From: Candidatus Poribacteria bacterium
GTDB lineage: Bacteria > Poribacteria > WGA-4E > GCA-2687025
Reading direction: 5' to 3'
Length of the DNA: 64,000 bases
NCBI GenBank assembly: GCA_963665845.2
Contig: OY762492.1
Coordinates: 1,152,001 to 1,216,000, forward strand
Shown: one piece after another, positions 1 through 64,000 of the stretch
Layout of the letters: each line of letters starts with the position of its first letter
Position numbering within the stretch: the stretch's first letter is position 1
The notes under the pieces: model-generated
The model's database searches: none
What the model was told of the DNA's origin: nothing
The model's input: the letters and a program-made list of their open reading frames with translations, nothing else
Position numbers and translations under genes: made by a program

Positions 1-526
1 TCTCGGTCGGCGGCGGATCGTCAGAACCTTTGCTCCGATCCCACATGCCGCTCTCATGCGTCCCGGTCGGGTTGAAGACGGCAAAGAACGGCGCGCCGTC
101 CGGGCGGTTGCGCCAGTGGGCGTTTCCGCCGCATTCGTCCCATGCCGTCGCGGGCGGTTTGAACTGGTAATCGGTTTTCTGATTGTTTGTACAGTAGTAA
201 CCCGCCGCGCGCAGATACTCGGTGAAACATTTCACATACGGGGGCGGAACCGCCTCATACGGCGTCGGCATTTCAGGAGTGGCGCGGTTCGTATGTCCAG
301 TGCGCATATGATGCCCGCCGATAGAGGGGGCGTACATGCCGGTGATGACGGCGCATCGGCTCGGAGCGCAGACGCCCGCCGTCGAGAAGGCGTTCGGAAA
401 ACGGACGCCCTGCGCGGCGAGCCTGTCCAGGTTCGGCGTCCGCGCCAACGGATCGCCGTAGCATCCGAAGCGGGGAGTCGTGTCCTCTAAGGAGATCCAA
501 AGGATATTCGGGCGGCTGTTTGACAT
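1..526 (-). CDS. Sulfatase (arylsulfatase family), runs off the window edge
   Basis: Manual minus-strand translation gives MSNSRPNILWISLED...RTPNLDRLAAQGVRFPNAFSTAGVCAPSRCAVITGMY, with the CxPSR formylglycine motif. Absent from the ORF track because it is truncated. Confidence 0.9.
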   Translation of the reverse strand, partial: MSNSRPNILWISLEDTTPRFGCYGDPLARTPNLDRLAAQGVRFPNAFSTAGVCAPSRCAVITGMYAPSIGGHHMRTGHTNRATPEMPTPYEAVPPPYVKCFTEYLRAAGYYCTNNQKTDYQFKPPATAWDECGGNAHWRNRPDGAPFFAVFNPTGTHESGMWDRSKGSDDPPPTE

Positions 527-553
527 GCGGGCGCCTTGCCGTTTTCGGCTCTG

Positions 554-802
554 TTAAGACAGCTCTTCTTCGGTTTCCGTGTCGACGACCCGCTTTGGCT
601 CGCGGGCGAGCAGCCCTTTTTTATCCAGCGTCCGCATCATCCGCACCGAGACGCGCCTGCGGCGGTAGACGCCTGTCTTTTCATCATACACGCGCACAAT
701 CTGCAGGTTCGGCAGCTGACGCCGTTTCGTCCGTTTTTTGGAACGCGGCACGTTGTTGATCACTCTCGGCCGTTTGCCGCTCAAATAACATTTTCTCGCC
801 AT
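554..802 (-). CDS. rpmB: 50S ribosomal protein L28
   Basis: MARKCYLSGKRP...NNV...RTKRRQLPNLQ matches the L28 pattern. Confidence 0.9.
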   Translation of the reverse strand: MARKCYLSGKRPRVINNVPRSKKRTKRRQLPNLQIVRVYDEKTGVYRRRRVSVRMMRTLDKKGLLAREPKRVVDTETEEELS

Positions 803-897
803 CGTCGTTCTCCGTTTAAAAAGCCCCGCCCGTTCAACGCTGCAACATACATATGCTGGCAGGGAACGGCGCGAAAGTCAAGCGCGGATTTTTGACG

Positions 898-996
898 GCT
901 GTCTCTATAGGCGATGATCTTGATTTAGAGAGTCGTTTTTGGAATGCGGAGGCTGTCTGGAAAAACTCTGGATTCCCGCTTACGCGGGAATGACGA
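898..996. repeat. Degenerate copy of repeat family B with an ATTCCC-N8-GGGAAT palindrome
   Basis: Similar to 8150-8240 (gcgatga..ttgattt..agag..gttttggaatgcg..ggct..ctgg..aaactctggattcccg..cgcgggaatgacg). Confidence 0.75.
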
Positions 997-1026
997 ATAG
1001 CCCAATAACAGCGGGCGGTTCGTCAT

Positions 1027-2028
1027 TTAAGCCTCCTGTTCAAAGAGCGCGTCCACAAACTCGGACGGCTCAAAGTCGCGCAGGTCCTCTATGCCTTCGC
1101 CGACTCCGATCAGTTTGATCGGAATGCCGACCTCGCGCTTGACAGCGACGGCGACGCCCCCCTTTGCGCTTCCGTCCAGTTTTGTCAACGCGGCCCCGGT
1201 GACCGGTACCGCCTCTAAAAAACGCTTTCCCTGCTGAATCGCGTTATGCCCCGTCGTCGCGTCCAGGACCAGCAGCGTCTCATGCGGCGCGCCGTCCAGT
1301 TCGCGTCCGGCGACCCGCGCGATCTTCTCCAGCTCCTGCATCAGATTCGCGCGCGTATGCTGCCGCCCCGCCGTGTCGATGATCAACAGGTCGGACTTGC
1401 GCGCCCGCGCCGAATGAATCGCGTCGTAGACGACCGAGGCGGGGTCGGCTCCCTCCTGCTGACGAATGAACGCCGCGCCCGCCCGTTCGCTCCATATCTC
1501 TAGCTGCTCCGCCGCCGCGGCGCGGAACGTGTCGCCCGCCGCGAGAGTCGCGCTCATCCCCTGCGCGGTGTAACGCGCCGCCAGCTTGCCGATGGTGGTC
1601 GTCTTTCCGACGCCGTTCACTCCGACCGCCAGAATCACATACGGGGAGCCGCCGATCGGGTTCACATGCTGCGCCTCGCCGAGTATTTCGGCAATCTCCG
1701 CCTTCAACGCCGGCAGCAGCTGCGGCGCCTCGCGCAGGGGGGTTTCCTTCGCCGTCTTGCGCAGTTGATCCATCAGATACAGGGTGGTGTCGACGCCGGC
1801 GTCGGCGCAGATGAGCGCCTCCTCCAGCTCCTCATACACCTCCTCATCGATGGAGCGCCCGACCCGCAGAATGCCGGCGATCTGCTGCGTGAACGCTTGG
1901 CGCGTCTTTGAGAGCGCGTTTTTGAGCCGTTGAAACGCGCTCTGTTTGGGCGCTTCGTCAGGCGCTTCGTTTGGCGGTTCCTTCTCTTCCGATCCGTTTT
2001 TCCCGCGCCCGAACAGTCCGCGCAGCAT
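1027..2028 (-). CDS. ftsY: Signal recognition particle receptor FtsY
   Basis: GVNGVGKTTT, DTFRAAA, DTAGR and TKLDGSAKGG motifs. Confidence 0.97.
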   Translation of the reverse strand: MLRGLFGRGKNGSEEKEPPNEAPDEAPKQSAFQRLKNALSKTRQAFTQQIAGILRVGRSIDEEVYEELEEALICADAGVDTTLYLMDQLRKTAKETPLREAPQLLPALKAEIAEILGEAQHVNPIGGSPYVILAVGVNGVGKTTTIGKLAARYTAQGMSATLAAGDTFRAAAAEQLEIWSERAGAAFIRQQEGADPASVVYDAIHSARARKSDLLIIDTAGRQHTRANLMQELEKIARVAGRELDGAPHETLLVLDATTGHNAIQQGKRFLEAVPVTGAALTKLDGSAKGGVAVAVKREVGIPIKLIGVGEGIEDLRDFEPSEFVDALFEQEA

Positions 2029-2045
2029 CGTCCGCTCCTTTTAAT

Positions 2046-2375
2046 TTAAGTTAAGCCGGGCAGACCTGGTATGTTGAATCCGCCCGTCAACTTTTCCATC
2101 TCTTCCGCCGCCAGCTCCTGCGATTTGCGCCGCGCCTCGTTCACCGCCGCCCGCACCAGGTCTTCCAGCATCTCCACATCTTCAGGGTCGACCACTTCGG
2201 GCGCGATCGTGATCGAGATGATCTCCTGATGCCCGTTCGCCACCACCGTCACCATGCCGCCGCCCACCTGCGCCTCAATGGTGAGATGCTTTAGGTCTTC
2301 CTGAACCTCCAGCATGCGCTTCTGCATGCGCTGCGCCTGCCGCATGAGACCCGACATGCCGCCTTTGTTATTCAT
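2046..2375 (-). CDS. ybaB: Nucleoid-associated protein YbaB/EbfC
   Basis: QAQRMQ...GGGMVTV...DPEDVEMLEDLV; directly downstream of dnaX. Confidence 0.95.
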   Translation of the reverse strand: MNNKGGMSGLMRQAQRMQKRMLEVQEDLKHLTIEAQVGGGMVTVVANGHQEIISITIAPEVVDPEDVEMLEDLVRAAVNEARRKSQELAAEEMEKLTGGFNIPGLPGLT

Positions 2376-4080
2376 CGCGTTCTCCTTCTTTGGGGAGGTC
2401 TATTTTTCCGTCAAACAGGTCGCGCGCTCTCCGCGCGTTTTCGTTTTCGATCTCCTCTTCGCTGCGCGGCGTCTGCGGCGGCGACTCGGAGCGGCTCGTC
2501 ATTTCCTGTTCAGAGATGGTGAGCCGTATTTCGACCCGTTTGCCGAGTACGTTTTGGACGATCTCTTGCAGCGTTTCTTTCTTTTCTTTCGCTTTATTCA
2601 TCTGAATGCGGCTGCTGAAGGCGAGCGTCAAGGCTCCTGCGTTCGCGCTCGGTTTGGCGCCGTCCAGCTGACCCCATAGGAACGGCTCCCGCGTCTTCAG
2701 TTCCGCCGACGCCGCTTTCCATACATCCTCGGCGGTCTCTTCGTTCAGCTCCGCCGCCGCAATGGGAGTCGGGGGCGGCGCGCTCTCCTGCTTAGACGGG
2801 GCGGACGAGGGAGGCGAAACCGACGGAACCGACGAGGCTGTCGGGACGGACGCCGACGCGCCGACGCGGCCCGACGAAACGGGCGGCGGCGCGGCGGGCG
2901 TCTCAACAGGCGCGATGTTCAGCCCGCCCGTATGCATCTTCTCCTCCAGCGCCTGCAGTTTTTTCAGCGCCTCTTCTAGGGGCAGATCGTCCTCCAGCTG
3001 ACAGATGTCCAGCATGCAGATCTCAAAGTTTTCGCGGTCGTAGCCGAGAAGACGGATCTCTTTTTCAGCGCGCATGAGCATTTTGAGAGTCCACTGAATG
3101 CGGGCGATGGAGAGCTCCGCCGCTTGCTCCCGCATCTGCTCGATTTTGGACGGCGACGCCTGTATGGAGTCCGCCAGTTTTGGGCTGACCTTGAGCCGCA
3201 GAAGCGCGTGAAAATGCGCCCCTATCAGCCGAAGGCACTGCGTCACATCCGCCCCCTGCGAAAACAGCGCCTCCGACGCCTGAAACGCCTCCAGCGCGTT
3301 CCGCGACGCGAGCGCGTTGACGGCGCCGTCCACCGCCGCGGCGGAGCCGAAACCGAGCATGCGGCTGGCGTCCTCGGCGGTCGCGCGTTCAGGGCAGAAC
3401 GCGAGCAGCTGTTCAAGCGCGCTTTGCGCGTCCCGCATGCAGCCTTCAGATTGATTCGCAATGAGTCCCAGCGCTTCTTCGTCCACGTCGCGCTCCTCGC
3501 CGGTCGTCAGTTCGCGCAGCCGCGTTGTGATCTGCTCATAGCTCATGCGGTAGAAATCGAACTGCTGGCAGCGGGACAGGATCGTGGCGGGGAAGCGGTT
3601 TTTTTCGGTGCTGGCGAAGATGAAGATGACATGCGGCGGCGGCTCTTCCAGGGTTGTCAAAAAGGCGTTCCAAGCGGCGGCGCTAAGCATGTGCGCTTCG
3701 TCTAAGATATAGACGCGGTAGCGGGAGGCGACGGTCGAGAGTTTCACATTTTCGCGCAGTTCGCGTATGTCGTCAACGCCGTTGTTGGACGCGGCGTCGA
3801 TTTCGACCACATCAAGCGAGTTGCCTTCGCGTATCGAGTCGCAGGAGTCGCATTCGCCGCATGGGTCTTGGTTGTCGCCCCTGTTTTTGCAGTTGAGCGC
3901 GCGGGCGAAGATGCGCGCCATCGTCGTTTTTCCGACGCCTCTGGGTCCGCTGAACAGGTAGGCGTGGTGGATGCGTTCGGAGGCGATGCCGTTTCGGAGC
4001 GTGCGCACCACATGGGTTTGCCCGACGACTTCGCTGAATTTTTGCGGACGCCATTTTCGAGACAGCGCTATGTACGCCAT
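2368..4080 (-). CDS. dnaX: DNA polymerase III subunit gamma/tau
   Basis: RKWRPQ, GPRGVGKTT, Cys Zn motif, EIDAAS, DEAHML and SRC motif. Confidence 0.97.
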   Translation of the reverse strand: MAYIALSRKWRPQKFSEVVGQTHVVRTLRNGIASERIHHAYLFSGPRGVGKTTMARIFARALNCKNRGDNQDPCGECDSCDSIREGNSLDVVEIDAASNNGVDDIRELRENVKLSTVASRYRVYILDEAHMLSAAAWNAFLTTLEEPPPHVIFIFASTEKNRFPATILSRCQQFDFYRMSYEQITTRLRELTTGEERDVDEEALGLIANQSEGCMRDAQSALEQLLAFCPERATAEDASRMLGFGSAAAVDGAVNALASRNALEAFQASEALFSQGADVTQCLRLIGAHFHALLRLKVSPKLADSIQASPSKIEQMREQAAELSIARIQWTLKMLMRAEKEIRLLGYDRENFEICMLDICQLEDDLPLEEALKKLQALEEKMHTGGLNIAPVETPAAPPPVSSGRVGASASVPTASSVPSVSPPSSAPSKQESAPPPTPIAAAELNEETAEDVWKAASAELKTREPFLWGQLDGAKPSANAGALTLAFSSRIQMNKAKEKKETLQEIVQNVLGKRVEIRLTISEQEMTSRSESPPQTPRSEEEIENENARRARDLFDGKIDLPKEGERDE

Positions 4081-4107
4081 GTTTCATGCCTCGCGCGGTG
4101 AAGTGTC

Positions 4108-4377
4108 GGCCGCGCACCCGCCGTCGACAAGCTGCATTATGAGCGGTTCTTCGGCAGCCAGCTCAACCCAGGCTGCCCTGCAACACACGCTCCGACGCTT
4201 ACCGCTGCTTCCTCCCGGACCTGACGGGGTTCACGTCTTATACGTTGCGCAGGACCCGGATGTCCACACCGCTTATCGAAGTCGGACCTCACAAGGCAGA
4301 GCCTCGGAGCGGGAATTCCGCCCTGCTGTAGCGGATTGCAGGTTCAGGGCACCGCTATCTCCCCGCGTAGCGCGACC
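4108..4377 (-). ncRNA. ffs: Large (Alu-domain-containing) bacterial SRP RNA
   Basis: Minus strand reads GGGGAGATAGCGGTGCCCTGAACCTGCAATCCGCTACAGCAGGG (Bacillus scRNA-like Alu domain) and CAGGTCCGGGAGGAAGCAGC (helix 8). The 5' GGTCGCGC pairs with the 3' GCGCGGCC, and it lies upstream of dnaX. Confidence 0.93.
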
Positions 4378-4384
4378 AGTTCTT

Positions 4385-4413
4385 AATATAGCGCCGCTTT
4401 GGACGTTTCGCAA
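4385..4413 (-). promoter_or_regulatory. Sigma70-like promoter of the SRP RNA
   Basis: TTGCGA-17 bp-TATATT, 7 bp before the RNA 5' end. Confidence 0.7.
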
Positions 4414-4535
4414 GGTCGTTTTGCCGGCGCCGCCAACCAAACCTGCCATTCCCGCCCATTTTCCCGTCATTCCCGCCCTTGCGGTAAAACGTGCGGGAAT
4501 CTTAAGGCATCGCAGCCGCCGCGCCCGTCTTTTAA

Positions 4536-4703
4536 CTGACCTCACGTCTTAAGTTGGGACATGTCGGCATGGGAACGCGGACGTCTTCTGCAACGCCTCT
4601 AGATTCCCGCTTACGCGGGAATGACGGTTTGGTCAGCGGCGCCTTTTTCCCATGAATAGAGCGATCGTCAGTTCAAATGTCCCAACTTTCAGCATGAGGT
4701 CAG
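4536..4703. mobile_element. MITE family A (168 bp, ~27-bp TIR CTGACCTCACGTCTTAAGTTGGGACAT)
   Basis: Terminal inverted repeats, an internal ATTCCC-N8-GGGAAT palindrome and multiple copies in the window. Confidence 0.85.
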
Positions 4704-4800
4704 TTTTTAAACCCCCTGGTTCCCCCTTTTCAAGGGGGGAATCGGGCGCGCGGCGGCGCGAATATCCCCGTATGAGCGTACTGCCGTCAGGCAATGCGCC

Positions 4801-4829
4801 TTGCCTCAAGCCGTAACAGCGGCTATTAT
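4801..4829 (+). promoter_or_regulatory. Sigma70-like promoter for tRNA-Leu/tig-clpPX
   Basis: TTGCCT-17 bp-TATTAT. Confidence 0.6.
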
Positions 4830-4851
4830 CTCATGCAGAATCGGACCAGTC

Positions 4852-4938
4852 GGGCGGGTGGTGGAAATGGCAGACACGATAGATTTAGGATCTATTGGGC
4901 GAAAGCCTGTAAGGGTTCAAATCCCTTCTCGCCCACCA
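4852..4938 (+). tRNA. tRNA-Leu (anticodon TAG)
   Basis: Cloverleaf with ATAGA-TTTAGGA-TCTAT anticodon arm, long variable arm, GGTTCAAATCC T-arm and encoded CCA. Confidence 0.97.
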
Positions 4939-4960
4939 ATGCGGCTCTGGAGGAGTACCT

Positions 4961-6178
4961 TTGAAGGTTGATGTTGAAACGGTTGACGCGGTCGGACGAA
5001 AACTGCATATCGCGCTCCCATCGGACGATTTGCGTCAAGAGATGAACAAAAAACTGGCAGAACTGCGCAAATCGATACAGCTGCCCGGCTTTAGACCAAA
5101 CCGCGTTCCGATCACCATTGTCCGATCGCGGTTCGGCAAAGAGGTCGAACATGAAACGATCTGGGACGCGGCGCAAAGGGCAGTTGATGAAGCCATCGAA
5201 CGCCACAAGCTGAAAGTTGTCAGCCCGTTCAGCTTTGAACCGACTCTAGACGAGATGAGCATCCCCGCGGAAGGCGATCTGCGTTTCACGGCCGAGGTTG
5301 AAGTGAGAGAGCCGATTCAGATACCGCCCTACAACACGTTCGCCGTCGACAAAAGCCCCGTCAACGTGACGCCCGAAGAGGTGGAAGAGGAGCTGGAAAG
5401 GCTGCGCCTATCCATGTCCAGCTTCAAACCGCTTGAGGAGGAACGGGCGGCGCAGATGGGCGATTCGGTTCTGGTCATCTTGGACAGCATGGAAGACGAT
5501 CAGACGCCCGATATCAGACCGGTATTGCTGCAACTGGACGACGACCTCCCTCCAGAATTGCTGGAAGCGCTGGTCGAAAAGAACCCCGGAAGCAATCAGA
5601 TGGTCACTCTTGGCGGCGAGGACAGAGACATGGTACGCCACTATGTGGAGTTGGTGGCGATCGGCGGGAGAGAAGCGCCGGAGCTGGACGACGCGCTGGC
5701 TCAAAAGCTCGGCTGCCAGACGGTGGACATCCTACGGGGGCAGGTCTGGAATCGGATGATTGAGGCGCGGGAGCGGGAGCAGAAGGAGGAGCAAACAGAC
5801 GATATTTTTGAACAGCTGCTGGAGCGCATCCCGTGCCGCGTCCCGGACATCATGATTGAGCAAATGATTCTGACCATGAGAAACGACGGCATTCCTTACG
5901 GTTCAGACGAAGACTCGCGGCGCGGCATTGAGATGATGATACGGCGCGACTGGATACTGGAAGAGATCGCCGAAAAGGAGGGCATTGAGCATTCCGAGGA
6001 GGAAGCGGAAGCGAGCGCCCGCGCCGAAGCGCGCCGCCGCCAAGAAGACCCCGATCAATCTATAAAGGAGCTGCGCGAATCGGACGACTGGGACTCTTAT
6101 GTCCACGCTGTTCAGGTTGAGCGGGTCGTGGATCTGCTCATCGAACGCGCGTCTCAAAAAGGAATCATCACCCCCTAG
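4961..6178 (+). CDS. tig: Trigger factor
   Basis: LPGFRPNRVP ribosome-binding motif; tRNA-Leu-tig-clpP-clpX synteny. Confidence 0.9.
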   Translation: MKVDVETVDAVGRKLHIALPSDDLRQEMNKKLAELRKSIQLPGFRPNRVPITIVRSRFGKEVEHETIWDAAQRAVDEAIERHKLKVVSPFSFEPTLDEMSIPAEGDLRFTAEVEVREPIQIPPYNTFAVDKSPVNVTPEEVEEELERLRLSMSSFKPLEEERAAQMGDSVLVILDSMEDDQTPDIRPVLLQLDDDLPPELLEALVEKNPGSNQMVTLGGEDRDMVRHYVELVAIGGREAPELDDALAQKLGCQTVDILRGQVWNRMIEAREREQKEEQTDDIFEQLLERIPCRVPDIMIEQMILTMRNDGIPYGSDEDSRRGIEMMIRRDWILEEIAEKEGIEHSEEEAEASARAEARRRQEDPDQSIKELRESDDWDSYVHAVQVERVVDLLIERASQKGIITP

Positions 6179-6201
6179 CCCGTTTTTGAAAGGGAGTCGC
6201 T

Positions 6202-6783
6202 GTGTCGCTCGTACCGATGGTCATAGAGCAAACGACGCGCGGTGAACGCGCCTACGATATTTTCTCCCGCCTGCTGAAAGACCGCATCATCATCATCGGG
6301 TCGGGAATCACCGACGAGATGGCGAACATTGTTGTCGCGCAGATGCTGTTTTTGGAGATGGAAGACCCGAACGCCGACATCACCCTCTACATCAACACCC
6401 CCGGCGGCTCCGTGACGGCGGGAATGTCGATCTACGACACGATGCAGTTTGTGAAGCCGGATGTGCAGACCTGGTGCGTCGGCATGGCGTACAGCATGGG
6501 GGCGGTTCTGTTGGCGGCGGGGGCGGAAGGAAAGCGGTTTGCGCTGCCCCATTCCACGACCTTAATACATCAGCCGCTTGGCGGGATTCGGGGTCAAGCC
6601 TCCGACATCAGCATTCACGCCGAGGAGATTCTGCGCGTCAAACGCGAAATCACCGGCATTCTAGCGCGCCATACAGGCCAACCCATTGAGCGCATCGAAG
6701 GCGACTCGGACCGCGACTTTTATATGACAGCGGAGCAAGCCAAAGAGTACGGTCTGATCGATGAAATTGTGCATCAACGATAA
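6202..6783 (+). CDS. clpP: ATP-dependent Clp protease proteolytic subunit
   Basis: [25 protein letters not shown] and IHQP motifs. Confidence 0.98.
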
Positions 6784-6797
6784 GCAGGAGCAGTGAG

Positions 6798-8063
6798 ATG
6801 TCTGAAAAACAGGGCGTCTGTTCATTTTGCGGCAAGTCGGGGAATGAGCTGATCCGCTCCCCCGCGTCGCCTGGGGCGGCGATTTGCGCGGTGTGCGTCG
6901 CCGTTTGCAGCGAGTTTTTGAACGACCCGGAGCGTTCTCCGCGGCAGCCGGACGAGAAAGAGACGCATGCTCCGCCGCCGTTGCCGGAGCCGTTGTCGCC
7001 CCCTGTCGAAATCAAAGAGTTTCTTGACCAGTATGTGATCGGGCAAGAGAACGCTAAGATCGCGCTTGCCGTCGCCGTCTACAACCATTACAAGCGCATA
7101 CAGACCGGCGACGACGGCTCCGACGTTGAGCTGGAGAAAAGCAATATACTGCTGATTGGACCGACCGGCGTCGGCAAAACGCTCTTGGCGCAGACGCTGG
7201 CGCGCGCGTTGAATGTGCCGTTCACCATCGCCGACGCCACCTCTCTGACCGAGGCGGGCTATGTCGGCGAGGATGTTGAAAACATCATACTCAAACTGCT
7301 GCAAGCCTCCGATTTTGATGTGGACCGCGCCGAAACCGGCATCGTTTATCTGGACGAAGTCGACAAGATCGCGAGCAAGTCGGAAAACCCCTCCATCACC
7401 CGCGACGTCTCCGGCGAAGGCGTCCAGCAGGCGCTGTTGAAAATTCTGGAAGGCTCCGTCGCCAATGTGCCGCCGCAGGGCGGGCGCAAGCATCCGCATC
7501 AGGAGTTCATTCAGGTTGACACCTCGCGCATACTGTTTATCGCGGGCGGAACCTTCACCGGTTTAGAAAAAATTGTTGAGCAGCGGCTTGGGCGGAAGTC
7601 GCTCGGTTTTGGCGCCGAGCTGCGCGACCGCGCCCATGACAGCGTCGGCGCCTCGCTGGCGCAGGTGGAGCCGAGAGACCTGGTGCGGTTCGGCTTCATA
7701 CCGGAGCTGATTGGGCGGCTGCCGGTGGTGACAAACCTGTATGAGCTGGATGAAGACGCGCTTGTTCGGATACTCACCGAGCCGAAAAACGCCCTTGTAA
7801 AGCAGTATCAGAAGTTCTTTGAGTACGAGAATGTGAAGCTGACGATACCCGAAGCCGCGCTGCGCGAAATTGCTCGACAGGCGATACTGCGCGAAACAGG
7901 CGCCCGCGGGCTTCGCTCCGTCATGGAAAAAGCGATGCTGAATGTGATGTACCGCCTGCCGTCGCTTTCCGGCGTTCAGGAGTGCGTCATCGGACCGGGA
8001 GTCGTGAGCGGAAACGAGGAGCCGTCGCTCATCTATAAAGACGAGGAAGCGTTGTCAGCCTAA
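6798..8063 (+). CDS. clpX: Clp protease ATP-binding subunit ClpX
   Basis: CSFCGK Zn finger, [22 protein letters not shown] and RKHP motifs. Confidence 0.98.
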
Positions 8064-8142
8064 CCGCTTGGCGAACGCGGACGTCGTCTGCGCCGCCTCT
8101 AGATTCCCGCTTACGCGGGAATGCATGTCCTCGCGGAAGGGC

Positions 8143-8293
8143 AGTACTTACAAGCGATGATTTTGATTTTTAGAGCGCCGTTTTGGAATGCGAAGGCTCT
8201 CTGGGAAAACTCTGGATTCCCGTTTGCGCGGGAATGACGTCAGGCGGCTCCGACGTTTTAAGTCAATCATGAAGTTCATCGCATGAGCGTACT
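8143..8293. mobile_element. MITE family B (TIR AGTAC..CATGCGATGA) nested in a family-A-like remnant
   Basis: agtacttacaagcgatga ... tcatcgcatgagcgtact inverted ends, flanked by an imperfect duplication cc(t/c)cgcggaag. Confidence 0.7.
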
Positions 8294-8316
8294 CCCCGCG
8301 GAAGCGGGGAACGAAC

Positions 8317-8484
8317 CTGACCTTACGTCTTTAGTTGGGACATGCCGGCGGACGAACGCAGACGTCTTCTGCGACGCCTCTAGATTCCCGCTTACGCGGG
8401 AATGACGGCTTGGTTAGCGGCGCCTTTTTCCCATGAATAAAGCGATCGTCGGTTCGAATGTCCCAACTTTAGGCGTGAGGTCAG
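8317..8484. mobile_element. MITE family A with an 8-bp target-site duplication GAACGAAC
   Basis: CTGACC...GGTCAG ends; GAACGAAC at 8309-8316 and 8485-8492. Confidence 0.9.
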
Positions 8485-8526
8485 GAACGAACTGGTTGAC
8501 AACGCCTTTCCCACTGGCGGCGTTGA

Positions 8527-9756
8527 TCAGCCGCCTGCCTCCTTTTCGGCAATCTTGGTGAGAATGTCCCCTAGGATGTTCTGAACCTGCGGCGCCTGCT
8601 CTTTGCGGTAGAACTCATCCAGGTCGTAGAGCTGGTTTTCCGACAACTTCCATATCACCTGTTCATCGCCGATGATGCGCGAGAGCCGCTGCCGGCGCCT
8701 CCAGTGGTCGTTCTCCTGTTTTTTCATGAGCGCCTTTAGGGTCGGTTCGATGGCGGACGCTTCAAAACTGGCGATCGTCTCCACCATCTTGTCAACAACG
8801 GCGTTGTTCTTTTCCTTCTGTAAAGCGTCCACAAGGGCGTTGATGGTTGAGCGCCCGTTACCGTGTTTTTGGATCGCTTGGACGATGCTCATCCGCACGA
8901 TTTCATCCTCATCGGACAGCCGCTCAATGATCGTCGACGCGGGGGGTTTCCTGTCCAAGAATTGCAGCGCATACGCCGCGGCGCGCCGCGCCAGCAGATC
9001 ATTGGAGTCGAGACTGCTGAGAATAAAGCCGCGCTCGCCCTTTTCGCCGAGCTTGTACAGCGCGGCGGACGCTTCCGTACGCAGCCCCGCCGGGGCGGTT
9101 TCATCCTCTTGCAGCGTTTTCAAAAACGGAATCGACTGGGCGTCGGTAACATGCCCCAGAACGCGCAGCAGTTCCGTTTTCTCTTGCGCGTTGTATGAAT
9201 CGGACAGTATCGCTTCTTTGAGTCCTGCAGCCGCTTTGGGACCGATGCGCGCCAGGACGCGCTGCACCTTTCGCCGCACCAGCGGCTTATGGTAGGAGTG
9301 GATCAGGTCCGGGACGCAGTCTTCGCCCAAAACGACGAGCGCGTCTTCAGCCGATTCGGAAAGAAAATCTTGACGTTTCAGAATTTGGACCATGCCCAGT
9401 ATTGCCGATGGGTCTTGGCGCACCTCGCCGATGGATTTGTCCCGCATTTCGATGTATCTTTGCGCTTCCGAGGGGATGTTTCGCATCTTCTTTGCCGCGC
9501 GGTCGTACGCCACCGCTAGATACGCGCGCGCGATGGACCTTGTTTTCGGCTCTTTGTCGATCGATTTCTGAAAATCTTTCGCCGCCTGCGACGAGCTGTC
9601 GTTGATCAGCTGCTGTTTACCAACCTCATAATATGTAAAATCGGTTTCCTTGATTTCGCAGCCGACCAGCGCCGTCAAAAGCGCCGCAACAGCCGCGACT
9701 CGACCCGACCAGCGGAAAGCTCCGGAGCCGGGCAATTTACCTACCTGCACTTGCAT
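8527..9756 (-). CDS. HEAT/PBS-lyase repeat lipoprotein
   Basis: Lipobox-like LVGC; HEAT-like repeats (RRAAAYAL, VRMSIVQAI). Confidence 0.7.
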   Translation of the reverse strand: MQVQVGKLPGSGAFRWSGRVAAVAALLTALVGCEIKETDFTYYEVGKQQLINDSSSQAAKDFQKSIDKEPKTRSIARAYLAVAYDRAAKKMRNIPSEAQRYIEMRDKSIGEVRQDPSAILGMVQILKRQDFLSESAEDALVVLGEDCVPDLIHSYHKPLVRRKVQRVLARIGPKAAAGLKEAILSDSYNAQEKTELLRVLGHVTDAQSIPFLKTLQEDETAPAGLRTEASAALYKLGEKGERGFILSSLDSNDLLARRAAAYALQFLDRKPPASTIIERLSDEDEIVRMSIVQAIQKHGNGRSTINALVDALQKEKNNAVVDKMVETIASFEASAIEPTLKALMKKQENDHWRRRQRLSRIIGDEQVIWKLSENQLYDLDEFYRKEQAPQVQNILGDILTKIAEKEAGG

Positions 9757-10831
9757 TTCCTTTCTCTTCCATGCGCGAGCGGGCGCGCTTCGGTGTGGAA
9801 CCTTCGGTGGAGGCGCGCAGCTGTCCGCATGCCGCCTCTATATCTTGTCCCTTGGTTTTGCGGACGGTCGCTCCGATGCCGCCGTCCAGCATAATCCGCT
9901 GGAACTTCAACACGGACGAGGCGCGCGGTCGGACATAGGAACTCCCAGGTATCGGATTGAACGGTATCAGATTCACTTTAGACGGAACATCCCGCAGCAG
10001 ACGGCGCAGACGGTAAGCGTCTTCAGCCGTATCGTTCACATCGCGTATCATCGCATATTCTATCGTCAAACGCCGTTTCGAAGCTTCGATCCATTCCAGG
10101 CACGCCGCCAACACATTTGCAATAGTATAACGTCGATTGGACGGAATCAAATCGTTGCGCGTCTCGTCGGTCGTCGCGTTGAGAGACAGCGCCAGACCCG
10201 TCTTCAACTTCTCGCGCGCAAAACGGCGAATCGCCGGCGCTAAACCGGAGGTCGACACGGTGATCTTGCGCGCTCCAAGCGCAAACCCTTCCGGATGCGA
10301 TAGAACGCGCAGCGCCGTCATCAAATTCTTGTAATTCGCCAGAGGCTCCCCCATGCCCATGAACACCATGTTTGTCAACGAGTCGCGCCCGACGCGGCGG
10401 GACGCCTCCAGCGCCTGACCCAAGATCTCCCCCGCTGTCATATTGCGCCGCAGCCCCAAAAGAGCTGTCGCGCAGAACGAGCATTTTTGACCGCACCCGA
10501 CCTGACTCGAGACGCACAGCGTCAGGCGGGAGCCGTCCGGTATCAGAACCGATTCGACCTGTTCCCCGTCCTGCAGCTCCATGAGGTATTTCGTCGTTCC
10601 GTCGGACGAGACCCGCTCCGCGGCGACCTTCAACGCGGACAGCGAGGCGGACTTCTCCAGCTCCGCCCGCCATGCTTTCGGCAAATTGGTCATTTCGGAA
10701 AAAGCGGCGGCGCCGCGCCGGTAGATCCATTGGTACAGCTGCCGACCGCGGTATGCGGGCTGACCGTTCTCTTCAGCCCATCGCTCCATCTCTTCTATGC
10801 TCATGCCGACCAGGGCGGTTGTGGCGTTCAT
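9737..10831 (-). CDS. rlmN: Dual-specificity RNA methyltransferase RlmN
   Basis: CVSSQVGCGQKCSFC, MGMGEP, NLIPFN and AACGQL motifs. Confidence 0.97.
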   Translation of the reverse strand: MNATTALVGMSIEEMERWAEENGQPAYRGRQLYQWIYRRGAAAFSEMTNLPKAWRAELEKSASLSALKVAAERVSSDGTTKYLMELQDGEQVESVLIPDGSRLTLCVSSQVGCGQKCSFCATALLGLRRNMTAGEILGQALEASRRVGRDSLTNMVFMGMGEPLANYKNLMTALRVLSHPEGFALGARKITVSTSGLAPAIRRFAREKLKTGLALSLNATTDETRNDLIPSNRRYTIANVLAACLEWIEASKRRLTIEYAMIRDVNDTAEDAYRLRRLLRDVPSKVNLIPFNPIPGSSYVRPRASSVLKFQRIMLDGGIGATVRKTKGQDIEAACGQLRASTEGSTPKRARSRMEEKGNASAGR

Positions 10832-10864
10832 GCGGGCGTCGCGTTCTCCTTCGTTTTTCCGCTG

Positions 10865-12028
10865 TTAATATGATAGCGCCGATTCGGGCAGCAGTCGCAA
10901 AAACGCTTCATTTGCGAGCAGAACGCCGCGCCGCGTCAAGCGCAAGGCTCCGTCCGCCAGCTTCGTCAAGCCGAGGCGCGTTGTTTGCGCGATCTCCGTT
11001 TGGAAATCGTCCAGCAGATTCATTCCGTATCGGCGGGCGTATTCGGTTAGGGGAACTCCGCCGCGCATTCGCAGCCCCTGCCGGACCGTTTCCGCGCGCG
11101 CCGCCTTCCCGTCAAGCCGCTCCCGTTCAACGATCGGGTCGCGCCCCTCCTCCATCCGCTTGATGTACGACTTTGTCCCGCGCGTGTTGGCTGTCCGCTC
11201 GCCATTCAAATAACTGCATGCCCCCGGACCGATTCCCGCATGCGGTTTGTTGCGCCAGTAACGCAGATTATGCTCGCATTCGCTGCCGAGCCTGGCAAAA
11301 TTGGACAGCTCGTAATACGGATACCCCGCCCGCTCCATCGCATCCAGCGTCCACTCATACATGTCGGCTTGAAGATCCTCGTCGGGAAGGGAGAGGCGGC
11401 CTTGGCGGTTCCAGTAATGAAAGACGGTTTTTGGCTCAATCGTCAGGTTGTAAATGGACAGATGTTCTGGGTCAAGAGAGAGGGCGCGGCGCGCGTCCTC
11501 CCGCCATTTACGCATCGTCTGACCAGGGAGGGCGAACATCATGTCGAGGTTGATGTTTTCAAAGCCGGCGTTTCGCGCGTTCCGGTAAGCCATCTCGATC
11601 TGCTCCGAAGAATGCGTCCTGTCCAGCAGTTTCAGCGCCGCGTCATCGAAGGTTTGCGCTCCGATGGAGAGGCGGTTGACGCCCGCGTTTCGATAGGCGC
11701 GCAGGCGCGGTTCATTGGACGTCTCTGGGTTCGCTTCAAGGCTGATCTCCGCCTGCGGTTGAATGTTAAAAGAGCGGCGCAGCGCCTCCATGAGCCTGCC
11801 CATCTGCCCGCCGTTCAACAGCGAGGGGGTTCCTCCTCCAAAGAAAACGGTCTTTACGGCACCTTGAACCGCCGACCCGACCCTCTCCGCTTCCGTCTCC
11901 AGCGCCGACAGAAACGGCTCGATTAGATCGGGGCGCATCGGGTAGGTGGCAAAGTCGCAGTAGCGGCATTTGCGCAAACAGAACGGGATATGGACATAGA
12001 GGCTGATGTCAGGGTTCAAGGGTTCCAT
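10865..12028 (-). CDS. hemW: Radical SAM heme chaperone HemW
   Basis: YVHIPFCLRKCRYCDF, GGGTPS and the HNxxYW motif; lepA-lepB-hemW context. Confidence 0.93.
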   Translation of the reverse strand: MEPLNPDISLYVHIPFCLRKCRYCDFATYPMRPDLIEPFLSALETEAERVGSAVQGAVKTVFFGGGTPSLLNGGQMGRLMEALRRSFNIQPQAEISLEANPETSNEPRLRAYRNAGVNRLSIGAQTFDDAALKLLDRTHSSEQIEMAYRNARNAGFENINLDMMFALPGQTMRKWREDARRALSLDPEHLSIYNLTIEPKTVFHYWNRQGRLSLPDEDLQADMYEWTLDAMERAGYPYYELSNFARLGSECEHNLRYWRNKPHAGIGPGACSYLNGERTANTRGTKSYIKRMEEGRDPIVERERLDGKAARAETVRQGLRMRGGVPLTEYARRYGMNLLDDFQTEIAQTTRLGLTKLADGALRLTRRGVLLANEAFLRLLPESALSY

Positions 12029-13055
12029 ACCTGTTCATGATCGGTTTGATATGGTCGAAGCGTATCCAGCGCCGAAGCGTGTTGCGGGGGGCGTCCGGAT
12101 CGTTTGACCAGTAGATCCAGACCGCCTTGCCCTTGACAACATCGTACGGAACCGGACCCCAAGCGCGGCTGTCCTGCGAGTTGAGCCGATTGTCGCCGAC
12201 CGCAAAGTAATGGCGGTCAGGGACCTTGAAAACGGCGTCTTCCCGTATGCTGCGGTAGGAACGGCTGCGCGTAAATGTCCACTGCAGCGTCTCCGTGTTT
12301 TGGTACAGGACGCCGCGCATGATTCTCCCCTCCCGGTTGTCCGCCTCGACAATATAGTACTCTTTGACAGGGAGTCGGCGGTCGTACTCCCTGCCCTTCC
12401 CTGCGATGCGCAGCCGATAATGGGTTCCGTCCTCCGTTGCCATGGCGATCGGCTCTTCGTCGAACAGCTCCGTTTCAACCTGTTCCCGTTCGATGAACTC
12501 TTGAACCGATTCCCAGGCGCCGGGATGCTCCAAATAGTACGGCGCAAGCGACCAATGGGATCTAAACGGCGGAAAATGGGAGGCTGCATTTTTATGTTGA
12601 AACGGCTCATCGTTCGCATACGGAAGCGGCTTGGCGTATTCTTCGTTCAAAAGCCGCTTGCTGTTGATGAGCAGCGAGTTGCCGCCGACGGCGATCGTAT
12701 CGCCCGGCTCCGCGGCGACGCGCTTGATAAAATGCTCTAACGGGCTGTGTTTAGGGCTAAAGACAAACACATCGCCCGCCTGCGGTCCGCGGAAGTCGAA
12801 CAGGCGTGTGGAGGTTGCCGGCAATTTGGCGCCGTAGCTGAATTTCAGCACCAACACCCGGTCGCCGGCGAACAACGTATTTTCCATAGACCCTGAGGGT
12901 ATCTTATACGGCTCGGCGATAAACGGGCGAATGAACCCAAAGACGACGATAAACGCCATCATGAGTATCTGCGCCCAGTCCATGATGACCGAATTGCGCA
13001 CATCTATCTTTTTTTCGGCGGGCGTTTCATTGTCCGAACGGTTTATTTGCGGCAT
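12009..13055 (-). CDS. lepB: Signal peptidase I (with an internal insertion)
   Basis: IPSGSMENTL, FIKR and GDNRLNSQDSR motifs. Confidence 0.93.
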   Translation of the reverse strand: MPQINRSDNETPAEKKIDVRNSVIMDWAQILMMAFIVVFGFIRPFIAEPYKIPSGSMENTLFAGDRVLVLKFSYGAKLPATSTRLFDFRGPQAGDVFVFSPKHSPLEHFIKRVAAEPGDTIAVGGNSLLINSKRLLNEEYAKPLPYANDEPFQHKNAASHFPPFRSHWSLAPYYLEHPGAWESVQEFIEREQVETELFDEEPIAMATEDGTHYRLRIAGKGREYDRRLPVKEYYIVEADNREGRIMRGVLYQNTETLQWTFTRSRSYRSIREDAVFKVPDRHYFAVGDNRLNSQDSRAWGPVPYDVVKGKAVWIYWSNDPDAPRNTLRRWIRFDHIKPIMNRYGTLEP

Positions 13056-13098
13056 CTCTCTCCACCGGCTTATGATCAGTTGACGCGGCTTGCGGTTT

Positions 13099-14892
13099 TC
13101 ATTCGTCCATCGAGAGCGCCGCCGTGAACGCCTCCTGCGGCACTTCGACGCTGCCGACCGCTTTCATGCGTTTGCGCCCCTCTTTCTGCCGTTCCAGCAG
13201 CTTTCGTTTACGGGTGATGTCCCCGCCGTAACATTTCGCGGTGACATTCTTGCGAATCGCTTTGACCGTCTTGCGCGCGACGACCCGCCGTCCGATGGCG
13301 GCTTGTATCGCCACATCGAAGAACTGGCGCGGGATGACCGCCTGCAGCTTTTCAGCCAAAGCGCGTCCCCGTTCGCCCGCGTTCTCCCTGTGAATGATGA
13401 GCGACAGCGCATCGAGAGGCTTTCCGTTTAGGAGAATGTCCAGCTTCACCAGATCCGACTCGCGGTAACCAATCAGCTCGTAGCTCATGGAGCCGTAGCC
13501 GCGCGTGGACGATTTTAACTTGTCAAAAAAGTTGACGACCATCTCGCTCAACGGCAGCTCGTAATGGATCGCGGCGCGCGTCGGCGTGAGATACTCCAGC
13601 GATTGGTAGGTCCCGCGGCGGCTCTCGCACAGCTCCATTGCCGCGCCGATATATTCGGCGGGGACGCTCAACTGAACCGACGCGCACGGCTCTTCGATGG
13701 ACGCCAATTCGCCCAACCCCGGCATATCGGACGGATTCTCGATCTCCAGCACATCGCCGCCGTTCGTCAACACCTGATACCGGACATTCGGAGCCGTTCT
13801 GATGAGCGTCAGGTTATACTCCCGTTCCAGCCGCTCCCGCACAATGTCCATATGTAACGGACCGAGAAAACCGCACCGAAAACCGAAGCCGAGAGCGTCC
13901 GAGGTTTCCGCCTCATAGGTGAAGGAGCTTTCGTTCAGGCGCAGCTTGTCCAGCGCCTCCCGCAGCGCCGAAAAGTCGGAGCTGTCCGCCGGGTAGAGAC
14001 CGCAGAAAACGAACGGCTGCATGTCGCGGTAGCCTGGGCATGGCTGCGCCGTCGGGTTTGCCCCGTCGGTAATCGTGTCGCCGATGCGCGTTTGGCGGAT
14101 GTCCTTGATGTTCGCGGTGATATACCCGACCGAGCCTGCTTTCAGCTCCTCGACCGGCGTCATGCGCGGCGCGAAGACGCCCACCTCCGCCGATTCGCGT
14201 TCGTCGCCCGCCGCCATCAAACGTATCGGCATCTTGCTGCGCAGCGACCCGTCCATCACGCGGACGCACATGACGACGCCGCGGTAGGTGTCGTAATGCG
14301 AGTCGATGACGAGCGCTTTCAAGGGGGCGTTCAGGTTGCCTGACGGGGGCGGAATTCGCTGAACGACCGCCTCCAGCGCGTCTTCCACCCCGACGCCGTT
14401 TTTGGCGCTGATTTGCAGTATCTCTTCCGCGGGCGTTCCCAACAGGTCTTCAATCTCTTCAGAAACGAGATCGATTTGGGCGGAAGGGAGGTCGATCTTA
14501 TTCAGCACAGGGACAATCTCCAGCCCCTGCTCCAGCGCCAAGGTGGCGTTGGAGACGGTCTGCGCCTGTATTCCCTGCGCGGCGTCCACCAGCAGCAAGG
14601 CGCCTTCGCAGGCGGCGAGGCTCCTTGAAACCTCATAGGTGAAGTCCACATGCCCCGGCGTGTCGATCAGGTTCAGCTCATATTCGCTGCCGTCTTTTGC
14701 GGCGTAGGACAAGCGGGCGACCGCCGCCTTGATCGTGATTCCGCGTTCCCGTTCAAGGTCCATCGTATCGAGAGCCTGATCGCGCATCTCCCGTTCGTCC
14801 AGAGCGCCGGTCGTTTCAAGCAGGCGGTCGGCGAGCGTGGACTTGCCATGATCAATATGGGCGATGATGCAAAAATTGCGCGTTCGTTTCAT
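13099..14892 (-). CDS. lepA: Elongation factor 4
   Basis: [18 protein letters not shown] and [14 protein letters not shown] motifs. Confidence 0.98.
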
Positions 14893-14895
14893 TTT

Positions 14896-16080
14896 TTAAA
14901 GTATCTCATCGTATAGTCGGCAAAGCTTTTCGGTGATGACGCCCCATCCATGTTCCCGCTCCACATATCGGCGCCCGGCGTCGGCTAAGGCGCGCTGCCG
15001 ATCCCTGTCCTTTAATAACGATATAACCTCTTGGGCGAATTTGTCTTGATCATTTGCTTCCAGCAGCTCATGTCCGTTTCGGGCGCCGCAGCCCTGCCTT
15101 CCGAGCGGCGTGGTGACAACGGGCAGTTTCATCGCCATCGCTTCCAGATTTTTCGTTTGAACGCCGGAGCCGCAGAACATCGGCGCGGCGAAGATGTCCG
15201 CCTCTTCAAAATAAGGGCGCAGATCGGGCGCCGCGCCTGTAACAACAACGCCGCTCCGCCCGTTCAATCGGCGCAGCGGCCGCGGGGGACTAGTACCCGC
15301 CAGGATGAGCCGCGCGTCCGGAAACGCTTCGCGCACCTTCGGCAGCGTGTCATGAACAAGAAACATCGCCGCGTCGGTGTTCGGGAAATAGTTCATCGTC
15401 CCGGTGAAAAGAATCGTCGGCGGACCGTTTCGCTCTGGACGGGAGGGGGAGAAGTAGTCTAAGTCGACTCCCTGCGAGACGATGTCAAGCCGCGCGTCCG
15501 GCGCCGTCTCATGGATCGCGTCTCGGTCGTCCGCGGCGATGACGACGGTACGGTCGAACGCCTGGATGATCTCCGCTTCATACCGCCGCGCCCGTTTCTC
15601 TTCAATCTTCAAAAGGGGTCGGTTGAGCGGGTTGCGTTCGCGCTCCATTCGCCGGCGCAGGTTCATCGCCATTGAGTCGCACAGGTCCAGCAGCTTCGGC
15701 AGCGGCTCCTCCGCCACATACCGCCCCATCCGAAACAGCGAGGCATGGACGGCGTCCGGCGCGCTTTCGTCGATGGCTTTACGCACCGCGTCCGCCATGC
15801 GCGTCGATCTCCACATGGCGTTTTGAAGCGGCTCGTTTCCGAACAGGCTCGCGGCGGCGCGCGCCCGCCCTTTCCATGCGGAATGCGGCGCGGGGTAGAT
15901 CTCGGCGCACATCTCGCGCAGCGGTCCAAGATTGTCCAGCTCGCTTCGCTTTTCAAAAAACGCCGCCAGCGCGATTCGATACTTTTCCTGCAGTCCGCGT
16001 ATGAAATGGAACGCGCGGATTCGGTCGCCCCGATGAGGCGGATACGGCAATCGCAAACTGAGGAACAGAAGATTTTTCAA
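14896..16080 (-). CDS. Glycosyltransferase family 4 (GT-B)
   Basis: PYPPHRGDRIR, FTGTMNYFPN and KNLEAMAM motifs; TTG start chosen right after the secA stop. Confidence 0.85.
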   Translation of the reverse strand: MKNLLFLSLRLPYPPHRGDRIRAFHFIRGLQEKYRIALAAFFEKRSELDNLGPLREMCAEIYPAPHSAWKGRARAAASLFGNEPLQNAMWRSTRMADAVRKAIDESAPDAVHASLFRMGRYVAEEPLPKLLDLCDSMAMNLRRRMERERNPLNRPLLKIEEKRARRYEAEIIQAFDRTVVIAADDRDAIHETAPDARLDIVSQGVDLDYFSPSRPERNGPPTILFTGTMNYFPNTDAAMFLVHDTLPKVREAFPDARLILAGTSPPRPLRRLNGRSGVVVTGAAPDLRPYFEEADIFAAPMFCGSGVQTKNLEAMAMKLPVVTTPLGRQGCGARNGHELLEANDQDKFAQEVISLLKDRDRQRALADAGRRYVEREHGWGVITEKLCRLYDEIL

Positions 16081-16081
16081 G

Positions 16082-18604
16082 CTAAGCGTTCCGCCCGCAG
16101 CACAGTTTGAATTTTTTGCCGCTGCCGCATGGACAGGGCGCGTTCCGCCCCACTTTTTTGCCGGTGGAGCTGCGGGGGGCGCGTCTCTGCGGCGGCGCCG
16201 CTCCGTTGCTCTTCCCGCCGGCTGTTGGCGCGGGCTGCTGCGGCGCCGTCTGAAGCTGAACGCGGTACACATACTGCGCGGCGTCCTCATAAATGCGCGT
16301 CAACATGTTTTGAAAAAGCGCAAAGCCCTCGTTCTGAAACTCAATGAGCGGATCGCGTCCGGCGTATCCTCTAAACCCGATCCCCTCCTGAATGTAATCG
16401 ATGTTGTGAAGATGCGACATCCAGTGGTAATCGATCCGATCCAGCAGGATGAGACGCTCGATCTCGCGCATGACCTCCTCGCCCAGCTCCCGCTCCCGCT
16501 CCTCATACCGCTTCTGGAAAATCTGAAGCAGCGTCTCTTGAATCTCATCGCGCGGCGTCTCTCGGTTGATGAGATGCGCCGGCGGAGGCTCCACGCCGCA
16601 CTGCCGCTCCATCCATGTCCGCAGCGCCTCGGCGTCCCACTCCAGCTGGTCGTCTTCGGGCAGCGTCTCGTCCATCTTGGCGGTGAGCGCATCCTCCACC
16701 ATCTGGAGCATGTCTTCGCGCAGGCTTTCCTGTTCGATGGCGCGGTCGCGCAGGTCGTACACCATATCGCGCTGCTGGCTCAAAACATTGTCGTATTTGA
16801 GGATCTGTTTGCGCGCCTCAAAATGGTTCTGTTCAACCCGCTCCTGCGCCTTCTGTATCGACTTGGAGAACCACTTATGCTCCATCGGGACATCCTCTTC
16901 GATGCGGAACTTGTCCATCATCCCCGCCATGCGGTCGGAGCCGAACTTGCGCATCAGGTCGTCTTCAAGCGACAGGTAGAAACGGGAGGCGCCGGGGTCG
17001 CCTTGACGCCCAGAACGCCCGCGCAGCTGGTTGTCGATGCGCCGCGAGTCATGCCGTTCGGTTCCGATCACATACAGCCCGCCCAGTTCGAGGACGCCGT
17101 CCGCCAGTTTGATGTCCACCCCGCGGCCCGCCATATTCGTTGCGATGGTGACCGCATGTTTTTGTCCGGCATGGGCGATGATTTCGCCCTCCTTCGTATG
17201 CTCCTTCGCGTTCAGGACGCGGTGGGCGATGCCGCGCTTTGTCAGCTCGCGGCTGAATTCAACCGACGCTTCAATGGAGATGGTGCCGACCAGAACAGGG
17301 CGGCCCGCGTTGAAATTCTCCGCTATGTCGTTGATGACCGCTTGTACCTTGCCTCGATGGTTGCGGAAGACCAGGTCGTCGCGGTCGTCCCGGATCATCG
17401 GCATGTTGGTCGGCACGACGACCACATCCAGCCCGTAGATTTGGTGAAACTCGCTCGCTTCGGTCGCCGCGGTACCTGTCATCCCAGACAGCTTTTCGTA
17501 CATGCGGAAATAGTTTTGAAAGGTGATGCGCGCCACCGTCTGGCTCTCTTCGACGATGCGCACCTTTTCTTTCGCCTCAATCGCTTGATGCAGCCCGTCG
17601 CTGAACCGGCGCTCCGGCTGCATGCGCCCCGTGAACTCGTCCACGATGACGACCCGCCCGTCTGTCACCACATAATCCACATCGTTTTGGTACAGATAAT
17701 GCGCGTTCACTGACTGCATGATGTGATGCAGCAGGTCGATATTTTCAGGGTCGTACAGGTTTTTTAAAGAGAAAGCGTTTTCAAGCAGGTCGATGCCGTC
17801 GTCGGTCAAGGAGGCGGAGCCGCGCTTGGAGCGTTTTTCATCGATCTCAAAATGCTTCTCTTTTTTCAAACGGGAGACGACGCGCGCGATGCGCGGATAT
17901 TCCGCTTTCTCCTTCCGCCGCTCCGAGATGATATGCGGCGTCCGCGCCTCGTCAATCAGGATGGAGTCCACCTCATCCACGATGGAGTAATGCAGTTCCC
18001 GCTGCGTCTTCTCTTCGATGGAGCGGGCGCTGCTGTGGTCGCGCAGATAATCGAACCCGAACTCGGAATTGGTGCCGTAGGTGATGTCGCATTCGTACGC
18101 CGCTTTTTTGACGCTTCGGGGGCGCCCCTCTAGGGTGATTCCGACCGTCATGCCGAGCGCCTTGTAGATCTGCCCCATCCAGTCGGCGTCTCTCTGCGCC
18201 AGAAACTCGTTCACCGTCACGACATGGACGCCGCGCCCGGTCAGCGCGTTCAGATAAACAGGCATCGTGGAGGTGAGCGTCTTGCCCTCCCCCGTCCGCA
18301 TTTCGGCGATGCGCCCTTGATGAAGAACAACTGCGCCGAGAATCTGAACGTCATACGGACGCTCGCCAATCTGCCGCCATGCCGTTTCGCGCACCACAGC
18401 GAACGCCTCCGGCAACAGATCGTCGGTCGTTTCGCCGTTGGAGAGCCGTTCCCGAAATTCTGCCGTCTTTCCCGACAGCTGTTCGTCTGTCAGGTTTTTC
18501 ACTGACGGCTCCAGCGCGTTCACCCGCTCCACAACATGGCGCAGTTTTTTCAGGTCGCGGTCGTTTTTCGATCCGACAATTTTTTCCAATACGTAGCCTA
18601 ACAT
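16082..18604 (-). CDS. secA: Preprotein translocase ATPase SecA
   Basis: MRTGEGKT, DEVDSILIDEARTP, TNMAGRG and C-terminal CPCGSGKKFKLCC. Confidence 0.98.
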   Translation of the reverse strand: MLGYVLEKIVGSKNDRDLKKLRHVVERVNALEPSVKNLTDEQLSGKTAEFRERLSNGETTDDLLPEAFAVVRETAWRQIGERPYDVQILGAVVLHQGRIAEMRTGEGKTLTSTMPVYLNALTGRGVHVVTVNEFLAQRDADWMGQIYKALGMTVGITLEGRPRSVKKAAYECDITYGTNSEFGFDYLRDHSSARSIEEKTQRELHYSIVDEVDSILIDEARTPHIISERRKEKAEYPRIARVVSRLKKEKHFEIDEKRSKRGSASLTDDGIDLLENAFSLKNLYDPENIDLLHHIMQSVNAHYLYQNDVDYVVTDGRVVIVDEFTGRMQPERRFSDGLHQAIEAKEKVRIVEESQTVARITFQNYFRMYEKLSGMTGTAATEASEFHQIYGLDVVVVPTNMPMIRDDRDDLVFRNHRGKVQAVINDIAENFNAGRPVLVGTISIEASVEFSRELTKRGIAHRVLNAKEHTKEGEIIAHAGQKHAVTIATNMAGRGVDIKLADGVLELGGLYVIGTERHDSRRIDNQLRGRSGRQGDPGASRFYLSLEDDLMRKFGSDRMAGMMDKFRIEEDVPMEHKWFSKSIQKAQERVEQNHFEARKQILKYDNVLSQQRDMVYDLRDRAIEQESLREDMLQMVEDALTAKMDETLPEDDQLEWDAEALRTWMERQCGVEPPPAHLINRETPRDEIQETLLQIFQKRYEERERELGEEVMREIERLILLDRIDYHWMSHLHNIDYIQEGIGFRGYAGRDPLIEFQNEGFALFQNMLTRIYEDAAQYVYRVQLQTAPQQPAPTAGGKSNGAAPPQRRAPRSSTGKKVGRNAPCPCGSGKKFKLCCGRNA

Positions 18605-19551
18605 GGCTCTACCTCGCCTTTCGCCTCCCCGTTCCTGCCGCTCTTCATTAAAACGTTGTCTCCCCAAATTCGTTGCCTTAAATCGATATAGATGATCGCG
18701 TTGCCGACCGAGACGCCGCTAAAGAGATACGCAGCGGACGCCCATAAGGTCAAGATCAACACGGACGCGCCGATCCAAACCCCAATCTGAAGCGGCAATT
18801 CATCAAGCGGCGCCGGCGGAGCCGACAACGAGAAAAAGCTGCCGAACAACGCAACAGACGCCTCCGCTATCCCGCCCAGCGCTGCAGCCTGCGTCAACAA
18901 AAACAGCCCCGCCAACGACGCCCCCGCAAAGAGAGACGCCGACAGCGCCGACATGAGCAGCGCGGCAACCTCATAAAAAAGAACGCGCCATCCCTGCGAC
19001 CAGCACATGACAACCAGCTGGTAGGAGGTTTCCATGCCGCTCTCTCCGCTGACGCCTGCGATAGACGGCAGCAACAGCAGACCGAACATCCATACAAACA
19101 GCGAGAACATCAGCAGCAAACCGACCAACAGCCCCGGTATGAGCGTCAGCATTCCCAGCCCCGTCCACCAGTTGCCGAGAAGTTTGCCGAGCGCCCCGCC
19201 GAGATACGCCAGTCCAAGAAGCGCCGCCGGTAGGAGCGTCAAGACGGCGAGCGGCGCCAGTACCGCTTTGAGCGTCCGCCAGGACGCCCGTTTTGCCTCC
19301 GCAAAAAAATCGCCCTCCAGCTGAAGGATCGTCAAGCGCGCCGAGGCGGCAGAGCCAGGGATCGCCGCCAGAGCCGCCGCGGCGCACACCAGCGCCGTCT
19401 TCATCGGCGTGAACGGACCCCAGAACCGCGCAACCGCCCATATGACCGCCAACGCCGCCAACGCCCCCGGCGCATGCAGCGCCATCTTCCGATCCGAGAA
19501 CGCCCATCTAGGGATATTGAGCAGGTCAAGCGCGCCGCCTCGCAGGCTCAT
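18598..19551 (-). CDS. Multi-pass membrane protein of unknown function
   Basis: Several hydrophobic segments; in an operon-like run between dapA and secA. Confidence 0.7.
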   Translation of the reverse strand: MSLRGGALDLLNIPRWAFSDRKMALHAPGALAALAVIWAVARFWGPFTPMKTALVCAAAALAAIPGSAASARLTILQLEGDFFAEAKRASWRTLKAVLAPLAVLTLLPAALLGLAYLGGALGKLLGNWWTGLGMLTLIPGLLVGLLLMFSLFVWMFGLLLLPSIAGVSGESGMETSYQLVVMCWSQGWRVLFYEVAALLMSALSASLFAGASLAGLFLLTQAAALGGIAEASVALFGSFFSLSAPPAPLDELPLQIGVWIGASVLILTLWASAAYLFSGVSVGNAIIYIDLRQRIWGDNVLMKSGRNGEAKGEVEPC

Positions 19552-19564
19552 GCGTCCACCTTAT

Positions 19565-20443
19565 TTAAAGCAGCCCCGCCGACGCGAGCGTCTCCCGCAG
19601 GACCGCTTCGTTGGCAGGCGACATTTCGCAAAGCGGCAGCCGCAAGACTCCGTTGAGCATACCCATCATTTTGAGCGCCGTTTTCGCAGGGATCGGATTC
19701 GTTTCGATGAACAGGTCTCTCGCCAGCGGGTACAGCGCATGATGCAGTTTTTGCGCTTCGCCGAGGGCGCCTTCCAACGCGGCGGCGCACATGCGCGCCG
19801 TCTCCGCCGGCGCGACATTGGCGACGACCGAAATGACGCCGCTCGCGCCGACGCAGATCATCGGAAAGGTGACGCTGTCCTCGCCGCTCAAGACGACAAA
19901 CGCTTCGTTTTTCGCCGCCAAGACGACATCGCTTGTCCGCGCCAAATTGCCGGTCGCTTCCTTGACGCCGACAATGTTTTCATGCTCCGCCAGGCGCGCG
20001 ATGGTTTCCGGCAGCAGGTCGGCGCCGGTGCGCCCTGGGACATTGTACATGACGATCGGAATGTCGGCGGAGTCGGCGACAGCGAGAAAGTGCCGCCGCA
20101 TGCCTTCCTGCGTCGGTTTATTGTAGTAGGGCGTGATGACGAGCGCGCCGTCCGCGCCGGCTGACTCCGCATGCCGCGTGAGCCGAATCGCTTCCTCGGT
20201 CGAGTTGGAGCCTGAACCGGCGATGACCTGTATTCTGCCGTCCGCCGCTTCAATCGTCTCGGCGACGACCCTGTCATGCTCATCGTGCGACAATGTCGGC
20301 GATTCGCCTGTCGTGCCGCATGGGACGATCCCGTCTGTTCCATGTTCGATATGGAATTCAATCAGTTCGCGCAATTTCGGCAGGTCTAAAGCGCCGTCGT
20401 CAGTGAACGGCGTGACCAAGGCGACGAACGATCCGCGAAACAT
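19565..20443 (-). CDS. dapA: 4-hydroxy-tetrahydrodipicolinate synthase
   Basis: GTTGESPTL, PYYNKP, YNVPGRT, KEA and ETNPIP motifs. Confidence 0.97.
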   Translation of the reverse strand: MFRGSFVALVTPFTDDGALDLPKLRELIEFHIEHGTDGIVPCGTTGESPTLSHDEHDRVVAETIEAADGRIQVIAGSGSNSTEEAIRLTRHAESAGADGALVITPYYNKPTQEGMRRHFLAVADSADIPIVMYNVPGRTGADLLPETIARLAEHENIVGVKEATGNLARTSDVVLAAKNEAFVVLSGEDSVTFPMICVGASGVISVVANVAPAETARMCAAALEGALGEAQKLHHALYPLARDLFIETNPIPAKTALKMMGMLNGVLRLPLCEMSPANEAVLRETLASAGLL

Positions 20444-20519
20444 CTTTATCCCTCCGTTTATTCGGCAACGCTATAAGAATAGCAAAGATATGCCGGAAAC
20501 GCAAGCGCAGTCGCCGCGC

Positions 20520-20880
20520 CCGCCCTTTAAACCCCCCTAACCCCCCTTTTCAAGGGGGGAATCGGAGGCGGGGGCGCTTTTCAAGGGGGAATCGGAGGCG
20601 GGGGCTGCAATGCCTTAAGATTCCCGCCCGTGCGGTGAAACGCGCGGGAATCTTAACCGCTGTTGTCTGAACTAGGATTGCCAAGATTGAAAAGATTGCC
20701 AAGAAAATTCCCGCGCCCCGCTCATCTTGGCAATCTTAATCATCCTTCAATCCTAGTTCAAAACAGACTTCGACCAGCGCTGAAAACCCCCCAGCCCCCC
20801 TTTTCAAGGGGGGAATCCAGAAACCCCGCGCCCTACCCGCCGTCATTGCGCTGCTCACCATTGCCGCCCTTAAGGATAAG
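20520..20880. repeat. Cluster of palindromic repeats (CCCCTTTTCAAGGGGG units, an ATTCCC..GGGAAT variant and a ~100-bp hairpin at 20665-20765)
   Basis: Direct inspection; the same CCCCTTTTCAAGGGGG unit occurs at ~4722 and ~43179. Confidence 0.75.
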
Positions 20881-20961
20881 CTCGAAACATCCCGCTTTAC
20901 ATTCGCCCCGACTTATGCCACAATGCATGCGGTTATGAAGCGATCCGAAGGAGGAATCGTA

Positions 20962-21834
20962 TTGAAGGACATTGAATATGCCGCGCCTCGGTCTCTTGAC
21001 GAAGCGGCGGCGATCCTGAATGAACGCGGCGACCGCGCCAAGCCGCTTGCCGGGGGGACCGACATCATCGTTCAGGTGAGAGAAGCGCGCCGCGGCATCG
21101 ACATACTCGTTGACGTCAAAAAAATACCTGAACTTGCCGCGATTCATTTCGACCGCGGCGAGGGGCTGACGCTCGGCGCCGCCGTCCCGTGTTACCAGAT
21201 CTACAACAACGCGGAGGTCGCGCAGGCGTATCCAGGGCTGATCGACGCGGCGACGCTGATCGGATCCGCGCAGATACAGGGGCGCGCCAGCGTCGGCGGC
21301 AACCTGTGCAACGCCTCGCCCGCCGCGGACACGGTCTGCCCGCTGATTGTTCATAGCGCCGTCTGCAGCATATACGGACCGGACGGCTCCCGTACCGTTC
21401 CGGTTGAGGAGTTCTGCTCCGCGCCCGGTCAGACCGTCTTGAAACAGGGGGAGTTTCTGGTTGCTGTGACGCTTCCGCCGCCGAAACCGAACGCCGCCGG
21501 ACGCTATCTGCGTTTTATTCCGCGCAACGAGATGGACATCGCTGTCGCGGGAGCCGCCGCTTATGTGGAGCTGGAGAACGGGCGGATCGGTTCGGCGCGC
21601 GTTGCGTTGGCTGCGGTGGCGCCGACTCCGCTTTATGTCGCTGAAATCGGCGAACGGCTGGCGGGTCGAGAGATCACAGACGAGGCGCTGCGGGAAGCCG
21701 GCGAGACCGCCCGCGCCGCCGCAAGACCCATCGACGATATGCGCGGAACCGCTGAACATCGTAAAGAGCTGTGCGCCGTTTTGACGCGGCGCGCGTTGAA
21801 AGGCGCCATCGAACGAGCGCAGGAGAATGCATAA
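20962..21834 (+). CDS. Xanthine dehydrogenase/CoxM-like FAD-binding subunit
   Basis: AGGTD, ASVGGNLCNASPAAD and DDMRGT motifs; TTG start after GGAGG. Confidence 0.92.
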   Translation: MKDIEYAAPRSLDEAAAILNERGDRAKPLAGGTDIIVQVREARRGIDILVDVKKIPELAAIHFDRGEGLTLGAAVPCYQIYNNAEVAQAYPGLIDAATLIGSAQIQGRASVGGNLCNASPAADTVCPLIVHSAVCSIYGPDGSRTVPVEEFCSAPGQTVLKQGEFLVAVTLPPPKPNAAGRYLRFIPRNEMDIAVAGAAAYVELENGRIGSARVALAAVAPTPLYVAEIGERLAGREITDEALREAGETARAAARPIDDMRGTAEHRKELCAVLTRRALKGAIERAQENA

Positions 21835-22326
21835 ATGGCTGAAAAAAGACGCGTACAATTCATCGTGAACGGCGACAAAGCGGAGGTCTACTGCGCCCCG
21901 CGGGAAAGCCTGCTGGAAGCGCTGCGCGACCATCTCTACCTCACCGGAACGAAAGAAGGGTGCAACAACGGAAACTGCGGCGCATGCACCGTCCAGCTGA
22001 ACGACCGCATCATCGACTCATGCTTGGTTCTCGCCGTCGAATGCGACGGGGACGAAGTGTTGACCGTTGAAGGTCTCGCCGACGAGAACGGGCTTCACCC
22101 TGTCCAGCAGGCGTTTTTGGAACATGCGGCGCTCCAGTGCGGCGTCTGCACGCCCGGCTTCCTTGTCGCATCGAAGGCGCTACTGGACGCGAACCCGAAT
22201 CCGACCGAGCATGAATTGCGTTACTTTTTAGCTGGCAACCTGTGCAGATGCACCGGATACGATAAGATTGTCCGCGCTGTCATGGCGGCGGCGCAAACCA
22301 TGCAGGAGAACAATCATGGCGGCTGA
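21835..22326 (+). CDS. CoxS-like 2x[2Fe-2S] subunit
   Basis: GCNNGNCGACTV, QCGVCTPG and NLCRCTGY motifs. Confidence 0.95.
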   Translation: MAEKRRVQFIVNGDKAEVYCAPRESLLEALRDHLYLTGTKEGCNNGNCGACTVQLNDRIIDSCLVLAVECDGDEVLTVEGLADENGLHPVQQAFLEHAALQCGVCTPGFLVASKALLDANPNPTEHELRYFLAGNLCRCTGYDKIVRAVMAAAQTMQENNHGG

Positions 22327-24577
22327 TAAAAAATACCGCGTCGTCGGCACGCGCCCCATTCGCCACGACGGCGTCGACAAAGTAACCGGCGAAGCGCGGT
22401 ACGGAGCCGACATCCATCTTCCCGGTATGCTCCACGGCAAAGCGCTGCGAAGCCCGCATGCCCACGCGCGCATACTCAAAATCGACACCAGCAGGGCGGA
22501 GGCGCACCCTGATGTCAAAGCGGTCATCACGGGAGTCGATCTGCCGCAGGTTGCCGACAAGGTTCAAGACCTCGGCGAAATGGTCGTCAACCTGAAAGAC
22601 GAAAGCAACCGCGTTTTGGCGACCGGGAAGGTTCTTTATGAAGGGCATCCGGTCGCCGCCCTTGCCGCGACCGATCCGCATACGGCTGAAGAAGCGCTGC
22701 AACTGATCGACGTTGAGTACGAGCCGCTTCCGCCGGTCTTAGACGTCCGAAAAGCGCTGGAGCCGGACGCGCCGCTGCTCAATCCGCGGCAGCGCGGCGA
22801 CGACGGCAATCCGAGCAACCTTGCCCGCCATTTTCGGCATGAGCGCGGCAACATTGAACGCGGTTTTGCCGAAGCGGATACGGTGATCGAACGCGAATTT
22901 ATCACCTCCATGATCCATCAAGGCTACATCGAACTTCAAAACGGAACCGCGCATATCACGCCGGACGGACGGCTCACCATCTGGTGCAGTTCGCAGGGCG
23001 CGTTCAGCATACGGGATCAGGTCGCCAACATCTGCAAGATTCCGCTTTCGATGATCAAGGTGGTGCCGATGGAGATTGGCGGCGGTTTTGGCGGAAAGAC
23101 GGGCGTTTACCTGGAGCCGCTGGCGGCGATTCTCGCCCAAAAATCGCGCAAGCCGGTCAAAATGACGATGACGCGCGCCGAGGTGTTGACGGCGACCGGT
23201 CCCACCTCCGGCTCCTACATCACATGCAAAATGGGCGTGAAAGAGGACGGAACGCTCACCGCCGCCCATGTGGAGCTGTTTTATGAAGCGGGCGCCTTCC
23301 CTGGTTCGCCTGTCGGCGCCGCGTCCGGGACATGCCTCGCGCCGTTCAAGCTGGACAATGTGCGCATCGACGGGTACGACATTTTGGTGAACAAGCCCAG
23401 AACGGGGGCGTACCGCGCCCCTGGCGCCACGAACGCCGCCTTCGCTACAGAGGGCGTCGTCAGCGAGCTGGCTGAAGCGATCGGAATGGACCCTCTTGAG
23501 CTGCGCGCAAAGAATTCTGTTCAACAGGGAGACCGGCGCGCCGACGGACCCATGTTTGCGAAAATCGGTCATGTCGAAACGCTGGACGCGACCGCCATGT
23601 CGCCCCACTGGAACGAACCGCTGGAGCCGAGCGCGGATCCCGCCAAAAAACGGGGGCGGGGAATCGCCAGCGGGTTCTGGTTCAACGGCGCCGGCGCCGC
23701 GACCGCGTCCATCTCCGTCTACGCCGACGGCACGGTCAGCCTCATTGAAGGCTCGGCGGACATCGGCGGACACCGCGCCTCATGCGCCATGATCGCCGCC
23801 GAAGTACTCGGACTGAACGCCGAAGATGTGAAGCCGCAGGTCGGCGACACGGACAGCATCGGCTACACCAGCGTCACGGGCGGAAGCAGCGCGACGCACA
23901 AAACAGGATGGGCGACGCACGAAGCCGCCTTGAAAGTGAAAGCGGAGGTCGTCAACCGCGCCGCCAAAATGCTGGAGGTCGATCCCGATGAGATCGAGTA
24001 CCATGAGGACGCGACGATCAGCGCCGCCTCCAAGCCGGACGCGAAACTGACCTTCGCGCAGGTTGCCGCGCGGGCAAACTCCACCGGCGGACCGATCGTC
24101 GGAGAAGCGGGGCTGTCAACCGGCGGCGCCGGCAACGCCTTCGGAACGACCATCGTCGACGTGGAGGTGGATGTGGAAACGGGCAAGGTGGACATCCTGC
24201 GCTGCACAATGGTTCAGGATGTCGGCAAGGCGATTCATCCGAGTTATGTTGAAGGGCAGATGCAGGGCGGCGCCGTCCAAGGCATCGGGTGGGCGTTGAG
24301 CGAAGAGTATGTGTACGGCGAGGACGGGCGGATGCTGAACGCGAGCCTGCTGGACTACCGCATGCCGACGATGCTGGACACGCCGCTCATTGAGACGATC
24401 ATGGTGGAGGTTGCCAACCCCGCCCATCCATACGGGGTGCGCGGCGTCGGGGAGGTGCCGATTGTGCCGCCGGTCGCCGCCATCGCCGAGGCGATCTACA
24501 ACGCGACGGGCGTTCGGATGTATCAAGCGCCGATGAACCCCGCCTATGTGTTGAGCCGCATACAGGGCAAGGCGTGA
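22316..24577 (+). CDS. Molybdopterin-binding large subunit of a xanthine oxidase-family Mo-hydroxylase
   Basis: GGGFGGK, active-site loop AYRAPG, GQMQGG and RGVGE motifs. Confidence 0.93.
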   Translation: MAADKKYRVVGTRPIRHDGVDKVTGEARYGADIHLPGMLHGKALRSPHAHARILKIDTSRAEAHPDVKAVITGVDLPQVADKVQDLGEMVVNLKDESNRVLATGKVLYEGHPVAALAATDPHTAEEALQLIDVEYEPLPPVLDVRKALEPDAPLLNPRQRGDDGNPSNLARHFRHERGNIERGFAEADTVIEREFITSMIHQGYIELQNGTAHITPDGRLTIWCSSQGAFSIRDQVANICKIPLSMIKVVPMEIGGGFGGKTGVYLEPLAAILAQKSRKPVKMTMTRAEVLTATGPTSGSYITCKMGVKEDGTLTAAHVELFYEAGAFPGSPVGAASGTCLAPFKLDNVRIDGYDILVNKPRTGAYRAPGATNAAFATEGVVSELAEAIGMDPLELRAKNSVQQGDRRADGPMFAKIGHVETLDATAMSPHWNEPLEPSADPAKKRGRGIASGFWFNGAGAATASISVYADGTVSLIEGSADIGGHRASCAMIAAEVLGLNAEDVKPQVGDTDSIGYTSVTGGSSATHKTGWATHEAALKVKAEVVNRAAKMLEVDPDEIEYHEDATISAASKPDAKLTFAQVAARANSTGGPIVGEAGLSTGGAGNAFGTTIVDVEVDVETGKVDILRCTMVQDVGKAIHPSYVEGQMQGGAVQGIGWALSEEYVYGEDGRMLNASLLDYRMPTMLDTPLIETIMVEVANPAHPYGVRGVGEVPIVPPVAAIAEAIYNATGVRMYQAPMNPAYVLSRIQGKA

Positions 24578-24592
24578 AATCAAGCCGCGTCT

Positions 24593-24920
24593 CTGACCTC
24601 ATAAGGCGCCGCCAACCAATCCGTCATTCCCGCTTTCTCCCCTCGTCATTCCCGCGCAAGCGGGAATCTAGAGGAGTCGCGGAAGACGTCCGCGTTCCCA
24701 TGCCCAATGAATCGGAAAAAAGCCTCGTCAACCGGATCGTCATTCCCGTGTAAGCGGGAATCTAGAGGAGTCGCGGAAGACGTCCGCGTTCCCATGCCGA
24801 ATGAATCGGAAAAAAGCCTCGTCAACCGGATCGTCATTCCCGCGCAAGCGGGAATCTAGAGGCGCCGCAGAAACCGTCCGCGTCGCCCGCCGGAATGTCC
24901 CAACGAAAGAGTAAGGTCAG
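24593..24920. mobile_element. Family-A-related element with an internal 94-bp tandem repeat (two full units and one partial)
   Basis: CTGACCTC...GGTCAG ends; units start at 24644, 24738 and 24832, each with ATTCCC-N8-GGGAAT. Confidence 0.8.
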
Positions 24921-24931
24921 CGCGGAGACGG

Positions 24932-24960
24932 TTGACATTGCCGGCTAGTTTTTGTATCAT
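24932..24960 (+). promoter_or_regulatory. Sigma70-like promoter
   Basis: TTGACA-17 bp-TATCAT. Confidence 0.7.
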
Positions 24961-24986
24961 AGGGCGGCAGTCTTTGGAGAGACATC

Positions 24987-25760
24987 ATGCAGCGACGAAC
25001 ACGGATCGGCATTGGGGCATGCATGGCGGTTGCCGCGTTATGCTGGGCTGGATGCGGCGCGCTCAACAAGCAGCTGCTGGATTATGCGACCGTTGACGCC
25101 GGCGCGACCATCAAAGCGATCGGCTCCAGCGGCGACCGATCAGCCGCATCGCTCATCAACGGAGTCAAGGATTCGTCCAAATGGAGCGAGGGGGAAGGCT
25201 GGGAATACACATGGCGGCGGGGCGGAAACGAGCGCGCTGGATCAAACCGGAATCAGGGCGGAGTTATCGAAACCGCTATCCGTAAAGGCAGCCCATGGGT
25301 CATTATTAAATTTAACAAGCCCCGGCGCATCAATCAGATTGTCATTCATGAGGCAAACGCGCCGGGCGCGCCCGCGGTCGGCATCGAAAACGCTTTCCTG
25401 CAAGTGCGCGACATGGACGACGACCTTCGTCCTTGGAAGACGGTTGGGATGGTTAAAAGCGGCTGGGGGCTGATACCCGGTCGGCAGCCGTTTAAGATGA
25501 AACAGGTCTCAAAGTTTCTTTTCAACACGGTGAAAACGGACCAGGTGCGCGTCGTCATCAACACGATGGCGGAGAAAAAGCGGGCGCAGGCGGAGAACTC
25601 TCAAAACGATCGTCGAAGGACGGAGAAGGCGATCGTCATGACAGTGCGCCTGATGGAAATCGAAGTGAAAGGCTCTGAAGCGGACATGTCAAGCGGCGAA
25701 TCCAGCGCTGAAGCGTCCAGCGGCGGCAAGGAGAAGAGCGCGGTGAAGGAGTCGATGTAG
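24987..25760 (+). CDS. Lipoprotein with a possible discoidin/galactose-binding-like domain
   Basis: Signal peptide with WAGC lipobox; W-x-I-I-x-F...INQIVIH...VRLMEIEV pattern. Confidence 0.6.
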   Translation: MQRRTRIGIGACMAVAALCWAGCGALNKQLLDYATVDAGATIKAIGSSGDRSAASLINGVKDSSKWSEGEGWEYTWRRGGNERAGSNRNQGGVIETAIRKGSPWVIIKFNKPRRINQIVIHEANAPGAPAVGIENAFLQVRDMDDDLRPWKTVGMVKSGWGLIPGRQPFKMKQVSKFLFNTVKTDQVRVVINTMAEKKRAQAENSQNDRRRTEKAIVMTVRLMEIEVKGSEADMSSGESSAEASSGGKEKSAVKESM

Positions 25761-25799
25761 TCCGAGCGCATTCGACGGAACGTTCGCTCACTTGTTCGG

Positions 25800-25964
25800 C
25801 AGTACGCCCATGCGATGATAGTCGTTTTTTAATCCTAAAGCGTCCGCGCCGCCGGTCGTTCCCCGCTTCCGCGAGGACATGCATTCCCGTGAAAACGGGA
25901 ATCTTAGGCGTCGCAGACGCCGCGCATATCGCGTCTCTGATCAACATCATCGTATGAGCATAAT
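25800..25964. mobile_element. MITE family B copy
   Basis: cagtacgcccatgcgatga ... tcatcgtatgagcata ends; internal ATTCCC-N8-GGGAAT. Confidence 0.65.
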
Positions 25965-25979
25965 ACCACTTGTTCATGC

Positions 25980-26146
25980 CTGACCTCACGTTTTAAGTTG
26001 GGACATGTCGGCATGCGAACGCGGACGTCATCCCCGATGCCTCTGGATTCCCGCTTACGCGGGAATGACGGTCTGGTGGGCGACGCTTTTCCCCATGAAT
26101 AAAGCGGTCATTCGTTCAAATGCCCTAACTTTACGCATTAGGTCTG
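25980..26146. mobile_element. MITE family A copy
   Basis: CTGACCTCACGTTTTAAGTTGGGACAT ... degenerate right TIR. Confidence 0.85.
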
Positions 26147-26172
26147 GCGCAAAGCAGATTCCGCGCCATCGA

Positions 26173-27306
26173 CTACGACTCAATCCACGGAAGCCCGCTT
26201 TTTTTCGTCATATAAAACAGGCGCGTCGGTACCGATCGGTCGTCCCGCAAGGCGGCGATCTCGTCCATCGTTTGAAAAATAGAGACAGGGTCCGGCAGCC
26301 GATTCAACGCGCTCTTGACCATCGGAGCGCGGAACTTCGGCTCGCCGCTCGCGCGAACGACCAGCGCCTCCGCGACCGCCGGCTGACGCCACATCTCCAA
26401 CAGATAATTCGGCAGCTGAATGTTTGACCAGTCAAGCGGATCGCGCAGCTCCCTTTCGAGTATGCCGTCTGAAACGGAGCTGAGCGGCGACTCCAGTATC
26501 TCAAAATAGAGAGCTTGATTGGGCGCGTTGTCGAAGAGAACAATCGCGTCATGCGCCCATTCGAGATTCCAGCTTGTTTTACGAAACTGAATGCCGTAGC
26601 CGCGCTCAAGAGCCATGCCCGTCAGTTCGACAGACAGCTCCTCTCCGACTTCCCAGTCTTGAGAGTTCAGGCGCAGGCAGACCGCCAAGACGACCCCATC
26701 CGCGCCTCCCTGGAAAGCTGGGCGCGACGATAGAAAGATGCTCTTTTGACGCTCCTCTTCAAGCGGCTCCTGTATCGGCGGAAAGGCGGCGGGCGGCGGG
26801 GGCTTCGGCTCTCCGCTTTTTTTATCAACCAGGTAGGCGGTCGTCGGGACCGACATCCATGCCCGCCTGGCGACGATGTCTTCCAGCGCCTGATAGATGG
26901 AGATTGGGCGCGGAAACGGCTCCAGCGCGTCCCGCGCTCTTCCGACCTCGCCGCTGACGCGAACAAAGAGGATCGCTTCGATCCATGGAGTAGCCCAAAC
27001 TTCCAGCAGAAACGACGGGAAGTTCATCTTTTCCCACTCAAAAGGATCCTGCATCTCTTCCGTGAACACATCGTGGGCGATGATGTCCGGCGGCGAGGAA
27101 AGTACTTCAAAAAGCAGCGTCCTAGACGGACCGCCCATCCGCTCAACGGCGACTTGAGGCGCCTCGATATTCCAGCTGACCGCCCCGAACTGCATCCCGT
27201 ACCCGTATCGAATCGCCGACTTGGACAGGTCTATGGACAGCTGCCGCCGCGCGCTCTCATCAATGCCGTCAGCCAGCGCCGCCGCCGCAAAAAATGTCAA
27301 ACTCAT
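26173..27306 (-). CDS. Hypothetical protein made of two homologous ~140-aa domains
   Basis: GYG(M/I)QF..SWN(I/L)E...(L/Y)FE(V/I)L.SP...DP..W...LLE(V/M)W...VR.SGE...SI(Y/F)Q occurs twice, joined by a Pro-rich linker. Confidence 0.7.
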   Translation of the reverse strand: MSLTFFAAAALADGIDESARRQLSIDLSKSAIRYGYGMQFGAVSWNIEAPQVAVERMGGPSRTLLFEVLSSPPDIIAHDVFTEEMQDPFEWEKMNFPSFLLEVWATPWIEAILFVRVSGEVGRARDALEPFPRPISIYQALEDIVARRAWMSVPTTAYLVDKKSGEPKPPPPAAFPPIQEPLEEERQKSIFLSSRPAFQGGADGVVLAVCLRLNSQDWEVGEELSVELTGMALERGYGIQFRKTSWNLEWAHDAIVLFDNAPNQALYFEILESPLSSVSDGILERELRDPLDWSNIQLPNYLLEMWRQPAVAEALVVRASGEPKFRAPMVKSALNRLPDPVSIFQTMDEIAALRDDRSVPTRLFYMTKKSGLPWIES

Positions 27307-27356
27307 ACGCCGTCTTCCCTATAGGTTCCGCGCTGCGTATGCCGCCCCCCGCAGAT

Positions 27357-30300
27357 CTAGGGAGTCTCTTCGGCGGCGGAGAGCGGTATCGACAAGATCT
27401 TTGAAACGCCCGCTTTTTCCATCGTGACGCCGTACAGGATGTCCGCTTTTTCCATCGTCCGGTTGTTGTGCGTGATGACGATAAACTGCGTCGTTTTGGC
27501 GTAATCTTGAATCAGGTTTGTGAAACGCAGCACATTCGCCTCGTCCAGCGCCGCGTCCACCTCGTCCAGCACGCAGAACGGCGACGGGCGCAGCTTGAAG
27601 ACGGCAAACAGCAGCGCGATCGCCACCAACGACCGCTCCCCGCCCGACAGCGCCGCGATGCTCTCCGGGCGCTTGCCCGGCGGCGACGCCATGATCTCCA
27701 CCCCCGACTCCAGCGGATTCGAAGGGTCGGTCAGCCGCAGCTCCGTCTCTCCGCCGCCGAACAGCTGCGCAAACACCTCCTGATAATTCGCGCGAATCAG
27801 CTCAAACGACTCGGCAAACCGCTTCTGGGACGCCGCGTCAATCTTGCGTATGGAGGAACGTATCGAATCGCGCGCCTTTGTGAGATCGTCCCGCTGATCA
27901 AGGAGCTGGTCAAGGCGCCCGCGGTGATCCTCATACTCTTCTGCCGCCATTTCGTTGACGCGCCCCATGCGTTCAATCTCGGCGGCGATGCGTTTCGCCT
28001 CTTCAGCCGCTTCGGCGTCGTTTTCCGGCGCCTCTTCGTTCGGCTGAAGGTCGTCCACCGAAACGCGGTATTTTTCTTGAATGCGCTCTGCAGTTTTGGC
28101 GGCGCTCTCTCGCAGACGCGCCATCGTTACGTCATGCTCGTACCGCACCGTTTTGGCGCGTTCCAGTTCGCCTTCCAGACGCCGCATCGTTTTCTGCCGT
28201 TTGACGCCTTCCGTTTCCAGTTCGACCCGTTTCTCGTCAAGCTGATCCGCTTCCTGCTCATGCTCCATCCGCTTGCTTTCCAAGATCAGAAAGCTGCGCT
28301 GCGCCTTGTCAAGAGACGCCTCCAGCTCCGCCATCGCCGCGTCATGGTCTTCGGCGGCGCGTTCGCTGTCGGCAATCTGCCGGCGGGCGTCCTCTTGGCG
28401 GTTTTTCAGCGCCTCCATTTCGCCTTCAAACCCGTCCAGTTTTCCCTGCCGCGCGGCAAGGTCCACCTTCAGGGCGGAAACAGCCTCTTGAAGTTCGGCG
28501 CGGCTCTGCGAATCGGCGGCGCGCTGCTCCTTCAGGTTGGAGGCGCGCCGTTGGAGCGTCTTCAGCTCTTTCTCTTTTTCCGCCAGCTTCGCTTCGTTCT
28601 CTTCTCGGCTTTGCGCAATCGATTCGGCGTCTTCCTCAAGATTCTCGCGCGTGTCCCGTTCGATCTCCAGCTCATCCTCAAGGTCTTTTTTACGGGCGGC
28701 GGTCTGCTCAATCTCTTTTTCAAGCGACGCATTTTCAACGGCGGCGTTCTGCAGCGCCTCTTGCAATTCGGCGCGCTCTTTTTTCATCCGCTCTATGCTC
28801 GGTTCCAGTTTGGCGCGCTGACGTTCTTTTTCCTGTAAAGAGCCGCTCAACTGCCCGATCTTCGTCTTCAACGCTTCCAGTTCTCTCGGCCGCTGAAGCA
28901 GCCCCCCGCCTGTGCGCCGCCGCTCCCGTCCGCCGCTGATGGCGCCGCCGGAATAAACCAGCTCCCCCTCCAAGGTCGCCAGCCGAAAGCGGGTACGTTC
29001 CCGCCGAGAAAGATGAATCGCGTCGTCCAGCGTCTCCATGACAATGACGCCGCCGAGCAGGTTTTCAACCGCCGGCCAGTAACGCGCGTCGGTCTGAATC
29101 AGATCGGGCGCCCATCCGACAACGCCCGGATAACGCAGCAGATGCCCGTCCTTCCGATAGCGCGAGTAAAGGATGTCCAGCGGGAGAAAGGTGGCGCGCC
29201 CGGCGCGATGCTGGCGCAAAAACTGAATGGCGCGTTTGGCGTCTTCAGCCGTTTCCATGATCACATTCTGCGCGGCGGAACCTAAAGCGGCTTCGATGGC
29301 GCGCTCGTACTCCTCATCGCATGAGATCAGCTCGGCGACGACGCCGCAGACGCCGGGAAGCGTTTCAGGGCTTTCCCGCCCGACCCGCGCCACAGCTGTG
29401 ACGCCCTGATAATAGCCTTGATAGGAAGATGCAAGGTTCTCTAAGGCGCGCGCCGACGCGGCCGATTCTGCCAGCTGTTTCTGAAAACCGCGCCGCTCCA
29501 GCTCCGCCTTCCGCAGATCCGATTCGGCAACGCGGATCTGTTCATCCAGCGCCGTCAACTTCGCGGCGTTCACCGCTCCATCGGCGGACAGGTTTTTCGA
29601 CTTGTCCTGAAGCGTCTCCAAGGCGGCGCGGGTCTCTTTCAACGACGCCTCAATGCGGGCGATGCGCTCCTCTAGGTTGGTGTGGCGCGCCGCGGAATTT
29701 TCCGCCCTGCCGGAGATGGAGCTCAACGAATTTTCTAGAGCCATCCGCTCCCTGTCGATGTCGACGATTCGGCGCTCCAGATCCTCAATCACGCGGGTGG
29801 AGTCCGCAATCTGCTTGTCCAACGTTTCCAGCGCGCGGGTTCTGCCCTTCAGGCGCCCCTTGTCGGTCTGCAGTTCGATTTCTGCCTGCTCGCGTCCGCG
29901 CTCTTTTTCGGCGATCTGCTCGCTGATCAGTTTCACCTGACCGCGCAGCGTCTCGATGCGCTCGGCGGCGCCGTCCCGGTCGTCCATGAGCGTCTGCTGC
30001 CGATCTTTTTGATAACCGATGTCGCCTTCAACGCGCGCAATCTCCACCTCAATCTTCTGAACATGCCCGCGCGCCGTTTGCGCCTTGGACGCTAATTGTT
30101 CCCGTTGACGCGCCTCTTCCTCTTCAATGGAGCCGAGACGCTCCAGCTCGCGCGACGATGTTTTGATCGTCAAATCCGCCTTCTCATACGCCTCTTCGGC
30201 GGCGGTCAAGCGCGCTTGCGCCGCCATCCAGCGCCGACGCGCCAGCTCAATTTCAAGGATGCGCAAAACCTCCTTGCGCTCGCGCAGAGCCAGCGCGCTC

Positions 30301-30929
30301 TCCGCTTGACGGCGCAGAGCCTCCGTGCGGCTTTCCAGCTCGGCGATCATCGCGTTGATGCTCACCAGATTCTGATCGGCGCTCTCCAGCTTCTTCAGCG
30401 CCTCTTTTTTCTGATACTTATATTTTGTGATGCCGGCGACCTCGTCAAAAAAGGAGCGGCGGTCTTCGGGGCGCGTCGTCAACAGGCGGTCAATGTTGCC
30501 CTGCTCCATGAGAGAGTAGGCGTTCCGCCCGATGCCGGTGTCCATAAACAGCTCGTAGATGTCCTGCCGTTTGCAGACGACGCCGTTCAGCATATAGGTA
30601 CTTTCGCCGCTGCGGCGCAGCCGGCGGGTCACCGTCACCATCGGCGAGTCGATGGGCAGGCTTCGTTCTTCGTTGGAGAACAGGATGGACACTTCGGCGG
30701 CGTTGGCGGGTTTATGGCTGGAGCCGCCGTTGAAGAGCGCGTCCTGCATCTTGGCGCAGCGAAGCGAGCGGGCGCTGCGTTCGCCCAAAGCCCAGCGGAT
30801 CGCGTCGGAGATGTTGCTTTTGCCGCACCCGTTCGGTCCGACAATGACGTTGATTCCGCCGCCGGTTTCAATAGACGCCGGCTCGGCAAAGCTTTTGAAA
30901 CCGCGCAATTTTACAGACTTCAAACGCAT
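27357..30929 (-). CDS. smc: Chromosome partition protein Smc
   Basis: GPNGCGKSN, hinge GRATFLPL, LSGGE and LDEVDAALD motifs; long coiled coils. Confidence 0.97.
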   Translation of the reverse strand: MRLKSVKLRGFKSFAEPASIETGGGINVIVGPNGCGKSNISDAIRWALGERSARSLRCAKMQDALFNGGSSHKPANAAEVSILFSNEERSLPIDSPMVTVTRRLRRSGESTYMLNGVVCKRQDIYELFMDTGIGRNAYSLMEQGNIDRLLTTRPEDRRSFFDEVAGITKYKYQKKEALKKLESADQNLVSINAMIAELESRTEALRRQAESALALRERKEVLRILEIELARRRWMAAQARLTAAEEAYEKADLTIKTSSRELERLGSIEEEEARQREQLASKAQTARGHVQKIEVEIARVEGDIGYQKDRQQTLMDDRDGAAERIETLRGQVKLISEQIAEKERGREQAEIELQTDKGRLKGRTRALETLDKQIADSTRVIEDLERRIVDIDRERMALENSLSSISGRAENSAARHTNLEERIARIEASLKETRAALETLQDKSKNLSADGAVNAAKLTALDEQIRVAESDLRKAELERRGFQKQLAESAASARALENLASSYQGYYQGVTAVARVGRESPETLPGVCGVVAELISCDEEYERAIEAALGSAAQNVIMETAEDAKRAIQFLRQHRAGRATFLPLDILYSRYRKDGHLLRYPGVVGWAPDLIQTDARYWPAVENLLGGVIVMETLDDAIHLSRRERTRFRLATLEGELVYSGGAISGGRERRRTGGGLLQRPRELEALKTKIGQLSGSLQEKERQRAKLEPSIERMKKERAELQEALQNAAVENASLEKEIEQTAARKKDLEDELEIERDTRENLEEDAESIAQSREENEAKLAEKEKELKTLQRRASNLKEQRAADSQSRAELQEAVSALKVDLAARQGKLDGFEGEMEALKNRQEDARRQIADSERAAEDHDAAMAELEASLDKAQRSFLILESKRMEHEQEADQLDEKRVELETEGVKRQKTMRRLEGELERAKTVRYEHDVTMARLRESAAKTAERIQEKYRVSVDDLQPNEEAPENDAEAAEEAKRIAAEIERMGRVNEMAAEEYEDHRGRLDQLLDQRDDLTKARDSIRSSIRKIDAASQKRFAESFELIRANYQEVFAQLFGGGETELRLTDPSNPLESGVEIMASPPGKRPESIAALSGGERSLVAIALLFAVFKLRPSPFCVLDEVDAALDEANVLRFTNLIQDYAKTTQFIVITHNNRTMEKADILYGVTMEKAGVSKILSIPLSAAEETP

Positions 30930-30941
30930 CTAAGCGCATCC

Positions 30942-31811
30942 TCAACCTTCACCGCGGCGCTCCGCGCCCGTTTTAATAAACGACAGCTCATCGCCTTCGG
31001 TTGCATAATCGACCTTGACGAGGCGCAACCCGCGCGCCGGCGCGGACGGACCCGCCGCCGATCTGTCGCGCGCCGCCAAGACAGCCCGCAGCCGCTCCGC
31101 CGCTTCCGCCTTTCCGACGCTCTCGTCAGGGGCGATCCAGCGGAAGGTTCCGACCATTGCGCGAACCATGCCGCGCAAAAAGCCGTTCGCCTTGACGCGC
31201 GTCTTCACCAGGCCGCCCTCGCGGAAGCAGACGCATTCATGGATTCGCCGCACGCTTGAGCGGGTCGATCCGCCTGTTTTTTGAAACGACGCAAAATCGA
31301 ACTCTCCGACCAGCTCGGCGCACATGGCGCTCCATACCGGCGCCGAAAGCCGCTTGCCCCAGTTCCACACATACCGGGCGCGCAGCGCGGACGGTTCAGG
31401 GCGGTTCCAAATCGTGTACTCGTAGGTTCGGCTCAAGGCGTCGAAGCGGGCGTGGAACGCGTCGGGGACGATCTCCGCCGACCGAACCGAGATGTCGCTC
31501 GGCAGGGCGCCGTTCAGGGCGCGTTGGAGTCCCGCCGGCGGGATATGGACGGGGGCGCGGAAGTTGGCGGTCTGCCCGCTGGCATGGACGCCGGCGTCGG
31601 TTCGCCCTGCGCCGACGATCCTGACCTCGATCTTCATGACGCGCTCCACCGCCTGTTCAACAACCGTCTGAACGGCGAGAGCGTTCGTTTGCGCCTGCCA
31701 GCCCGCGTAATCGGTTCCGTCATATTCCAGCGTCAGCTTGTAGTTGGGCGTGTCGTTCCTCCGCTTCTGCGCGCGGCGCGCCGTTTGGAGAGGGGGGAAT
31801 CTTTCTTTCAA
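30942..31811 (-). CDS. truA: tRNA pseudouridine synthase A (start uncertain: TTG at 31811 or ACG at 31751)
   Basis: YDGTDYAGWQ, GRTDAGVHA, FHARF and FLRGMVR motifs. Confidence 0.93.
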   Translation of the reverse strand: MKERFPPLQTARRAQKRRNDTPNYKLTLEYDGTDYAGWQAQTNALAVQTVVEQAVERVMKIEVRIVGAGRTDAGVHASGQTANFRAPVHIPPAGLQRALNGALPSDISVRSAEIVPDAFHARFDALSRTYEYTIWNRPEPSALRARYVWNWGKRLSAPVWSAMCAELVGEFDFASFQKTGGSTRSSVRRIHECVCFREGGLVKTRVKANGFLRGMVRAMVGTFRWIAPDESVGKAEAAERLRAVLAARDRSAAGPSAPARGLRLVKVDYATEGDELSFIKTGAERRGEG

Positions 31812-32559
31812 AGCGAGAGGATGAGAAACAGCGCGCTTCGTCCAGAAAGCGGCGCGCCGATTTCAGATGCCCCGCTTCGTTGAGAGCGTCCGCCAGTTTT
31901 TGACAGTAATCCGCCCGCTGCTTCTTCGTCGCGCCGAGCTGAAAGATCGGCTTCAGCGCTTGTTTCGGCTTCATCCGCCTGCCTGCTTCTCCGCCCGCTT
32001 TTTCGATGAGCCTGTCGAAACGCAGGCGGCGCGCGCGGCTCCGTATCTCCTCGGCAAACTTGCGGAAATGGGGGCGGCGCGCCTCCCGCGTCAAACAGCG
32101 TTCATACAGCAAGACCGCCGCGCCGCGCCGCCCGGCGTTTTCCAGCGCTTCCGCTGTCAGAAACTCGCAGTCCGCCGCGTCCTCCTCGTTCAGATACCGG
32201 CGCAGGTTGAGCGCGCCAACGGGCGTCTTGAGGCGCGTCAGCAGTTTATCGAGCGTCTCCAGCGCTTCTTCGGGCTGCTCCGCTAGAAGAAGCGCGAGGA
32301 GGTCGTAGCACAAGGTATGGGGCGTTTCGGGGCGCGGTTTTGTTTCGCGGTCATAGTCGCGCCGTTTCGCTTCATCGGTCAAGGTTTGATACGCTTCTAC
32401 GATCTCTTCAAACAGCGCATGGGCGCGCGGATTGCCGCGGTTTTTATCGGGATGCCTCCGCTTCGCCAGCGTCCGAAAAGCGCCGCGTATCTCCTGTTCA
32501 GAGGCGTCTCTTGAAACGCCCAGCGCGGCGTAATGATCCTGTGTCGAACGTCGTTTCAA
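31720..32559 (-). CDS. DnaJ-domain protein with a helical C-terminus
   Basis: DHYAALGV...RHPDKN...AYQTL..KRRDYD J-domain. Confidence 0.85.
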   Translation of the reverse strand: MKRRSTQDHYAALGVSRDASEQEIRGAFRTLAKRRHPDKNRGNPRAHALFEEIVEAYQTLTDEAKRRDYDRETKPRPETPHTLCYDLLALLLAEQPEEALETLDKLLTRLKTPVGALNLRRYLNEEDAADCEFLTAEALENAGRRGAAVLLYERCLTREARRPHFRKFAEEIRSRARRLRFDRLIEKAGGEAGRRMKPKQALKPIFQLGATKKQRADYCQKLADALNEAGHLKSARRFLDEARCFSSSRFERKIPPSPNGAPRAEAEERHAQLQADAGI

Positions 32560-32619
32560 TCTGCAGCTCTCATTCGCTCCGTTTCTTTATGTTAAAGTAA
32601 AACCGCCGCTTTGCCAACT

Positions 32620-32739
32620 GCCGCTTCCGCGGGGGCATGCGTTCCCGCCCCTTCGGTGAAACGCGCGGGAATCTAGAGGCGTCGCAGAAACCGCCCGCGT
32701 TCGCCCGCCGCCATGTCCCAACTTAAGACGTGAGGTCAG
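32620..32739. mobile_element. Partial MITE family A copy (reverse orientation)
   Basis: Ends in atgtcccaacttaagacgtgaggtcag. Confidence 0.75.
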
Positions 32740-32798
32740 AGGATAGATTGACAATCCAAGCGTATGGAGTATCATGCGTTAATGATAGGAGGAACGCC

Positions 32799-33842
32799 AT
32801 GAAAATCGCCATTGTCGGAGCGACCAGTTACACCAGCGTCGAATTGATACGCCTGCTCGCCGCGCATCCGGGCGGGATCGATCTTGCCGTTCTCACCTCG
32901 CGCACCGAAGCGGGCCGCCCCATCGTCGACTTCGCGCCGAACCTGCGCGGATACTGCGATTTGACGCTGGAGACGACCGCCGTTGAGACGCTGACAGGGC
33001 GCGTTGACGCCGCCGTACTTGCCGTCCCGCACCGCGCCGCGATGGAGTACGCCCCCGCGCTGCTGAACGAAGGCGTCCGCGTCCTGGATTTCAGCGCCGA
33101 CTACCGCCTCAAAGAGGTCTCCACCTATGAACGCTGGTACGACGCCGAGCATACCAGCCCCGAGCTGCTGCCGTCCGCCGTGTACGGTTTGCCGGAACTG
33201 TACCGTCAGAAAATCGCCGGCGCGGACCTTGTCGCCAATCCTGGCTGTTACCCGACGAGCGCCGTTTTTGCGTTACTTCCCGCCGTCGAGGAGCGTATGA
33301 TCGACATGGGCGGGATTGTTGTCGACTCGAAGTCTGGGCTGTCGGGCGCGGGGCGCAAGCTGAATGAAAAGATTCTGTTTTCGTCGCGGCAAGAAAATGT
33401 CGCCGCATACGGTATCGCCTCGCACCGCCACACGCCTGAAATGGAGCAGGAGCTGCAAGCGGCAAGCGGCAACCCTGATCTGCGCGTCGGGTTCACTCCC
33501 CATTATATGCCGATGACGCGCGGCATTCTGACGGCGGCTTATGCCCCCTTGACGCGCCCGCTTTCGCTGGAGGAGATTCATGCATTTTATGAGCGGCGCT
33601 ACGCGAATGAGCCGTTCATACAGACGCTCCCGCCGGGCGAATCCGCCGAAACGAAGGCGGTTTACGGCAGCAACAACGTCCATGTCGGCGTTGCGGTTGA
33701 TGAGCGCGTGAACAGGCTGATTGTCACGTGCGCGCTGGACAACCTCGGCAAAGGAGCCGCCGGCGCCGCGCTGCAGAACCTGAACCTGATGGCAGGGCTG
33801 GACGAGACGGCGGGGCTGCGCTTCCCGGGCGTCATGCCGTAG
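32799..33842 (+). CDS. argC: N-acetyl-gamma-glutamyl-phosphate reductase
   Basis: SADYRL, YGLPE, ANPGCYPT, SGLSGAG, HRHTPE and DNLGKGAAG motifs. Confidence 0.96.
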   Translation: MKIAIVGATSYTSVELIRLLAAHPGGIDLAVLTSRTEAGRPIVDFAPNLRGYCDLTLETTAVETLTGRVDAAVLAVPHRAAMEYAPALLNEGVRVLDFSADYRLKEVSTYERWYDAEHTSPELLPSAVYGLPELYRQKIAGADLVANPGCYPTSAVFALLPAVEERMIDMGGIVVDSKSGLSGAGRKLNEKILFSSRQENVAAYGIASHRHTPEMEQELQAASGNPDLRVGFTPHYMPMTRGILTAAYAPLTRPLSLEEIHAFYERRYANEPFIQTLPPGESAETKAVYGSNNVHVGVAVDERVNRLIVTCALDNLGKGAAGAALQNLNLMAGLDETAGLRFPGVMP

Positions 33843-33853
33843 AAAGACGCAGG

Positions 33854-35056
33854 ATGAACCTGAAAAATCGGACGCTGTTTATCGCGGACAATCTGGACAT
33901 CATGCGCGGGATCGATTCGGAGAGCGTCGACCTGATTTATCTGGACCCGCCTTTCAACAAGAAGAAGCGGTTTAAGGCGCCCATCGGATCCCCTGCTGAA
34001 GGGGCGACATTCAAGGACATTTGGACAGACGAAGACGTCAAAGAGGAATGGCGCGGAGAAATCGCTGCCCAGCATCAAGACCTGTACGGCGCAATCAAAT
34101 TGGTCGGCTCCATCTACGACGAGTCGATGGCGATCTACATGACGGCGATGTCGATCCGTCTTTTTGAAATGCAGCGCATCTTGAAAAAAACGGGCAGCGT
34201 CTATCTCCATTGCGATCCGACAGCGAGCCATTACCTGAAAATCTGCATGGACAGCATCTTCGGAAAATCCAGTTTCCAAAACGAAATCGCATGGGCTTAC
34301 CGCACAGGCGGCGTGAGTAAAAAACGATGGCCTCGAAAGCATGACACGATTCTGTTCTATGCAAGCTCGAACGCTTACCGCCATCAGCCGCCAAAGGAAA
34401 GAATCTATTACGAGAAACCGTTTTTTTCCCAAAACCAAGACGATGAAGGGCGCCATTACGCTGACGTCTATGTTCGAGACGTTTGGGACGACATTAAGCC
34501 GATTATCAACACATCCAAAGAGCGCACCGGCTGGCCGACGCAGAAGCCGCTGACGCTGTTAGAGCGCATTATCAAAGCCTCTTCGAACGAAGGGGATCTT
34601 GTGTTTGACCCGTTCTGCGGCTGCGCGACGGCATGCGTCGCCGCCGAACTTCTAGGGCGGCGTTGGGTCGGCATTGACATATCGGCCAGCGCCGAGGTGA
34701 TCACAAAATACCGCCTGGATGAGGCGCGGCATAATCTGGAAGGGACGCAAACCTTCGACCCTGAAGCGGATGTGATCGTCCTGCGCGAGCCGCCGAAGCG
34801 CACCGACATCCAGATTCCGAAGCCGATTGAACATAAACCGGCTCTCTACGGCAAACAGAACGGAGAATGCGCAGGCTGCAAGATTCATTTTCCGTATCGG
34901 AACATGACAATCGACCATATCCATCCGCGCGCTAGAGGCGGCGCCGACACGCCCGACAACTTGCAGCTGCTGTGCCACGCCTGCAACTCTGCCAAGGGAA
35001 CAGGGACGCAGGAGGAGCTGTTAGCGAAGTTGCGCGATCGGGGCGTTATTGAATAA
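33854..35056 (+). CDS. Beta-class DNA methyltransferase-HNH endonuclease fusion, copy 1
   Basis: DPPF motif IV, TQKP, DPFCGCAT motif I, then CxxC..DHIHP..GG..NLQLLCHACN. Confidence 0.9.
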   Translation: MNLKNRTLFIADNLDIMRGIDSESVDLIYLDPPFNKKKRFKAPIGSPAEGATFKDIWTDEDVKEEWRGEIAAQHQDLYGAIKLVGSIYDESMAIYMTAMSIRLFEMQRILKKTGSVYLHCDPTASHYLKICMDSIFGKSSFQNEIAWAYRTGGVSKKRWPRKHDTILFYASSNAYRHQPPKERIYYEKPFFSQNQDDEGRHYADVYVRDVWDDIKPIINTSKERTGWPTQKPLTLLERIIKASSNEGDLVFDPFCGCATACVAAELLGRRWVGIDISASAEVITKYRLDEARHNLEGTQTFDPEADVIVLREPPKRTDIQIPKPIEHKPALYGKQNGECAGCKIHFPYRNMTIDHIHPRARGGADTPDNLQLLCHACNSAKGTGTQEELLAKLRDRGVIE

Positions 35057-35068
35057 GGGAGAGCGAAC

Positions 35069-36280
35069 ATGAACCTGAAAAATCGGACGCTGTTTATCGC
35101 CGACAATCTGGACATCATGCGCGGGATCGATTCGGAGAGCGTTGACCTGATCTATCTTGACCCGCCCTTCAACACGAAGCGGGAGTATAAAGCTCCGATC
35201 GGATCGCCCGCTGAAGGCGCGACTTTCAAAGACATCTGGACAGACGAAGACGTCAAGGAAGAGTGGCGCGGGGAAATCGCTGCCCAGCATCAAGACCTGT
35301 ATGAAGTCATTAAAGCGGCGGACGCGCTCTACGATCCATCGATGTCGATCTACATGACCGCTATGGCTGTCCGTCTTTTTGAAATGAAGCGCATTTTGAA
35401 AAAAACGGGGTGCGTTTACCTGCATTGCGACCCGACAGCGAGCCACTACCTTAAGATCATTATGGACTCGATCTTCAAGGCAGGGAATTTCCAAAGCGAG
35501 GTGATATGGGGGTATCGGACGCAGGGCGTGAGCAAAGCGAGATGGCCCAGAAAGCATGATGTGCTTTTACATTACGGCGGCGGAAAGAAGCCGACCTTCC
35601 ATCCGCAGATGCAGCGACTCATCTATGAAAAGCCGTTTCGCCATACGAAAATAGACGAGGAGGGGCGGCATTATGCGGATGTGTATGTGCGGGATGTTTG
35701 GGACGACGACCCTGAAACGAAGGCTCTAATCAGCCAGTCTCTAGAGCGCACCGGCTGGCCGACGCAGAAACCGTTGGCGCTGCTGAAGCGCATTATCAAG
35801 GCGTCCTCCAACGAAGGCGATCTTGTGTTTGATCCGTTCTGCGGCTGCGCGACCGCATGCGTCGCCGCGGAGCTTCTAGGGCGGCGATGGGTCGGCATCG
35901 ATATTTCTCCAAGCGCGGAGGTCATCACGAAATACCGGCTGGACGAGGCGCGGCATAACCTGGAAGGAACGCAAACCTTCGACCCAGAAGCGGATGTGAT
36001 CGTTCTGCGCGAACCGCCGAAACGTACCGATATTCAGATTCCAAAGCCGATTGAACATAAACCGGCTCTCTACGGCAAACAGAACGGAGAATGCACAGGC
36101 TGCAAGATTCATTTTCCGTATCGGAACATGACGATCGACCATATCCATCCGCGCGCTAGAGGCGGCGCCGACACGCCCGACAACCTGCAGCTGCTGTGCC
36201 ATGCATGCAACTCGGCTAAAGGAACCGGGACCCAAGAGGAGCTGTTAGTGAAGTTGCGCGAGCGCGGCGTTATCAAATAA
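35069..36280 (+). CDS. Beta-class DNA methyltransferase-HNH fusion, copy 2
   Basis: Same architecture with a different central segment (35516-35743). Confidence 0.9.
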   Translation: MNLKNRTLFIADNLDIMRGIDSESVDLIYLDPPFNTKREYKAPIGSPAEGATFKDIWTDEDVKEEWRGEIAAQHQDLYEVIKAADALYDPSMSIYMTAMAVRLFEMKRILKKTGCVYLHCDPTASHYLKIIMDSIFKAGNFQSEVIWGYRTQGVSKARWPRKHDVLLHYGGGKKPTFHPQMQRLIYEKPFRHTKIDEEGRHYADVYVRDVWDDDPETKALISQSLERTGWPTQKPLALLKRIIKASSNEGDLVFDPFCGCATACVAAELLGRRWVGIDISPSAEVITKYRLDEARHNLEGTQTFDPEADVIVLREPPKRTDIQIPKPIEHKPALYGKQNGECTGCKIHFPYRNMTIDHIHPRARGGADTPDNLQLLCHACNSAKGTGTQEELLVKLRERGVIK

Positions 36281-36292
36281 GGGAGAGCGAAC

Positions 36293-37555
36293 ATGAACCT
36301 GAAAAATCGGACGCTGTTTATCGCCGACAATCTGGACATCATGCGCGGGATCGATTCGGAGAGCGTTGACCTGATTTATCTGGACCCGCCTTTCAACAAG
36401 AAAAAGCGGTTTAAGGCGCCCATCGGATCTCCCGCTGAAGGGGCGACATTCAAGGACATTTGGACAGACGAAGACGTCAAAGAAGAGTGGCGCGGGGAAA
36501 TCGCGTCGCGGCATCAAGACCTGTATGACAACATCCAAACGGCGGGAAAGATTTACGATCCGTCAATGGCGATCTACATGACGGCGATGTCGGTGCGCCT
36601 CTTTGAAATGCGGCGGATTTTGAAAAAGACCGGCAGCATCTACCTGCATTGCGACCAGACGGCGAACCATTACCTGAAAGTCTGTATGGACGCCATCTTC
36701 GGCAAAAACAACTTTCGCAACGAGATCATCTGGGCGTATAAGGGTCCGTCCAACGTCCGCCGCTGGTTTCCTAGAAAACATGATGTCGTCCTGTTTTATG
36801 TCAAGTCGAGAGCCGCTGCCTTCAATGCGGACGCTGTCCGCATCCCTTACAGCGAATCGTTCACTGCCAGAAGACAATACGACGAAGGCGAAGCGGGCAT
36901 CACAGCTGGCTATGCTGACGGCAGAACAGAAGAGGAAGTCTCGGAGCTGTTTGGGAATGGAAAAATTATCGAAGACTGGTGGGACGATATACCGAGCGGC
37001 GGACATATCAGCCGAAAAGAGCGCACCGGCTGGCCGACGCAGAAGCCGCTCAAGCTGTTAGACCGCGTCATCAAGGCGTCCTCCAACGAGGGCGATCTTG
37101 TGTTTGATCCGTTCTGCGGCTGCGCGACAGCATGCGTCGCCGCGGAACTTCTGGGCAGGCGTTGGGTCGGCATCGACATATCGGCCAGCGCGGAGGTGAT
37201 CACAAAATACCGCCTGGATGAGGCGCGGCATAACCTGGAAGGGACGCAAACCTTCGATCCTGAAGCGGATGTGATCGTTCTGCGCGAACCGCCGAAGCGT
37301 ACCGATATTCAGATTCCGAAGCCGATTGAACATAAACCGGCGCTCTACGGCAAACAGAACGGAGAATGCGCAGGCTGCAAGATTCATTTTCCGTATCGGA
37401 ATATGACAATTGACCATATACGCCCGCGCGCTAGAGGCGGCGTTGACACCGTCGACAACCTGCAGCTGCTGTGCCACGCCTGCAACTCCGCCAAAGGGAC
37501 CGGGACGCAGGAGGAGCTGATAGCGAAGTTGCGCGAGCGGGGCGTTATTGAATGA
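36293..37555 (+). CDS. Beta-class DNA methyltransferase-HNH fusion, copy 3
   Basis: Same architecture with a different, longer central segment (36740-37018). Confidence 0.9.
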   Translation: MNLKNRTLFIADNLDIMRGIDSESVDLIYLDPPFNKKKRFKAPIGSPAEGATFKDIWTDEDVKEEWRGEIASRHQDLYDNIQTAGKIYDPSMAIYMTAMSVRLFEMRRILKKTGSIYLHCDQTANHYLKVCMDAIFGKNNFRNEIIWAYKGPSNVRRWFPRKHDVVLFYVKSRAAAFNADAVRIPYSESFTARRQYDEGEAGITAGYADGRTEEEVSELFGNGKIIEDWWDDIPSGGHISRKERTGWPTQKPLKLLDRVIKASSNEGDLVFDPFCGCATACVAAELLGRRWVGIDISASAEVITKYRLDEARHNLEGTQTFDPEADVIVLREPPKRTDIQIPKPIEHKPALYGKQNGECAGCKIHFPYRNMTIDHIRPRARGGVDTVDNLQLLCHACNSAKGTGTQEELIAKLRERGVIE

Positions 37556-37627
37556 GCGGCGCTCAATGGACAACTGCGAGCTTTTACGTTATTCTTATGG
37601 TGTCAGGCGAAATAGAAAGGATGCAGC

Positions 37628-37933
37628 ATGGCGACCATTACGCGCGTTTCCGGCGGATTTAAGAACGATGCGCTGTCTTTGAAAATTACAAGCGGATCGT
37701 TGATTGAGTGGACAGACAGCCGCGGCGTCGGAAACTGGATCGTAGTGGAAGCGAACGGAACGCTTGAAGGCCAATGCTCATTCGGCGGCGGTCTTGGCGA
37801 TGTGAAGCTGATTTCTGAAGACAAGGTGTTTGTCGGGCAAGCGCTGATCAAACACGCGCAGATAACGCCGATGTCGACACGATTTGATCTGCTGGGAACG
37901 GACGATCTTGTACGTCAAAGGCTGGAGCCGTGA
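37628..37933 (+). CDS. Hypothetical 101-aa protein inside the MTase-HNH array
   Basis: Upstream AAGGA; its stop overlaps the start of copy 4 (GTGA). Confidence 0.6.
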   Translation: MATITRVSGGFKNDALSLKITSGSLIEWTDSRGVGNWIVVEANGTLEGQCSFGGGLGDVKLISEDKVFVGQALIKHAQITPMSTRFDLLGTDDLVRQRLEP

Positions 37934-39150
37934 ATCTCAAAAATCGCACGCTGTTTATCGCCGACAATCTGGACATCATGCGCGGGATCGATTCCGAAAG
38001 CGTTGACCTGATTTATCTTGACCCGCCCTTCAACACGAAACGGGAGTATAAAGCCCCCATCGGATCGCCCGCTGAAGGCGCGACTTTCAAAGACATTTGG
38101 ACAGACGAAGACGTCAAAGAAGAATGGCGCGGAGAGATCGCGTCGCGGCATCAGGATTTATACGAAGCCATCAAAGCGACCGAGACGATTTACGACAGGT
38201 CAATGGCGATCTACATGACCTCCATGTCGATCCGTCTTTTTGAGATGCGGCGCATCTTGAAAGATACGGGAAGCATTTACCTGCATTGCGACCCGACAGC
38301 GAGCCACTACCTCAAAACATGCATGGACAGCATTTTTGGAAAATCCAATTTCCGAAATGAGATCGTGTGGTGGTACTACAATGTCGCCGTCACCAGCAAA
38401 AAATTCTACGGCAGAAAGCACGACATCATCTTATTCTACTCAAAGAAATCGAACTGGACATTCAATCCTGACAGCGTCCGCGTTCCTTACGCGGAGGACA
38501 GCAACTGGGTCAAAAATGCGGAAAGCTACGGAGACGAGCGGTATAAGCCAGACGAGAGAGGAAAATTGTCGTCCGACGTTTTTGCGATTCCAACCATAAA
38601 CAACATGGCTAAAGAGCGCACGGGTTGGCCGACTCAAAAGCCGTTGGCTCTTTTGGATCGGATCATCAAAGCGTCCTCCAAAGAAGGCGATTATGTGTTC
38701 GATCCGTTTTGCGGCTGCGCGACAGCATGCGTCGCCGCGGAACTTCTGGGCAGGCGGTGGGTCGGCATCGACATCTCCCCCAGCGCGGAGGTGATCACAA
38801 AATACCGCTTAGACGAAGCCCGCCATACGCTGGAAGGAACGCAGACCTTCGACCCTGAAGCGGATGTCATCGTCCTGCGCGAACCGCCGAAACGAACCGA
38901 CATCAAAGAGCCTCGCCCCGCCGATTTCAAACCGCAGCTCTACAGTAAGCAGAACGGAGAATGCACAGGCTGCAGGATTCATTTTCCGTATCGGAACATG
39001 ACGATAGACCATATCCGCGCAAAGTCGAGGGGCGGGCCGGACACCGTCGACAACCTGCAGCTGCTTTGCCACGCCTGTAACTCCGCCAAAGGGACCGGGA
39101 CGCAGGAGGAGCTGTTAGCGAAGTTGCGAGAGCGCGGCGTTATCGAATAA
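37930..39150 (+). CDS. Beta-class DNA methyltransferase-HNH fusion, copy 4
   Basis: Same architecture; central segment 38377-38613. Confidence 0.9.
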   Translation: MNLKNRTLFIADNLDIMRGIDSESVDLIYLDPPFNTKREYKAPIGSPAEGATFKDIWTDEDVKEEWRGEIASRHQDLYEAIKATETIYDRSMAIYMTSMSIRLFEMRRILKDTGSIYLHCDPTASHYLKTCMDSIFGKSNFRNEIVWWYYNVAVTSKKFYGRKHDIILFYSKKSNWTFNPDSVRVPYAEDSNWVKNAESYGDERYKPDERGKLSSDVFAIPTINNMAKERTGWPTQKPLALLDRIIKASSKEGDYVFDPFCGCATACVAAELLGRRWVGIDISPSAEVITKYRLDEARHTLEGTQTFDPEADVIVLREPPKRTDIKEPRPADFKPQLYSKQNGECTGCRIHFPYRNMTIDHIRAKSRGGPDTVDNLQLLCHACNSAKGTGTQEELLAKLRERGVIE

Positions 39151-39279
39151 ATTTGACACCAAGCTACGAATATGGCATGGTTATGTTCGGTCGTTCAGAT
39201 ACGCTGGGTCGCAAGAAACTTCAAGGTCGCGCGTTGCCTACTGAAGTAAGCTGACGCGCAAACACATAAGGGGTTCAAC

Positions 39280-39744
39280 ATGTGGGTGGTAAAAGAGGAT
39301 AAAGTTCATCTTTACTTTGTGGTATGGAATTCTCATATCCAGATCGCGGAGGACAACAACGCAAAACATGGGCGATCCGACAGCGCATTCGATTACGCCT
39401 TGAGAGAAATTCCAGGCATTGAACATCATGATGGGAGTCATGACGTTACCGCTGCATATCCGTTCTCTGATGGGGAACTCGTTCACGGAGAACGCTTAAA
39501 GGCATGGCTCAAAGCAGAAAGAGACGGCGACGATGTTGGTCCGATCGTTGTCGATATTACGAAGGATGGCAACGAGTGGAAAGCGGAGATTATTAACTTT
39601 GAACCTGACGCGGATGGAAGTCGCAGCAAAATCTATGGCAACAGAAGAAATACAAGCGACGATCCGCAAAGAGGTAGGAATAATTTAATAAGATTTTTGG
39701 AAGAATTAGCGGAAATAAAGCGAAATCAGAATGAACGCAGCTGA
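39280..39744 (+). CDS. Hypothetical protein, lower GC than its flanks
   Basis: 154-aa ORF with an AAGGGG RBS; no recognisable motif. Confidence 0.6.
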   Translation: MWVVKEDKVHLYFVVWNSHIQIAEDNNAKHGRSDSAFDYALREIPGIEHHDGSHDVTAAYPFSDGELVHGERLKAWLKAERDGDDVGPIVVDITKDGNEWKAEIINFEPDADGSRSKIYGNRRNTSDDPQRGRNNLIRFLEELAEIKRNQNERS

Positions 39745-39855
39745 AGTGCTTTCTTTCAGTTTTTCGCTAGCCAAGGCCTGCATCCACACCGCCAAAAGAT
39801 AGCGCCCTCGCCCTCTTTGCGCTAAAATGCGTTTATCGCAAGTTGAGGGCAAAAC

Positions 39856-40800
39856 GTGAATATCCTCGTCCGCGGCGCATTCTACCGCCAATTTGAACAG
39901 CGGCTCAAAGAGGCGGCGCCGAACGCCCGCTTCATCCTCTTTGAAGACCGCGCGGAGATGCTGGAGCGCCTCCCAAAAGCGGACGCGCTCTACGGCGGCT
40001 CCCCGCGCGAGGACATGCTGGACCGCTGCGCCAAACTGCGCTGGATCCACATGCGCAGCGCCGGCGTCGACCGCTACTTTCCCCAACAGCTCGCCCAACG
40101 CGGCATCGCCCTCACGAACGGAAGCGGCGCCTACGACATCCCCATCGCCGAGCATGTGTTTGCGATGGCGCTGTCCCTCACCCGACAGATCAACCTGCAT
40201 ATACGCAACCAGCTTGAAAAGCGGTGGGAGCGCGGCGATAGACCCGCCGACCTGTACGGCAAAAACCTCGGCGTCTACGGCATGGGTTCCATCGGAACGC
40301 GCGTCGCGCAGATTGGAGCCGCCTTTGGAATGAAAGCGTACGGCGTCGCCCGCCGCGGACGTTCAAAGCCTGACTTTGCCGAAGCGTTATGGACGCCTGA
40401 TCGTTTAGACGACCTGCTGCGCCTGTCCGATCTGTTCGTCGTCTGCCTTCCGCTGACGAACGCGACGCGCAATTGCGTCGGCGCGCGCGAGTTTGGGTTG
40501 ATGAAGCAGACGGCGCTGTTCTTCAATATCGGGCGCGGCGCGACGGTGAACGCCGCCGCCTTGACGCGCGCCTTGACCGAAGGGCAGATTGCAGGCGCAG
40601 GGCTGGATGTAACAAACCCAGAGCCGCTGCCCGTAGAAAGCCCGTTGTGGGACATGCCGAATGTGATCTTGACGCCGCATGTCTCCGGGTCGTCCGCCGT
40701 CTCGGCGGAACGGGGGGAGGAGATCGCCATCGAGAATATACGCCGCTTCGCCGCCGGCGAACCGCTTTTGAATCTTGTCGACCCGCAGCATGGCTATTAA
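39856..40800 (+). CDS. D-2-hydroxyacid dehydrogenase family protein
   Basis: GMGSIG, NIGRG, AGLDV and LTPHVSG motifs. Confidence 0.92.
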   Translation: MNILVRGAFYRQFEQRLKEAAPNARFILFEDRAEMLERLPKADALYGGSPREDMLDRCAKLRWIHMRSAGVDRYFPQQLAQRGIALTNGSGAYDIPIAEHVFAMALSLTRQINLHIRNQLEKRWERGDRPADLYGKNLGVYGMGSIGTRVAQIGAAFGMKAYGVARRGRSKPDFAEALWTPDRLDDLLRLSDLFVVCLPLTNATRNCVGAREFGLMKQTALFFNIGRGATVNAAALTRALTEGQIAGAGLDVTNPEPLPVESPLWDMPNVILTPHVSGSSAVSAERGEEIAIENIRRFAAGEPLLNLVDPQHGY

Positions 40801-40816
40801 ACAGGAAAGGACGCCT

Positions 40817-41527
40817 ATGGAACCGCGCATCGTGCGGCTTGAACAGCTGACCCGAAAAGAGGCGTGGGAACGCATCCAGTCGGGAGATGTGAAACTCGCC
40901 GTTATACCGACCGGGAGCATTGAGCAGCATCTGACGCATTTGGCGATGATCCATGATATTCAGTCGGCGGCGATGGTCGCTGAAGATGTTGCCCGGCGGG
41001 TTTATCCGTCGGCTCTTGTCGCTGTTCCGATCAACGCCGGCATTTCGGAGCATCATATGGAGTTTCGGTTCGGCTCCATCACGATGAAGCCCGCCGCCTT
41101 TCAAGCGGCGCTCTGGGACGCCTGCGACAGCTTCATCCGCCATGGCATCGAAAACATCCTTATTCTGAACGGACACGGCGGCAACGTCGACCCGATGGAA
41201 GGCTCCGTCAACCAGTTTCGGCGTTATTTTCAAAAAAACATCCATTTCCGCTCCTACTGGGACTTTGTGCCGAAAGAGGCGGCAAACCGCTGGCTCGACA
41301 CAAAGAGCGTCCCGGGACACGCGCAGGAATACGAGACCTCCATGGCGCTCTATATGTTTCCTGAAAACGCGCGCATGGATGAGATCGCCAACTCGGACGA
41401 CGCAGGCGTCCGCGCGGCGACAGCGGAAAAAGGCGAGGCGCTGTATCGCGCCATGATCGAACCGCTGACCGAGTTTGTGAAAGCGATCATCGACGGGCGG
41501 GAGCAGGCAGAACTGACGGGGCTTTGA
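40817..41527 (+). CDS. Creatininase family amidohydrolase
   Basis: GSIEQH..HL, SEHH, NGHGGN and HAQEYETS motifs. Confidence 0.9.
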   Translation: MEPRIVRLEQLTRKEAWERIQSGDVKLAVIPTGSIEQHLTHLAMIHDIQSAAMVAEDVARRVYPSALVAVPINAGISEHHMEFRFGSITMKPAAFQAALWDACDSFIRHGIENILILNGHGGNVDPMEGSVNQFRRYFQKNIHFRSYWDFVPKEAANRWLDTKSVPGHAQEYETSMALYMFPENARMDEIANSDDAGVRAATAEKGEALYRAMIEPLTEFVKAIIDGREQAELTGL

Positions 41528-41528
41528 G

Positions 41529-42281
41529 ATGTTGACAAATAAGCAGGCGGAGCGTTACAGGCGCGAGGGTTATCTGTCCGGCTTGAGGATTGCGCCGCCG
41601 GCGGACGCCGCGCGGTATCAGGCGGAATTTGACCGCATTGAAAAAGCGGAGGGGCGCGAAAAATGCCAGATCGGGATTTTGGACAGGCATTTTGAGGAGC
41701 CGTTTATATGGGAGCTGGCGTCTCATCCGCGCGTTTTGGACTGCGTCGAAGCGCTGATTGGGCGGGATATTCTGCTCATGGCGACGCACGCCTTTTGCAA
41801 GTACGGCGATCCGAACGCCAGCAACTTTGTCGCGTGGCATCAGGACGTTACATACTGGGGCTTAGAGCCGCCCAGCGCTATCACCGCCTGGTACGCCATT
41901 GACGACAGCGGGGTTGAAAACGGGTGCATGCGCGCCGTGCCGAGGTCGCATCTGAACGGCGTTCTGGAGCATGGCGTCTCCAAAGAGAAAGGCAACCTGC
42001 TCAGCGTCAATCAGGAGGTTGCCGTCTCAAAAGAGGAGGAGAGTGGAGCCGTCGATTTTGTGTTAAAAGCGGGCGAAATCTCGCTCCATGACGGGCGGCT
42101 CGTCCACGGCAGCCGACCGAACCGCTCCAACCGCCGGCGGTGCGGCATGACGCTGCGCTACATCTCCCCCGACGTCCGCCAGACGATTCGCAACTCGCAT
42201 GGGCGCGGCTGGAAGGTCGTACTCGTCCGCGGCGACGACCGATACGGCCATTGGGACCTCCAAAACGCCCCTTTTTCGTAG
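41529..42281 (+). CDS. Phytanoyl-CoA dioxygenase (PhyH) family protein
   Basis: WHQD, ENGCM and HGSRPNRS..RR motifs. Confidence 0.92.
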   Translation: MLTNKQAERYRREGYLSGLRIAPPADAARYQAEFDRIEKAEGREKCQIGILDRHFEEPFIWELASHPRVLDCVEALIGRDILLMATHAFCKYGDPNASNFVAWHQDVTYWGLEPPSAITAWYAIDDSGVENGCMRAVPRSHLNGVLEHGVSKEKGNLLSVNQEVAVSKEEESGAVDFVLKAGEISLHDGRLVHGSRPNRSNRRRCGMTLRYISPDVRQTIRNSHGRGWKVVLVRGDDRYGHWDLQNAPFS

Positions 42282-42287
42282 ACGGCG

Positions 42288-43043
42288 ATGCGGCTGACAG
42301 CTCAAGAACGCCGAACTCTCGCGGCAACGCTCGGCGACAAGCCGACGACGGTCATTCCCGTTGCCCGGCTGATGCAGGGCAGATGCGCCGCCTACGCCGC
42401 CGGCCGGTTGACGAAGCCGCTTGCCGCGCTGGTCGTGAGCGAATACGCGCCTGAAGAGCCGTTCGCTTACGGAACCGACGCCGGCGCCGTATGGAGCCTC
42501 TTGAAGGCGGTGGACGGATGGGCATGCGTGGACGCGCCGTCTCAACTGGCGGAGCCTATCGGTCGGCTGATAGAGGCGGAGACGGGCGCGCCCGTTCAAT
42601 ATTACGCCGATCTGTACCATGCGCTGCTGAAACCTGTTGAGCGGCATGTTAACGAACACGCGCGCTGTTTGACGCTGTCGGACGCGCCGCTCATCCTGAA
42701 CGCGCCCGCTGAAATACAAGGCGCCGGCTATGAATCGCCCGAAGCGATGCTGACAGACGGCGTCGCCGCTGGAGCCGTTGTGGAGGGGCGGCTGGTTGCC
42801 ATCGCGCACACCTACGCTGAAACGGAACGGCATGCGGACATCGGCGTGTCCACTCTGGAGCCGTGGCGGGGGAGAGGTTTTGCGACCGCGGCGGCGTCGC
42901 TTGCCGCGCAGGAGATACAGGCAAGAGGCAAGACGCCTGTCTGGAGCTGCGGAGCCGACAACGCCGCTTCGTTGAGGGTCGCGCAAAAACTGGGCTTTGA
43001 AAAGGTTGATGAACGAACCTATGCGATCCCGACGCGCCGTTGA
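42288..43043 (+). CDS. GNAT acetyltransferase
   Basis: TLEPWRGRGFA and NAASLRVAQKLGF motifs. Confidence 0.88.
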   Translation: MRLTAQERRTLAATLGDKPTTVIPVARLMQGRCAAYAAGRLTKPLAALVVSEYAPEEPFAYGTDAGAVWSLLKAVDGWACVDAPSQLAEPIGRLIEAETGAPVQYYADLYHALLKPVERHVNEHARCLTLSDAPLILNAPAEIQGAGYESPEAMLTDGVAAGAVVEGRLVAIAHTYAETERHADIGVSTLEPWRGRGFATAAASLAAQEIQARGKTPVWSCGADNAASLRVAQKLGFEKVDERTYAIPTRR

Positions 43044-43121
43044 CATGAAGCCTCATCAACCGACGACTCATTATATAAGGGTTTGGCGCGGGAACGGCAA
43101 ACCCGCCCCCGCGCGCCCTCC

Positions 43122-43198
43122 TGTCATTCCCGCGTAAGCGGGAATCTAGAGACTGACCCGAACCGATCAAATCTCCAACCCCTTTCAAGTGGGGGATC
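43122..43198. repeat. ATTCCC-N8-GGGAAT palindrome plus a CCCCTTTCAAGTGGGG unit between convergent genes
   Basis: Direct inspection. Confidence 0.7.
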
Positions 43199-43207
43199 CG
43201 CTATGTC

Positions 43208-46200
43208 CTATTTCAACACAATCATGCGCCGAAGCCCCGTGAACGAACCCGCCTCAATGCGGACATAATAAATGCCGCTGGCGACAGGTTCGCCCAGGCT
43301 GTTCCGTCCGTCCCAATGGGCGGCTTTGGCGCGGCTGCGGTAGGCGCCCGCCGGCAACTGCCCAAGCTCCAACACGCGCACGGTTTGACCTGACGAGTTG
43401 TAGATCGTCACCCTCACGCGGCTTGAATCTGTCAACTCAAACGGGATCCAGGTTTCTGGGTTGAACGGGTTTGGGTAGTTCGGAAGCAGCGCCGGCTCGC
43501 TCGGTATGGCGGTCGCCAGCAGTTTGCCGATGTCCATGCGCCCCGAGGCGACAGACTCCTTGTCCAGAACGACGCGAACCGTTTGAACGCCGCCGAATGT
43601 CCCGCTCGAATCGAACACACGCAGATCAAAAGCGTCGCCGATGGCGTAGCTGTCCCCTGTCAACGCCAGAAGCGGCAGCGAGAAACGGCCAGAAATGGAG
43701 CCGCTGCCCGCCAGGTCAGACGCTGTCTGTCCAGTCTGCAGGTTCGCAATGGAAATCTCTAACCCGTTCAGCGGCGCGAGATTGTCCTCCCGCGCGACGG
43801 AACCCTCCACCACAAGAAGCGGCGTTGAGGACGGGTCGTACGCGACCGCCTCCGCGGACGCAGCGGCAGTCGCCGCGTCGTTTGACCATGCGGAGCCGTC
43901 GAAGGTCAAGACGGTTTCCGCTGCCGCCACGATAAAATAACCGTCGCCGCCCTTCGCCGCGTCGGTCGAGTCGGTGGAGAGCTGAAAAAGGGGGCTGCCG
44001 GCATCGTCATGCTTCAAGGCAATCACGGTCAGCGGAACGGTTGAAAGATCCGCCAAATCCCCGATGGTCTCAACGGCGCCGGCGCGCGTGACGCCGATCA
44101 TATTGATGCCGGCGCGCAGCGGAACTTCAGGCTTCAAAAGGCCGCCCATGAACGTGACCGACTTGGAATTCTTCATACTCACAAGCGCGCCCGCATGATC
44201 CAACAACGCCATTTCGCCAGCGGGGCCTGGAATGCCGGTGTAAGCGGCAAATTGTCCGTCTAGTTTCTGCGTCAGAATGTAGAGAACATCGCCGCTCCCG
44301 CCCAGCTTGTTGTACAGGTCGCCAACATTCTTTAAGCCGTCCACCTTCACAGGAACATGGATCAGATTCAACCCCTTTTTGAGCTGAAGCGTAAAGGAAG
44401 TCGTAGGCGCAAGTTCAACGAAGTAAATTTTTGTGACGCTTTCATTTCCATCAGCGGCGTTGTCCGGAATGATGACAATGACAATGCCTGAGCTGGACGG
44501 CGCAATTGTCGCTGTGTAGGAAGCGCCGGAGCCTGCGAACTCGGTTACGGTCCCGTTGACCACATCAATATCCGACTCTTCGAAGCCCGCGACCGCCTGA
44601 CTGAATTCGATCTCCAATTCAAATGGACCTGTTTGCGCCCCGCTCGGACCGGAGACGGTCACAGTTGGGCGGGCTGCAGGAACTTCAATGTCGCTGATGT
44701 CCCAGATCCGAATCGTGTTGTCGTCGCTGCCGCTGGCAAGCGACTGACCATCCGGTGAATACGCCACGGAACTGACACTACCCGTATGCCCTTGGAGGGT
44801 TCGTATCAGCGCTCCCGTGTTGGCGTTCCAGATGCGTATCTCGTTAAAGCTGCCGCCGGCGATGGTCTGACCATCCGGTGAATACGCCACGGAAGCGATC
44901 AAATGCCCATGTCCTTGGAGGGTTCGTATCAGCGCTCCCGTGTTGGCGTTCCAGATGCGGATCGTGTCGCTGCCGCTGGCGATGGTCTGACCATCCGGTG
45001 AATACGCCACAGAAAAGACCGAAATCGTATGTCGGATGGTTCTGATATGCGCTCCCGTGTTGGCGTTCCAGATCCGAACCGTGTTGTCTCTGCTGCCGCT
45101 GGCGATCGTCTGGCCATCCGGTGAATATGCCACAGAAAAGACATCACCAATACGCTCTGAAAGCCTTCGTATCTGCGCTCCCGTGTTGGCGTTCCAGATA
45201 CGTATCGTGTCGTCATAGTCGCCGCTGGCGATCGTCTGACCATCCGGTGAATACGCCACAGAAAAGACCCAACTCGTATGTCCCTGGAGGGTTCGTATCT
45301 GCGCTCCTGTGTTGGCGTTCCAGATCCGAACCGTGGAGTCGTAGCTGCCGCTGGCGAGCGACTGACCGCCCGGAGAATACGCCACAGAACTGACCCAATA
45401 CGTATGTCCCTGGAGGGTTCGTATCTGCGCTCCTGTGTTGGCGTTCCAGATCCGAATCGTGTTGTCAAGGCTGCCGCTGGCGAGCGACTGACCATCCGGT
45501 GAATACGCCACAGACAAGACTGCAGCCGTATGTCCTGTAAGGACCCGCGGCCCTCCGGTATCAGCGTTGACAGAGTAGGAGTTGGAAGCGGTGTTGTTCC
45601 CCGCGGCGTTGGCGGGGACGCTCACTGTAACGGTTCCGGAGCTGGACGGCTGAATCGTCGCCGTGTAGCTTGCGCCGCTGACGGCAAGGTCGATCACCGA
45701 GCCGTTCGTCACAACGATGTCGGACGACGTGAAACCTGTGACGGCGGAGCTGAACGCGATCGTCACATTGAACGCGCCTGTTTGCGTCCCGCTCGGACCG
45801 GAGACGGTCACAGTTGGGCGGGCTGCAGGAACTTCAATGTCGCTGATGTCCCAGAGGCGTATCGTCCTGTGGCCGTCCCCGCTGGCGAGCGACTGACCAT
45901 CCGGCGCATACGCTACGGAATTGACATCTCCCGCATGACCTGTAAGCGTTCGTATGTGCGCGCCAGTGTTGGCGTTCCAGATGCGTATCTTGGCGTCGTA
46001 GCCGCCGCTGGCGATCGTCTGACCATCCGGTGAATACGCCACAGACCTGACCCCATCCGTATGCCCTGTAAGCGTTCGTATCTGCGCTCCCGTGTTGGTG
46101 TTCCAGATGCGTATGCCTCTCCAGTTGCCGCTGGCGATCGTTTGACCATCCGGTGAATACGCCACAGAATAGACAGCAATCGTATCTCCTGTCAGCGTTC

Positions 46201-49200
46201 GTATCAGCGCTCCCGTGTTGGCGTTCCAGATGCGTATCGCGCCGTCATAGCTGCCGCTGGCGATCGTTTGACCATCCGGTGAATAAGCCACGGAACTGAC
46301 ACCATTCGTATGCCCTGTCAGCGTTCGTATCAGCGCTCCCGTGCTGGCGTTCCAGATGCGCATCGTGTTGTCGCGGCTGCCGCTGGCGATGGTCTGACCA
46401 TCCGGTGAATACGCCACGGAAAGGACCCGATCTGTATGTCCCTGGATGGTTCGTATCTGCGCGCCTGTGCTGGCGTTCCAGATGCGTATCCTGCCTCCCC
46501 AGCTGCCGCTGGCGATCGTCTGGCCGTCCGGTGAATACGCCACGGACGAGACACCAGACGTATGCCCTGTCAGCTCTCGTATCTGCGCTCCCGTGTTGGG
46601 GTTCCATATGCGTATCGAGCTGCTGGAGCTGGCGAGCGACTGACCATCCGGTGAATACGTCACGGAAAAGACACCGCCGTTATGGGCTGTCCAGACTCGC
46701 GGCCCTCCGGTTTCAGCGTTGACAGAGTAGGCGCTGGAGGCGGTGTTGTTCCCCGCGGCGTTGGCGGGAACTCTCACTGTAACGGCTCCGGAGCTGGACG
46801 GCTGAATCGTCGCCGTGTAGGATGCGCCGCTGCCGGTCAAGCTTGTCACGGAGCCGTTCGTCACAACGATGTCGGACGACGTGAAACCTGTGACGGCGGA
46901 GCTGAACGCGATCGTCACATTGAACGCGCCTGTTTGCGTACCGCTCGGACCAGACACGGTTGCCGTTGGGCGGGCTGCAGGAACTTCAATGTCGCTGATG
47001 TCCCAGATCCGAACCGTGTTGTCGTCGCTGCCGCTGGCGAGCGACCGACCGTCCGGTGAATACGCCACGGTACGCGCCACAGCCGTATGCCCTGTAAGCG
47101 TTCGTATCAGCGCGCCAGTATTGGCGTTCCAGATCTGTACTATACCTCCCCCACTGTTGCTGCCCCCGCCGCCGGCGATCGTCTGACCGTCCGGAGAATA
47201 CGTCACAGAAAAGACAGCTCTATGCTGTTGAGTTTGGAGATGCGCTCCCGTGTTGGCGTTCCAGATGCGGATCGGCGGGTTGCCGCCGCTGCCGCTGACG
47301 ATCGTCTGACCATCCGGCGCATACGCCACGGACAAGACATTGCCCGTATGTCCTGAAAGCGTTCGTATCTGCGCGCCAGTGTTGGCGTTCCAGATGCGGA
47401 TCGCGGCGTCGTAGTCGCTGCTGGCGATCGTCTGACCATCCGGCGCATACGCCACGGAACTGACCCAATCCGTATGTCCCTGAAGGGTTCGTATCAGCGC
47501 TCCTGTGTTGGCGTTCCAGATGCGTATCGTGTTGTCCCAGCTGCCGCTGGCGATGGTCTGACCATCCGGAGAATACGCCACGGAACTGATGTGACTTGTA
47601 TGCCCTTGGAGAGTTCGTATCAGCGCTCCTGTGTTGGCGTTCCAGATGCGTATCGTCTTGTCAACGCTGCCGCTGGCGATCGTCTGACCATTCGGAGAAT
47701 ACGCCACTGACATGACATAATGTGTATGCCCTGTCAGAGTTCGTATCAGCGCTCCCGTGTTGGCGTTCCAGATGCGTATCGTGCGGTCGCTGCTGGCGCT
47801 GGCGATCGTCTGACCGTTCGGTGAATACGCCACAGACACGACTCCATCCGTATGCCCTGTCAGGACCCGCGGTCCTCCGGTATCAGCGTTGGCAGAGTAG
47901 GTATTGGAAGCGGTGTTGTTCCCCGCGGCGTTGGCGGGGACGCTCACCGTAACAGTTCCGGAGCTGGACGGTTGAATCGTCGCCGTGTAGCTTGCCCCGC
48001 TGCCGGTAAAGCTTGTCACGGAGCCGTTCGTCACAACGATGTCGGACGATGTGAAATCCGTGACGGCGGAGCTGAATGAGATCGTCACATTGAACGCGCC
48101 TGTTTGCGTCCCGCTCGGACCGGAGACGGTCACAGTTGGGCGGGTTGCAGGAACTTCAATGTCGCTGATGTCCCAGATGCGTATCGTTCTGTCGCGACTG
48201 CAGCTGGCGAGCGACTGACCATTCGGCGCATACGCCACAGAAAGGACCCAATCCGTATGTCCCTGGAGGGTTCTGATATGCGCTCCTGTGTTGGCGTTCC
48301 AGATGCGTATCGTATCGTCAATGCTGCCGCTGGCGATCGTCTGACCATCCGGCGCATACGCCACAGAATTGACCCAATCAGTATGTCCCTGGAGGGTTCG
48401 TATCAGCGCTCCTGTGTTGGCGTTCCAGATGCGTATCGTATCGTCGTCGCTGCCGCTGGCGATCGTCTGACCATCCGGCGCATACGCCACGGAATAGATA
48501 AAACGCCCATGTCCTTGGAGGGTTCTGATATGCGCTCCTGTGTTGGCGTTCCAGATCCGGATCGTGTTGTCAAGGCTGCCGCTGGCGAGCGACTGACCAT
48601 CCGGCGCATACGCCGCGGACCTGACCACACCCGTATGCCCTGTAAGCGTTCGTATCAGCGCGCCAGTGTTGGCGTTCCAGATCCGAACCGTGTTGTCGTA
48701 TCTGCCGCTGGCGATCGTCTGACCATCCGGTGAATACGCCACAGAACTGACCCGAACTGTATGCCCCTGGAGGGTTTGTATATGCGCTCCCGTGTTGGCG
48801 TTCCAGATCCGGATCGTGTTGTCAAGGCTGCCGCTGGCGATCGACTGACCATCCGGCGCATACGCCACAGACAAGACATAATCCGTATGCCCTTGGAGGG
48901 TTCGTATATGCGCGCCAGTGTTGGCGTTCCAGATGCGTATCGTGTTGTCCCAGCCGCTGCTGGCGATCGTCTGACCGTTCGGTGAATACGCCACAGACAC
49001 GACTCCATCCGTATGCCCTGTCAGGACCCGCGGCCCTCCGGTTTCAGCGTTGACAGAGTAGGTATTGGAAGCGGTGTTGTTCCCCGCGGCGTTGGCGGGG
49101 ACGCTCACCGTAACGGCTCCGGAGCTGGATGGCTGAATGGTCGCCGTGTAGCTGGCGCCGCTGCCGGTCAAGCTTGTCACGGAGCCGTTTGTCACAGTGA

Positions 49201-50314
49201 TGTCGGACGACGTGAAACCTGTGACGGCGGAGCTGAACGCGATCGTCACATTGAACGCGCTTGTTTGCGTCCCGCTCGGACCGGACACGGTTGCCGTTGG
49301 GGTGATGTCCCAGAGGCGTATCGTGTTGTCGCCGCCGCCGCTGGCGATCGTCTCACCATCCGGTGAATACGCCACGGAACTGATGTGACTTGTATGTCCT
49401 TGGAGGGTTCTAATATGCGCTCCTGTGCTGGCGTTCCATATCCGAATCGTGTTTTCACTGCCGCCGCTGGCGATCGTTTCACCATCCGGCGCATACGCCA
49501 CGGAATTGACGGTAAAAATCGTAGGTCCTTGGAGGGTTCGTATCAGCGCGCCTGTGTTGGCGTTCCAGAGCCGAACCGTGGAGTCCCAGCTGCCGCTGGC
49601 GAGCGTCTGACCATCCGGAGAATATGCCACGGACCAGACATCATCCCCATGCCCTGTCAGCGTTCGTATCAGCGCTCCCGTGCTGGCGTTCCAGAGCCGA
49701 ACCGTGGTGTCGTAGCCCCCGCTGGCGATTGCCTGACCATCCGGAGAATACGTCAAGGATTGGACCCGATCTGTATGTCCTGTCAGCGTTCTGATATGCG
49801 CTCCTGTGCTGGCGTTCCAGAGCCGAATCTTGGAGTCGAAGCCGCCGCTGGCGAGCGTCTGACCATCCGGTGAATACGCTAAGGACAAGACTCCGTTCGT
49901 ATGTCCTGTCAGCGTTCTGATATGCGCTCCCGTGCTGGCGTTCCAGATACGAATCGTGGATTCGTTGTCGTTGTCGCTGCCGCTGGCGATGGTCTGACCA
50001 TCCGGCGAGTACGCTACGGGTCTGACCGTACTCGTATGCCCTGTCAGCGTTCTGATATGCGCTGCTGTGTTGGCGTTCCAGATGCGAACCGTGTTGTCGT
50101 AGCTGCCGCTGGCGATGGTCTGACCATCCGGCGAATACGCCACGGACACTACAACACCTGTATGCCCTGTCAGGACCTGTTGCGCGCTGCTGTTTTCAGC
50201 AACGAGGCAGACGCTCAGAAGCGCAGCCGCTAGGACAGCGGACCAAGCGGGGGTTACGTCACGTGTGAATTTCATGTGCGCGACACTCTTGATGTTGAAT
50301 CTGTGGAACCTCAT
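43208..50314 (-). CDS. Giant probably secreted protein: 5 x (7-blade WD40 propeller + Ig-like domain) plus a C-terminal FlgD-Ig/sorting-like domain
   Basis: 35 repeats of [30 protein letters not shown] and five VSGPSG.QT..F Ig-like modules. Signal-peptide-like N-terminus and C-terminal [27 protein letters not shown]. The start may be 50275. Confidence 0.92.
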
Positions 50315-50498
50315 TTATGCGGCTCTCCTCTCGAGTTGCCTGTGCGCAAACCAGTGTAACGCCGGCATCAGCCGGAACGATTGCATTAGAGTATAACACA
50401 TGCGGGGGAGGGTATGCATCCAAAACGGCTGGGCAGTTTTAAAGGGAAAGGAAGAAAATGCGCGCCTCATACGCCCATCGAATGCGGCAGCCGAACGC

Positions 50499-52104
50499 GA
50501 TGAAAACGGAGAGTTATCTGTACGGCGTCGAAACACTGAACGGGCATGACGCATGGAAGCTCATGAAGGCATGCGCCGCCGGCGACGAGAACGCCGTTGA
50601 ACAGCTGCTTCAAAAAGACGCGCGCCTTGTGAACGCGCAGTACTGGTATCAGCATCCGATCCATTTTGCCGTTCGAGAGGGGCATGCCGATCTTGTCCAA
50701 ATGCTGCTGGACGCCGGCGCGGAGCCTGGGCGGTCGCGTTATATGTACCGCGCATGGCGGTATTTATTAGAAGAAGCGGCGCAGCGCGACTACGGCGCCG
50801 TACGCGAATTGCTTGAAGCAGAAATGAAGCGTCGATACGGGTACGACCGCGATTTTGAATCGCTCGCCGAGGCGATTCGAGAGCGCGACCGAACAACCGT
50901 TGAGCGCCTTGTGAACGAGAACCCGCGCCTCCTCCATGCCGCCGACGCGGACGGAAACAACGCGCTCCACTGGGCGGCGCATACGATACAGCTGGAACTG
51001 ATCGACCTGTTCATCGGGCTTGGCGTCGACATGAACGCGCGGCGCGCCGACGGACAAACCCCCGCCATGACCGCCATGAACGGCGACTACTGGCATCGGC
51101 GGTGGAAGTTATTGCCGAAAGGCGCGCTCAAAGATGAACGGCGCGCCGTTGAGCGTCTTCTTCAGCGCGGCGCCGAATATGAGCTGTCCGCCGCAATTCA
51201 TATGAAAGACGCGGCGCGCGTCCATGAGCTGTTGAAGGCGCGCCCTGCGCTTGCGCGTCAGATCGATTCCTCGCATAGAAGCCCGCTGTTTTATGCGGCG
51301 CGCGCCCAGCAAACCGACATCGCCGATACGTTATTAAAAGCGGGCGCCGATCCAAGCGCGCCTGAAACGTTGGCGCCGCGCGGGCGCGCCCTCCATGAAG
51401 CCGCCGCGCAAAGCCGAGTCAAATTGACGCGCCTGCTCCTTGAACACGGCGCCGACCCGAATAGCGATGTCGATTCGTCAGGAAACGCGCTCTTCATCTC
51501 CCAAAACAACAACCCCGACGGACCCGCCGGCGAACAGGTACGGCAACTTCTGATCCAGTACGGCGCTGCGAAGGCTCCATACGATATGTCTCTTGAGGAG
51601 CTGACAGCGGCGCTGCATTCCGACAATCCGCCGCTGCATGATGAGCAGTTTGTCAGCTCCGTCTATGAAACGGACGACGAGGAGGCGGTTCAAACGCTCA
51701 TTGAAAAATATCCTGAAGCGCTGGATATGCTGCCGATCGTCGGGGCGCGTTACCCCTCTTCAACAAACCTAGCGGCGCTCTTAGACGCCGGCGCCGACCC
51801 GAACGCCCCAGACTGGCTCGGCAAAACGGCGCTGCATTTCGCCGCGGAAAAGGGCGATCTCGAAGCCGTTCAACTGCTCATCGAGCGCGGCGCCGACATC
51901 AACGCCGTGGAGGCGGAATACCGCGCAACGCCGCTCGCCGAAGCGGCCGGCGGCGGACGGCTCGACATAGCGCGCTTGCTTTTAGAGAACGGCGCCGATC
52001 CGCATATCCCCAACGACGCCTGGGCAAGACCGATCGCATGGGCGAAGCGGAACGGGCATGCTGAAATGGAGGCGCTGCTGATGGAACGCGCCCCGCCCCG
52101 CTGA
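50499..52104 (+). CDS. Ankyrin repeat protein (start may be 50458)
   Basis: Repeated ALHWAA / ALHEAA / GKTALHFAA..G..LL..GAD motifs. Confidence 0.9.
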
Positions 52105-52168
52105 CCTCTTTTTCCCATGAATAAAGACTCGGTTCGTTCAGCTGTCCCGACTTTACGCATGAGGTCAG
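52101..52168. mobile_element. Internally deleted MITE family A (68 bp)
   Basis: CTGACCTC joined directly to the right half ending GAGGTCAG. Confidence 0.75.
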
Positions 52169-52243
52169 CCATATACCCTTTCAATTGCGCCTGCGGCGCG
52201 CTATCCTAATTAAGGCAACCGCGCTTTCAAGTGAGAGGATGAC

Positions 52244-53431
52244 ATGCTCCAAGCAGACGAAAACGGGCGTTTCGGCGAGTTTGGCGGACGCTTTGTGCCG
52301 GAAACGCTCATGCCCGCCGTGCTGGGACTGGAAGAGGCGTATCGGGAGATTCAATCGGACCCCGCCTTTGAGGAGGAGTTTCAGTTTTATCTGCGCGAAT
52401 ATGTCGGACGGCCGACGCCGCTTTATTTTGCGGAACGGCTCACCGCCGATCTGGGCGGCGCGAAAATCTATTTCAAACGCGAAGACCTGAACCATACCGG
52501 CGCCCACAAGATCAACAACGCTGTCGGACAGACGCTGCTCGCGCTGCGCATGGGCAAAAAGCGGGTCATCGCCGAGACGGGCGCCGGACAGCACGGCGTC
52601 GCGACGGCAACCGCATGCGCCAAATTCGGCGTCGAATGCGTCGTCTATATGGGCGAGGAGGACATCGAACGGCAAGCGTTGAATGTGTTTCGCATGAAGC
52701 TGCTGGGCGCGGAGGTTGTTCCTGTCTCGTCCGGCGCCGGCACCTTGAAGGACGCCATCAACAGCGCTTTTCGGGACTGGGTGACGAACGTACGTACAAC
52801 GTATTATCTTCTCGGCTCGGCATGCGGGACGCATCCGTATCCGACCATCGTGCGCGACATGCAGGCGGTCATCGGACGGGAGGCGCGCGCGCAGATACTT
52901 GAGAAGGAAGGGCGGCTTCCGGACTGCCTTTTGGCATGCGTCGGCGGCGGCAGCAACTCGATCGGCTTGTTCGCCCCGTTTTATGAAGACTCGGAGGTCG
53001 CCATGGTCGGCATCGAAGCGGGCGGAGAGGGGCTGAACAAGCGGCATGCGGCGCCGCTGACGGCAGGCTCCGTCGGCGTGTTTCACGGGGCGCGCTGCCA
53101 TCTTTTACAAGAAGCGGACGGGCAGATCACCCCTGCGCATTCGATCTCGGCGGGGCTGGATTATCCAGGCGTTGGTCCGGAGCATTCGCATTATCTGGCG
53201 ACGGGGCGCGCGCGGTATGCCGCCGTCACGGACGAGCAGGCGCTGGAGGGCTTTCAGCTGCTTTGCCGAACGGAAGGCATCATCCCTGCATTAGAGACGG
53301 CGCATGCGATCGCTTATCTTCCGCAACTGGCGCGGGAGCTTGGTCAAGGCGCTGTCGTCATCGCGAACCTGTCAGGCAGGGGGGACAAGGACACGAGCGT
53401 CGTCAGCGGCGCGTTAGGAGTCGCATTTTGA
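52244..53431 (+). CDS. trpB: Tryptophan synthase beta chain
   Basis: [18 protein letters not shown] and [11 protein letters not shown] motifs. Confidence 0.98.
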
Positions 53432-54228
53432 ACAGAATCGAGGCGCGGTTTGAACGGCTGCGCGCGGAAGGTCAAAAGGCGTTCATGCCGTATATCGCCG
53501 TCGGAGACCCGTCTCTCGCCGCGGCGGAGGAGATAACGCTCGCGCTGGATGAGGCGGGCGTCGATGTGATTGAGCTGGGCATACCGTTTTCCGATCCGAT
53601 TGCGGACGGACCTAGCATACAGCGGGCGTCGGAACGAGCGCTCGCGGCGGGGGCGTCGTTGGAGAAGGGGCTGCGGATGGCGGAGAAGTTAAGCCCCTCC
53701 ATGCAGTCATGCCCCGTCGTCATGTGTTACTACAACCCGATTTATCGATACGGCGTCGAGTCGTTTTGCGAGGCGGCGGCGCAGGCGGGCGTGGACGGCG
53801 TCATTGTTCCCGACCTGCCGCTGGAGGAGTCGGGAGAGCTGTACGAGGCGTCGCTGTCGCGCGGCATTGCGCTCATTTTTTTGACAGCGCCGACCAGTTC
53901 GCCGGAGCGCGCGCGGCGCATCGCGCAAAGATCGCGCGGGTTTGTGTACGCGGTGTCGCTGCTGGGCGTGACAGGCGCGCGCGCCGCGGTCAGCGCCGAC
54001 CTGGCGCCGTTGATGAAAACGCTGCGCGCCGCGACCGACAAGCCTCTCTGCGTCGGCTTCGGCGTCGGCAACGCCGAGCAGGCGAGAGCGGTCGCCCAAA
54101 TCGCAGACGGCGTCATCGTCGGCAGCGCGCTCGTCAATGTGATTGAGGCGCATATCGGCAAACCGAACCTTGTCGAGGCGGCGCAGGCGTTTGCGGTCGA
54201 ATTGAGGCGGGCGGTGAAGTCGGTTTAG
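53428..54228 (+). CDS. trpA: Tryptophan synthase alpha chain
   Basis: [27 protein letters not shown] and DGVIVGSA motifs. Confidence 0.97.
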
Positions 54229-54333
54229 CTGTTCAACTCGTCTTAAATGGGCGCCTCGAAGCGCAATTTCAGCCTCCATGTTGCGTTGAAACAAACGGCG
54301 CTGCGACGCTTTGGACGCATAGGACCGTTTCGG

Positions 54334-55554
54334 TCATTCTGGTTCCTCGTCCATTTGAAGTTCGGGAAACGGGTTCCGGGCTTCTTCCCAGACCGCGCTG
54401 TCGGCGGCGGCGAGGCGTTCGTCAAGCAGGCATGCGTCGAGGCGAGCGCGTATCGCCGCTTCGGGCATCTGCTGCCCGATGAAAACGATCTGCTGCGCGC
54501 GATCGCCGAAGCGGGGATGCCAGTCCGGTTGCCGGTCTGGTCGTTGATCCTCTGGATGCTCCCAGTGTTCGCGAGGTACCGCCGCCCACCACATCCCAAA
54601 AGGTTCCACACTGCTGACGCCGCCAGCTTGCGCCCACTCGTAGACGACCCGATGGTCCGCGGCGACCCAAAAGAAGCCCTTCGAGCGAAGTACGCCGGTC
54701 CAGTTCTCGTCGTCATGCAGGAACTTCCACAGCTTCTCGGCGTCGAAGGGTTGAGACGTCCGATAGGTGAAGCTCGATATTCCGTATTCCTCAGTCTCCG
54801 GCGTGTGCTTACCCTGAAGCTCTCGAATCCAGCCGGCGGAGCTCTCCGCCTTCTCGTAGTCGAACAGGTTCGTATTGAGCACGTTTTCGAGCGGGACCTG
54901 TCCGCGCGTCGTCTTGAGGATCCGGGCGCCGGGGTTGAGCGCTTTCACGATAGCCTCGACCTTGAGCGCCTCATCACGGCTCACGAGATCAAGCTTGTTG
55001 AGCGCGATGACGTCGGCGAACTCGATCTGGTCGATGAGCAGGTCGGTTACCGTCCTGTGATCTTCTTCGCCCAGCGATTCACCGCGCGCCTGGAGCGTGT
55101 CGGCGGCGTTGTAGTCCTGCAGAAAGCTCGCTGTGTCAACGACCGTGACCATCGTGTCGAGACGCGAAACATGACTCAGGCTCACACCGTTCTCGTCCTC
55201 GAAGGTGAAGGTCTGCGCGATCGGAATAGGCTCCGAGATCCCTGTGGACTCAATGAGCAAGTAGTCGAAGCGATCCTCCTGCGCGAGCCGCAAGACCTCG
55301 GCGAGCAGGTCGTCTCGCAGCGTGCAGCAGATGCAGCCGTTCGTCATCTCGACCAGCTTCTCCTCGGTCCGGGAGAGTTCTGCGCCGCCGCGCTCAACGA
55401 GCGCGGCGTCAATGTTGACCTCGCTCATGTCGTTGACGATGACCGCGACGCGCATGCCCTCGCGGTTGTTAAGCGCGTTGTTGAGTAGTGTGGTCTTGCC
55501 TGCGCCGAGAAAGCCGGACAGGACAGTAACGGGAAGTTTCTTGGATAGGGACAT
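54334..55554 (-). CDS. COG0523/CobW GTPase metallochaperone (ZigA/YciC-like)
   Basis: GFLGAGKTT, NGCICCTLR, ESTG, NKLD and RSKG motifs. Confidence 0.93.
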   Translation of the reverse strand: MSLSKKLPVTVLSGFLGAGKTTLLNNALNNREGMRVAVIVNDMSEVNIDAALVERGGAELSRTEEKLVEMTNGCICCTLRDDLLAEVLRLAQEDRFDYLLIESTGISEPIPIAQTFTFEDENGVSLSHVSRLDTMVTVVDTASFLQDYNAADTLQARGESLGEEDHRTVTDLLIDQIEFADVIALNKLDLVSRDEALKVEAIVKALNPGARILKTTRGQVPLENVLNTNLFDYEKAESSAGWIRELQGKHTPETEEYGISSFTYRTSQPFDAEKLWKFLHDDENWTGVLRSKGFFWVAADHRVVYEWAQAGGVSSVEPFGMWWAAVPREHWEHPEDQRPDRQPDWHPRFGDRAQQIVFIGQQMPEAAIRARLDACLLDERLAAADSAVWEEARNPFPELQMDEEPE

Positions 55555-55630
55555 TTAGTTTCCTCACTAAAATGATGATATACAACAGCGAATCATTCAA
55601 ACCGACGGCGATTCGGTTTGCGATTGCGCT

Positions 55631-56677
55631 TCACCTGTTGCCCGTTCGCCAAACCGTCGCGCCGCCCTGAGCGTCAAGCGCCGCAAGCGCGCGTCCATCT
55701 GGTCGCCAGTACAAGGCGCTGACAGCGTCTGCCACAAGCGCAATTCCTGTCGGATTGCCTTGTCCATCGCGCCTGAGCGACCACACAACTACGCCGCCAT
55801 CCCGAGCTCCCGAAGCCAGGCGCATCCCGCGGCGAGCGAAGGCGAGCGTTGTGACAGGTTGAACATGAAGGTCCAGAACGCCGGGCCGCGCGCCTTCGGG
55901 ACCGCTTCCCCGAAAGCTCCAGACCGTCACCGCCTCGCTTCCGCCGGTGGCCAAAAGGGCTCCCGTGTCATCGAAAGCCAGAGCCGACGGTTTGCCAGGA
56001 TATCCGGACATCATGGAGTCCTGCTTCGTGGAGCGACGCCAGAAATGCACCGAGTTGTCCTGGCTGCCGCAGGCAACGATTTCCCCGTCCGGACTCAGCG
56101 CCATCGACACCAGGGAGCCTTTCCACTCCAGCTTCTGGCGACGTTCCCCCGTGGATGCGTCGAAGAACATCACTTGACCGTAACAGGCCGTTGCCAGCTC
56201 CCCTGCGCTGGACCAGGCGATCGCGCTGACGGTACTGGGATGATCATCAGATCGCCAGACCTCTCCGCCGTCGGCGCCATACGCGCAAACCTGCCGGGAG
56301 CAGGAGGCCGCCAGCCATTGGCCGTCCGGCGACCACGCCACGTTCTCCACCCAATCGCTGCCGACGTCGATAGCCTGTTTTACCTGACCTTCGGCGACAC
56401 TCCAGATAAGGACTCGTCCGTCCTGGCCAGCCGTAGCGAACTCGGTTCCGCTTGGGTGGATCGCCATCGCGAGCATGCCGCCATCATGAGCCCCCTGCCG
56501 GTCCCAGGCGCTTGCGCCGGACTTGCCGTCGAACGCGTAGATGCCGCCCGCGGCGTCGCCGACCGCCAGCGCCTCACCGCGGAGGGTCCAGCCCCCGGCG
56601 ATGGCGTAGTCGCCGACCACGGCAGACCAGCCCCGGCGAAGAACACCCTTTGGGCTGACGAGATTCAAATCAGACAT
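55631..56677 (-). CDS. WD40 repeat protein associated with CobW
   Basis: WD40 repeats; lies between two COG0523 genes. Confidence 0.88.
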   Translation of the reverse strand: MSDLNLVSPKGVLRRGWSAVVGDYAIAGGWTLRGEALAVGDAAGGIYAFDGKSGASAWDRQGAHDGGMLAMAIHPSGTEFATAGQDGRVLIWSVAEGQVKQAIDVGSDWVENVAWSPDGQWLAASCSRQVCAYGADGGEVWRSDDHPSTVSAIAWSSAGELATACYGQVMFFDASTGERRQKLEWKGSLVSMALSPDGEIVACGSQDNSVHFWRRSTKQDSMMSGYPGKPSALAFDDTGALLATGGSEAVTVWSFRGSGPEGARPGVLDLHVQPVTTLAFARRGMRLASGARDGGVVVWSLRRDGQGNPTGIALVADAVSALYWRPDGRALAALDAQGGATVWRTGNR

Positions 56678-58011
56678 GCCTCGAATCCCTGCCGCATGCT
56701 CTGCTCATCGAGGTTGCGGCCGATGAAGACGAGCTGATTGCGCCGGGGCGAGTTCCCCCATGGACGCTCCGGCTGGCCGTCAAAGAGCATGTGAACCCCC
56801 TGGAAGACGAAGCGACGCGACTCACCCGCGAGGCTGATGAAGCCCTTCATTCGGAAGATGTCCACCCCGCGCTCGCGGAGCAGTTCGCCAAGCCAGACGT
56901 TGAGCCTTTCGGAATCTACGTCGCCGTCCATCTCGATCGCGAATGAGCCCACCTCGTCGTCGTGCTCGTGCTGTGCGACCCATGTGCGCTCAACCTCTTG
57001 CTTGATTGTCGCTCCTTCTGCGTTCATCAGTTGGAGATCGAACTCCTCCGCGGTGTGCTGGGCGTAGAAGCCAACCCGCATCTGCGTGTCGACCTCCAGG
57101 AAGAACGATTTGCGCCCTGCGGAATCGAGTTGGAGGTTCACATGTTTTCCGATAGGAATCTCTTCACCCGGGCGAATGAACTCCGCAGGTTCGGCGTACC
57201 GCCGCACACACCACTCGGCGCCCTCACGGAAGGCAGCGTCATCCGCGCCCTGGTCGGACACGGCAACGAGCGACATCGTCGGATCAGGTCCATCGGCGAG
57301 GCTGAGTTCGCAGCGGCCGATATCAAGCGAATAGACTCCAGTCCATTCGAACGGATACTCCGGCTCAAGGAAGGCGGGACGACGATCTAGCATCAGGTCC
57401 AGGTCGAAGGCGTCGAGGTTGAGTACCTTGTCCAGGGAGACGTTCGCCCGCTCGCTACGCACGACTTGCGCCATTCGGTTCATGCCCTGGATACGAGTCT
57501 CGATTCTGTCAAGCGCCTCGCCGTCAACGAGGTCCGTCTTGTTAAGAACAAGAACATCCGCGAACGCGATCTGTTCCGTGCTCTCGTCGCTTCGTCCGAG
57601 CTGCTGCTCGATGTGTGCTGCGTCAACGAGCGTGACGATCCCGTCAAGCGCGAACTCCGCGCGAATCTCGTCGTCCATGAAGAAGGTTTGAGCGACCGGA
57701 CCGGGATCGGCAAGCCCCGTGGTCTCAACCAACACGTAGTCGAACTTGTCTCGGCGCTTCATGAGGTTGCCTAGCACGCGAATCAGGTCTCCGCGCACCG
57801 TGCAGCAGATGCAGCCGTTCGACATTTCAAAGATCTCCTCGTCAGCATTGATGACGAGCTCATGATCGATGCCGACCTCCCCGTATTCGTTCTCGATCAC
57901 GGCAATGCGCTTGCCATGCTCCTCACTCAATATCCGGTTGAGCAGGGTCGTCTTGCCAGAGCCGAGGAAGCCGGTGAGGATGGAAACAGGTACTTTTCGT
58001 TGTGCGTTCAT
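56665..58011 (-). CDS. COG0523/CobW GTPase with an extra inserted domain
   Basis: GFLGSGKTT, NGCICCTVR, ETTG, NKTD, RMKG and FQGVH motifs; ~130-aa insertion after EPEYPFEW. Confidence 0.92.
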   Translation of the reverse strand: MNAQRKVPVSILTGFLGSGKTTLLNRILSEEHGKRIAVIENEYGEVGIDHELVINADEEIFEMSNGCICCTVRGDLIRVLGNLMKRRDKFDYVLVETTGLADPGPVAQTFFMDDEIRAEFALDGIVTLVDAAHIEQQLGRSDESTEQIAFADVLVLNKTDLVDGEALDRIETRIQGMNRMAQVVRSERANVSLDKVLNLDAFDLDLMLDRRPAFLEPEYPFEWTGVYSLDIGRCELSLADGPDPTMSLVAVSDQGADDAAFREGAEWCVRRYAEPAEFIRPGEEIPIGKHVNLQLDSAGRKSFFLEVDTQMRVGFYAQHTAEEFDLQLMNAEGATIKQEVERTWVAQHEHDDEVGSFAIEMDGDVDSERLNVWLGELLRERGVDIFRMKGFISLAGESRRFVFQGVHMLFDGQPERPWGNSPRRNQLVFIGRNLDEQSMRQGFEACLI

Positions 58012-58317
58012 CTAGTTCTCCTGGAGCAGAGGTACGAGTATTGAAATTTGGACGTCAAATCCCCACGCCGCGCAGACCTGAACCAGATCCTTGGCGTCAA
58101 CGGCGTCCATGGGTTTGTGCATCTTGCACTGAAGCGGCGGCGCATCCGGCCGAAGCAGGCAAATCACGGTTTCGACGGGCGCGCAACCTTCTTCGAGACA
58201 AGCCAGCTCAGTGACCGTGATCGCGATGTCATTGGAAAGGCTCCGCGCTTCGCGCAACGCCTCCTTGATGTATCGAACCCGTTCGCGGTCCGGGCGCCGC
58301 GGCGATGTGTTGATCAA
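58012..58317 (-). CDS. Small conserved-looking protein with an EL.C...GC.P.ET motif
   Basis: TELACLEEGCAPVET; coupled to both neighbours. Confidence 0.75.
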   Translation of the reverse strand: MINTSPRRPDRERVRYIKEALREARSLSNDIAITVTELACLEEGCAPVETVICLLRPDAPPLQCKMHKPMDAVDAKDLVQVCAAWGFDVQISILVPLLQEN

Positions 58318-59738
58318 TAGGCGCTCTCCTTTGAAATGGGCGGCTTAACGCGCACGTTCGTCTCTCGGCCGTTGCTGCCAGCGAACTCAATATCGATCGG
58401 CAAGTCCTCTTTGTTGTTGCCGCTAAATTTGACGTTCAAGGCGCCGTTTTCACGCTTGATTTCAACATTCAAGCCGATTTCTTCCAAGAAATGCGTACCC
58501 TCCGAGAGAACGTATTCTTTCTTCTCTCCGCCCTTCGCGGCCGCCGAGAATCGAAACTCGTCCGTACTCAAAACTTCAGACAGGCTTTCTGACCGGCGTT
58601 GAAGGTTTTCCAATTTCTCGCGCCGCTCCTTCGTTTCGCCGTACAGCTCTATCAACAGCTCCTGACAGCGTACCGCCTTTTCATGCGGCAGCGCGCCTTC
58701 CAATTGCCGCTCGCCGTCTAAGCGTATGTATTCTGTCCACGCTTCCGCCTTCCCTTCGTATTGAGGTCCAAGTTCCTGGATCAGCATCTCCAGCTTATCG
58801 GCTGCCGGTTCCGTTTCCTCTTTCAGCGCCGCCATTTCGTCTTTCCACCGCTTCTTGAGACGCAGACGCCCCAGTTCTCTTTTGCAATTGGAGCAGTCGC
58901 AGAAGACCTCGATTCGCAGCTCTTGCCGCCGAATCGACTTCTTCGCTGACAGCTCGTTCAAGGCAAGTTCTCCGTCCAGGCGGATATACTCTGTCCACGC
59001 TTGCTCTTTCTTCTCATCGTATTTAGGACCGAGTTCTTCGACGAGCGCGTCCAGTTTCTTTTCGGCGGCTTTCTTGTCCGTTATCTTTTTCAAGGCGGCG
59101 CGCTCTTTTTTCCAGCGCACTTTGGCGCGCGTCCGTTTCAAATGCCTCCGGCGGTTTTTAGTGGGCCCGTAAAGATCGATTTGCAGTTCCGTCCGCCGAG
59201 CCGACTTTTCAAACTTCAGCCTTCCGTTCAGGGCGAGTTCTCCGTCCAGGCGGATATACTCCGTCCACGCTTGCTCTTTCTCCGCGTCGTATTGGGATCC
59301 GATCTCTTTGATGAGCGCATCCAGTTTCTTTTCGGCGGCGTTCTCATCCTCCATCTTTTTCAGGGCGTCTCTTTCTTTTACCCATCGCAGTTCGACGCGC
59401 GCTCGGTTCAGATCCCTGCGGCGCGTACCGTTTTCAGCGAACAGCTGGATGTCCAGCTCGCGGTAGACCACCAGCTCCTCCGCCGAAAGCCCTGGGATGT
59501 TCGGAAGCGTGTATTTGCCTTTCAGCTTGAGATACTCCGTCCAAACAGGGTCGCCGCCGCGGTATTTTTCGGCGAACTGCTCCGCCATGTCGTTCAGCTT
59601 TTTCTCCGCCTTCTCCCTGTCCGCTATCTTCCGCAGCTCATCCAGCTGGTCGCTGTAATCCCACAGGGCGTACACGACGCGGTGAAAGCCCGCGCGAAGA
59701 CGGCGCCCAAGCCCCCCCTGCGCATTCGATTCCATCAT
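58314..59738 (-). CDS. Hypothetical helical protein with four ~90-aa repeats
   Basis: (E/D)KKL...Y....WTEY(I/L)(R/K)L.G occurs four times; ATGA overlap with the upstream gene. Confidence 0.75.
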   Translation of the reverse strand: MMESNAQGGLGRRLRAGFHRVVYALWDYSDQLDELRKIADREKAEKKLNDMAEQFAEKYRGGDPVWTEYLKLKGKYTLPNIPGLSAEELVVYRELDIQLFAENGTRRRDLNRARVELRWVKERDALKKMEDENAAEKKLDALIKEIGSQYDAEKEQAWTEYIRLDGELALNGRLKFEKSARRTELQIDLYGPTKNRRRHLKRTRAKVRWKKERAALKKITDKKAAEKKLDALVEELGPKYDEKKEQAWTEYIRLDGELALNELSAKKSIRRQELRIEVFCDCSNCKRELGRLRLKKRWKDEMAALKEETEPAADKLEMLIQELGPQYEGKAEAWTEYIRLDGERQLEGALPHEKAVRCQELLIELYGETKERREKLENLQRRSESLSEVLSTDEFRFSAAAKGGEKKEYVLSEGTHFLEEIGLNVEIKRENGALNVKFSGNNKEDLPIDIEFAGSNGRETNVRVKPPISKESAY

Positions 59739-60343
59739 CGGAACCGTTCCTCCTTCCAAGGATCGCCGTCCATATGGTAGCCGTTGCGTTCCCAGAAGCC
59801 GGGTTCATCGGCGGGCATGAACTCAATGCCGCGAAGCCACTTGGCGCTTTTCCATGCATACCGCTTGGGGACGATGGAGCGGAGCGGCCAGCCATGTTCA
59901 GGGTCGATGTTCTCGCCGTCCAGTTTGTAAGCGAGCAGGACATCGTCGTCCAGCAGAACCTCTAAAGAGACGTTTGTGGTGTATCCGCCGTCGCAGTGAA
60001 ACATGGCGAATCGCGCTTCAGGTTTCAGTTGAACATGTTTCATGATCTCGTGGATCGAGACGCCTTCCCATCGATTTTCCAGACGGCTCCATGTGGTGAC
60101 GCAGTGGAAATCGGCGGTCACTTCGATGGTCGGGAGCTGCATAAACTGCTCATATGTCCAGCGCGCCTGCTCTTCAACAAGCCCCCATACGCGGAAGTCC
60201 CACGTTTCAGGATCGAAGCTGGGCGTCGGTCCGTAAGTGAGGACAGGGAATTTGTCGGTGAGGTATTGTCCAGGGGGCGTTCGTTTGGCGGATTCTTCGA
60301 CCGATAAACCGGTGCGGGGAGACGGTTTTTTTCTGAAAAGCAT
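59735..60343 (-). CDS. Sulfite oxidase-like molybdopterin oxidoreductase (YuiH-like)
   Basis: PPGQY, DFHCVTTWS, HGWPLR, YAWKSAKW and GFWE.NGYH motifs. Confidence 0.92.
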   Translation of the reverse strand: MLFRKKPSPRTGLSVEESAKRTPPGQYLTDKFPVLTYGPTPSFDPETWDFRVWGLVEEQARWTYEQFMQLPTIEVTADFHCVTTWSRLENRWEGVSIHEIMKHVQLKPEARFAMFHCDGGYTTNVSLEVLLDDDVLLAYKLDGENIDPEHGWPLRSIVPKRYAWKSAKWLRGIEFMPADEPGFWERNGYHMDGDPWKEERFR

Positions 60344-60416
60344 GCGTATCTCCTGACCTAATCTGGACTGCTTACTTTAGGATACAGCGGCGGCGGCGCA
60401 GGCGCAACCCTCGCTT

Positions 60417-60606
60417 CTGACCTTACGTCTTTAGTTGGGACATGCCGACGGGCAAACGCGGACGTTGTCTGCGGCGCCTCTAGATTCCCGCTTGCGCGGG
60501 AATGCATGTCCTCGCGGAAGCGGGGAACGGTCTGGTTGGCGGCGCCTTTTTCCCATGAATAGAGCGATCGTCGGTTCAAATGTCCCAACTTTATGCATGA
60601 GGTCAG
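60417..60606. mobile_element. MITE family A copy (long variant)
   Basis: CTGACCTTACGTCTTTAGTTGGGACAT ... ATGTCCCAACTTTATGCATGAGGTCAG. Confidence 0.88.
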
Positions 60607-60684
60607 GGCGTTCCGCTTGAAAAATGGCGCGGGAGCGGTCATCATACTGATCAAATGTGCGGGCGAGATGAAAGGGCGGCTTGT

Positions 60685-61002
60685 ATGCGTTGGAAGTTAC
60701 TCGGCGCGGCGCTTCTGCTGGGAGCGATGACCCAGTGCGGAGGCGACATGGCAAACAACGGCAAGGCGAACGTGGAGGGGCGGCCGGCGTCGGCGTATGT
60801 GTACGAGTTTCGGACGCCGGAGGAGCTGCGCGAGTTCCGTTTCCCGACCGACGCGGTCGGCGCCGTCGGCTTTCGGTTGACCCGCATTGAAAAAGAGACG
60901 CAGGAGTTTCGCGCCGTTCCGTTTTTCAGCGAAGACGGACACCACGATCTGGACGACGATTTTGTCAACACCGAACTGATCCGCATCATCGTTTTTCGTT
61001 GA
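60685..61002 (+). CDS. Small hypothetical putative lipoprotein
   Basis: MRWKLLGAALLLGAMTQC signal-like N-terminus; adjacent to tsaD. Confidence 0.55.
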   Translation: MRWKLLGAALLLGAMTQCGGDMANNGKANVEGRPASAYVYEFRTPEELREFRFPTDAVGAVGFRLTRIEKETQEFRAVPFFSEDGHHDLDDDFVNTELIRIIVFR

Positions 61003-61005
61003 CCG

Positions 61006-62013
61006 ATGGCTCTTCTTCTCGGCATCGACACCTCATGCGACGACACCTCCGCCGCCGTTGTAGAGAACGGGCGGAATATCCTATCGAACGTCGTCTCGTC
61101 GCAGGTTTCAACGCACGCGCAATTCGGCGGCGTGGTGCCGGAGCTTGCCTCCCGCAAGCATGCGGAGAACATCACACGCGTCATTGACGCCGCATTGAAG
61201 ACGGCCGGCGCAGAGCTGAACGATCTGGACGCGGTCGCCGTAACGAACCGCCCTGGTTTGATTGGCGCGCTGCTGGTCGGCGTGGAGGCGGCGAAGGCGC
61301 TCGCGTTTGCCCGTTCCCTTCCGCTCATTGACGTTCATCATATTGAGGGGCATATTTACGCGCCGTCGATGACGACGGATCTGCCGTTTCCGCATCTTTG
61401 CCTGACCGTGTCGGGGGGGCATACGCTTTTGGCGATGGTTGAGGCGGATTGGACGATGACGGAGATCGGCTCCACGCTGGACGACGCGGCGGGCGAAGCG
61501 TTCGACAAGACGGCGAAAATGCTCGGCTTGGGTTTCCCCGGCGGACCTGAAATTGACCGCCTCGCGCAGGAGAATCAGGAGACGCCTGTTACGTTTCCGG
61601 TCCCGATGCGCAATAAACCTGGGTACGATTTCAGTTACAGCGGTTTGAAAACGGCGGTGCGCTACTATCTTGAAAAACAGGGAGGGGCCGATTCCGCGTC
61701 CGCGTCGGCTGTCGCGGCCGGCTTTCAGGAGGCGGCGGTGGAGGCGCTGATCCATAAAACGTTTCGGGCGGCGAAAGAGACGGGCGTTCAGGCGGCGACG
61801 ATCACGGGCGGGGTGGCATGCAATTCGCTGCTGCGCCGGCGGGCCGCGGAGCGCGGAAAAGAGCTCGGCATTTTGACAGCGTATCCGCCCCCGGCGCTCT
61901 GCGTCGACAACGGGGCGATGATCGCCGGCATTGGATATGTCCGTTGGATACAGGGGCGGGAAGCGAGTCTCAACCTGTCCGCGGCGCCGAACGGGGAGCT
62001 GCCGAACCGGTGA
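61006..62013 (+). CDS. tsaD: tRNA N6-adenosine threonylcarbamoyltransferase
   Basis: GIDTSCDDT, GGVVPELASR, HHIEGH, VSGGHT, DDAAGEAFDK and DNGAMI motifs. Confidence 0.97.
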   Translation: MALLLGIDTSCDDTSAAVVENGRNILSNVVSSQVSTHAQFGGVVPELASRKHAENITRVIDAALKTAGAELNDLDAVAVTNRPGLIGALLVGVEAAKALAFARSLPLIDVHHIEGHIYAPSMTTDLPFPHLCLTVSGGHTLLAMVEADWTMTEIGSTLDDAAGEAFDKTAKMLGLGFPGGPEIDRLAQENQETPVTFPVPMRNKPGYDFSYSGLKTAVRYYLEKQGGADSASASAVAAGFQEAAVEALIHKTFRAAKETGVQAATITGGVACNSLLRRRAAERGKELGILTAYPPPALCVDNGAMIAGIGYVRWIQGREASLNLSAAPNGELPNR

Positions 62014-62600
62014 ACGATCCTGTTCAAGAAGCGGCGCGGCGGCTGCGCCTCGGCGAGATCGTCGCCATGCCGACCGACACGGTGTACGGCGTCGCGGCGG
62101 ATCCGCGCAACCCCGAAGCGATTCGCAAGCTGTATGAGGCGAAACGGCGCGACTTGTCGAAACCGATACCGCTTCTGCTGTCAGACGTCTCGGCGATGGA
62201 GAACGTATGCGGCGCTCCATCGCGGACAGCGCGCCGTTTGGCGGAGCGTTTTTTCCCCGGTCCGTTGACGCTGGTCATGCGTCTCGCGGCGCCGTTTCCG
62301 CCGATACTGAACGCGGGAGGCGAAACCATCGGCGTCCGCGTCCCCGACCATGAGACGGCGCGCCGTCTCATACGGCAAATGGGCGGAGCGTTGGCGGTCA
62401 CCAGCGCGAATCTGTCCGGCAAAGCGCCCGCTTCTAAGGTTGAGGAGTTGGATCCCGCCTTTGAGAATCTGTTCGTTTTAGACGGCGGTCCGACAGGGGG
62501 CGTTCAGGCGTCGACGGTGGTGGATGCGTCGCGGGAGCCGCCGGTTATTTTGCGGGAGGGCGTTTTGCCGGTTTCTGCGGTCATGGATGCGATTCGATGA
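62010..62600 (+). CDS. tsaC: Threonylcarbamoyl-AMP synthase (YrdC/Sua5)
   Basis: PTDTVYG, K.R, PGPLT, TSANLSG and STVVD motifs; GTG overlaps the tsaD stop. Confidence 0.93.
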   Translation: MNDPVQEAARRLRLGEIVAMPTDTVYGVAADPRNPEAIRKLYEAKRRDLSKPIPLLLSDVSAMENVCGAPSRTARRLAERFFPGPLTLVMRLAAPFPPILNAGGETIGVRVPDHETARRLIRQMGGALAVTSANLSGKAPASKVEELDPAFENLFVLDGGPTGGVQASTVVDASREPPVILREGVLPVSAVMDAIR

Positions 62601-62674
62601 GTCGGTCGGTTTTAAAATAAAAAGCGCCGCGCAAGCTCGAAGCCGCGCAGCGCTGTCGTGTCAGGGCGACTCGG

Positions 62675-63127
62675 TTATCCTTGCGTGACGACGATGTCGC
62701 GGGCGCGCAGACGCTCCAGTTTCGGCAGATGGACGCGCAGGACGCCGTCCTTGAAGGAAGCCTCCGCCGATTCCGCCTGGACGGAGGCGGGCAGCGTCAG
62801 CGAGCGTTTGAATTTGCCGTACTGCCGTTCGGCGTAGTAGACGTTCGCGTTCTCGTCGCCTTCCCGCTCCCATTTCTTTTCGCCGTCGATGTTCAGCGTG
62901 TTGTCCTTGACATTGACGCGCACATCCTCGGCGGCGATGCCGGGCAGCTCAACGGCGACATCCACCGCGTCGGCAGATTCGATCACTTCGACGGCGGGGC
63001 GCCATGCCTTATGCCGCGCCTGCGCGAAGAAGGACGGGAATGGAGCGAAAAAGTCGCCGAAATCGCTGAAGGACGGATGATTCGATTGTCTTACGTTCAG
63101 TTTCACGGGCATGCATGTTCCTTTCAT
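62675..63127 (-). CDS. Small heat shock protein Hsp20
   Basis: ELPG, ERQYGKFKRS and FKDGVLRVHLPK motifs. Confidence 0.92.
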   Translation of the reverse strand: MKGTCMPVKLNVRQSNHPSFSDFGDFFAPFPSFFAQARHKAWRPAVEVIESADAVDVAVELPGIAAEDVRVNVKDNTLNIDGEKKWEREGDENANVYYAERQYGKFKRSLTLPASVQAESAEASFKDGVLRVHLPKLERLRARDIVVTQG

Positions 63128-63160
63128 GGTGGATCGCCCTTTCGGGTTTGGCTTTCTATA

Positions 63161-63177
63161 AGCAAGAACGGCGCCAA
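63161..63177 (-). promoter_or_regulatory. Sigma54 (-24/-12) promoter of hsp20
   Basis: Minus strand TTGGCGCCGTTCTTGCT is GG-N10-GC. Confidence 0.7.
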
Positions 63178-63239
63178 CCATGACGGGCGGCGAAAGTCCG
63201 CCTACTGCGCGGATTCTGTCAAAAGGCGTTTGAGCGGAA

Positions 63240-63277
63240 CGGCGCCATTTTGACATACAGCAATCAATATGGCGCCG
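63240..63277. promoter_or_regulatory. Palindromic operator / putative enhancer
   Basis: CGGCGCCATTTTGA-N10-TCAATATGGCGCCG (13/14 inverted match). Confidence 0.6.
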
Positions 63278-63303
63278 AAACGGCCGTTCCCGACCGCATA
63301 CGG

Positions 63304-63492
63304 CTGACATCAAGTCTTAAGTTGGGACATGTCGGCGGGCGAACGCGGACGGTTTCGGGGTAGACTCTGGATTCCCGCTTGCGCGGGAATGCATGCCCTC
63401 GCGGAAGCGGGGGACGGTCTGGTTTGCGGCGCCTTTTCCCATGAATAGAGCGATGGTCGGTTCAAATGTCCCAACTTTACGCATGAGGTCAG
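63304..63492. mobile_element. MITE family A copy with a 6-bp flanking direct repeat ATACGG
   Basis: TIRs present; ATACGG at 63298-63303 and 63493-63498. Confidence 0.88.
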
Positions 63493-63501
63493 ATACGGCG
63501 C

Positions 63502-63530
63502 TTGACAGACGCATCGTTCAGCGTTAAACT
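63502..63530 (+). promoter_or_regulatory. Sigma70-like promoter of rpmG
   Basis: TTGACA-17 bp-TAAACT. Confidence 0.7.
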
Positions 63531-63571
63531 TGCATCGCATTCAACCATCGACTGAAAAGAAGGAGCGCACA

Positions 63572-63724
63572 ATGCGTCGACTCATACGCCTCGTGACCGA
63601 AGACGGCAAAAACACCTACGTCATGAAAAAGAAGGTGGACCCTGACAAGGCGAACCAGCGCATGGAGATCAAAAAATACTCCCGCTACCACCGCAAGCAC
63701 ATGATCCACCGAGAAAAGCGGTAA
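63572..63724 (+). CDS. rpmG: 50S ribosomal protein L33 (Cys-less type)
   Basis: IRL...TY...K....RMEIKKY....RKH..HRE; AAGGAG RBS. Confidence 0.85.
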   Translation: MRRLIRLVTEDGKNTYVMKKKVDPDKANQRMEIKKYSRYHRKHMIHREKR

Positions 63725-63727
63725 CCC

Positions 63728-64000
63728 ATGAGCTACGAGCAGCATCAAGAGGAGGCGGCGGGGCGCCCCGTCGCCTGCGCGGTCGTCACCGTCTCGGACA
63801 CGCGGACGCCTGAAACGGATGTGAGCGGCGCGTTCATTATGGACGCGCTGAAAGAGGCGGGGCATTCCGTGGCAGGATACGCCGTCATCAAGGACGAACC
63901 TGATCAGATACAGGCGGCGCTGGAGCGTTGGACCGGCAAGGAGGAGCCGCAGGCGGTCATCTTCACCGGCGGAACAGGCATCGGAAAGCGCGACACCACT
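63728..64000 (+). CDS. moaB: Molybdenum cofactor biosynthesis protein MoaB/Mog (truncated by the window)
   Basis: Manual translation: CAVVTVSDTRTPETDVSG...IKDE...FTGGTGIGKRDTT. Confidence 0.9.
   Translation, partial: MSYEQHQEEAAGRPVACAVVTVSDTRTPETDVSGAFIMDALKEAGHSVAGYAVIKDEPDQIQAALERWTGKEEPQAVIFTGGTGIGKRDTT

Follow-up and report, generated by a model that had tools for sequence, protein, structure and literature searches.

Single-chain restriction-modification (R-M) enzymes of Types IIC, IIG and IIL, such as MmeI and Eco57I, are gamma-class methyltransferases of about 900-1200 aa with an N-terminal PD-(D/E)xK nuclease and a C-terminal target-recognition domain (TRD). In Type IIS systems with HNH endonucleases, such as MboII, HpyAV and HpyAII, the nuclease is encoded by a separate gene and has its own recognition domain. 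The array described here lies in a 64,000-nucleotide stretch of a Candidatus Poribacteria genome (the window). As in BcgI, TstI and the TspDTI family (PMC12707154), methyltransferase and nuclease are joined in one polypeptide with no partner gene, and a single TRD presumably serves both activities in the known enzymes and in these. The predicted array proteins, however, belong to the beta class, carry their TRD internally and end in a small HNH or Mrr-like tail, for a total of 400-560 aa. Their beta motif order and C-terminal HNH are not those of Types IIG and IIL, a difference that the first-pass annotation of this DNA had recognised. They would share the beta-class methylase and HNH chemistry of the MboII, HpyAV and HpyAII systems, but here the HNH is a 75-aa tail without a recognition domain. 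Type III mod genes are likewise beta-class, and movement of their TRDs between alleles and non-orthologous loci via conserved flanks, with incongruent trees, is a published mechanism (PMC3467074). In contrast to mod genes, the array has no Res helicase-nuclease partner, its nuclease is fused, and the genome holds 40 such loci rather than a handful. The annotation's statement that no Res gene is present agrees with our search: none of the 14 PF04851 (ResIII-type) matches in the genome falls within the window, the nearest being ~90 kb from the array; a single match sits ~2 kb away from a different member of the family. CcrM, M.BceJIV, M.MboIIA and M.RsrI have the same motif order and fold, whereas the array family adds a specific insert after motif IV and the fused nuclease tail, these solved relatives being listed without a tail. 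Finally, the stand-alone HNN zinc-ribbon nucleases Gmet_0936 (PDB 4H9D) and McrA have the same CxxC-DH-N-CxxCN active site but, unlike the fused array genes, Gmet_0936 has no companion methyltransferase and is reported to nick only weakly (PMC3765158). The ShiLan element was set aside as a different arrangement, in which a phage methylase is reported to carry an HNH insertion that is out of frame (PMC11855218). We found no description of the methyltransferase-HNH family in the literature, and the best 25 of 73-74 matching PADLOC-DB 2.0 models each cover the methyltransferase part and belong to MTase_II, MTase_III or orphan MTase.

The array consists of four intact, co-oriented beta-class methyltransferase-HNH fusion genes (Table 1; lengths from the ORF calls), where the annotation had reported four such genes of 400-420 aa. 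The central segments of 73, 76, 93 and 79 aa translate in frame where it had placed them and are 25-56% identical between copies. The order in copy 1, DPPF at residues 31-34, the variable segment at 148-221 and DPFCG at 252-256, corresponds to motif IV, TRD and motif I, and the beta-class assignment is borne out further by the fold: the copy 1 structure model (pLDDT 87) matches CcrM, which ranks first, M.BceJIV, M.MboIIA and M.RsrI (Foldseek E 3e-16 to 8e-14, probability 1.00). PF01555 (E 1e-39 to 3e-50) and PF01844 HNH (E 2e-14 to 5e-13) are above cut-off in all four copies, and the proposed C-terminal Zn-binding HNH/HNN motif is intact in each, with two CxxC, the catalytic D-H, the structural N and the metal-binding N/H. 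At the protein level copies 2, 3 and 4 are 84, 82 and 78% identical to copy 1. The description of constant flanks holds for the C-frame plus linker (90-97%; last 75 aa 83-95%) and in part for the N-frame (80-86%), of which residues about 70-101 vary too. Similarly, the four copies do stand in a row, but a 101-aa ORF separates copies 3 and 4. This ORF has no family match above cut-off and was not seen again elsewhere in the genome or in the loci retrieved; for the small ORFs at the array, neither the family nor the atlas search gave a match above 0.84. The upstream semialdehyde dehydrogenase gene we take to be argC from its domain set, and the promoter match ahead of it, recognised by its sequence, may drive argC and the array jointly. 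Phase variation at homopolymers was rejected, runs of >=7 G/C or >=8 A/T being absent from the four copies; among 41 genes a single one has such a run, at a mis-called start.

Table 1. Features of the array and its borders (window positions)
Feature	Position	Strand	Description
argC-type semialdehyde dehydrogenase gene	32730..33842	+	upstream anchor, 11 bp 5' of copy 1
Sigma-70-like promoter match	32748..32775	+	11/12, best in region; ahead of argC
Copy 1	33854..35056	+	beta-class N6A/N4C methyltransferase + C-terminal HNH, 400 aa
Copy 1 motifs	DPPF 33944-33955; DPFCG 34607-34621; CxxC-DH-N-CxxCN 34868-34987	+	
Copy 1 TRD	34295..34519	+	
Copy 2	35069..36280	+	403 aa; HNH core 36092-36211
Copy 2 TRD	35510..35743	+	56% identical to TRD 1
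Copy 3	36293..37555	+	420 aa; HNH core 37367-37486
Copy 3 TRD	36734..37018	+	95-96% in orthologues P0007 and P0128
101-aa ORF between copies 3 and 4	37628..37933	+	overlaps copy 4 GTG start
Copy 4	37930..39150	+	406 aa, GTG start; most diverged frame; HNH core 38962-39081
Copy 4 TRD	38371..38613	+	90% in orthologue P0129
154-aa low-GC (45%) ORF	39280..39744	+	variable slot
2-hydroxyacid dehydrogenase gene	39856..40800	+	downstream anchor, common to the sister species

Four such similar genes in a row could reflect an assembly artefact or a neutral recent duplication, and the annotation had itself raised the former. Two small second-strain contigs are present in the assembly, and none of the read contigs listed spans the whole array. 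However, the constant parts of the copies are only 81-92% identical in DNA, with dS between copies of 0.3-1.3 in most of them, and the unique segments are covered without mismatch by contigs of three samples (from one study) at single-copy depth, close to that of the flanks. In run X1 the flanks have depths of 21-32, against 30 for TRD2, 27 for TRD3, 30 for the spacer between copies 3 and 4 and 30 for TRD4; a TRD1 contig is among those listed for X3. Because of this divergence and the support of read contigs for the unique segments, the array is neither a matter of chance nor an assembly repeat, and the artefact and neutral-duplication reading is largely refuted; we give it almost no weight. 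The tandem duplications are old on the sequence evidence, since each of the four copies has orthologues in other assemblies (copy 2 belongs to a cluster of seven near-identical proteins across assemblies) and a sister species (G001) has one copy. That single gene, at the same locus, is a 92% orthologue of copy 1, so that the variation in copy number at the argC locus, which the annotation had suggested looking for, does exist. The slot of the 154-aa ORF holds an unrelated 190-aa ORF in the sister species.

We somewhat favour the view that the array is a battery of single-chain, Type IIC-like R-M enzymes, as its sequence suggests, diversified by TRD movement in the way of Type III mod genes. 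The four genes are old tandem duplicates, each with a different TRD, and each enzyme would methylate its own motif and cut DNA in which that motif is unmethylated. Beta-class methyltransferases are expected to be obligate dimers (PMC7544214), and by analogy with known members the TRD of one subunit would read the site while the catalytic domain of the other methylates it; such a dimer would also bring two HNH domains together. The small HNH, which has no recognition domain of its own, would be aimed by the TRD, by analogy to Type IIC enzymes, and would be restrained on host DNA either because methylation wins the race or because assembly on more than one site is needed. The likely history is one of tandem duplication followed by gain of a new TRD through recombination at conserved flanks, with selection retaining the added specificity and later crossovers gaining or losing copies. 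Sponge symbionts are reported to be enriched in R-M genes (PMC5649159, PMC5099237).

The case for cutting rests on the conservation of the tail. Among 117 aligned relatives, picked because they are close to copy 1, 114 have all HNH/Zn residues intact; judged by motif, so do 99 of 149 representatives that are more distant. In the alignment of 117, the catalytic D-H and N are retained in 116-117 rows, a stricter conservation than that of the fold around them, and motifs IV and I show little or no variation. Over ten pairs, dN/dS is 0.08-0.22 for the HNH part and 0.03-0.11 for the part from motif X to motif I. The HNH/Zn residues align with D53-H54-N68-N77 of Gmet_0936, mutation of which is reported to abolish nicking (PMC3765158). 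Five relatives (L189-L193) had been flagged with a stop inside the match, but their HNH ORFs proved intact in all five cases. The annotation had regarded the array as a compact multi-specificity system, but it is nothing special, comprising 4 of 40 family genes on this chromosome, and similar clusters recur elsewhere. These 40 genes, with 38 distinct TRDs, divide into 23 with an HNH tail (full motif in 22), 15 with an unrelated Mrr-like tail of PD-(D/E)xK type (Mrr_cat detected in five of the six tested) and two truncated; a nuclease tail is thus retained in 38. Two unrelated nuclease folds on one methyltransferase point to a need for cutting. The genome has 60 PF01555 matches and only one PF00145 match. 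Of the 151 Poribacteria genomes searched, 120 have the family, which is also present in other sponge-type phyla; further three-gene clusters, independent of the array, are found in this genome and in two other Poribacteria. In the G114 and G071 clusters the N-frames are 89-99% and the TRDs 20-42% identical, and G109 has a fresh duplicate that is 98% identical. No record among 72,556 plasmids and 50,697 phages covers 80% of the protein.

Two other readings deny the tail this role. Under one, the genes are protective or regulatory methylases that only methylate, whether to shield DNA from restriction enzymes of the community or to tune expression, with the HNH as a module of weak activity for DNA binding or dimerisation. 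CcrM, the top fold match, is reported to have a C-terminal non-specific DNA-binding domain (PMC6787082), and methyltransferase-only relatives are found in phages and, with short tails, in Dehalococcoidia. Two of the 40 genes here are truncated, and nuclease-damaged members exist as well, namely one of the 23 HNH genes here and a G071 copy in which DH has become DR. We count both kinds of member against the R-M reading, together with the weak nicking of the nearest stand-alone HNH structure and the question of how a cell with 38 co-resident putative cutters avoids self-damage. This reading would also fit the missing avoidance footprint described below. The near-complete retention of the catalytic residues and the exchange of the HNH for an unrelated nuclease in 15 genes speak against it, and we think it unlikely. 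Under the other reading, the methyltransferase is a sensor and the tail cuts foreign-marked DNA, or turns to broad cutting once the enzyme is inhibited, in the manner of Mrr/McrA-type systems. The tails do resemble McrA-type HNH and Mrr catalytic domains, but these are generic, no modification-reading module is present, and the near-invariance of motifs IV and I is that of active methylases; this we regard as improbable.

The TRDs have moved between frames. Across 741 pairs from 39 genes (which are not independent), TRD identity is uncorrelated with frame identity (rho 0.02), while that of frame and tail correlates at rho 0.63. Eight argC-type frames form one branch (100/100) with scattered TRDs (five changes), and a single tree for frames and TRDs is rejected (AU p=1.6e-8). 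In a clean swap, gene L090 of the sister species has a frame 84-96% identical to one gene of this genome and a TRD 92-94% identical to another with a different frame. Six of seven sister-species genes that share a syntenic flank and frame have a different TRD, although one-flank synteny is weak evidence in genomes so rearranged. The copy 1 TRD type (64-72%) also occurs in genes whose N-frames are only 32-53% identical and whose tails are HNH, Mrr-like or short; the copy 2 TRD is 77-90% identical to TRDs in frames ~70% identical. TRD exchange, as the annotation had proposed, therefore holds across the family (AU test, L090 swap) but not for the array at present, whose TRDs are by sequence stable orthologous types common to other assemblies and not now being swapped. 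The TRDs are under purifying selection (w=0.07) and 90-96% identical across assemblies, as expected if the specificities are useful. Unlike TRD sequences need not mean unlike motifs, and copies 1 and 2 (56%) may read related sites.

The same mobility could belong to a selfish, self-diversifying element, with an active methyltransferase and an HNH whose nicking of unmethylated sites serves mainly addiction or the start of recombination by which copies spread and TRDs are exchanged; defence would be a by-product. Relatives of copy 1 in other phyla are passengers of IS1595 transporter elements, there in four and three near-identical copies (L029-L032 and L057-L059) bounded by inverted repeats and 8-bp target duplications. 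The 40 copies per genome, the mosaic informative sites (p=0.0008; 0.017 for the frame only) and the homogenisation of HNH tails within genomes also fit such an element, as does the nearest HNH structure, a stand-alone protein reported to be only a weak Mn-dependent nickase (PMC3765158). In this genome, however, family genes and IS1595 transposases are nowhere closer together than 2.6 kb, and no transposase or inverted repeat was found near the array; an IS1595 origin of the array is unsupported, the nearest transposase being >71 kb away. Synteny gaps contain 12 of the 16 family genes of the sister species, compared with 36% of random windows, but this count is inflated because small blocks were dropped (the argC gene itself is collinear). 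Block ends in this genome are not enriched near family genes (9/320 against 7.4 expected), so the family was rejected as a driver of rearrangement; the synteny breaks are marked by an interspersed repeat. The purifying selection on the TRDs and their preservation across assemblies likewise weigh against a selfish element, for which we see perhaps one chance in five.

Word avoidance is strong in this genome (GGCC 0.15; GDGCHC-type words 0.05-0.23), and the same words are avoided in the sister species despite different TRD sets. Mean palindrome ratios in 200-kb samples are close to those of G030 and G028, two Poribacteria without a family match at 1e-60 (no full-length matches). Palindrome avoidance in these four genomes thus showed no footprint of restriction by the family: on average it is no stronger in this genome than in the two without full-length matches, and it was dropped as evidence of restriction.

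Taking the R-M reading further, we tentatively propose that sponge Poribacteria and their neighbours hold a recombining restriction repertoire of up to ~38 active single-chain enzymes per cell. These would be built from three interchangeable parts (a beta-methyltransferase frame, a TRD cassette and a tail of the HNH or Mrr-like kind). Different phyla would share TRD cassettes, IS1595 elements would act as carriers, and tandem arrays would be the nurseries in which a duplicate acquires a new TRD. Near-identical frames could also form bispecific heterodimers. The array is a natural experiment, with four TRDs in four near-identical frames, in which the setting of beta-class specificity by the TRD, heterodimers of paralogues and the way a fused HNH spares the host DNA are directly testable, and the family could supply a compact, re-aimable methylase or nuclease scaffold with many new specificities. 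If the repertoire reading is true, these single-chain R-M enzymes would make up a class that has yet to be named, with a 400-aa scaffold that could be re-aimed through exchange of an 80-aa cassette. If the proteins do cut, they would form a class of the smallest one-protein R-M enzymes that is large and so far uncharacterised, and would give a molecular account of the known R-M enrichment in sponge symbionts.

The four ORFs of the array and their central segments agree exactly, in length and position, with those delineated in the first-pass annotation. Its reading of four methyltransferase-HNH genes with four different central segments is borne out by the domain search (see table) and by identities among copies 1-4 of 80-86% in the N-terminal constant part (N-frame), 25-56% in the central segment, 90-97% in the motif X-I part and linker, and 83-95% in the last 75 residues. 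The array is flanked by an argC-type gene on one side and a 2-hydroxyacid dehydrogenase gene on the other, and its GC content is 51-55% against about 60% in the surroundings. Copies 1-3 are linked by an identical 12-bp spacer containing GGGAG, while ORFs of 101 aa and 154 aa stand ahead of and after copy 4. The array is no assembly repeat, and an artefact is extremely improbable: the DNA of the constant parts differs by 8-19% between copies, and the unique parts have mismatch-free read-contig cover at flank-like depth in three samples of one study (possibly including the source).

Features located in the window, the host genome (chromosome C1; small contigs C2 and C3) and loci fetched for comparison (L-numbers)
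Feature	Location	Strand	Details
Array, copies 1-4	window 33854..39150		PF01555 at residues 25-280/300; PF01844 HNH in last 60-80 residues (domain search)
Second tandem array	C1:2909149-2913625 (L074:3150-7626)		Three methyltransferase-Mrr_cat genes, different TRDs
IS1595 elements with methyltransferase-HNH genes (several near-identical copies; units below)	L029-L032:6939-9697; L057-L059:6849-9712		
IS1595 unit, 2.76 kb			Vicinamibacterales record; four copies, 99.9%; 8-bp duplications at 3/4
IS1595 unit, 2.86 kb			Dehalococcoidia record; three identical copies; duplication at 1/3
Interspersed repeat, ~120 bp	window 32621-32741		367 loci in host genome
2368-aa protein	window 43208-50314	-	WD40-like repeat blocks and spacer domains
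Large SRP RNA	window 4110-4375	-	
tRNA	window 4852-4935	+	
Regions copied on C2 and C3	C1:1159054-1171431 (window 7054-19431); C1:1286347-1300671		97.4-97.5% identity

The predicted structure (a model built from 117 sequences; pLDDT 87) matches CcrM, M.BceJIV, M.MboIIA and M.RsrI, the same set that a sequence search yields. The variable segment sits between an NEIxW motif and the GWPTQKP/DPFCG motifs, which is where a beta-class target-recognition segment (TRD) is placed by the motif order of the class (PMC7544214). Motif numbers VIII and X follow the usual numbering of such enzymes. The tail aligns with Gmet_0936 (4H9D), with the HNH domains of Cas9 and IscB, and with McrA; in Gmet_0936, mutating the counterparts of the tail's D-H, N and CxxCN residues lowers nicking (PMC3765158). 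Of 117 aligned relatives, 114 have the full set of eight HNH/Zn residues, and among 149 distant representatives scored by motif there were 99 intact, 12 altered, 32 other, 5 short and 1 Mrr-like tails. Across ten pairs (copies 1-4 plus the orthologue in the sister species G001), dN/dS is 0.08-0.22 in the HNH part, 0.03-0.11 in the motif X-I part and 0.07-0.18 in the N-frame. Motifs, fold matches and tail alignment thus uphold the proposed beta-class layout, with the TRD between motifs IV and I and a Zn-binding HNH tail.

Sequence comparisons indicate that TRDs travel between frames as cassettes, as the proposal of diversification by TRD exchange had it. TRD identity is uncorrelated with frame identity (rho 0.02) whereas tail identity follows it (0.63; 741 pairs from 39 genes, a set without two genes that our first pattern failed to split but which enter the cluster counts), and gene pairs with 90-98% frames show 12-45% TRD identity. 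When 39 chosen frames are placed in a tree, the eight argC-type ones form one branch (100/100); in the TRD tree, a quick one with long branches, the same genes need five changes and grouping them is rejected (AU p=1.6e-8). One sister-species gene, L090, shares 84-96% of its frame (90-nt windows) but 42-48% of its TRD with one host gene; its match to another, at 92-94%, is confined to the TRD. Seven of 16 complete sister-species genes have a flank syntenic with a same-frame host gene; the TRD differs (12-36%) in six, the seventh being the copy-1 orthologue. The related protein P0009 joins an argC frame to a TRD grouping with that of an Mrr-tailed host gene. TRDs of the copy-1 type, 64-72% identical, recur in Chloroflexota, Acidobacteriota and Actinobacteriota-type records with N-frames at 32-53% and different tails, although, as the pattern used to find these loci was derived from the TRD, their number is no frequency. 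A published account of Type III mod genes describes the same process (PMC3467074).

Comparison of copy number across relatives, also suggested earlier, found a single gene at this locus in the sister species (89% nucleotide identity) against four in the host; it has the copy-1 TRD and an N-terminal part nearer copy 2, and is followed by a different small ORF. Synonymous distances among the copies are mostly 0.3-1.3, as large as those to the sister-species gene, and the duplications are therefore old. Orthologues of copies 2, 3 and 4 in other assemblies show 93-97% identity in the N-frame and 90-96% in the TRD; for 2+3 and for 3+4 the two orthologues come from contigs of the same length, and each pair probably shares one contig. 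HNH tails are closer within a genome than between orthologues (copies 1 and 2, 95%; copy 2 and its orthologues, 83-87%; the 2+3 pair of another assembly, 99%), and informative sites are clustered (p=0.0008). Conserved TRDs, tail likeness within genomes and the one-gene sister-species sites point to an array in which TRDs are kept, tails homogenised and copies gained or lost.

The idea of a compact multi-specificity array needs correcting: its tandem genes, with their different TRDs, are only 4 of 40 complete or near-complete family genes in the host chromosome, with one more on a second-strain contig. Tails of the 40 comprise 23 HNH (22 with the full motif), 15 DxGVDG..QVK (Pfam Mrr_cat in 5/6 tested) and 2 truncated; host TRDs fall into 38 clusters at 50% identity and frames into 15 at 80%. 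At the site of the three-gene Mrr array the sister species carries just one gene, whose TRD is different again. Independent clusters whose genes differ in TRD occur in two other Poribacteria, with three genes in tandem in G114 and three genes in G071, and G109 has a fresh duplicate (98% identical). Across the phylum, 120 of 151 genomes match the 117-sequence profile at 1e-60, with 12 candidates scored per genome and other tails possibly included; copy 1 at 1e-30 matches 3,327 clusters (50% identity), including methyltransferase-only relatives. Protein P0130, a 1598-aa ORF, contains three tandem family methyltransferase modules, each with a different TRD and without a nuclease tail; a P-loop motif occurs in the part N-terminal to them. 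The ORF may encode a methylase of several specificities or result from the merging of gene calls.

Several observations concern the wider genome. Gene order is extremely scrambled relative to 1.58 Mb of the sister species (L106-L185), with 160 breakpoints, some of which may be due to the edges of tiles or to small blocks having been dropped, and a median block of 5.3 kb. The ~120-bp repeat marks rearrangement breaks, since 107 of 320 block ends have a copy no more than 300 bp away, against a mean of 21 and a maximum of 37 in 500 random draws. C2 and C3 represent a second strain, and the family gene on C3 is frameshifted just ahead of the HNH. The WD40-like repeat protein is of a kind typical of Poribacteria. 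The host genome very strongly avoids GGCC and GDGCHC-, CYCGRG-, ACGCGT-, CTNAG- and ACNGT-type words, although it yielded a single C5 methyltransferase, compared with 60 matches to PF01555.

On balance, by analogy, we favour Type IIC-like enzymes whose TRD would direct both predicted activities. The best case for cutting comes from the nuclease slot, which two unrelated folds occupy and whose active sites are intact in 37 of the 40 host genes. Against it, the nearest tail structure is a weak nickase, some members have no nuclease, and a word-avoidance comparison of genomes found no footprint attributable to the family. That the proteins methylate only is unlikely. A selfish nicking element is somewhat less improbable, and modification-dependent cutting seems more doubtful than either of these readings. 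IS1595 elements carry relatives that have the copy-1 TRD type; each unit has an NF033547 transposase as well as terminal inverted repeats. A whole-genome check of the host found no family gene <2.6 kb from such a transposase.

We found no description, in the openly accessible literature, of a family of fused beta-class methyltransferase-HNH proteins or of its expansion; such proteins might be listed in REBASE, InterPro, subscription journals or the supplementary gene-family tables of sponge papers. Sponge symbionts are enriched in restriction-modification genes (PMC5649159, PMC5099237). On the whole, the array reported in the first-pass annotation is confirmed and its interpretation is supported in part. 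The array proteins are not members of Type IIG/IIL, nor are the genes Type III; the likeness to Type III mod genes lies in TRD movement, and that to Type IIC in the predicted working mode. As beta-class enzymes are dimers in which the TRD of one subunit faces the active site of the other (PMC7544214), dimer formation would bring two HNH tails together, and paralogues might pair as bispecific heterodimers. Assembly may set a limit to cutting in Type IIC enzymes (PMC12707154), and by analogy with these the TRD would direct methylation as well as cleavage. The array proteins would most likely work as Type IIC enzymes do, with TRD movement in the style of Type III.

Follow-up and report, generated by a model that had tools for sequence, protein, structure and literature searches.

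Four tandem methyltransferase-HNH genes in a Candidatus Poribacteria genome: a patchwork explained by recombination

Four adjacent intact genes in the genome of a Candidatus Poribacteria bacterium, a probable sponge symbiont, each encode a beta-class DNA methyltransferase fused to a C-terminal HNH domain, and the target-recognition segment (TRD) differs in each of them. The patchwork of variants along these genes is real, and recombination is its explanation. With a probability of about 0.75, we read the array as four complete genes in which pieces of one another and of other strains' alleles are combined, RecA-type homologous recombination in conserved stretches being the likely cause, and in which each product is predicted to be a one-protein restriction-modification (R-M) system directed to its own target.

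The window, the whole 64,000-nucleotide stretch that we analysed (C1:1.152-1.216 Mb), lies in a 3.95-Mb contig. argC and a 2-hydroxyacid dehydrogenase gene neighbour the array, as do two short orphan ORFs (Table 1). The stop codon of the argC-like gene is 11 bp upstream of copy 1, and the same gene is the left neighbour in the same-genus genome G001. Copies are identical over 100 bp at most (35052-35151 = 36276-36375, with the spacer inside it), all other exact runs being 59 bp or shorter. At junction 3/4 a 101-aa ORF takes the place of the 12-bp spacer; it has no match in Pfam, PADLOC or NCBIfam, its best Atlas score is 0.84 (a lead only), and it is present in run X1 too. A candidate promoter, TTGACA-16-TATCAT at 32748-32775, is a consensus match only, and promoter and terminator scans came out near chance (7 vs 3.5 and 9 vs 8.8).

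Table 1. Features of the array and its flanks, in window positions.
Feature	Positions	Strand	Remarks
argC-like semialdehyde dehydrogenase gene, left neighbour	32802..33842	+	Pfam PF01118/PF22698
Copy 1, methyltransferase (DPPF ... DPFCG) + HNH, 400 aa, TRD type 1	33854..35056	+	
KKKRFKAP/TKREYKAP dimorphism (copy 1 position), directly after catalytic DPPF	33959..33982	+	
TRD of copy 1, residues 148-226	34295..34531	+	95% aa identity to the single G001 gene
HNH domain of copy 1	34868..34987	+	Pfam PF01844; tract common to this genome's four copies starts here
12-bp spacer GGGAGAGCGAAC, GGAG ribosome-binding-like motif	35057..35068	+	Junction 1/2
Copy 2, methyltransferase + HNH, 403 aa, TRD type 2	35069..36280	+	Orthologs P0001, P0121-P0124, P0126
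Second 12-bp spacer GGGAGAGCGAAC, identical to the first	36281..36292	+	Junction 2/3
Copy 3, methyltransferase + HNH, 420 aa, TRD type 3	36293..37555	+	
101-aa ORF between copies 3 and 4	37628..37933	+	Overlaps copy 4 GTG start by 4 bp
Copy 4, methyltransferase + HNH, 406 aa, GTG start, TRD type 4, divergent linker	37930..39150	+	Ortholog P0128
154-aa ORF without known family, after the array	39280..39744	+	Unrelated ORF in the G001 slot

All four proteins carry DPPF at residues 31-34, a variable segment at 148-225 and DPFCGCAT at 252-259, which is the beta-class order of motif IV (DPPY/F), TRD and motif I (FxGxG-like). Pfam finds PF01555 in every copy (E 1e-39 to 3e-50), joined to PF01844 in one polypeptide, and the catalytic residues of both domains are intact. 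The HNH residues C339, C342, D354, H355, N369, C374, C377 and N378 (copy 1 numbering) are present in the four copies, and all eight are kept in 112 of 117 homologs. By sequence and by fold, the methyltransferase part comes closest to the beta-class adenine methyltransferases M.BceJIV, CcrM, M1.MboII and M.RsrI (Foldseek E 2e-15 to 8urk, 4e-15 to 6pbd). These enzymes likewise have DPPF before the TRD and an FxG motif after it, but no matched chain extends over the HNH tail; CcrM and M.BceJIV are orphan regulators whereas the array proteins are HNH fusions, and a helical insertion at about residues 60-110 in the structure model also sets the latter apart. The model has low confidence at residues 36-54. 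By position, the KKKRFKAP/TKREYKAP site would be the equivalent of CcrM Loop-2B, a loop role for which is given in the available text of PMC6787082.

No res (helicase-nuclease) gene adjoins the array, as would be expected of a Type III R-M system, and none of the 33 further long ORFs scanned in the window belongs to such a family. MmeI-type enzymes carry a PD-(D/E)xK nuclease at the N-terminus. Single-chain enzymes of Types IIC, IIG and IIL, such as MmeI, resemble the array in uniting nuclease and methyltransferase in one chain, and MmeI-type homologs resemble the array family in combining a conserved backbone with diverse specificity (available text of PMC2731913). The array proteins, in contrast to class A Type IIG enzymes, are of the beta class with a C-terminal nuclease (HNH, or Mrr-like in paralogs). 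Because Type IIG systems have exclusively class A (gamma-like) methyltransferases, according to the accessible part of bioRxiv 10.1101/2023.12.13.571470, we do not file the array enzymes there. A literature search, with most subscription journals and supplements outside it, found nothing relevant on the fusion or on such arrays, what it brought up dealing with modification-dependent nucleases or with R-M enrichment in general; BtgZI was absent among the matches listed, and in the literature found, as far as its text was available, a beta-class methyltransferase-nuclease fusion is without a characterised model. Each copy is predicted to be a one-protein R-M enzyme with its own target sequence.

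The first-pass annotation had argued for exchange from variants that change partners along the genes, and these are present as described: KKKRFKAP in copies 1 and 3 against TKREYKAP in 2 and 4; AAQHQ in 1 and 2 against ASRHQ in 3 and 4; ISASAE and ECAG in 1 and 3 against ISPSAE and ECTG in 2 and 4; TPDN in 1 and 2 against TVDN in 3 and 4; YEKPF..D.EGRHYADVYVRDVWDD in TRDs 1 and 2; and the spacer shared by the first two junctions. Its statement that no single duplication tree accounts for them is likewise borne out. The 99 two-versus-two informative nucleotide sites split 39 (1+2), 38 (1+3) and 22 (1+4), and therefore no single tree fits. The strongest block is at codons 30-54, where 12 of 13 informative sites group copies 1 and 3.

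Recombination tests (PHI-like, MaxChi-like and AU) were scripted. With the four copies alone, site clustering goes beyond chance only moderately: the adjacency test detected clustering over all 99 sites (p 0.001) and over 65 flank sites (p 0.005), but not over 58 sites taken one per codon (p 0.051) or over 33 synonymous sites (p 0.17). The PHI-like test on the same copies gave p of about 0.01 for all sites, 0.02-0.18 for flanks and 0.28-0.94 for synonymous sites. The synonymous-only and per-codon tests were not significant, and the conclusion of recombination rests on the orthologs. Upon addition of the G001 ortholog, PHI-like p was 0.0002-0.0016 on 102 flank sites and 0.02-0.11, thus borderline, on 70 third-position sites; with 14 proteins it was <1e-4 on 65 flank sites. 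AU tests on the 14 proteins rejected all six cross-region topologies (p 0.026 to 1e-5), the trees of TRD and flanks being incongruent.

The orthologs, compared as proteins only except for G001, divide the genes into three blocks with different histories. Several orthologs are near-identical, so that they stand for some four or five lineages instead of ten. In different strains, the N-terminal block (residues 1 to ~97) is paired with different TRDs. Over residues 1-100, copy 1 has 2 aa differences from the TRD3 genes P0007/P0127 and 13 from the TRD1 ortholog P0002, from which it differs by 1 in residues 101-147 and by 4 in the TRD; copy 3 has 9 differences from TRD3 orthologs in residues 71-100. 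At the nucleotide level, copy 1 resembles copy 3 up to about codon 80-85 and G001 beyond it, and the G001 gene resembles copy 2 up to about codon 97 and copy 1 beyond it; for the N-terminal breakpoints p was 0.0005, the floor of 2000 permutations, with all sites and with third positions alone. TRD1 is joined to three upstream blocks: that of copy 1, that of G001/P0002, and a copy-3-like block in a run X3 contig (one contig, depth 9).

The middle block (~98-250, including the TRD) is orthologous across strains. The HNH end, in turn, is closer between copies of one genome than between same-TRD orthologs: in residues 335-400, within-genome paralogs differ at 4, 5, 7 and 1 positions (P0123 and P0127 presumably belonging to one genome), and same-TRD orthologs at 9-15 in nine comparisons, with TRD4 genes left out. 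QNGEC is found in 4/4 copies here and QDG[YK]C in 10/10 others. This clustering by genome rather than by TRD indicates gene conversion; of three C-terminal breakpoint tests, one fell below p 0.05 (0.019, 0.13, 0.51; uncorrected). Copy number differs as well, with four genes at this site and one in G001, whose single gene is a mosaic with a left junction like copy 1 and a right junction like copy 4.

The orthologs from other assemblies support exchange through the conserved flanks, as had been proposed, and no integrase or resolvase lies near the locus, also as proposed. What was exchanged within the array needs revision: the N-terminal 100 residues were re-paired and the HNH end homogenised, while the TRD-bearing block (~98-250) kept its orthology across strains. 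The likeness of TRD1 and TRD2 (57% aa) had been taken as a product of exchange; TRD2 occurs at 85-90% in distant backbones, and the likeness is old. As a sign of exchange in the array it is ruled out; a TRD1-like segment also occurs separately. The FN.D.VR.PY motif of copies 3 and 4 no longer serves as a clue, because M1.MboII has it too and it is a generic beta-class feature.

Movement of TRDs does occur elsewhere in the family, which has 42 members with HNH or Mrr tails in this ~4-Mb genome (G000). In its backbone, a G001 gene (L037) matches one G000 gene (82-95% nt), and in its TRD another (88-98% nt; C1:3761501 and C1:3444238 being compared), with sharp switches at two TRD-flanking motifs. 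Two TRDs are common to HNH and Mrr backbones (TRD 80% vs N 47% and tail 13%; TRD 74% vs N 46% and tail 19%), and P0036 and a G068 copy are examples of one TRD in non-orthologous backbones. The DoMo pattern (same TRD, non-orthologous backbones, breakpoints at conserved motifs) is therefore established for the family and not for the four copies among themselves. Where both flanks of a G000 pair are alike by 80% or more (54 pairs), the TRDs fall below 60% in 52. Two further tandem arrays were found, one in G068 and one in G000 with three copies and identical spacers; the G001 counterpart of the latter is a single copy with a fourth TRD. A metagenome scan gave 13 loci, none closer than 58%, and a genome scan 20 loci, one of them close. 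In the phage and plasmid collections every match was <60% identical, and 1/357 and 1/648 records spanned 80% of the query; neither collection thus yielded a close mobile carrier.

The process is already known and unsurprising to a specialist. In Helicobacter pylori Type III mod genes, TRDs are exchanged at conserved flanking motifs (Furuta and Kobayashi 2012, PMC3467074, available text). The earlier analogy with Helicobacter holds for the process, shown at other family loci between unrelated backbones; in the array the TRD block stays orthologous. As far as the accessible text of that paper goes, H. pylori mod and the Poribacteria family are alike in the beta class, the same TRD in non-orthologous genes, TRDs common to other taxa and incongruence of TRD and flank trees. 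The five mod loci of H. pylori are dispersed, and a separate res gene is linked to four of them, whereas in the family here the nuclease is fused, no res is adjacent, about 40 paralogs occur in one genome, complete copies stand in tandem, and an N-terminal block changes partners separately from the TRD.

Under our preferred reading, unequal crossing-over in the flanks would expand and contract the array and re-pair its blocks, and short gene conversion would keep the flanks alike and thereby usable for further exchange; recA and comEC are present in the genome. New TRDs may come in from a pool common to the family and across genera, with the conserved TRD-end motifs FRNEIxW and ERxG[WY]PTQKP as putative crossover sites. 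As the TRD is predicted to steer both methylation and HNH cleavage, a swap would alter both together, and selection by phages or other incoming DNA may keep the TRDs different. A further-reaching version, which we judge rather unlikely, makes these arrays recombinase-free specificity generators for an undescribed beta-class one-protein R-M type: the post-DPPF loop and the TRD, as two DNA-reading parts, would be shuffled independently, and the co-transcribed copies would form mixed dimers, beta-class methyltransferases requiring a dimer according to the available text of PMC7544214. Mixed dimers of near-identical cores would raise the number of specificities above that of the four genes, and with the whole family of 42 one cell would have a very large, recombining repertoire of targets for methylation and cleavage.

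It is unlikely, though compatible with the preferred reading, that the HNH domain serves mobility or addiction and not defence, with cutting of unmethylated DNA and break repair driving conversion, duplication and rearrangement, and mosaicism a selfish-element by-product. The 42 members in a 4-Mb genome fit this, as do the synteny breaks relative to G000, which coincide with 8 of 11 scorable G001 family loci and with 24 of 83 tiles taken as controls (Fisher p 0.007; 12/23 family loci and 17/100 tiles were unscorable), and R-M systems are described as mobile and linked to rearrangements (PMC3467074, available text). However, homologous recombination of dispersed paralogs accounts for such breaks without nuclease action, and mobility does not alone account for a different TRD in nearly every copy (52/54 pairs). 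That the mosaic stems solely from alleles of other strains or species, imported by DNA uptake, and that the array copies exchanged nothing among themselves, has a small probability. Copy 1 residues 71-100 are closer to other-strain TRD3 genes than to its own copy 3 (2 vs 9 differences), TRD2 is common to other genera, and comEC is present; yet the genome-specific HNH tract, in all four copies and in no ortholog, largely refutes it; like that tract, the 100-bp run identical between copies 2 and 3 calls for transfer inside one genome. Imported alleles are probably part of the explanation, but not enough for it. One duplication tree with repeated mutation at a few tolerant or selected positions is very improbable: the non-significant synonymous-only tests and the single-residue nature of several markers (A/P, A/T) agree with it, but multi-residue blocks change partners as units, orthologs show reciprocal-like pairings, and third positions alone give the same breakpoints, which refutes it for the N-terminal block. 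Single markers such as ISASAE/ISPSAE could still have arisen in this way.

We give equally little credence to an assembly chimera of similar copies or co-occurring strains. The genome is probably metagenome-derived, and no piece among those listed (contigs only) spans from the N-terminal block of copy 1 into its TRD. However, the shared tracts, apart from the short exact runs, are alike and not identical, the array lies in a megabase-scale contig, and other assemblies are mosaic in different ways. Listed pieces of runs X6-X8, possibly the assembly's own source, match with 0 differences, one joining copy 3's block to TRD3; run X1, from another study, contains both the junction with the spacer and the one that leads from copy 3 through the ORF to copy 4. 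Runs X1-X5 cover only a small part of the sequence words, X1-X3 being used via listed pieces, and X4 added nothing further. Least probable, at next to no chance, is a programmed shufflon in which a site-specific recombinase switches segments at defined sites in a clonal population. In Streptococcus pneumoniae, the phase-variable hsdS shufflons work with partial cassettes and need a site-specific recombinase. The array recalls them in its several specificity segments per locus, but each of its copies is a whole gene, co-oriented with the others and with no recombinase adjacent, and its breakpoints differ between events (codons 80-85 and 97), with substitutions accumulated since. In the genome (90% complete), PF00589 was found only at C1:1.58 and 1.85 Mb, so that both tyrosine recombinases are >380 kb from the array, and PF00239 (resolvase) gave no match. 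Alternative joints listed in run contigs were short-sided and mostly from other family members. The four full-length ORFs, with start codons and intact motifs, speak against a silent-cassette conversion locus.

R-M genes are enriched in sponge symbionts (PMC5649159, available text), an enrichment that in the literature found, as far as accessible, consists of gene-category counts only. The array shows how a large part of it diversifies, through a fused methylase-nuclease family with a shared TRD pool, whose tandem arrays grow, shrink and convert. With a shared backbone and defined differing blocks, the four copies form a ready-made set for asking if DNA is restricted by beta-class fusions, where in the protein the specificity lies and if the copies make mixed dimers. 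Through recombination, the DNA sequences marked and, as predicted, cut by the cell would vary; if active, the family would be a large source of new specificities.

Between argC on one side and a 2-hydroxyacid dehydrogenase gene on the other, the array consists of four methyltransferase-HNH genes, each matching PF01555 in Pfam from residue 25 to about 290 and carrying HNH at its C-terminus. Because the motifs run in the order DPPF, variable segment, DPFCG, the copies belong to the beta class. The predicted structure of copy 1 (mean pLDDT 81) best matched M.BceJIV, CcrM and M1.MboII, and the eight zinc-binding and catalytic HNH residues are all kept in every copy and in 112 of 117 homologs. Copies 1, 2 and 3 are linked by two 12-bp spacers of identical sequence, and a 101-aa orphan ORF lies between copies 3 and 4. 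A 92% identical protein occurs at L082 (Ca. Poribacteria), and part of the stretch is also found in a sponge metagenome run.

Genes of the array, in window coordinates
Gene	Position	Orientation	Content
Copy 1	33854-35056	co-oriented with copies 2-4	methyltransferase + HNH
Copy 2	35069-36280	co-oriented with copies 1, 3, 4	methyltransferase + HNH
Copy 3	36293-37555	co-oriented with copies 1, 2, 4	methyltransferase + HNH
Copy 4	37930-39150	co-oriented with copies 1-3, GTG start	methyltransferase + HNH

The orphan ORFs at 37628-37933 and 39280-39744 have no family matches. The position following the last copy appears to be a site of variable cargo: in G001, a genome of the same genus, it is occupied by an unrelated low-GC ORF, and sequencing runs X2 and X4 give no cover there. 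A REP-like palindromic repeat occurs at 32624-32740, 43087-43134 and about 15 other sites, its 12-base core 455 + 407 times in the genome, and a synteny break relative to G001 falls at the repeat copy upstream of argC. At 43208-50314 lies an internally repetitive 2368-aa protein in which, by eye, four WD40-like propeller blocks alternate with repeated spacer domains, and which has a C-terminal tail of 12 residues.

The first-pass annotation had read patchwork polymorphisms among the four paralogs as recombination or gene conversion, and each marker that it listed is found in the copies. The 99 informative nucleotide sites divide 39, 38 and 22 across the three possible pairings and are clustered when all sites are used (p 0.001), although clustering was not significant at the 33 synonymous flank sites (p 0.17). 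By themselves, the copies therefore suggest recombination but do not decide the matter. With respect to an assembly artefact, exact runs between copies are short (one of 100 bp, the rest no longer than 59 bp), indicating that the tracts are related, not pasted. The pieces listed from runs X6-X8, which may be the source of the array, show no differences from it, and none of them bridges the N-terminal block of copy 1 to its target-recognition segment (TRD). Other strains have the array too: in run X1, which belongs to another study, the spacer junction, the ORF junction, TRD3 and TRD4 are present, and run X2 contains pieces of all four TRDs. The X1 argC contig runs on from window position 33846 for ~8.5 kb with sequence unlike the array, although copies 3 and 4 are present in that run next to the downstream gene; in X1, argC and these copies are kept apart by an insertion or rearrangement.

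The question of recombination is decided by orthologs. In G001, the sole other genome of the genus available for comparison, a single gene lies between the same neighbours as the four-copy array. Its identity to copy 2 is 92-97% in windows that start at codons 21-61 and 87-88% at codons 71-81; to copy 1, its identity is 65-88% across codons 21-81 and 88-98% from codon 91 to the end of the TRD, and the bases downstream of it match those following copy 4. MaxChi-like switch points fall near codon 97 in the G001 gene and near codons 80-85 in copy 1 (p 0.0005, both with all sites and with third positions alone). The same four TRDs are carried by ten proteins of other assemblies, several near-identical, representing about four or five lineages. 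Compared with the TRD3 genes P0007 and P0127, copy 1 shows 2 differences in residues 1-100; compared with its own TRD1 ortholog it shows 13 in that stretch, but 1 in residues 101-147 and 4 in the TRD. Copy 3 has 9 differences from TRD3 orthologs over residues 71-100, and a block of its kind is joined to TRD1 in one run X3 contig (depth 9). From the ortholog and X3 pairings, three N-terminal blocks are thus seen with TRD1 and two with TRD3. For the 14 proteins together, the 65 informative sites in the flanks gave p below 1e-4 in a PHI-like test, and AU tests rejected six of six cross-region trees.

The ortholog breakpoints and these tests support exchange via conserved flanks, with corrections. 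The likeness of TRD1 and TRD2 (57%), earlier taken as a sign of exchange, is instead old kinship, because proteins with N-terminal parts only 69-76% and C-terminal parts 58-62% alike carry TRD2 at 85-90% identity, and a TRD1-like segment is found apart from it (P0038, 67%). The motif FN.D.VR.PY of TRDs 3 and 4 loses its value as a clue, being also present in M1.MboII.

At the HNH end (residues 335-400), paralogs of one genome show 4, 5, 7 and 1 differences, whereas nine comparisons of G000 (source genome) copies with same-TRD orthologs, TRD4 genes excluded, give 9-15 differences; copy 4 has 16 differences from its own ortholog and 7 from copy 3. All four G000 copies have QNGEC, and all ten other proteins QDG[YK]C; HIYPRSRGG is common to P0123 (TRD2), P0127 and P0007 (both TRD3), of which P0123 and P0127 probably come from one genome. 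Beside the TRD the reverse holds, with paralogs differing by 11-15 and orthologs by 1-7, indicating that the copies predate the strain split and that the HNH end was homogenised later. C-terminal nucleotide breakpoint tests were weak (p 0.13, 0.51 and 0.019).

The same core occurs in 42 G000 genes, a count that includes one near-duplicate on a small contig and one short stand-alone methyltransferase; 22 have an HNH-type tail by pattern and 12 match Mrr_cat. Flanks are at least 80% alike on both sides in 54 G000 pairs, of which 52 have TRDs less than 60% alike. A second array (C1:2,909,149-2,913,625) has three Mrr-tailed copies with three TRDs and identical 14-15 bp spacers; at its site G001 has one copy (L072), with a fourth TRD and the same flanks. 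In G068, of another Poribacteria family, an independent three-copy methyltransferase-HNH array in a different context (L122, C1:943369-947495) includes a copy carrying TRD2, 90% to copy 2. The last L122 copy has DR where HNH has DH, and so may have lost nuclease activity. At G001 locus L037, flanks follow one G000 gene (82-95% nt) and the TRD another (88-98% nt), switching at FRNEIVW and ERLGYPTQKP; the genes are C1:3761501, truncated ahead of the nuclease tail, and C1:3444238. This is a clean TRD transfer between non-orthologous genes. HNH and Mrr backbones share two more TRDs. L031 of G001 and C1:3444238 have orthologous TRDs with identical ends and a differing center of ~20 residues, which suggests exchange inside a TRD. 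Of 81 genomes of the class, 37 contain strong matches (E <= 1e-60), distributed patchily among families; the scan scored 23 candidates per genome and hence gives no copy numbers. G001 family loci L021-L075 lie at G000 synteny breaks in 8 of 11 scorable cases versus 24 of 83 control tiles (Fisher p 0.007), with 12 of 23 family loci and 17 of 100 controls unscorable. The two flanks of L067 map beside two different G000 paralogs, which fits recombination between dispersed copies.

The array shows block re-pairing, genome-specific homogenisation and a copy-number difference, and the family shows TRD movement. Consistent with the earlier remark that no recombinase is nearby, no integrase lies closer than 380 kb and the search for resolvases gave no match; recA and comEC are present in the genome, and copy flanks are 80-100% alike in most windows. 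We infer RecA-dependent unequal crossing-over and conversion in the conserved flanks, with TRDs probably entering the array from a shared pool. Each protein is predicted to have restriction-modification activity on its own, so that one TRD change would retarget both activities. Immediately after DPPF comes the KKKRF/TKREY dimorphism, where CcrM has its Loop-2B, a loop reading three bases of that enzyme's target (PMC6787082); re-pairing of N-terminal blocks could therefore alter specificity, and could also be neutral. Since beta-class enzymes are proposed to require dimers (PMC7544214), mixed dimers among co-expressed copies are possible.

The suggested likeness to Helicobacter TRD movement holds, the process being the same as in Type III mod genes (PMC3467074), but the array proteins are not Type III because there is no res gene. 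They also fall outside Type IIG as classified in bioRxiv 10.1101/2023.12.13.571470, where Type IIG enzymes are all class A, and are predicted to work like MmeI-type enzymes (PMC2731913). A literature search, with most subscription journals outside its reach, found neither the fusion family nor such arrays described. We conclude that a known diversification process acts here on an uncharacterised enzyme layout, in tandem arrays that recur.

Follow-up and report, generated by a model that had tools for sequence, protein, structure and literature searches.

Within the window analysed here, a 64,000-nucleotide stretch of a Candidatus Poribacteria bacterium contig, positions 43208-50314 of the minus strand form a single open reading frame of 2,368 aa, which encodes in order a predicted signal peptide, five modules each made of seven WD40 blades and a Big_12 Ig-like domain, a beta-sandwich linker of ~300 aa, and a TIGR04183 tail. 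The features are as follows.

50250..50434, minus strand: 5' block common to a twin gene, covering 120 nt of upstream sequence and the opening codons (185 nt, of which 7 are mismatched)
50325..50329, minus strand: likely ribosome-binding site AGGAG, 10 nt ahead of the ATG at 50314 (from the sequence; function inferred)
50183..50314, minus strand: predicted Sec signal peptide, aa 1-44 (assigned by visual inspection of the protein sequence)
49310..50182, minus strand: WD40 propeller 1 (seven blades), aa 45-335 (blade count; PF00400)
49034..49309, minus strand: Ig-like spacer 1, Big_12 (PF19078, 43.9 bits, cut-off 27)
48173..49033, minus strand: WD40 propeller 2, aa 428-714 (best solved relative 2YMU, E 8e-186)
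47873..48172, minus strand: Ig-like spacer 2 (DNA 90-92% identical to that of spacers 1, 3 and 4)
47003..47872, minus strand: WD40 propeller 3, aa 815-1104 (blade count)
46703..47002, minus strand: Ig-like spacer 3, Big_12 (PF19078, 44.0 bits)
45851..46702, minus strand: WD40 propeller 4, aa 1205-1488 (blade count)
45551..45850, minus strand: Ig-like spacer 4 (DNA identity to spacers 1-3)
44702..45550, minus strand: WD40 propeller 5, aa 1589-1871 (blade count)
44411..44701, minus strand: divergent Ig-like spacer 5, Big_12 (PF19078, 47.1 bits; 65-69% identity to spacers 1-4)
43511..44410, minus strand: linker of ~300 aa, conserved across Poribacteria (alignment)
43208..43510, minus strand: T9SS type-A-like C-terminal sorting domain plus stop codon (TIGR04183, 35.4 bits, cut-off 23)

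An earlier sequence-only reading had counted 35 blades in five groups of seven with an Ig-like spacer after each group, which was exact, and had described spacers 1-4 as near-identical and spacer 5 as divergent, in agreement with DNA identities of 90-93% among the first four and 65-69% between these and the fifth. The signal peptide, linker and T9SS-type tail had been overlooked. The signal peptide pattern, identified by eye, comprises a basic N-region, a hydrophobic core and S-S-A followed by QQVL. PF00400 scored 1262.8 bits over 33 stretches of the ORF, with a blade period of 40-46 aa and intact DHSW tetrads in 24 of the 35 blades; the PF19078 scan covered spacers 1, 3 and 5, all over the cut-off. 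A seven-bladed fold is suggested by homology to 2YMU; the single-sequence AlphaFold model of modules 1-2 was poor (pLDDT 58.6) and gave no Foldseek match at E<=0.001. For the linker (model pLDDT 83), the last ~105 aa are predicted to form a transthyretin-like/CnaB beta-sandwich (Z 9.5 against the transthyretin-like domain of carboxypeptidase D), structure comparison of the model found no clear fold match for the first ~175 aa, and all scores in an ESM Atlas search were under 0.9. In Pfam the tail matches PF18962 at 26.4 bits, just under the cut-off of 27, and FlgD_ig at 45.3 bits, and its model matches the C-terminal domain of PorU with a Z of 10.3, a score that other Ig folds reach as well. 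NACHT is absent among the best 25 of 61 Pfam families listed for the ORF, and the domains found account for the whole chain. An assembly artefact is unlikely, since the longest exact internal repeat in the gene is 89 nt and the gene lies inside a 3.95-Mb contig.

The blades share descent in DNA, as indicated by shared rare codons (GGT in 33/35, genome use 8%; TCA in 18/26, genome use 7%; ATA in 22/29, genome use 14%) and an unsaturated scaffold pS (0.32 vs 0.69 at saturation). The description of the scaffold as nearly invariant even in DNA was overstated: besides this pS, scaffold identity is 0.82-0.84, and only 6 of its 22 four-fold sites are invariant, the others being split near 50:50. Whole-blade identity averages 0.75-0.77 with a best pair of 93%, no identical pair was found among the 35 blades, and silent variation is 8-fold overdispersed. 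Protein identity, as a mean over the 26 ungapped blades, is 0.70; the rule by which Hu et al. (2017) define highly repetitive WD40 proteins asks for at least 0.7 among repeats that are contiguous.

Variation is concentrated, as the sequence-only reading had proposed, after GHT (columns 16, 17 and 19) and around the conserved Asp (columns 35 and 37). These five columns hold 9-13 amino acids and 13-19 codons each, compared with at most nine codons in any other column, and the residue sets at columns 17/19/35/37 differ in all 35 blades. The spacing of columns 17, 19, 35 and 37 around V18 and D36 equals that of the positively selected HNWD codons 7, 9, 25 and 27, which flank conserved codons 8 and 26 (PMC1805685), and columns 17, 19 and 35 correspond to the WD40 top-face hot spots R1-2, R1 and D-1 (PMC3419727). 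The earlier assignment of the variable sites to the predicted top-face binding positions is thus supported by homology rules (PMC3419727 and the HNWD spacing), which were relied upon because the AlphaFold model of the propellers was poor. Each propeller would present its own binding face with ~35 variable residues. Among 136 hot residues, 29 are Y, W or F, with S, N, G, R and D also frequent and E and C absent, a composition which we take to resemble that of antibody paratopes.

At the hot sites, which were chosen beforehand from the HNWD study, omega was 4.5-6.7 vs 0.34-0.35 in the scaffold (p<1e-24), and such values above 1 at predetermined sites support diversifying selection. In the genome carrying the focal gene (G000), where paralogs with at least eight usable blades were fitted, omega at hot sites exceeded 1 in the focal gene and in 8/8 paralogs (4.3-39.5); in the genome of the other species compared (G001) this was so for two of three genes, the third giving 1.45 (p=0.15), and overall for 11 of the 12 genes fitted. 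Recombination inflates tree-based omega. In a tree-free test, the 13-19 codons per hot column exceeded the neutral expectation (mean 6.8, 95th percentile 12) at all five columns. The hot codons themselves have a higher pS (0.54), and omega falls to 2.1 when it is computed from the silent sites of these codons. Selection is likely to diversify the predicted top-face contact residues.

Free drift of the top-face residues under relaxed constraint, the protein being a structural or decaying surface spacer, would fit a pN at the hot columns (0.56-0.70) near the pS of the most variable silent sites (~0.65), but this explanation is very improbable given codon counts above the neutral bound at all five columns, omega above 1 in nearly every gene fitted, an intact ORF and the 24 DHSW tetrads kept. 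Mutation of the variable codons by a diversity-generating retroelement, to which we give next to no credence, was rejected: column 16 is mostly NNT (30/35) and column 37 mostly NNC (27/35), as from AAT/AAC templates, but no reverse transcriptase (PF00078) match was found in G000 (~90% complete; the control matched in 3/14 genomes), and adenine-specific variation is contradicted by the silent adenines kept beside the sites (CGA 22/32, ACA 17/17).

Regarding the descent of the blades, a blade phylogeny gave no clustering by position for blades 2-6 (p=0.69), and Ig spacers 1-4 (pS 0.165, CI 0.10-0.23) are half as diverged as same-position blades (0.325, 0.27-0.38); because of these two results the gene is not explained by plain module duplication. 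The blade-1 positions do cluster, and blade 1 of propellers 2 and 3 have 75 nt in common. Linkage decays from an r2 of 0.15 under 10 nt to ~0.035 beyond (p=0.015), and a PHI-like test was significant on scaffold sites (p=0.001-0.02) and non-significant for pooled scaffold sites in 9- and 15-nt windows (p=0.90, 0.71) and for focal third positions in a 15-nt window (p=0.088). Blade heads noted earlier as recurring at non-equivalent positions proved to be of different kinds: HTSHISS in P1B7 and P3B3 (propeller and blade numbers) is a 32-nt exact match across three hypervariable codons, the HTDRV heads share 19 nt and the HTDWV heads 10-21 nt, while HTNGV is not a DNA copy because both variable codons differ (AAC GGA vs AAT GGT). 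Pairs with codons 16+17 in common number six vs 2.6 expected (p=0.041), and those with codons 16+17+19 two vs 0.21 (p=0.023), of which one joins blades of equal position; the shared heads hint weakly at blade exchange. Shuffling, as previously suggested, appears to take the form of sub-blade mosaicism and module exchange over evolutionary time, but not as whole-blade swapping in the population, for which neither identical blades nor alleles were seen.

The focal gene belongs to a family of large WD40 genes, 16 in number, which carry the same tail and are assembled from the same module kinds, in a genome with 106 WD40 genes and 47 genes with a TIGR04183 tail. In a tree of 179 blades the species label changes 7 times (34-45 when shuffled). 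For the 134 blades that come from 11 G000 genes, the gene label changes 66-67 times, where the minimum would be 10 and shuffling gives 87-102. Focal blades retain some gene signal (13-14 changes vs 20-26 shuffled), G001 blades mostly group by gene (11-12 changes, six genes), and, as an exception, the G000 gene at C1:2,668,343 groups with a G001 gene and not with the G000 pool. The tree and pool analyses used ungapped blades only (26/35 focal), leaving out those with a mean identity to the focal set below 66% (G000) or 60% (G001), and trees of 105-nt blades have low resolution. On this evidence the blades appear to intermix among paralogs and to group by species. At third positions the focal blades are most similar to those of two genes that have the other C-terminal type (0.73-0.74 vs 0.68-0.70), and both types are present in both species. 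Among 341 blades from other genomes (some genes counted twice) none was more than 81% identical to any blade of the focal gene. Metagenome contigs yielded no matches when scanned for the blade motif, and an Ig-spacer scan found 12 distant loci, the best at 53%.

A conserved terminal propeller in four G000 and three G001 genes served as a control, with 79% hot-spot identity across species at a scaffold pS of 0.35. Between the focal gene and its twin at G000 C1:3,477,877, the 5' block of which is 96% identical, blades of the same index have a hot-spot identity of 12% at a pS of 0.29. The twin carries a C26 tract in its signal-peptide region, and no contig spans this tract.

Contigs of four sequencing runs (X1-X4; one study, at most three samples, perhaps the source data) match the gene flanks exactly and contain exact pieces from inside the gene. 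No allelic variation was seen in these contigs, which drop rare variants: among the joints listed (39 further), 12/12 were traced to G000 paralogs or to the gene's other blades, as were 20 of the 40 listed base differences that were checked (91 further). An apparent second haplotype at 50289-50330 was actually the twin gene.

The lack of identical blades and of alleles, the grouping of G001 blades mostly by gene, and the clustering blade-1 positions with their 75 shared nt would all suit an alternative in which one blade was amplified as in WRAP proteins, the duplication of modules and genes postdated the separation of the species, and selected divergence followed with little exchange, mosaicism being homoplasy. 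In the available portions of PMC9218822 and PMC5587647, which invoke amplification and not exchange among loci, new propellers arise by independent single-blade amplification (PMC9218822) and highly repetitive WD40s have diverse hot spots without appeal to exchange (PMC5587647). We regard this alternative as unlikely, though it deserves serious consideration, and it leaves unexplained the spacers half as diverged as same-position blades, the identical 32-nt head, the overdispersed silent variation, and one blade pool across genes with two older C-terminal types.

The explanation that we favour, with somewhat better than even confidence, is that of an exported multivalent binder in which blades are mixed by recombination within and between paralogs and the predicted top-face residues are diversified by selection. 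The protein would be exported by Sec via its N-terminal signal peptide, pass through a SprA/PorV/PorU-like (type IX-like) channel via its C-terminal tail, and be displayed on the surface; gene conversion or unequal crossover may supply and spread variants, as in HNWD but more slowly, with recombination homogenising and mixing blades within and between paralogs. A receptor or adhesin role with a host target may be envisaged, the likeliest targets being varied sponge-host or microbial surface molecules. Enrichment of REP-like palindromes near the family genes (8/16 vs 258/758, p=0.19) was rejected as a driver.

Diversifying selection and predicted surface display would also be expected if phages, predators or sponge immune receptors targeted the protein at the surface and its residues varied to avoid recognition. 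A poly-C tract in a signal-peptide region, as in the twin, is a layout typical of phase-variable surface antigens. We consider such escape improbable, as it does not account for variation in the predicted top face alone when the remaining exposed loops (NANTGA, SPDG) are conserved, as are Ig spacers 1-4, nor for the aromatic-rich variable residues.

The proposal of HNWD-like concerted evolution is supported by non-positional descent, omega above 1 and blades shared among loci. The HNWD/NWD allorecognition receptors (het-d, het-e; Paoletti et al., 2007, PMC1805685; Dyrka et al., 2014, PMC4986451) likewise contain WD40 repeats that are highly identical within a protein, and the four positions under selection are the same; in both systems the repeats cluster by species and are common to several loci, with one paralog excepted here. 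Unlike the cytoplasmic HNWD proteins, the focal protein is predicted to be exported, has no NACHT or HET domain, and has five separate propellers with Ig spacers; repeat identity is ~77% as opposed to up to 100%, and allele polymorphism, known there among isolates, was not seen here in four runs of one study. Recent blade-level amplification and hot spots more diverse than the scaffold are also features of WRAP and highly repetitive WD40 proteins (Npun_R6612, PDB 2YMU, the closest solved structure; PMC9218822; PMC5587647), but WRAP blades are near-identical and sit on STAND ATPases, whereas the focal blades have many silent changes (pS 0.32) and the protein has a predicted signal peptide and sorting tail and no STAND.

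The analysis singles out one WD40 subfamily under diversifying selection at a predicted binding face, with a conserved propeller beside it as control; single propellers are therefore concrete baits for ligand screens, and the family provides binder scaffolds in the form of a natural library. The way in which HNWD repeats evolve is thereby extended to a predicted extracellular bacterial protein. Eukaryote-like repeat proteins abound in sponge symbionts, and for most of them neither a function nor an export route is known (PMC8163846); PMC13747020 tests other repeat classes, WD40 being unmentioned. A bolder and doubtful possibility is an antibody-like library in Poribacteria, in which a genome-wide blade pool is recombined into exported multi-propeller WD40 binders, hot spots are driven apart by an arms race with host or microbial ligands, some members are switched on and off by slipped-strand tracts, and all leave via a type IX-like system as yet unrecognised in the phylum; if this is true, fungal HNWD allorecognition has an extracellular counterpart in bacteria.

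Regarding export, the pairing of WD40 with Por-type tails in Poribacteria has been noted, with Por system genes reported as not found (Kamke et al., 2014, PMC3909097). The focal protein resembles the eukaryote-like WD40 proteins of that study in phylum, in its WD40 and TIGR04183 tail and in its large family, and differs in that SprA-, PorV- and PorU-like genes were found here and blade evolution was analysed. Outside subscription papers, nothing was found in the literature on SprA/PorV in Poribacteria or on blade-level selection or exchange in their WD40s; Tables S8 and S9 of PMC3909097 may list the architecture. Bacteroidota T9SS cargo adhesins share with this protein a signal peptide (predicted here), stalk domains of the Ig type and a C-terminal sorting domain of type A, and the genome has translocon-, shuttle- and sortase-like genes, but the phylum differs and the homologs score below most curated cut-offs. 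The SprA-like protein reached 181.7 bits (E 1.4e-53; cut-off 200), PorV/PorQ family proteins 115.1, 109.5 and 85.4 bits (cut-off 90; two of three over), and PorU, with two PorU-like C25 proteins in the genome, 320 bits (cut-off 420); searches for GldL, GldM and GldN gave no matches, but the control searches likewise matched nowhere. The SprA-, PorV- and PorU-like proteins are likely to provide the export route, judging from these similarities, and suggest how the question of export that PMC3909097 left open may be answered. The SprA-like protein is present in 41/41 related genomes.

43208-50314, minus strand: WD40 gene, an open reading frame of 2,368 aa

Investigation of this gene revealed 35 WD40 blades behind a predicted signal peptide (read by eye), every group of seven being followed by an Ig-like spacer, exactly as the sequence-only reading had counted, and its description of four near-identical spacers and a divergent fifth was borne out (spacers 1-4, 90-93% DNA identity; spacer 5, 65-69%). 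Big_12 was detected in each of the three spacers scanned, and downstream lie a linker of ~300 aa and a TIGR04183 tail (35.4 bits, cut-off 23). An assembly artefact is an unlikely source of the repeat order, because no exact internal repeat exceeds 89 nt and the gene lies within a contig of 3.95 Mb (C1); short-read contigs of four runs, which may be the source data of the assembly, gave exact pieces inside the gene.

The C-terminal 400 aa matched 78 loci, 75 of them in Ca. Poribacteria, and the bacterium likely has a sponge host. In the genome containing the window (G000), 106 genes carry four or more blades (1,226 blades in all), 47 carry the tail, and 34 carry both. Each of sixteen large paralogs is built from an N-terminal part, propellers (mostly seven-blade units), Ig spacers and one of two C-terminal types, either linker plus tail, as in the focal gene, or a short segment of ~110 aa plus tail, preceded in four genes by a conserved propeller. 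In the twin gene, a paralog near C1:3,477,877 of this second type, the ~110-aa segment appears dockerin-like by eye.

Variation is indeed concentrated at few blade sites, namely five of 42 columns (16, 17, 19, 35 and 37, the hot spots), each with 9-13 amino acids and 13-19 codons, while the remaining, scaffold columns have at most nine codons. Columns 17, 19 and 35 correspond to the top-face hot spots R1-2, R1 and D-1 as defined in the available part of PMC3419727, and columns 17, 19, 35 and 37 have the same spacing as the selected codons 7, 9, 25 and 27 of the fungal HNWD receptors in the excerpt of PMC1805685; as far as these excerpts go, these four sites are therefore fixed independently of the present data. 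The hot columns, rich in aromatic residues, are predicted to map to one propeller face by homology rules and 2YMU. Regarding selection, dN/dS agreed with the proposed diversification, omega being 4.5-6.7 at columns 17, 19, 35 and 37 vs 0.34-0.35 elsewhere under a shared silent rate, an elevation repeated in all eight G000 paralogs fitted and in two of three genes of G001 (another species of the genus); recombination inflates such tree-based estimates, and omega is only 2.1 when the silent rate is taken from the hot codons themselves. Independently of any tree, a neutral codon derived from the gene's four-fold sites averages 6.8 states (95th percentile 12), and codon states at the hot columns exceed this expectation.

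Two controls were available. The twin gene, 2.28 Mb away, matches the focal gene at 178/185 nt of a 5' block, and same-index blades have only 12% of hot-spot residues in common at a scaffold silent divergence (pS) of 0.29, while the conserved terminal propeller (four G000 and three G001 genes) keeps 79% across species at pS 0.35. Hypervariability therefore belongs to one propeller class, not to WD40 top faces generally. The conserved, differentiated propeller with its dockerin-like segment, seen at L108 (G000 C1:3,481,898-3,482,917) and L109, is shared by several G000 and G001 genes at 75-86% identity, is matched at E<=1e-90 in 4/121 class genomes, and likely binds a fixed partner. In the twin (L100), about 70 extra residues, two of them cysteines, interrupt the top-face loop that precedes strand a in propeller 1 blade 3; this is an additional domain grafted onto a hypervariable position. 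The twin's signal-peptide region also holds a run of 26 C (C1:3,478,057; L100:1058-1083), out of frame as assembled and the sole homopolymer >12 nt on C1; no contigs bridged it, and it is a candidate phase-variation switch. The focal gene has only C5 at the equivalent place.

The focal blades share recent DNA ancestry, with rare codons at or close to fixation and a scaffold pS of 0.32 vs 0.69 at saturation, although the scaffold, at an identity of only 0.82-0.84, is not nearly invariant in DNA as had been stated. Clustering by position, which had been linked with simple module duplication, is absent from blades 2-6 (p=0.69), where a weak propeller effect is found (p=0.006), and appears only with the end blades included (p=0.0004). 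Spacers 1-4 have pS 0.165 vs 0.325 for same-position blades between them, with non-overlapping intervals; flanking G000/G001 orthologs have pS 0.22-0.29, and a methylase 0.58. Either blades were replaced after module duplication or spacers were homogenised later, and both readings of this gap require recombination. Linkage among blade sites decays within 10 nt, and a PHI-like test reached significance on scaffold sites of the focal gene (p=0.001-0.02) and on pooled third positions (p=0.001-0.018), but at short windows the pooled scaffold sites were not significant (p=0.90, 0.71). Among the recurring blade heads, HTSHISS (32 nt) is the sole convincing DNA copy, while HTNGV is not a copy.

Regarding exchange between loci, trees of 179 blades had 7 changes of species label (34-45 shuffled) and 66-67 of G000 gene label (minimum 10, shuffled 87-102), and the nearest neighbour of ungapped focal blades was in the same gene for 18/26 and in another gene, or tied, for 8/26. 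For blades and spacers alike, the genes closest to the focal gene carry the other C-terminal type, and both types are present in both species; modules or blades have therefore moved between genes. Sharing of blades with other WD40 loci holds in that G000 gene labels are intermixed, but pooling is not universal, because one G000 paralog falls with a G001 gene, outside the G000 pool, and G001 blades are mostly gene-specific.

No allelic variants were found in contigs of the four runs; all 12 joints among those listed and the 20 differences checked were traced to paralogs or other blades. Diversification looks like an evolutionary process rather than a per-generation switch, because no two focal blades are identical. 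A diversity-generating retroelement is an unlikely source, since no reverse transcriptase was matched in G000 and silent adenines are conserved.

On balance, we lean towards an exported multivalent binder, whose blades would evolve in concert while selection favours new contact residues. The restriction of variation to the predicted binding face, together with the aromatic-rich residues there, favours binding over escape. The repeats work like those of HNWD, yet the protein is neither an HNWD nor a WRAP protein. Repetitive bacterial WD40s with variable hot spots, continuous amplification and HNWD concerted evolution are each in print (in the portions available of PMC5587647, of PMC9218822, and of PMC1805685 and PMC4986451, respectively); a literature search found no account combining the three in an exported symbiont protein family.

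Regarding export, the accessible part of PMC3909097 describes Poribacteria WD40 genes with TIGR04183 tails but reports that Por system genes were not found. G000 nevertheless encodes SprA-, PorU- and PorV/PorQ-like proteins, a type IX-like export set, whose genes lie in five stretches from other loci:
L122:5098-11712, minus strand
L123:3844-10771, plus strand
L124:5290-6555, plus strand
L126:5090-11278, minus strand
L127:5200-6276, plus strand
The SprA-like protein (2,205 aa, E 1.4e-53, below cut-off) has matches in 41/41 related genomes, two of three PorV/PorQ-family proteins scanned are above cut-off, and two PorU-like C25 proteins are present. The predicted tail structure (pLDDT 83) aligns with the C-terminal domain of PorU at Z 10.3, a score that other Ig folds equal. 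Searches for type IX motor genes gave no matches, and neither did their controls. Export is probably by a type IX-like route, as yet unproven. Tail-bearing genes also form tandem arrays at C1:1,881,487-1,902,669, 949,701-963,938 and 3,890,446-3,912,714, the first two near PorV/PorU-like and SprA-like genes.

Genes flanking the focal locus are 91-92% identical in G001 and sit there on separate contigs, and neither place has a match to the focal gene or the adjoining ankyrin-repeat gene (50458-52104, plus strand, 548 aa, in divergent orientation to the WD40 gene and unmatched in G001); the two genes jointly occupy the synteny break. A REP-like palindrome, ATTCC[CG]N8[GC]GGAAT, lies at 43120-43145 and 12 other window sites (869 copies on C1), is not enriched near WD40 family genes (p=0.19), and has a core resembling Neisseria dRS3. 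The small contigs C2 and C3 duplicate regions of C1 at 97.4% identity with many frameshifts, C2 overlapping 7054-19431, and derive either from noisy reads or from another strain. A single divergent WD40 protein (55631-56677, minus strand), unlike the variable family, adjoins a gene (54334-55554, minus strand) that reads as a CobW-like GTPase. The DNA methylase, fused to an HNH domain (37930-39150, plus strand), is more diverged from its G001 counterpart than neighbouring genes are, and related N-termini occur at L125 and L126.
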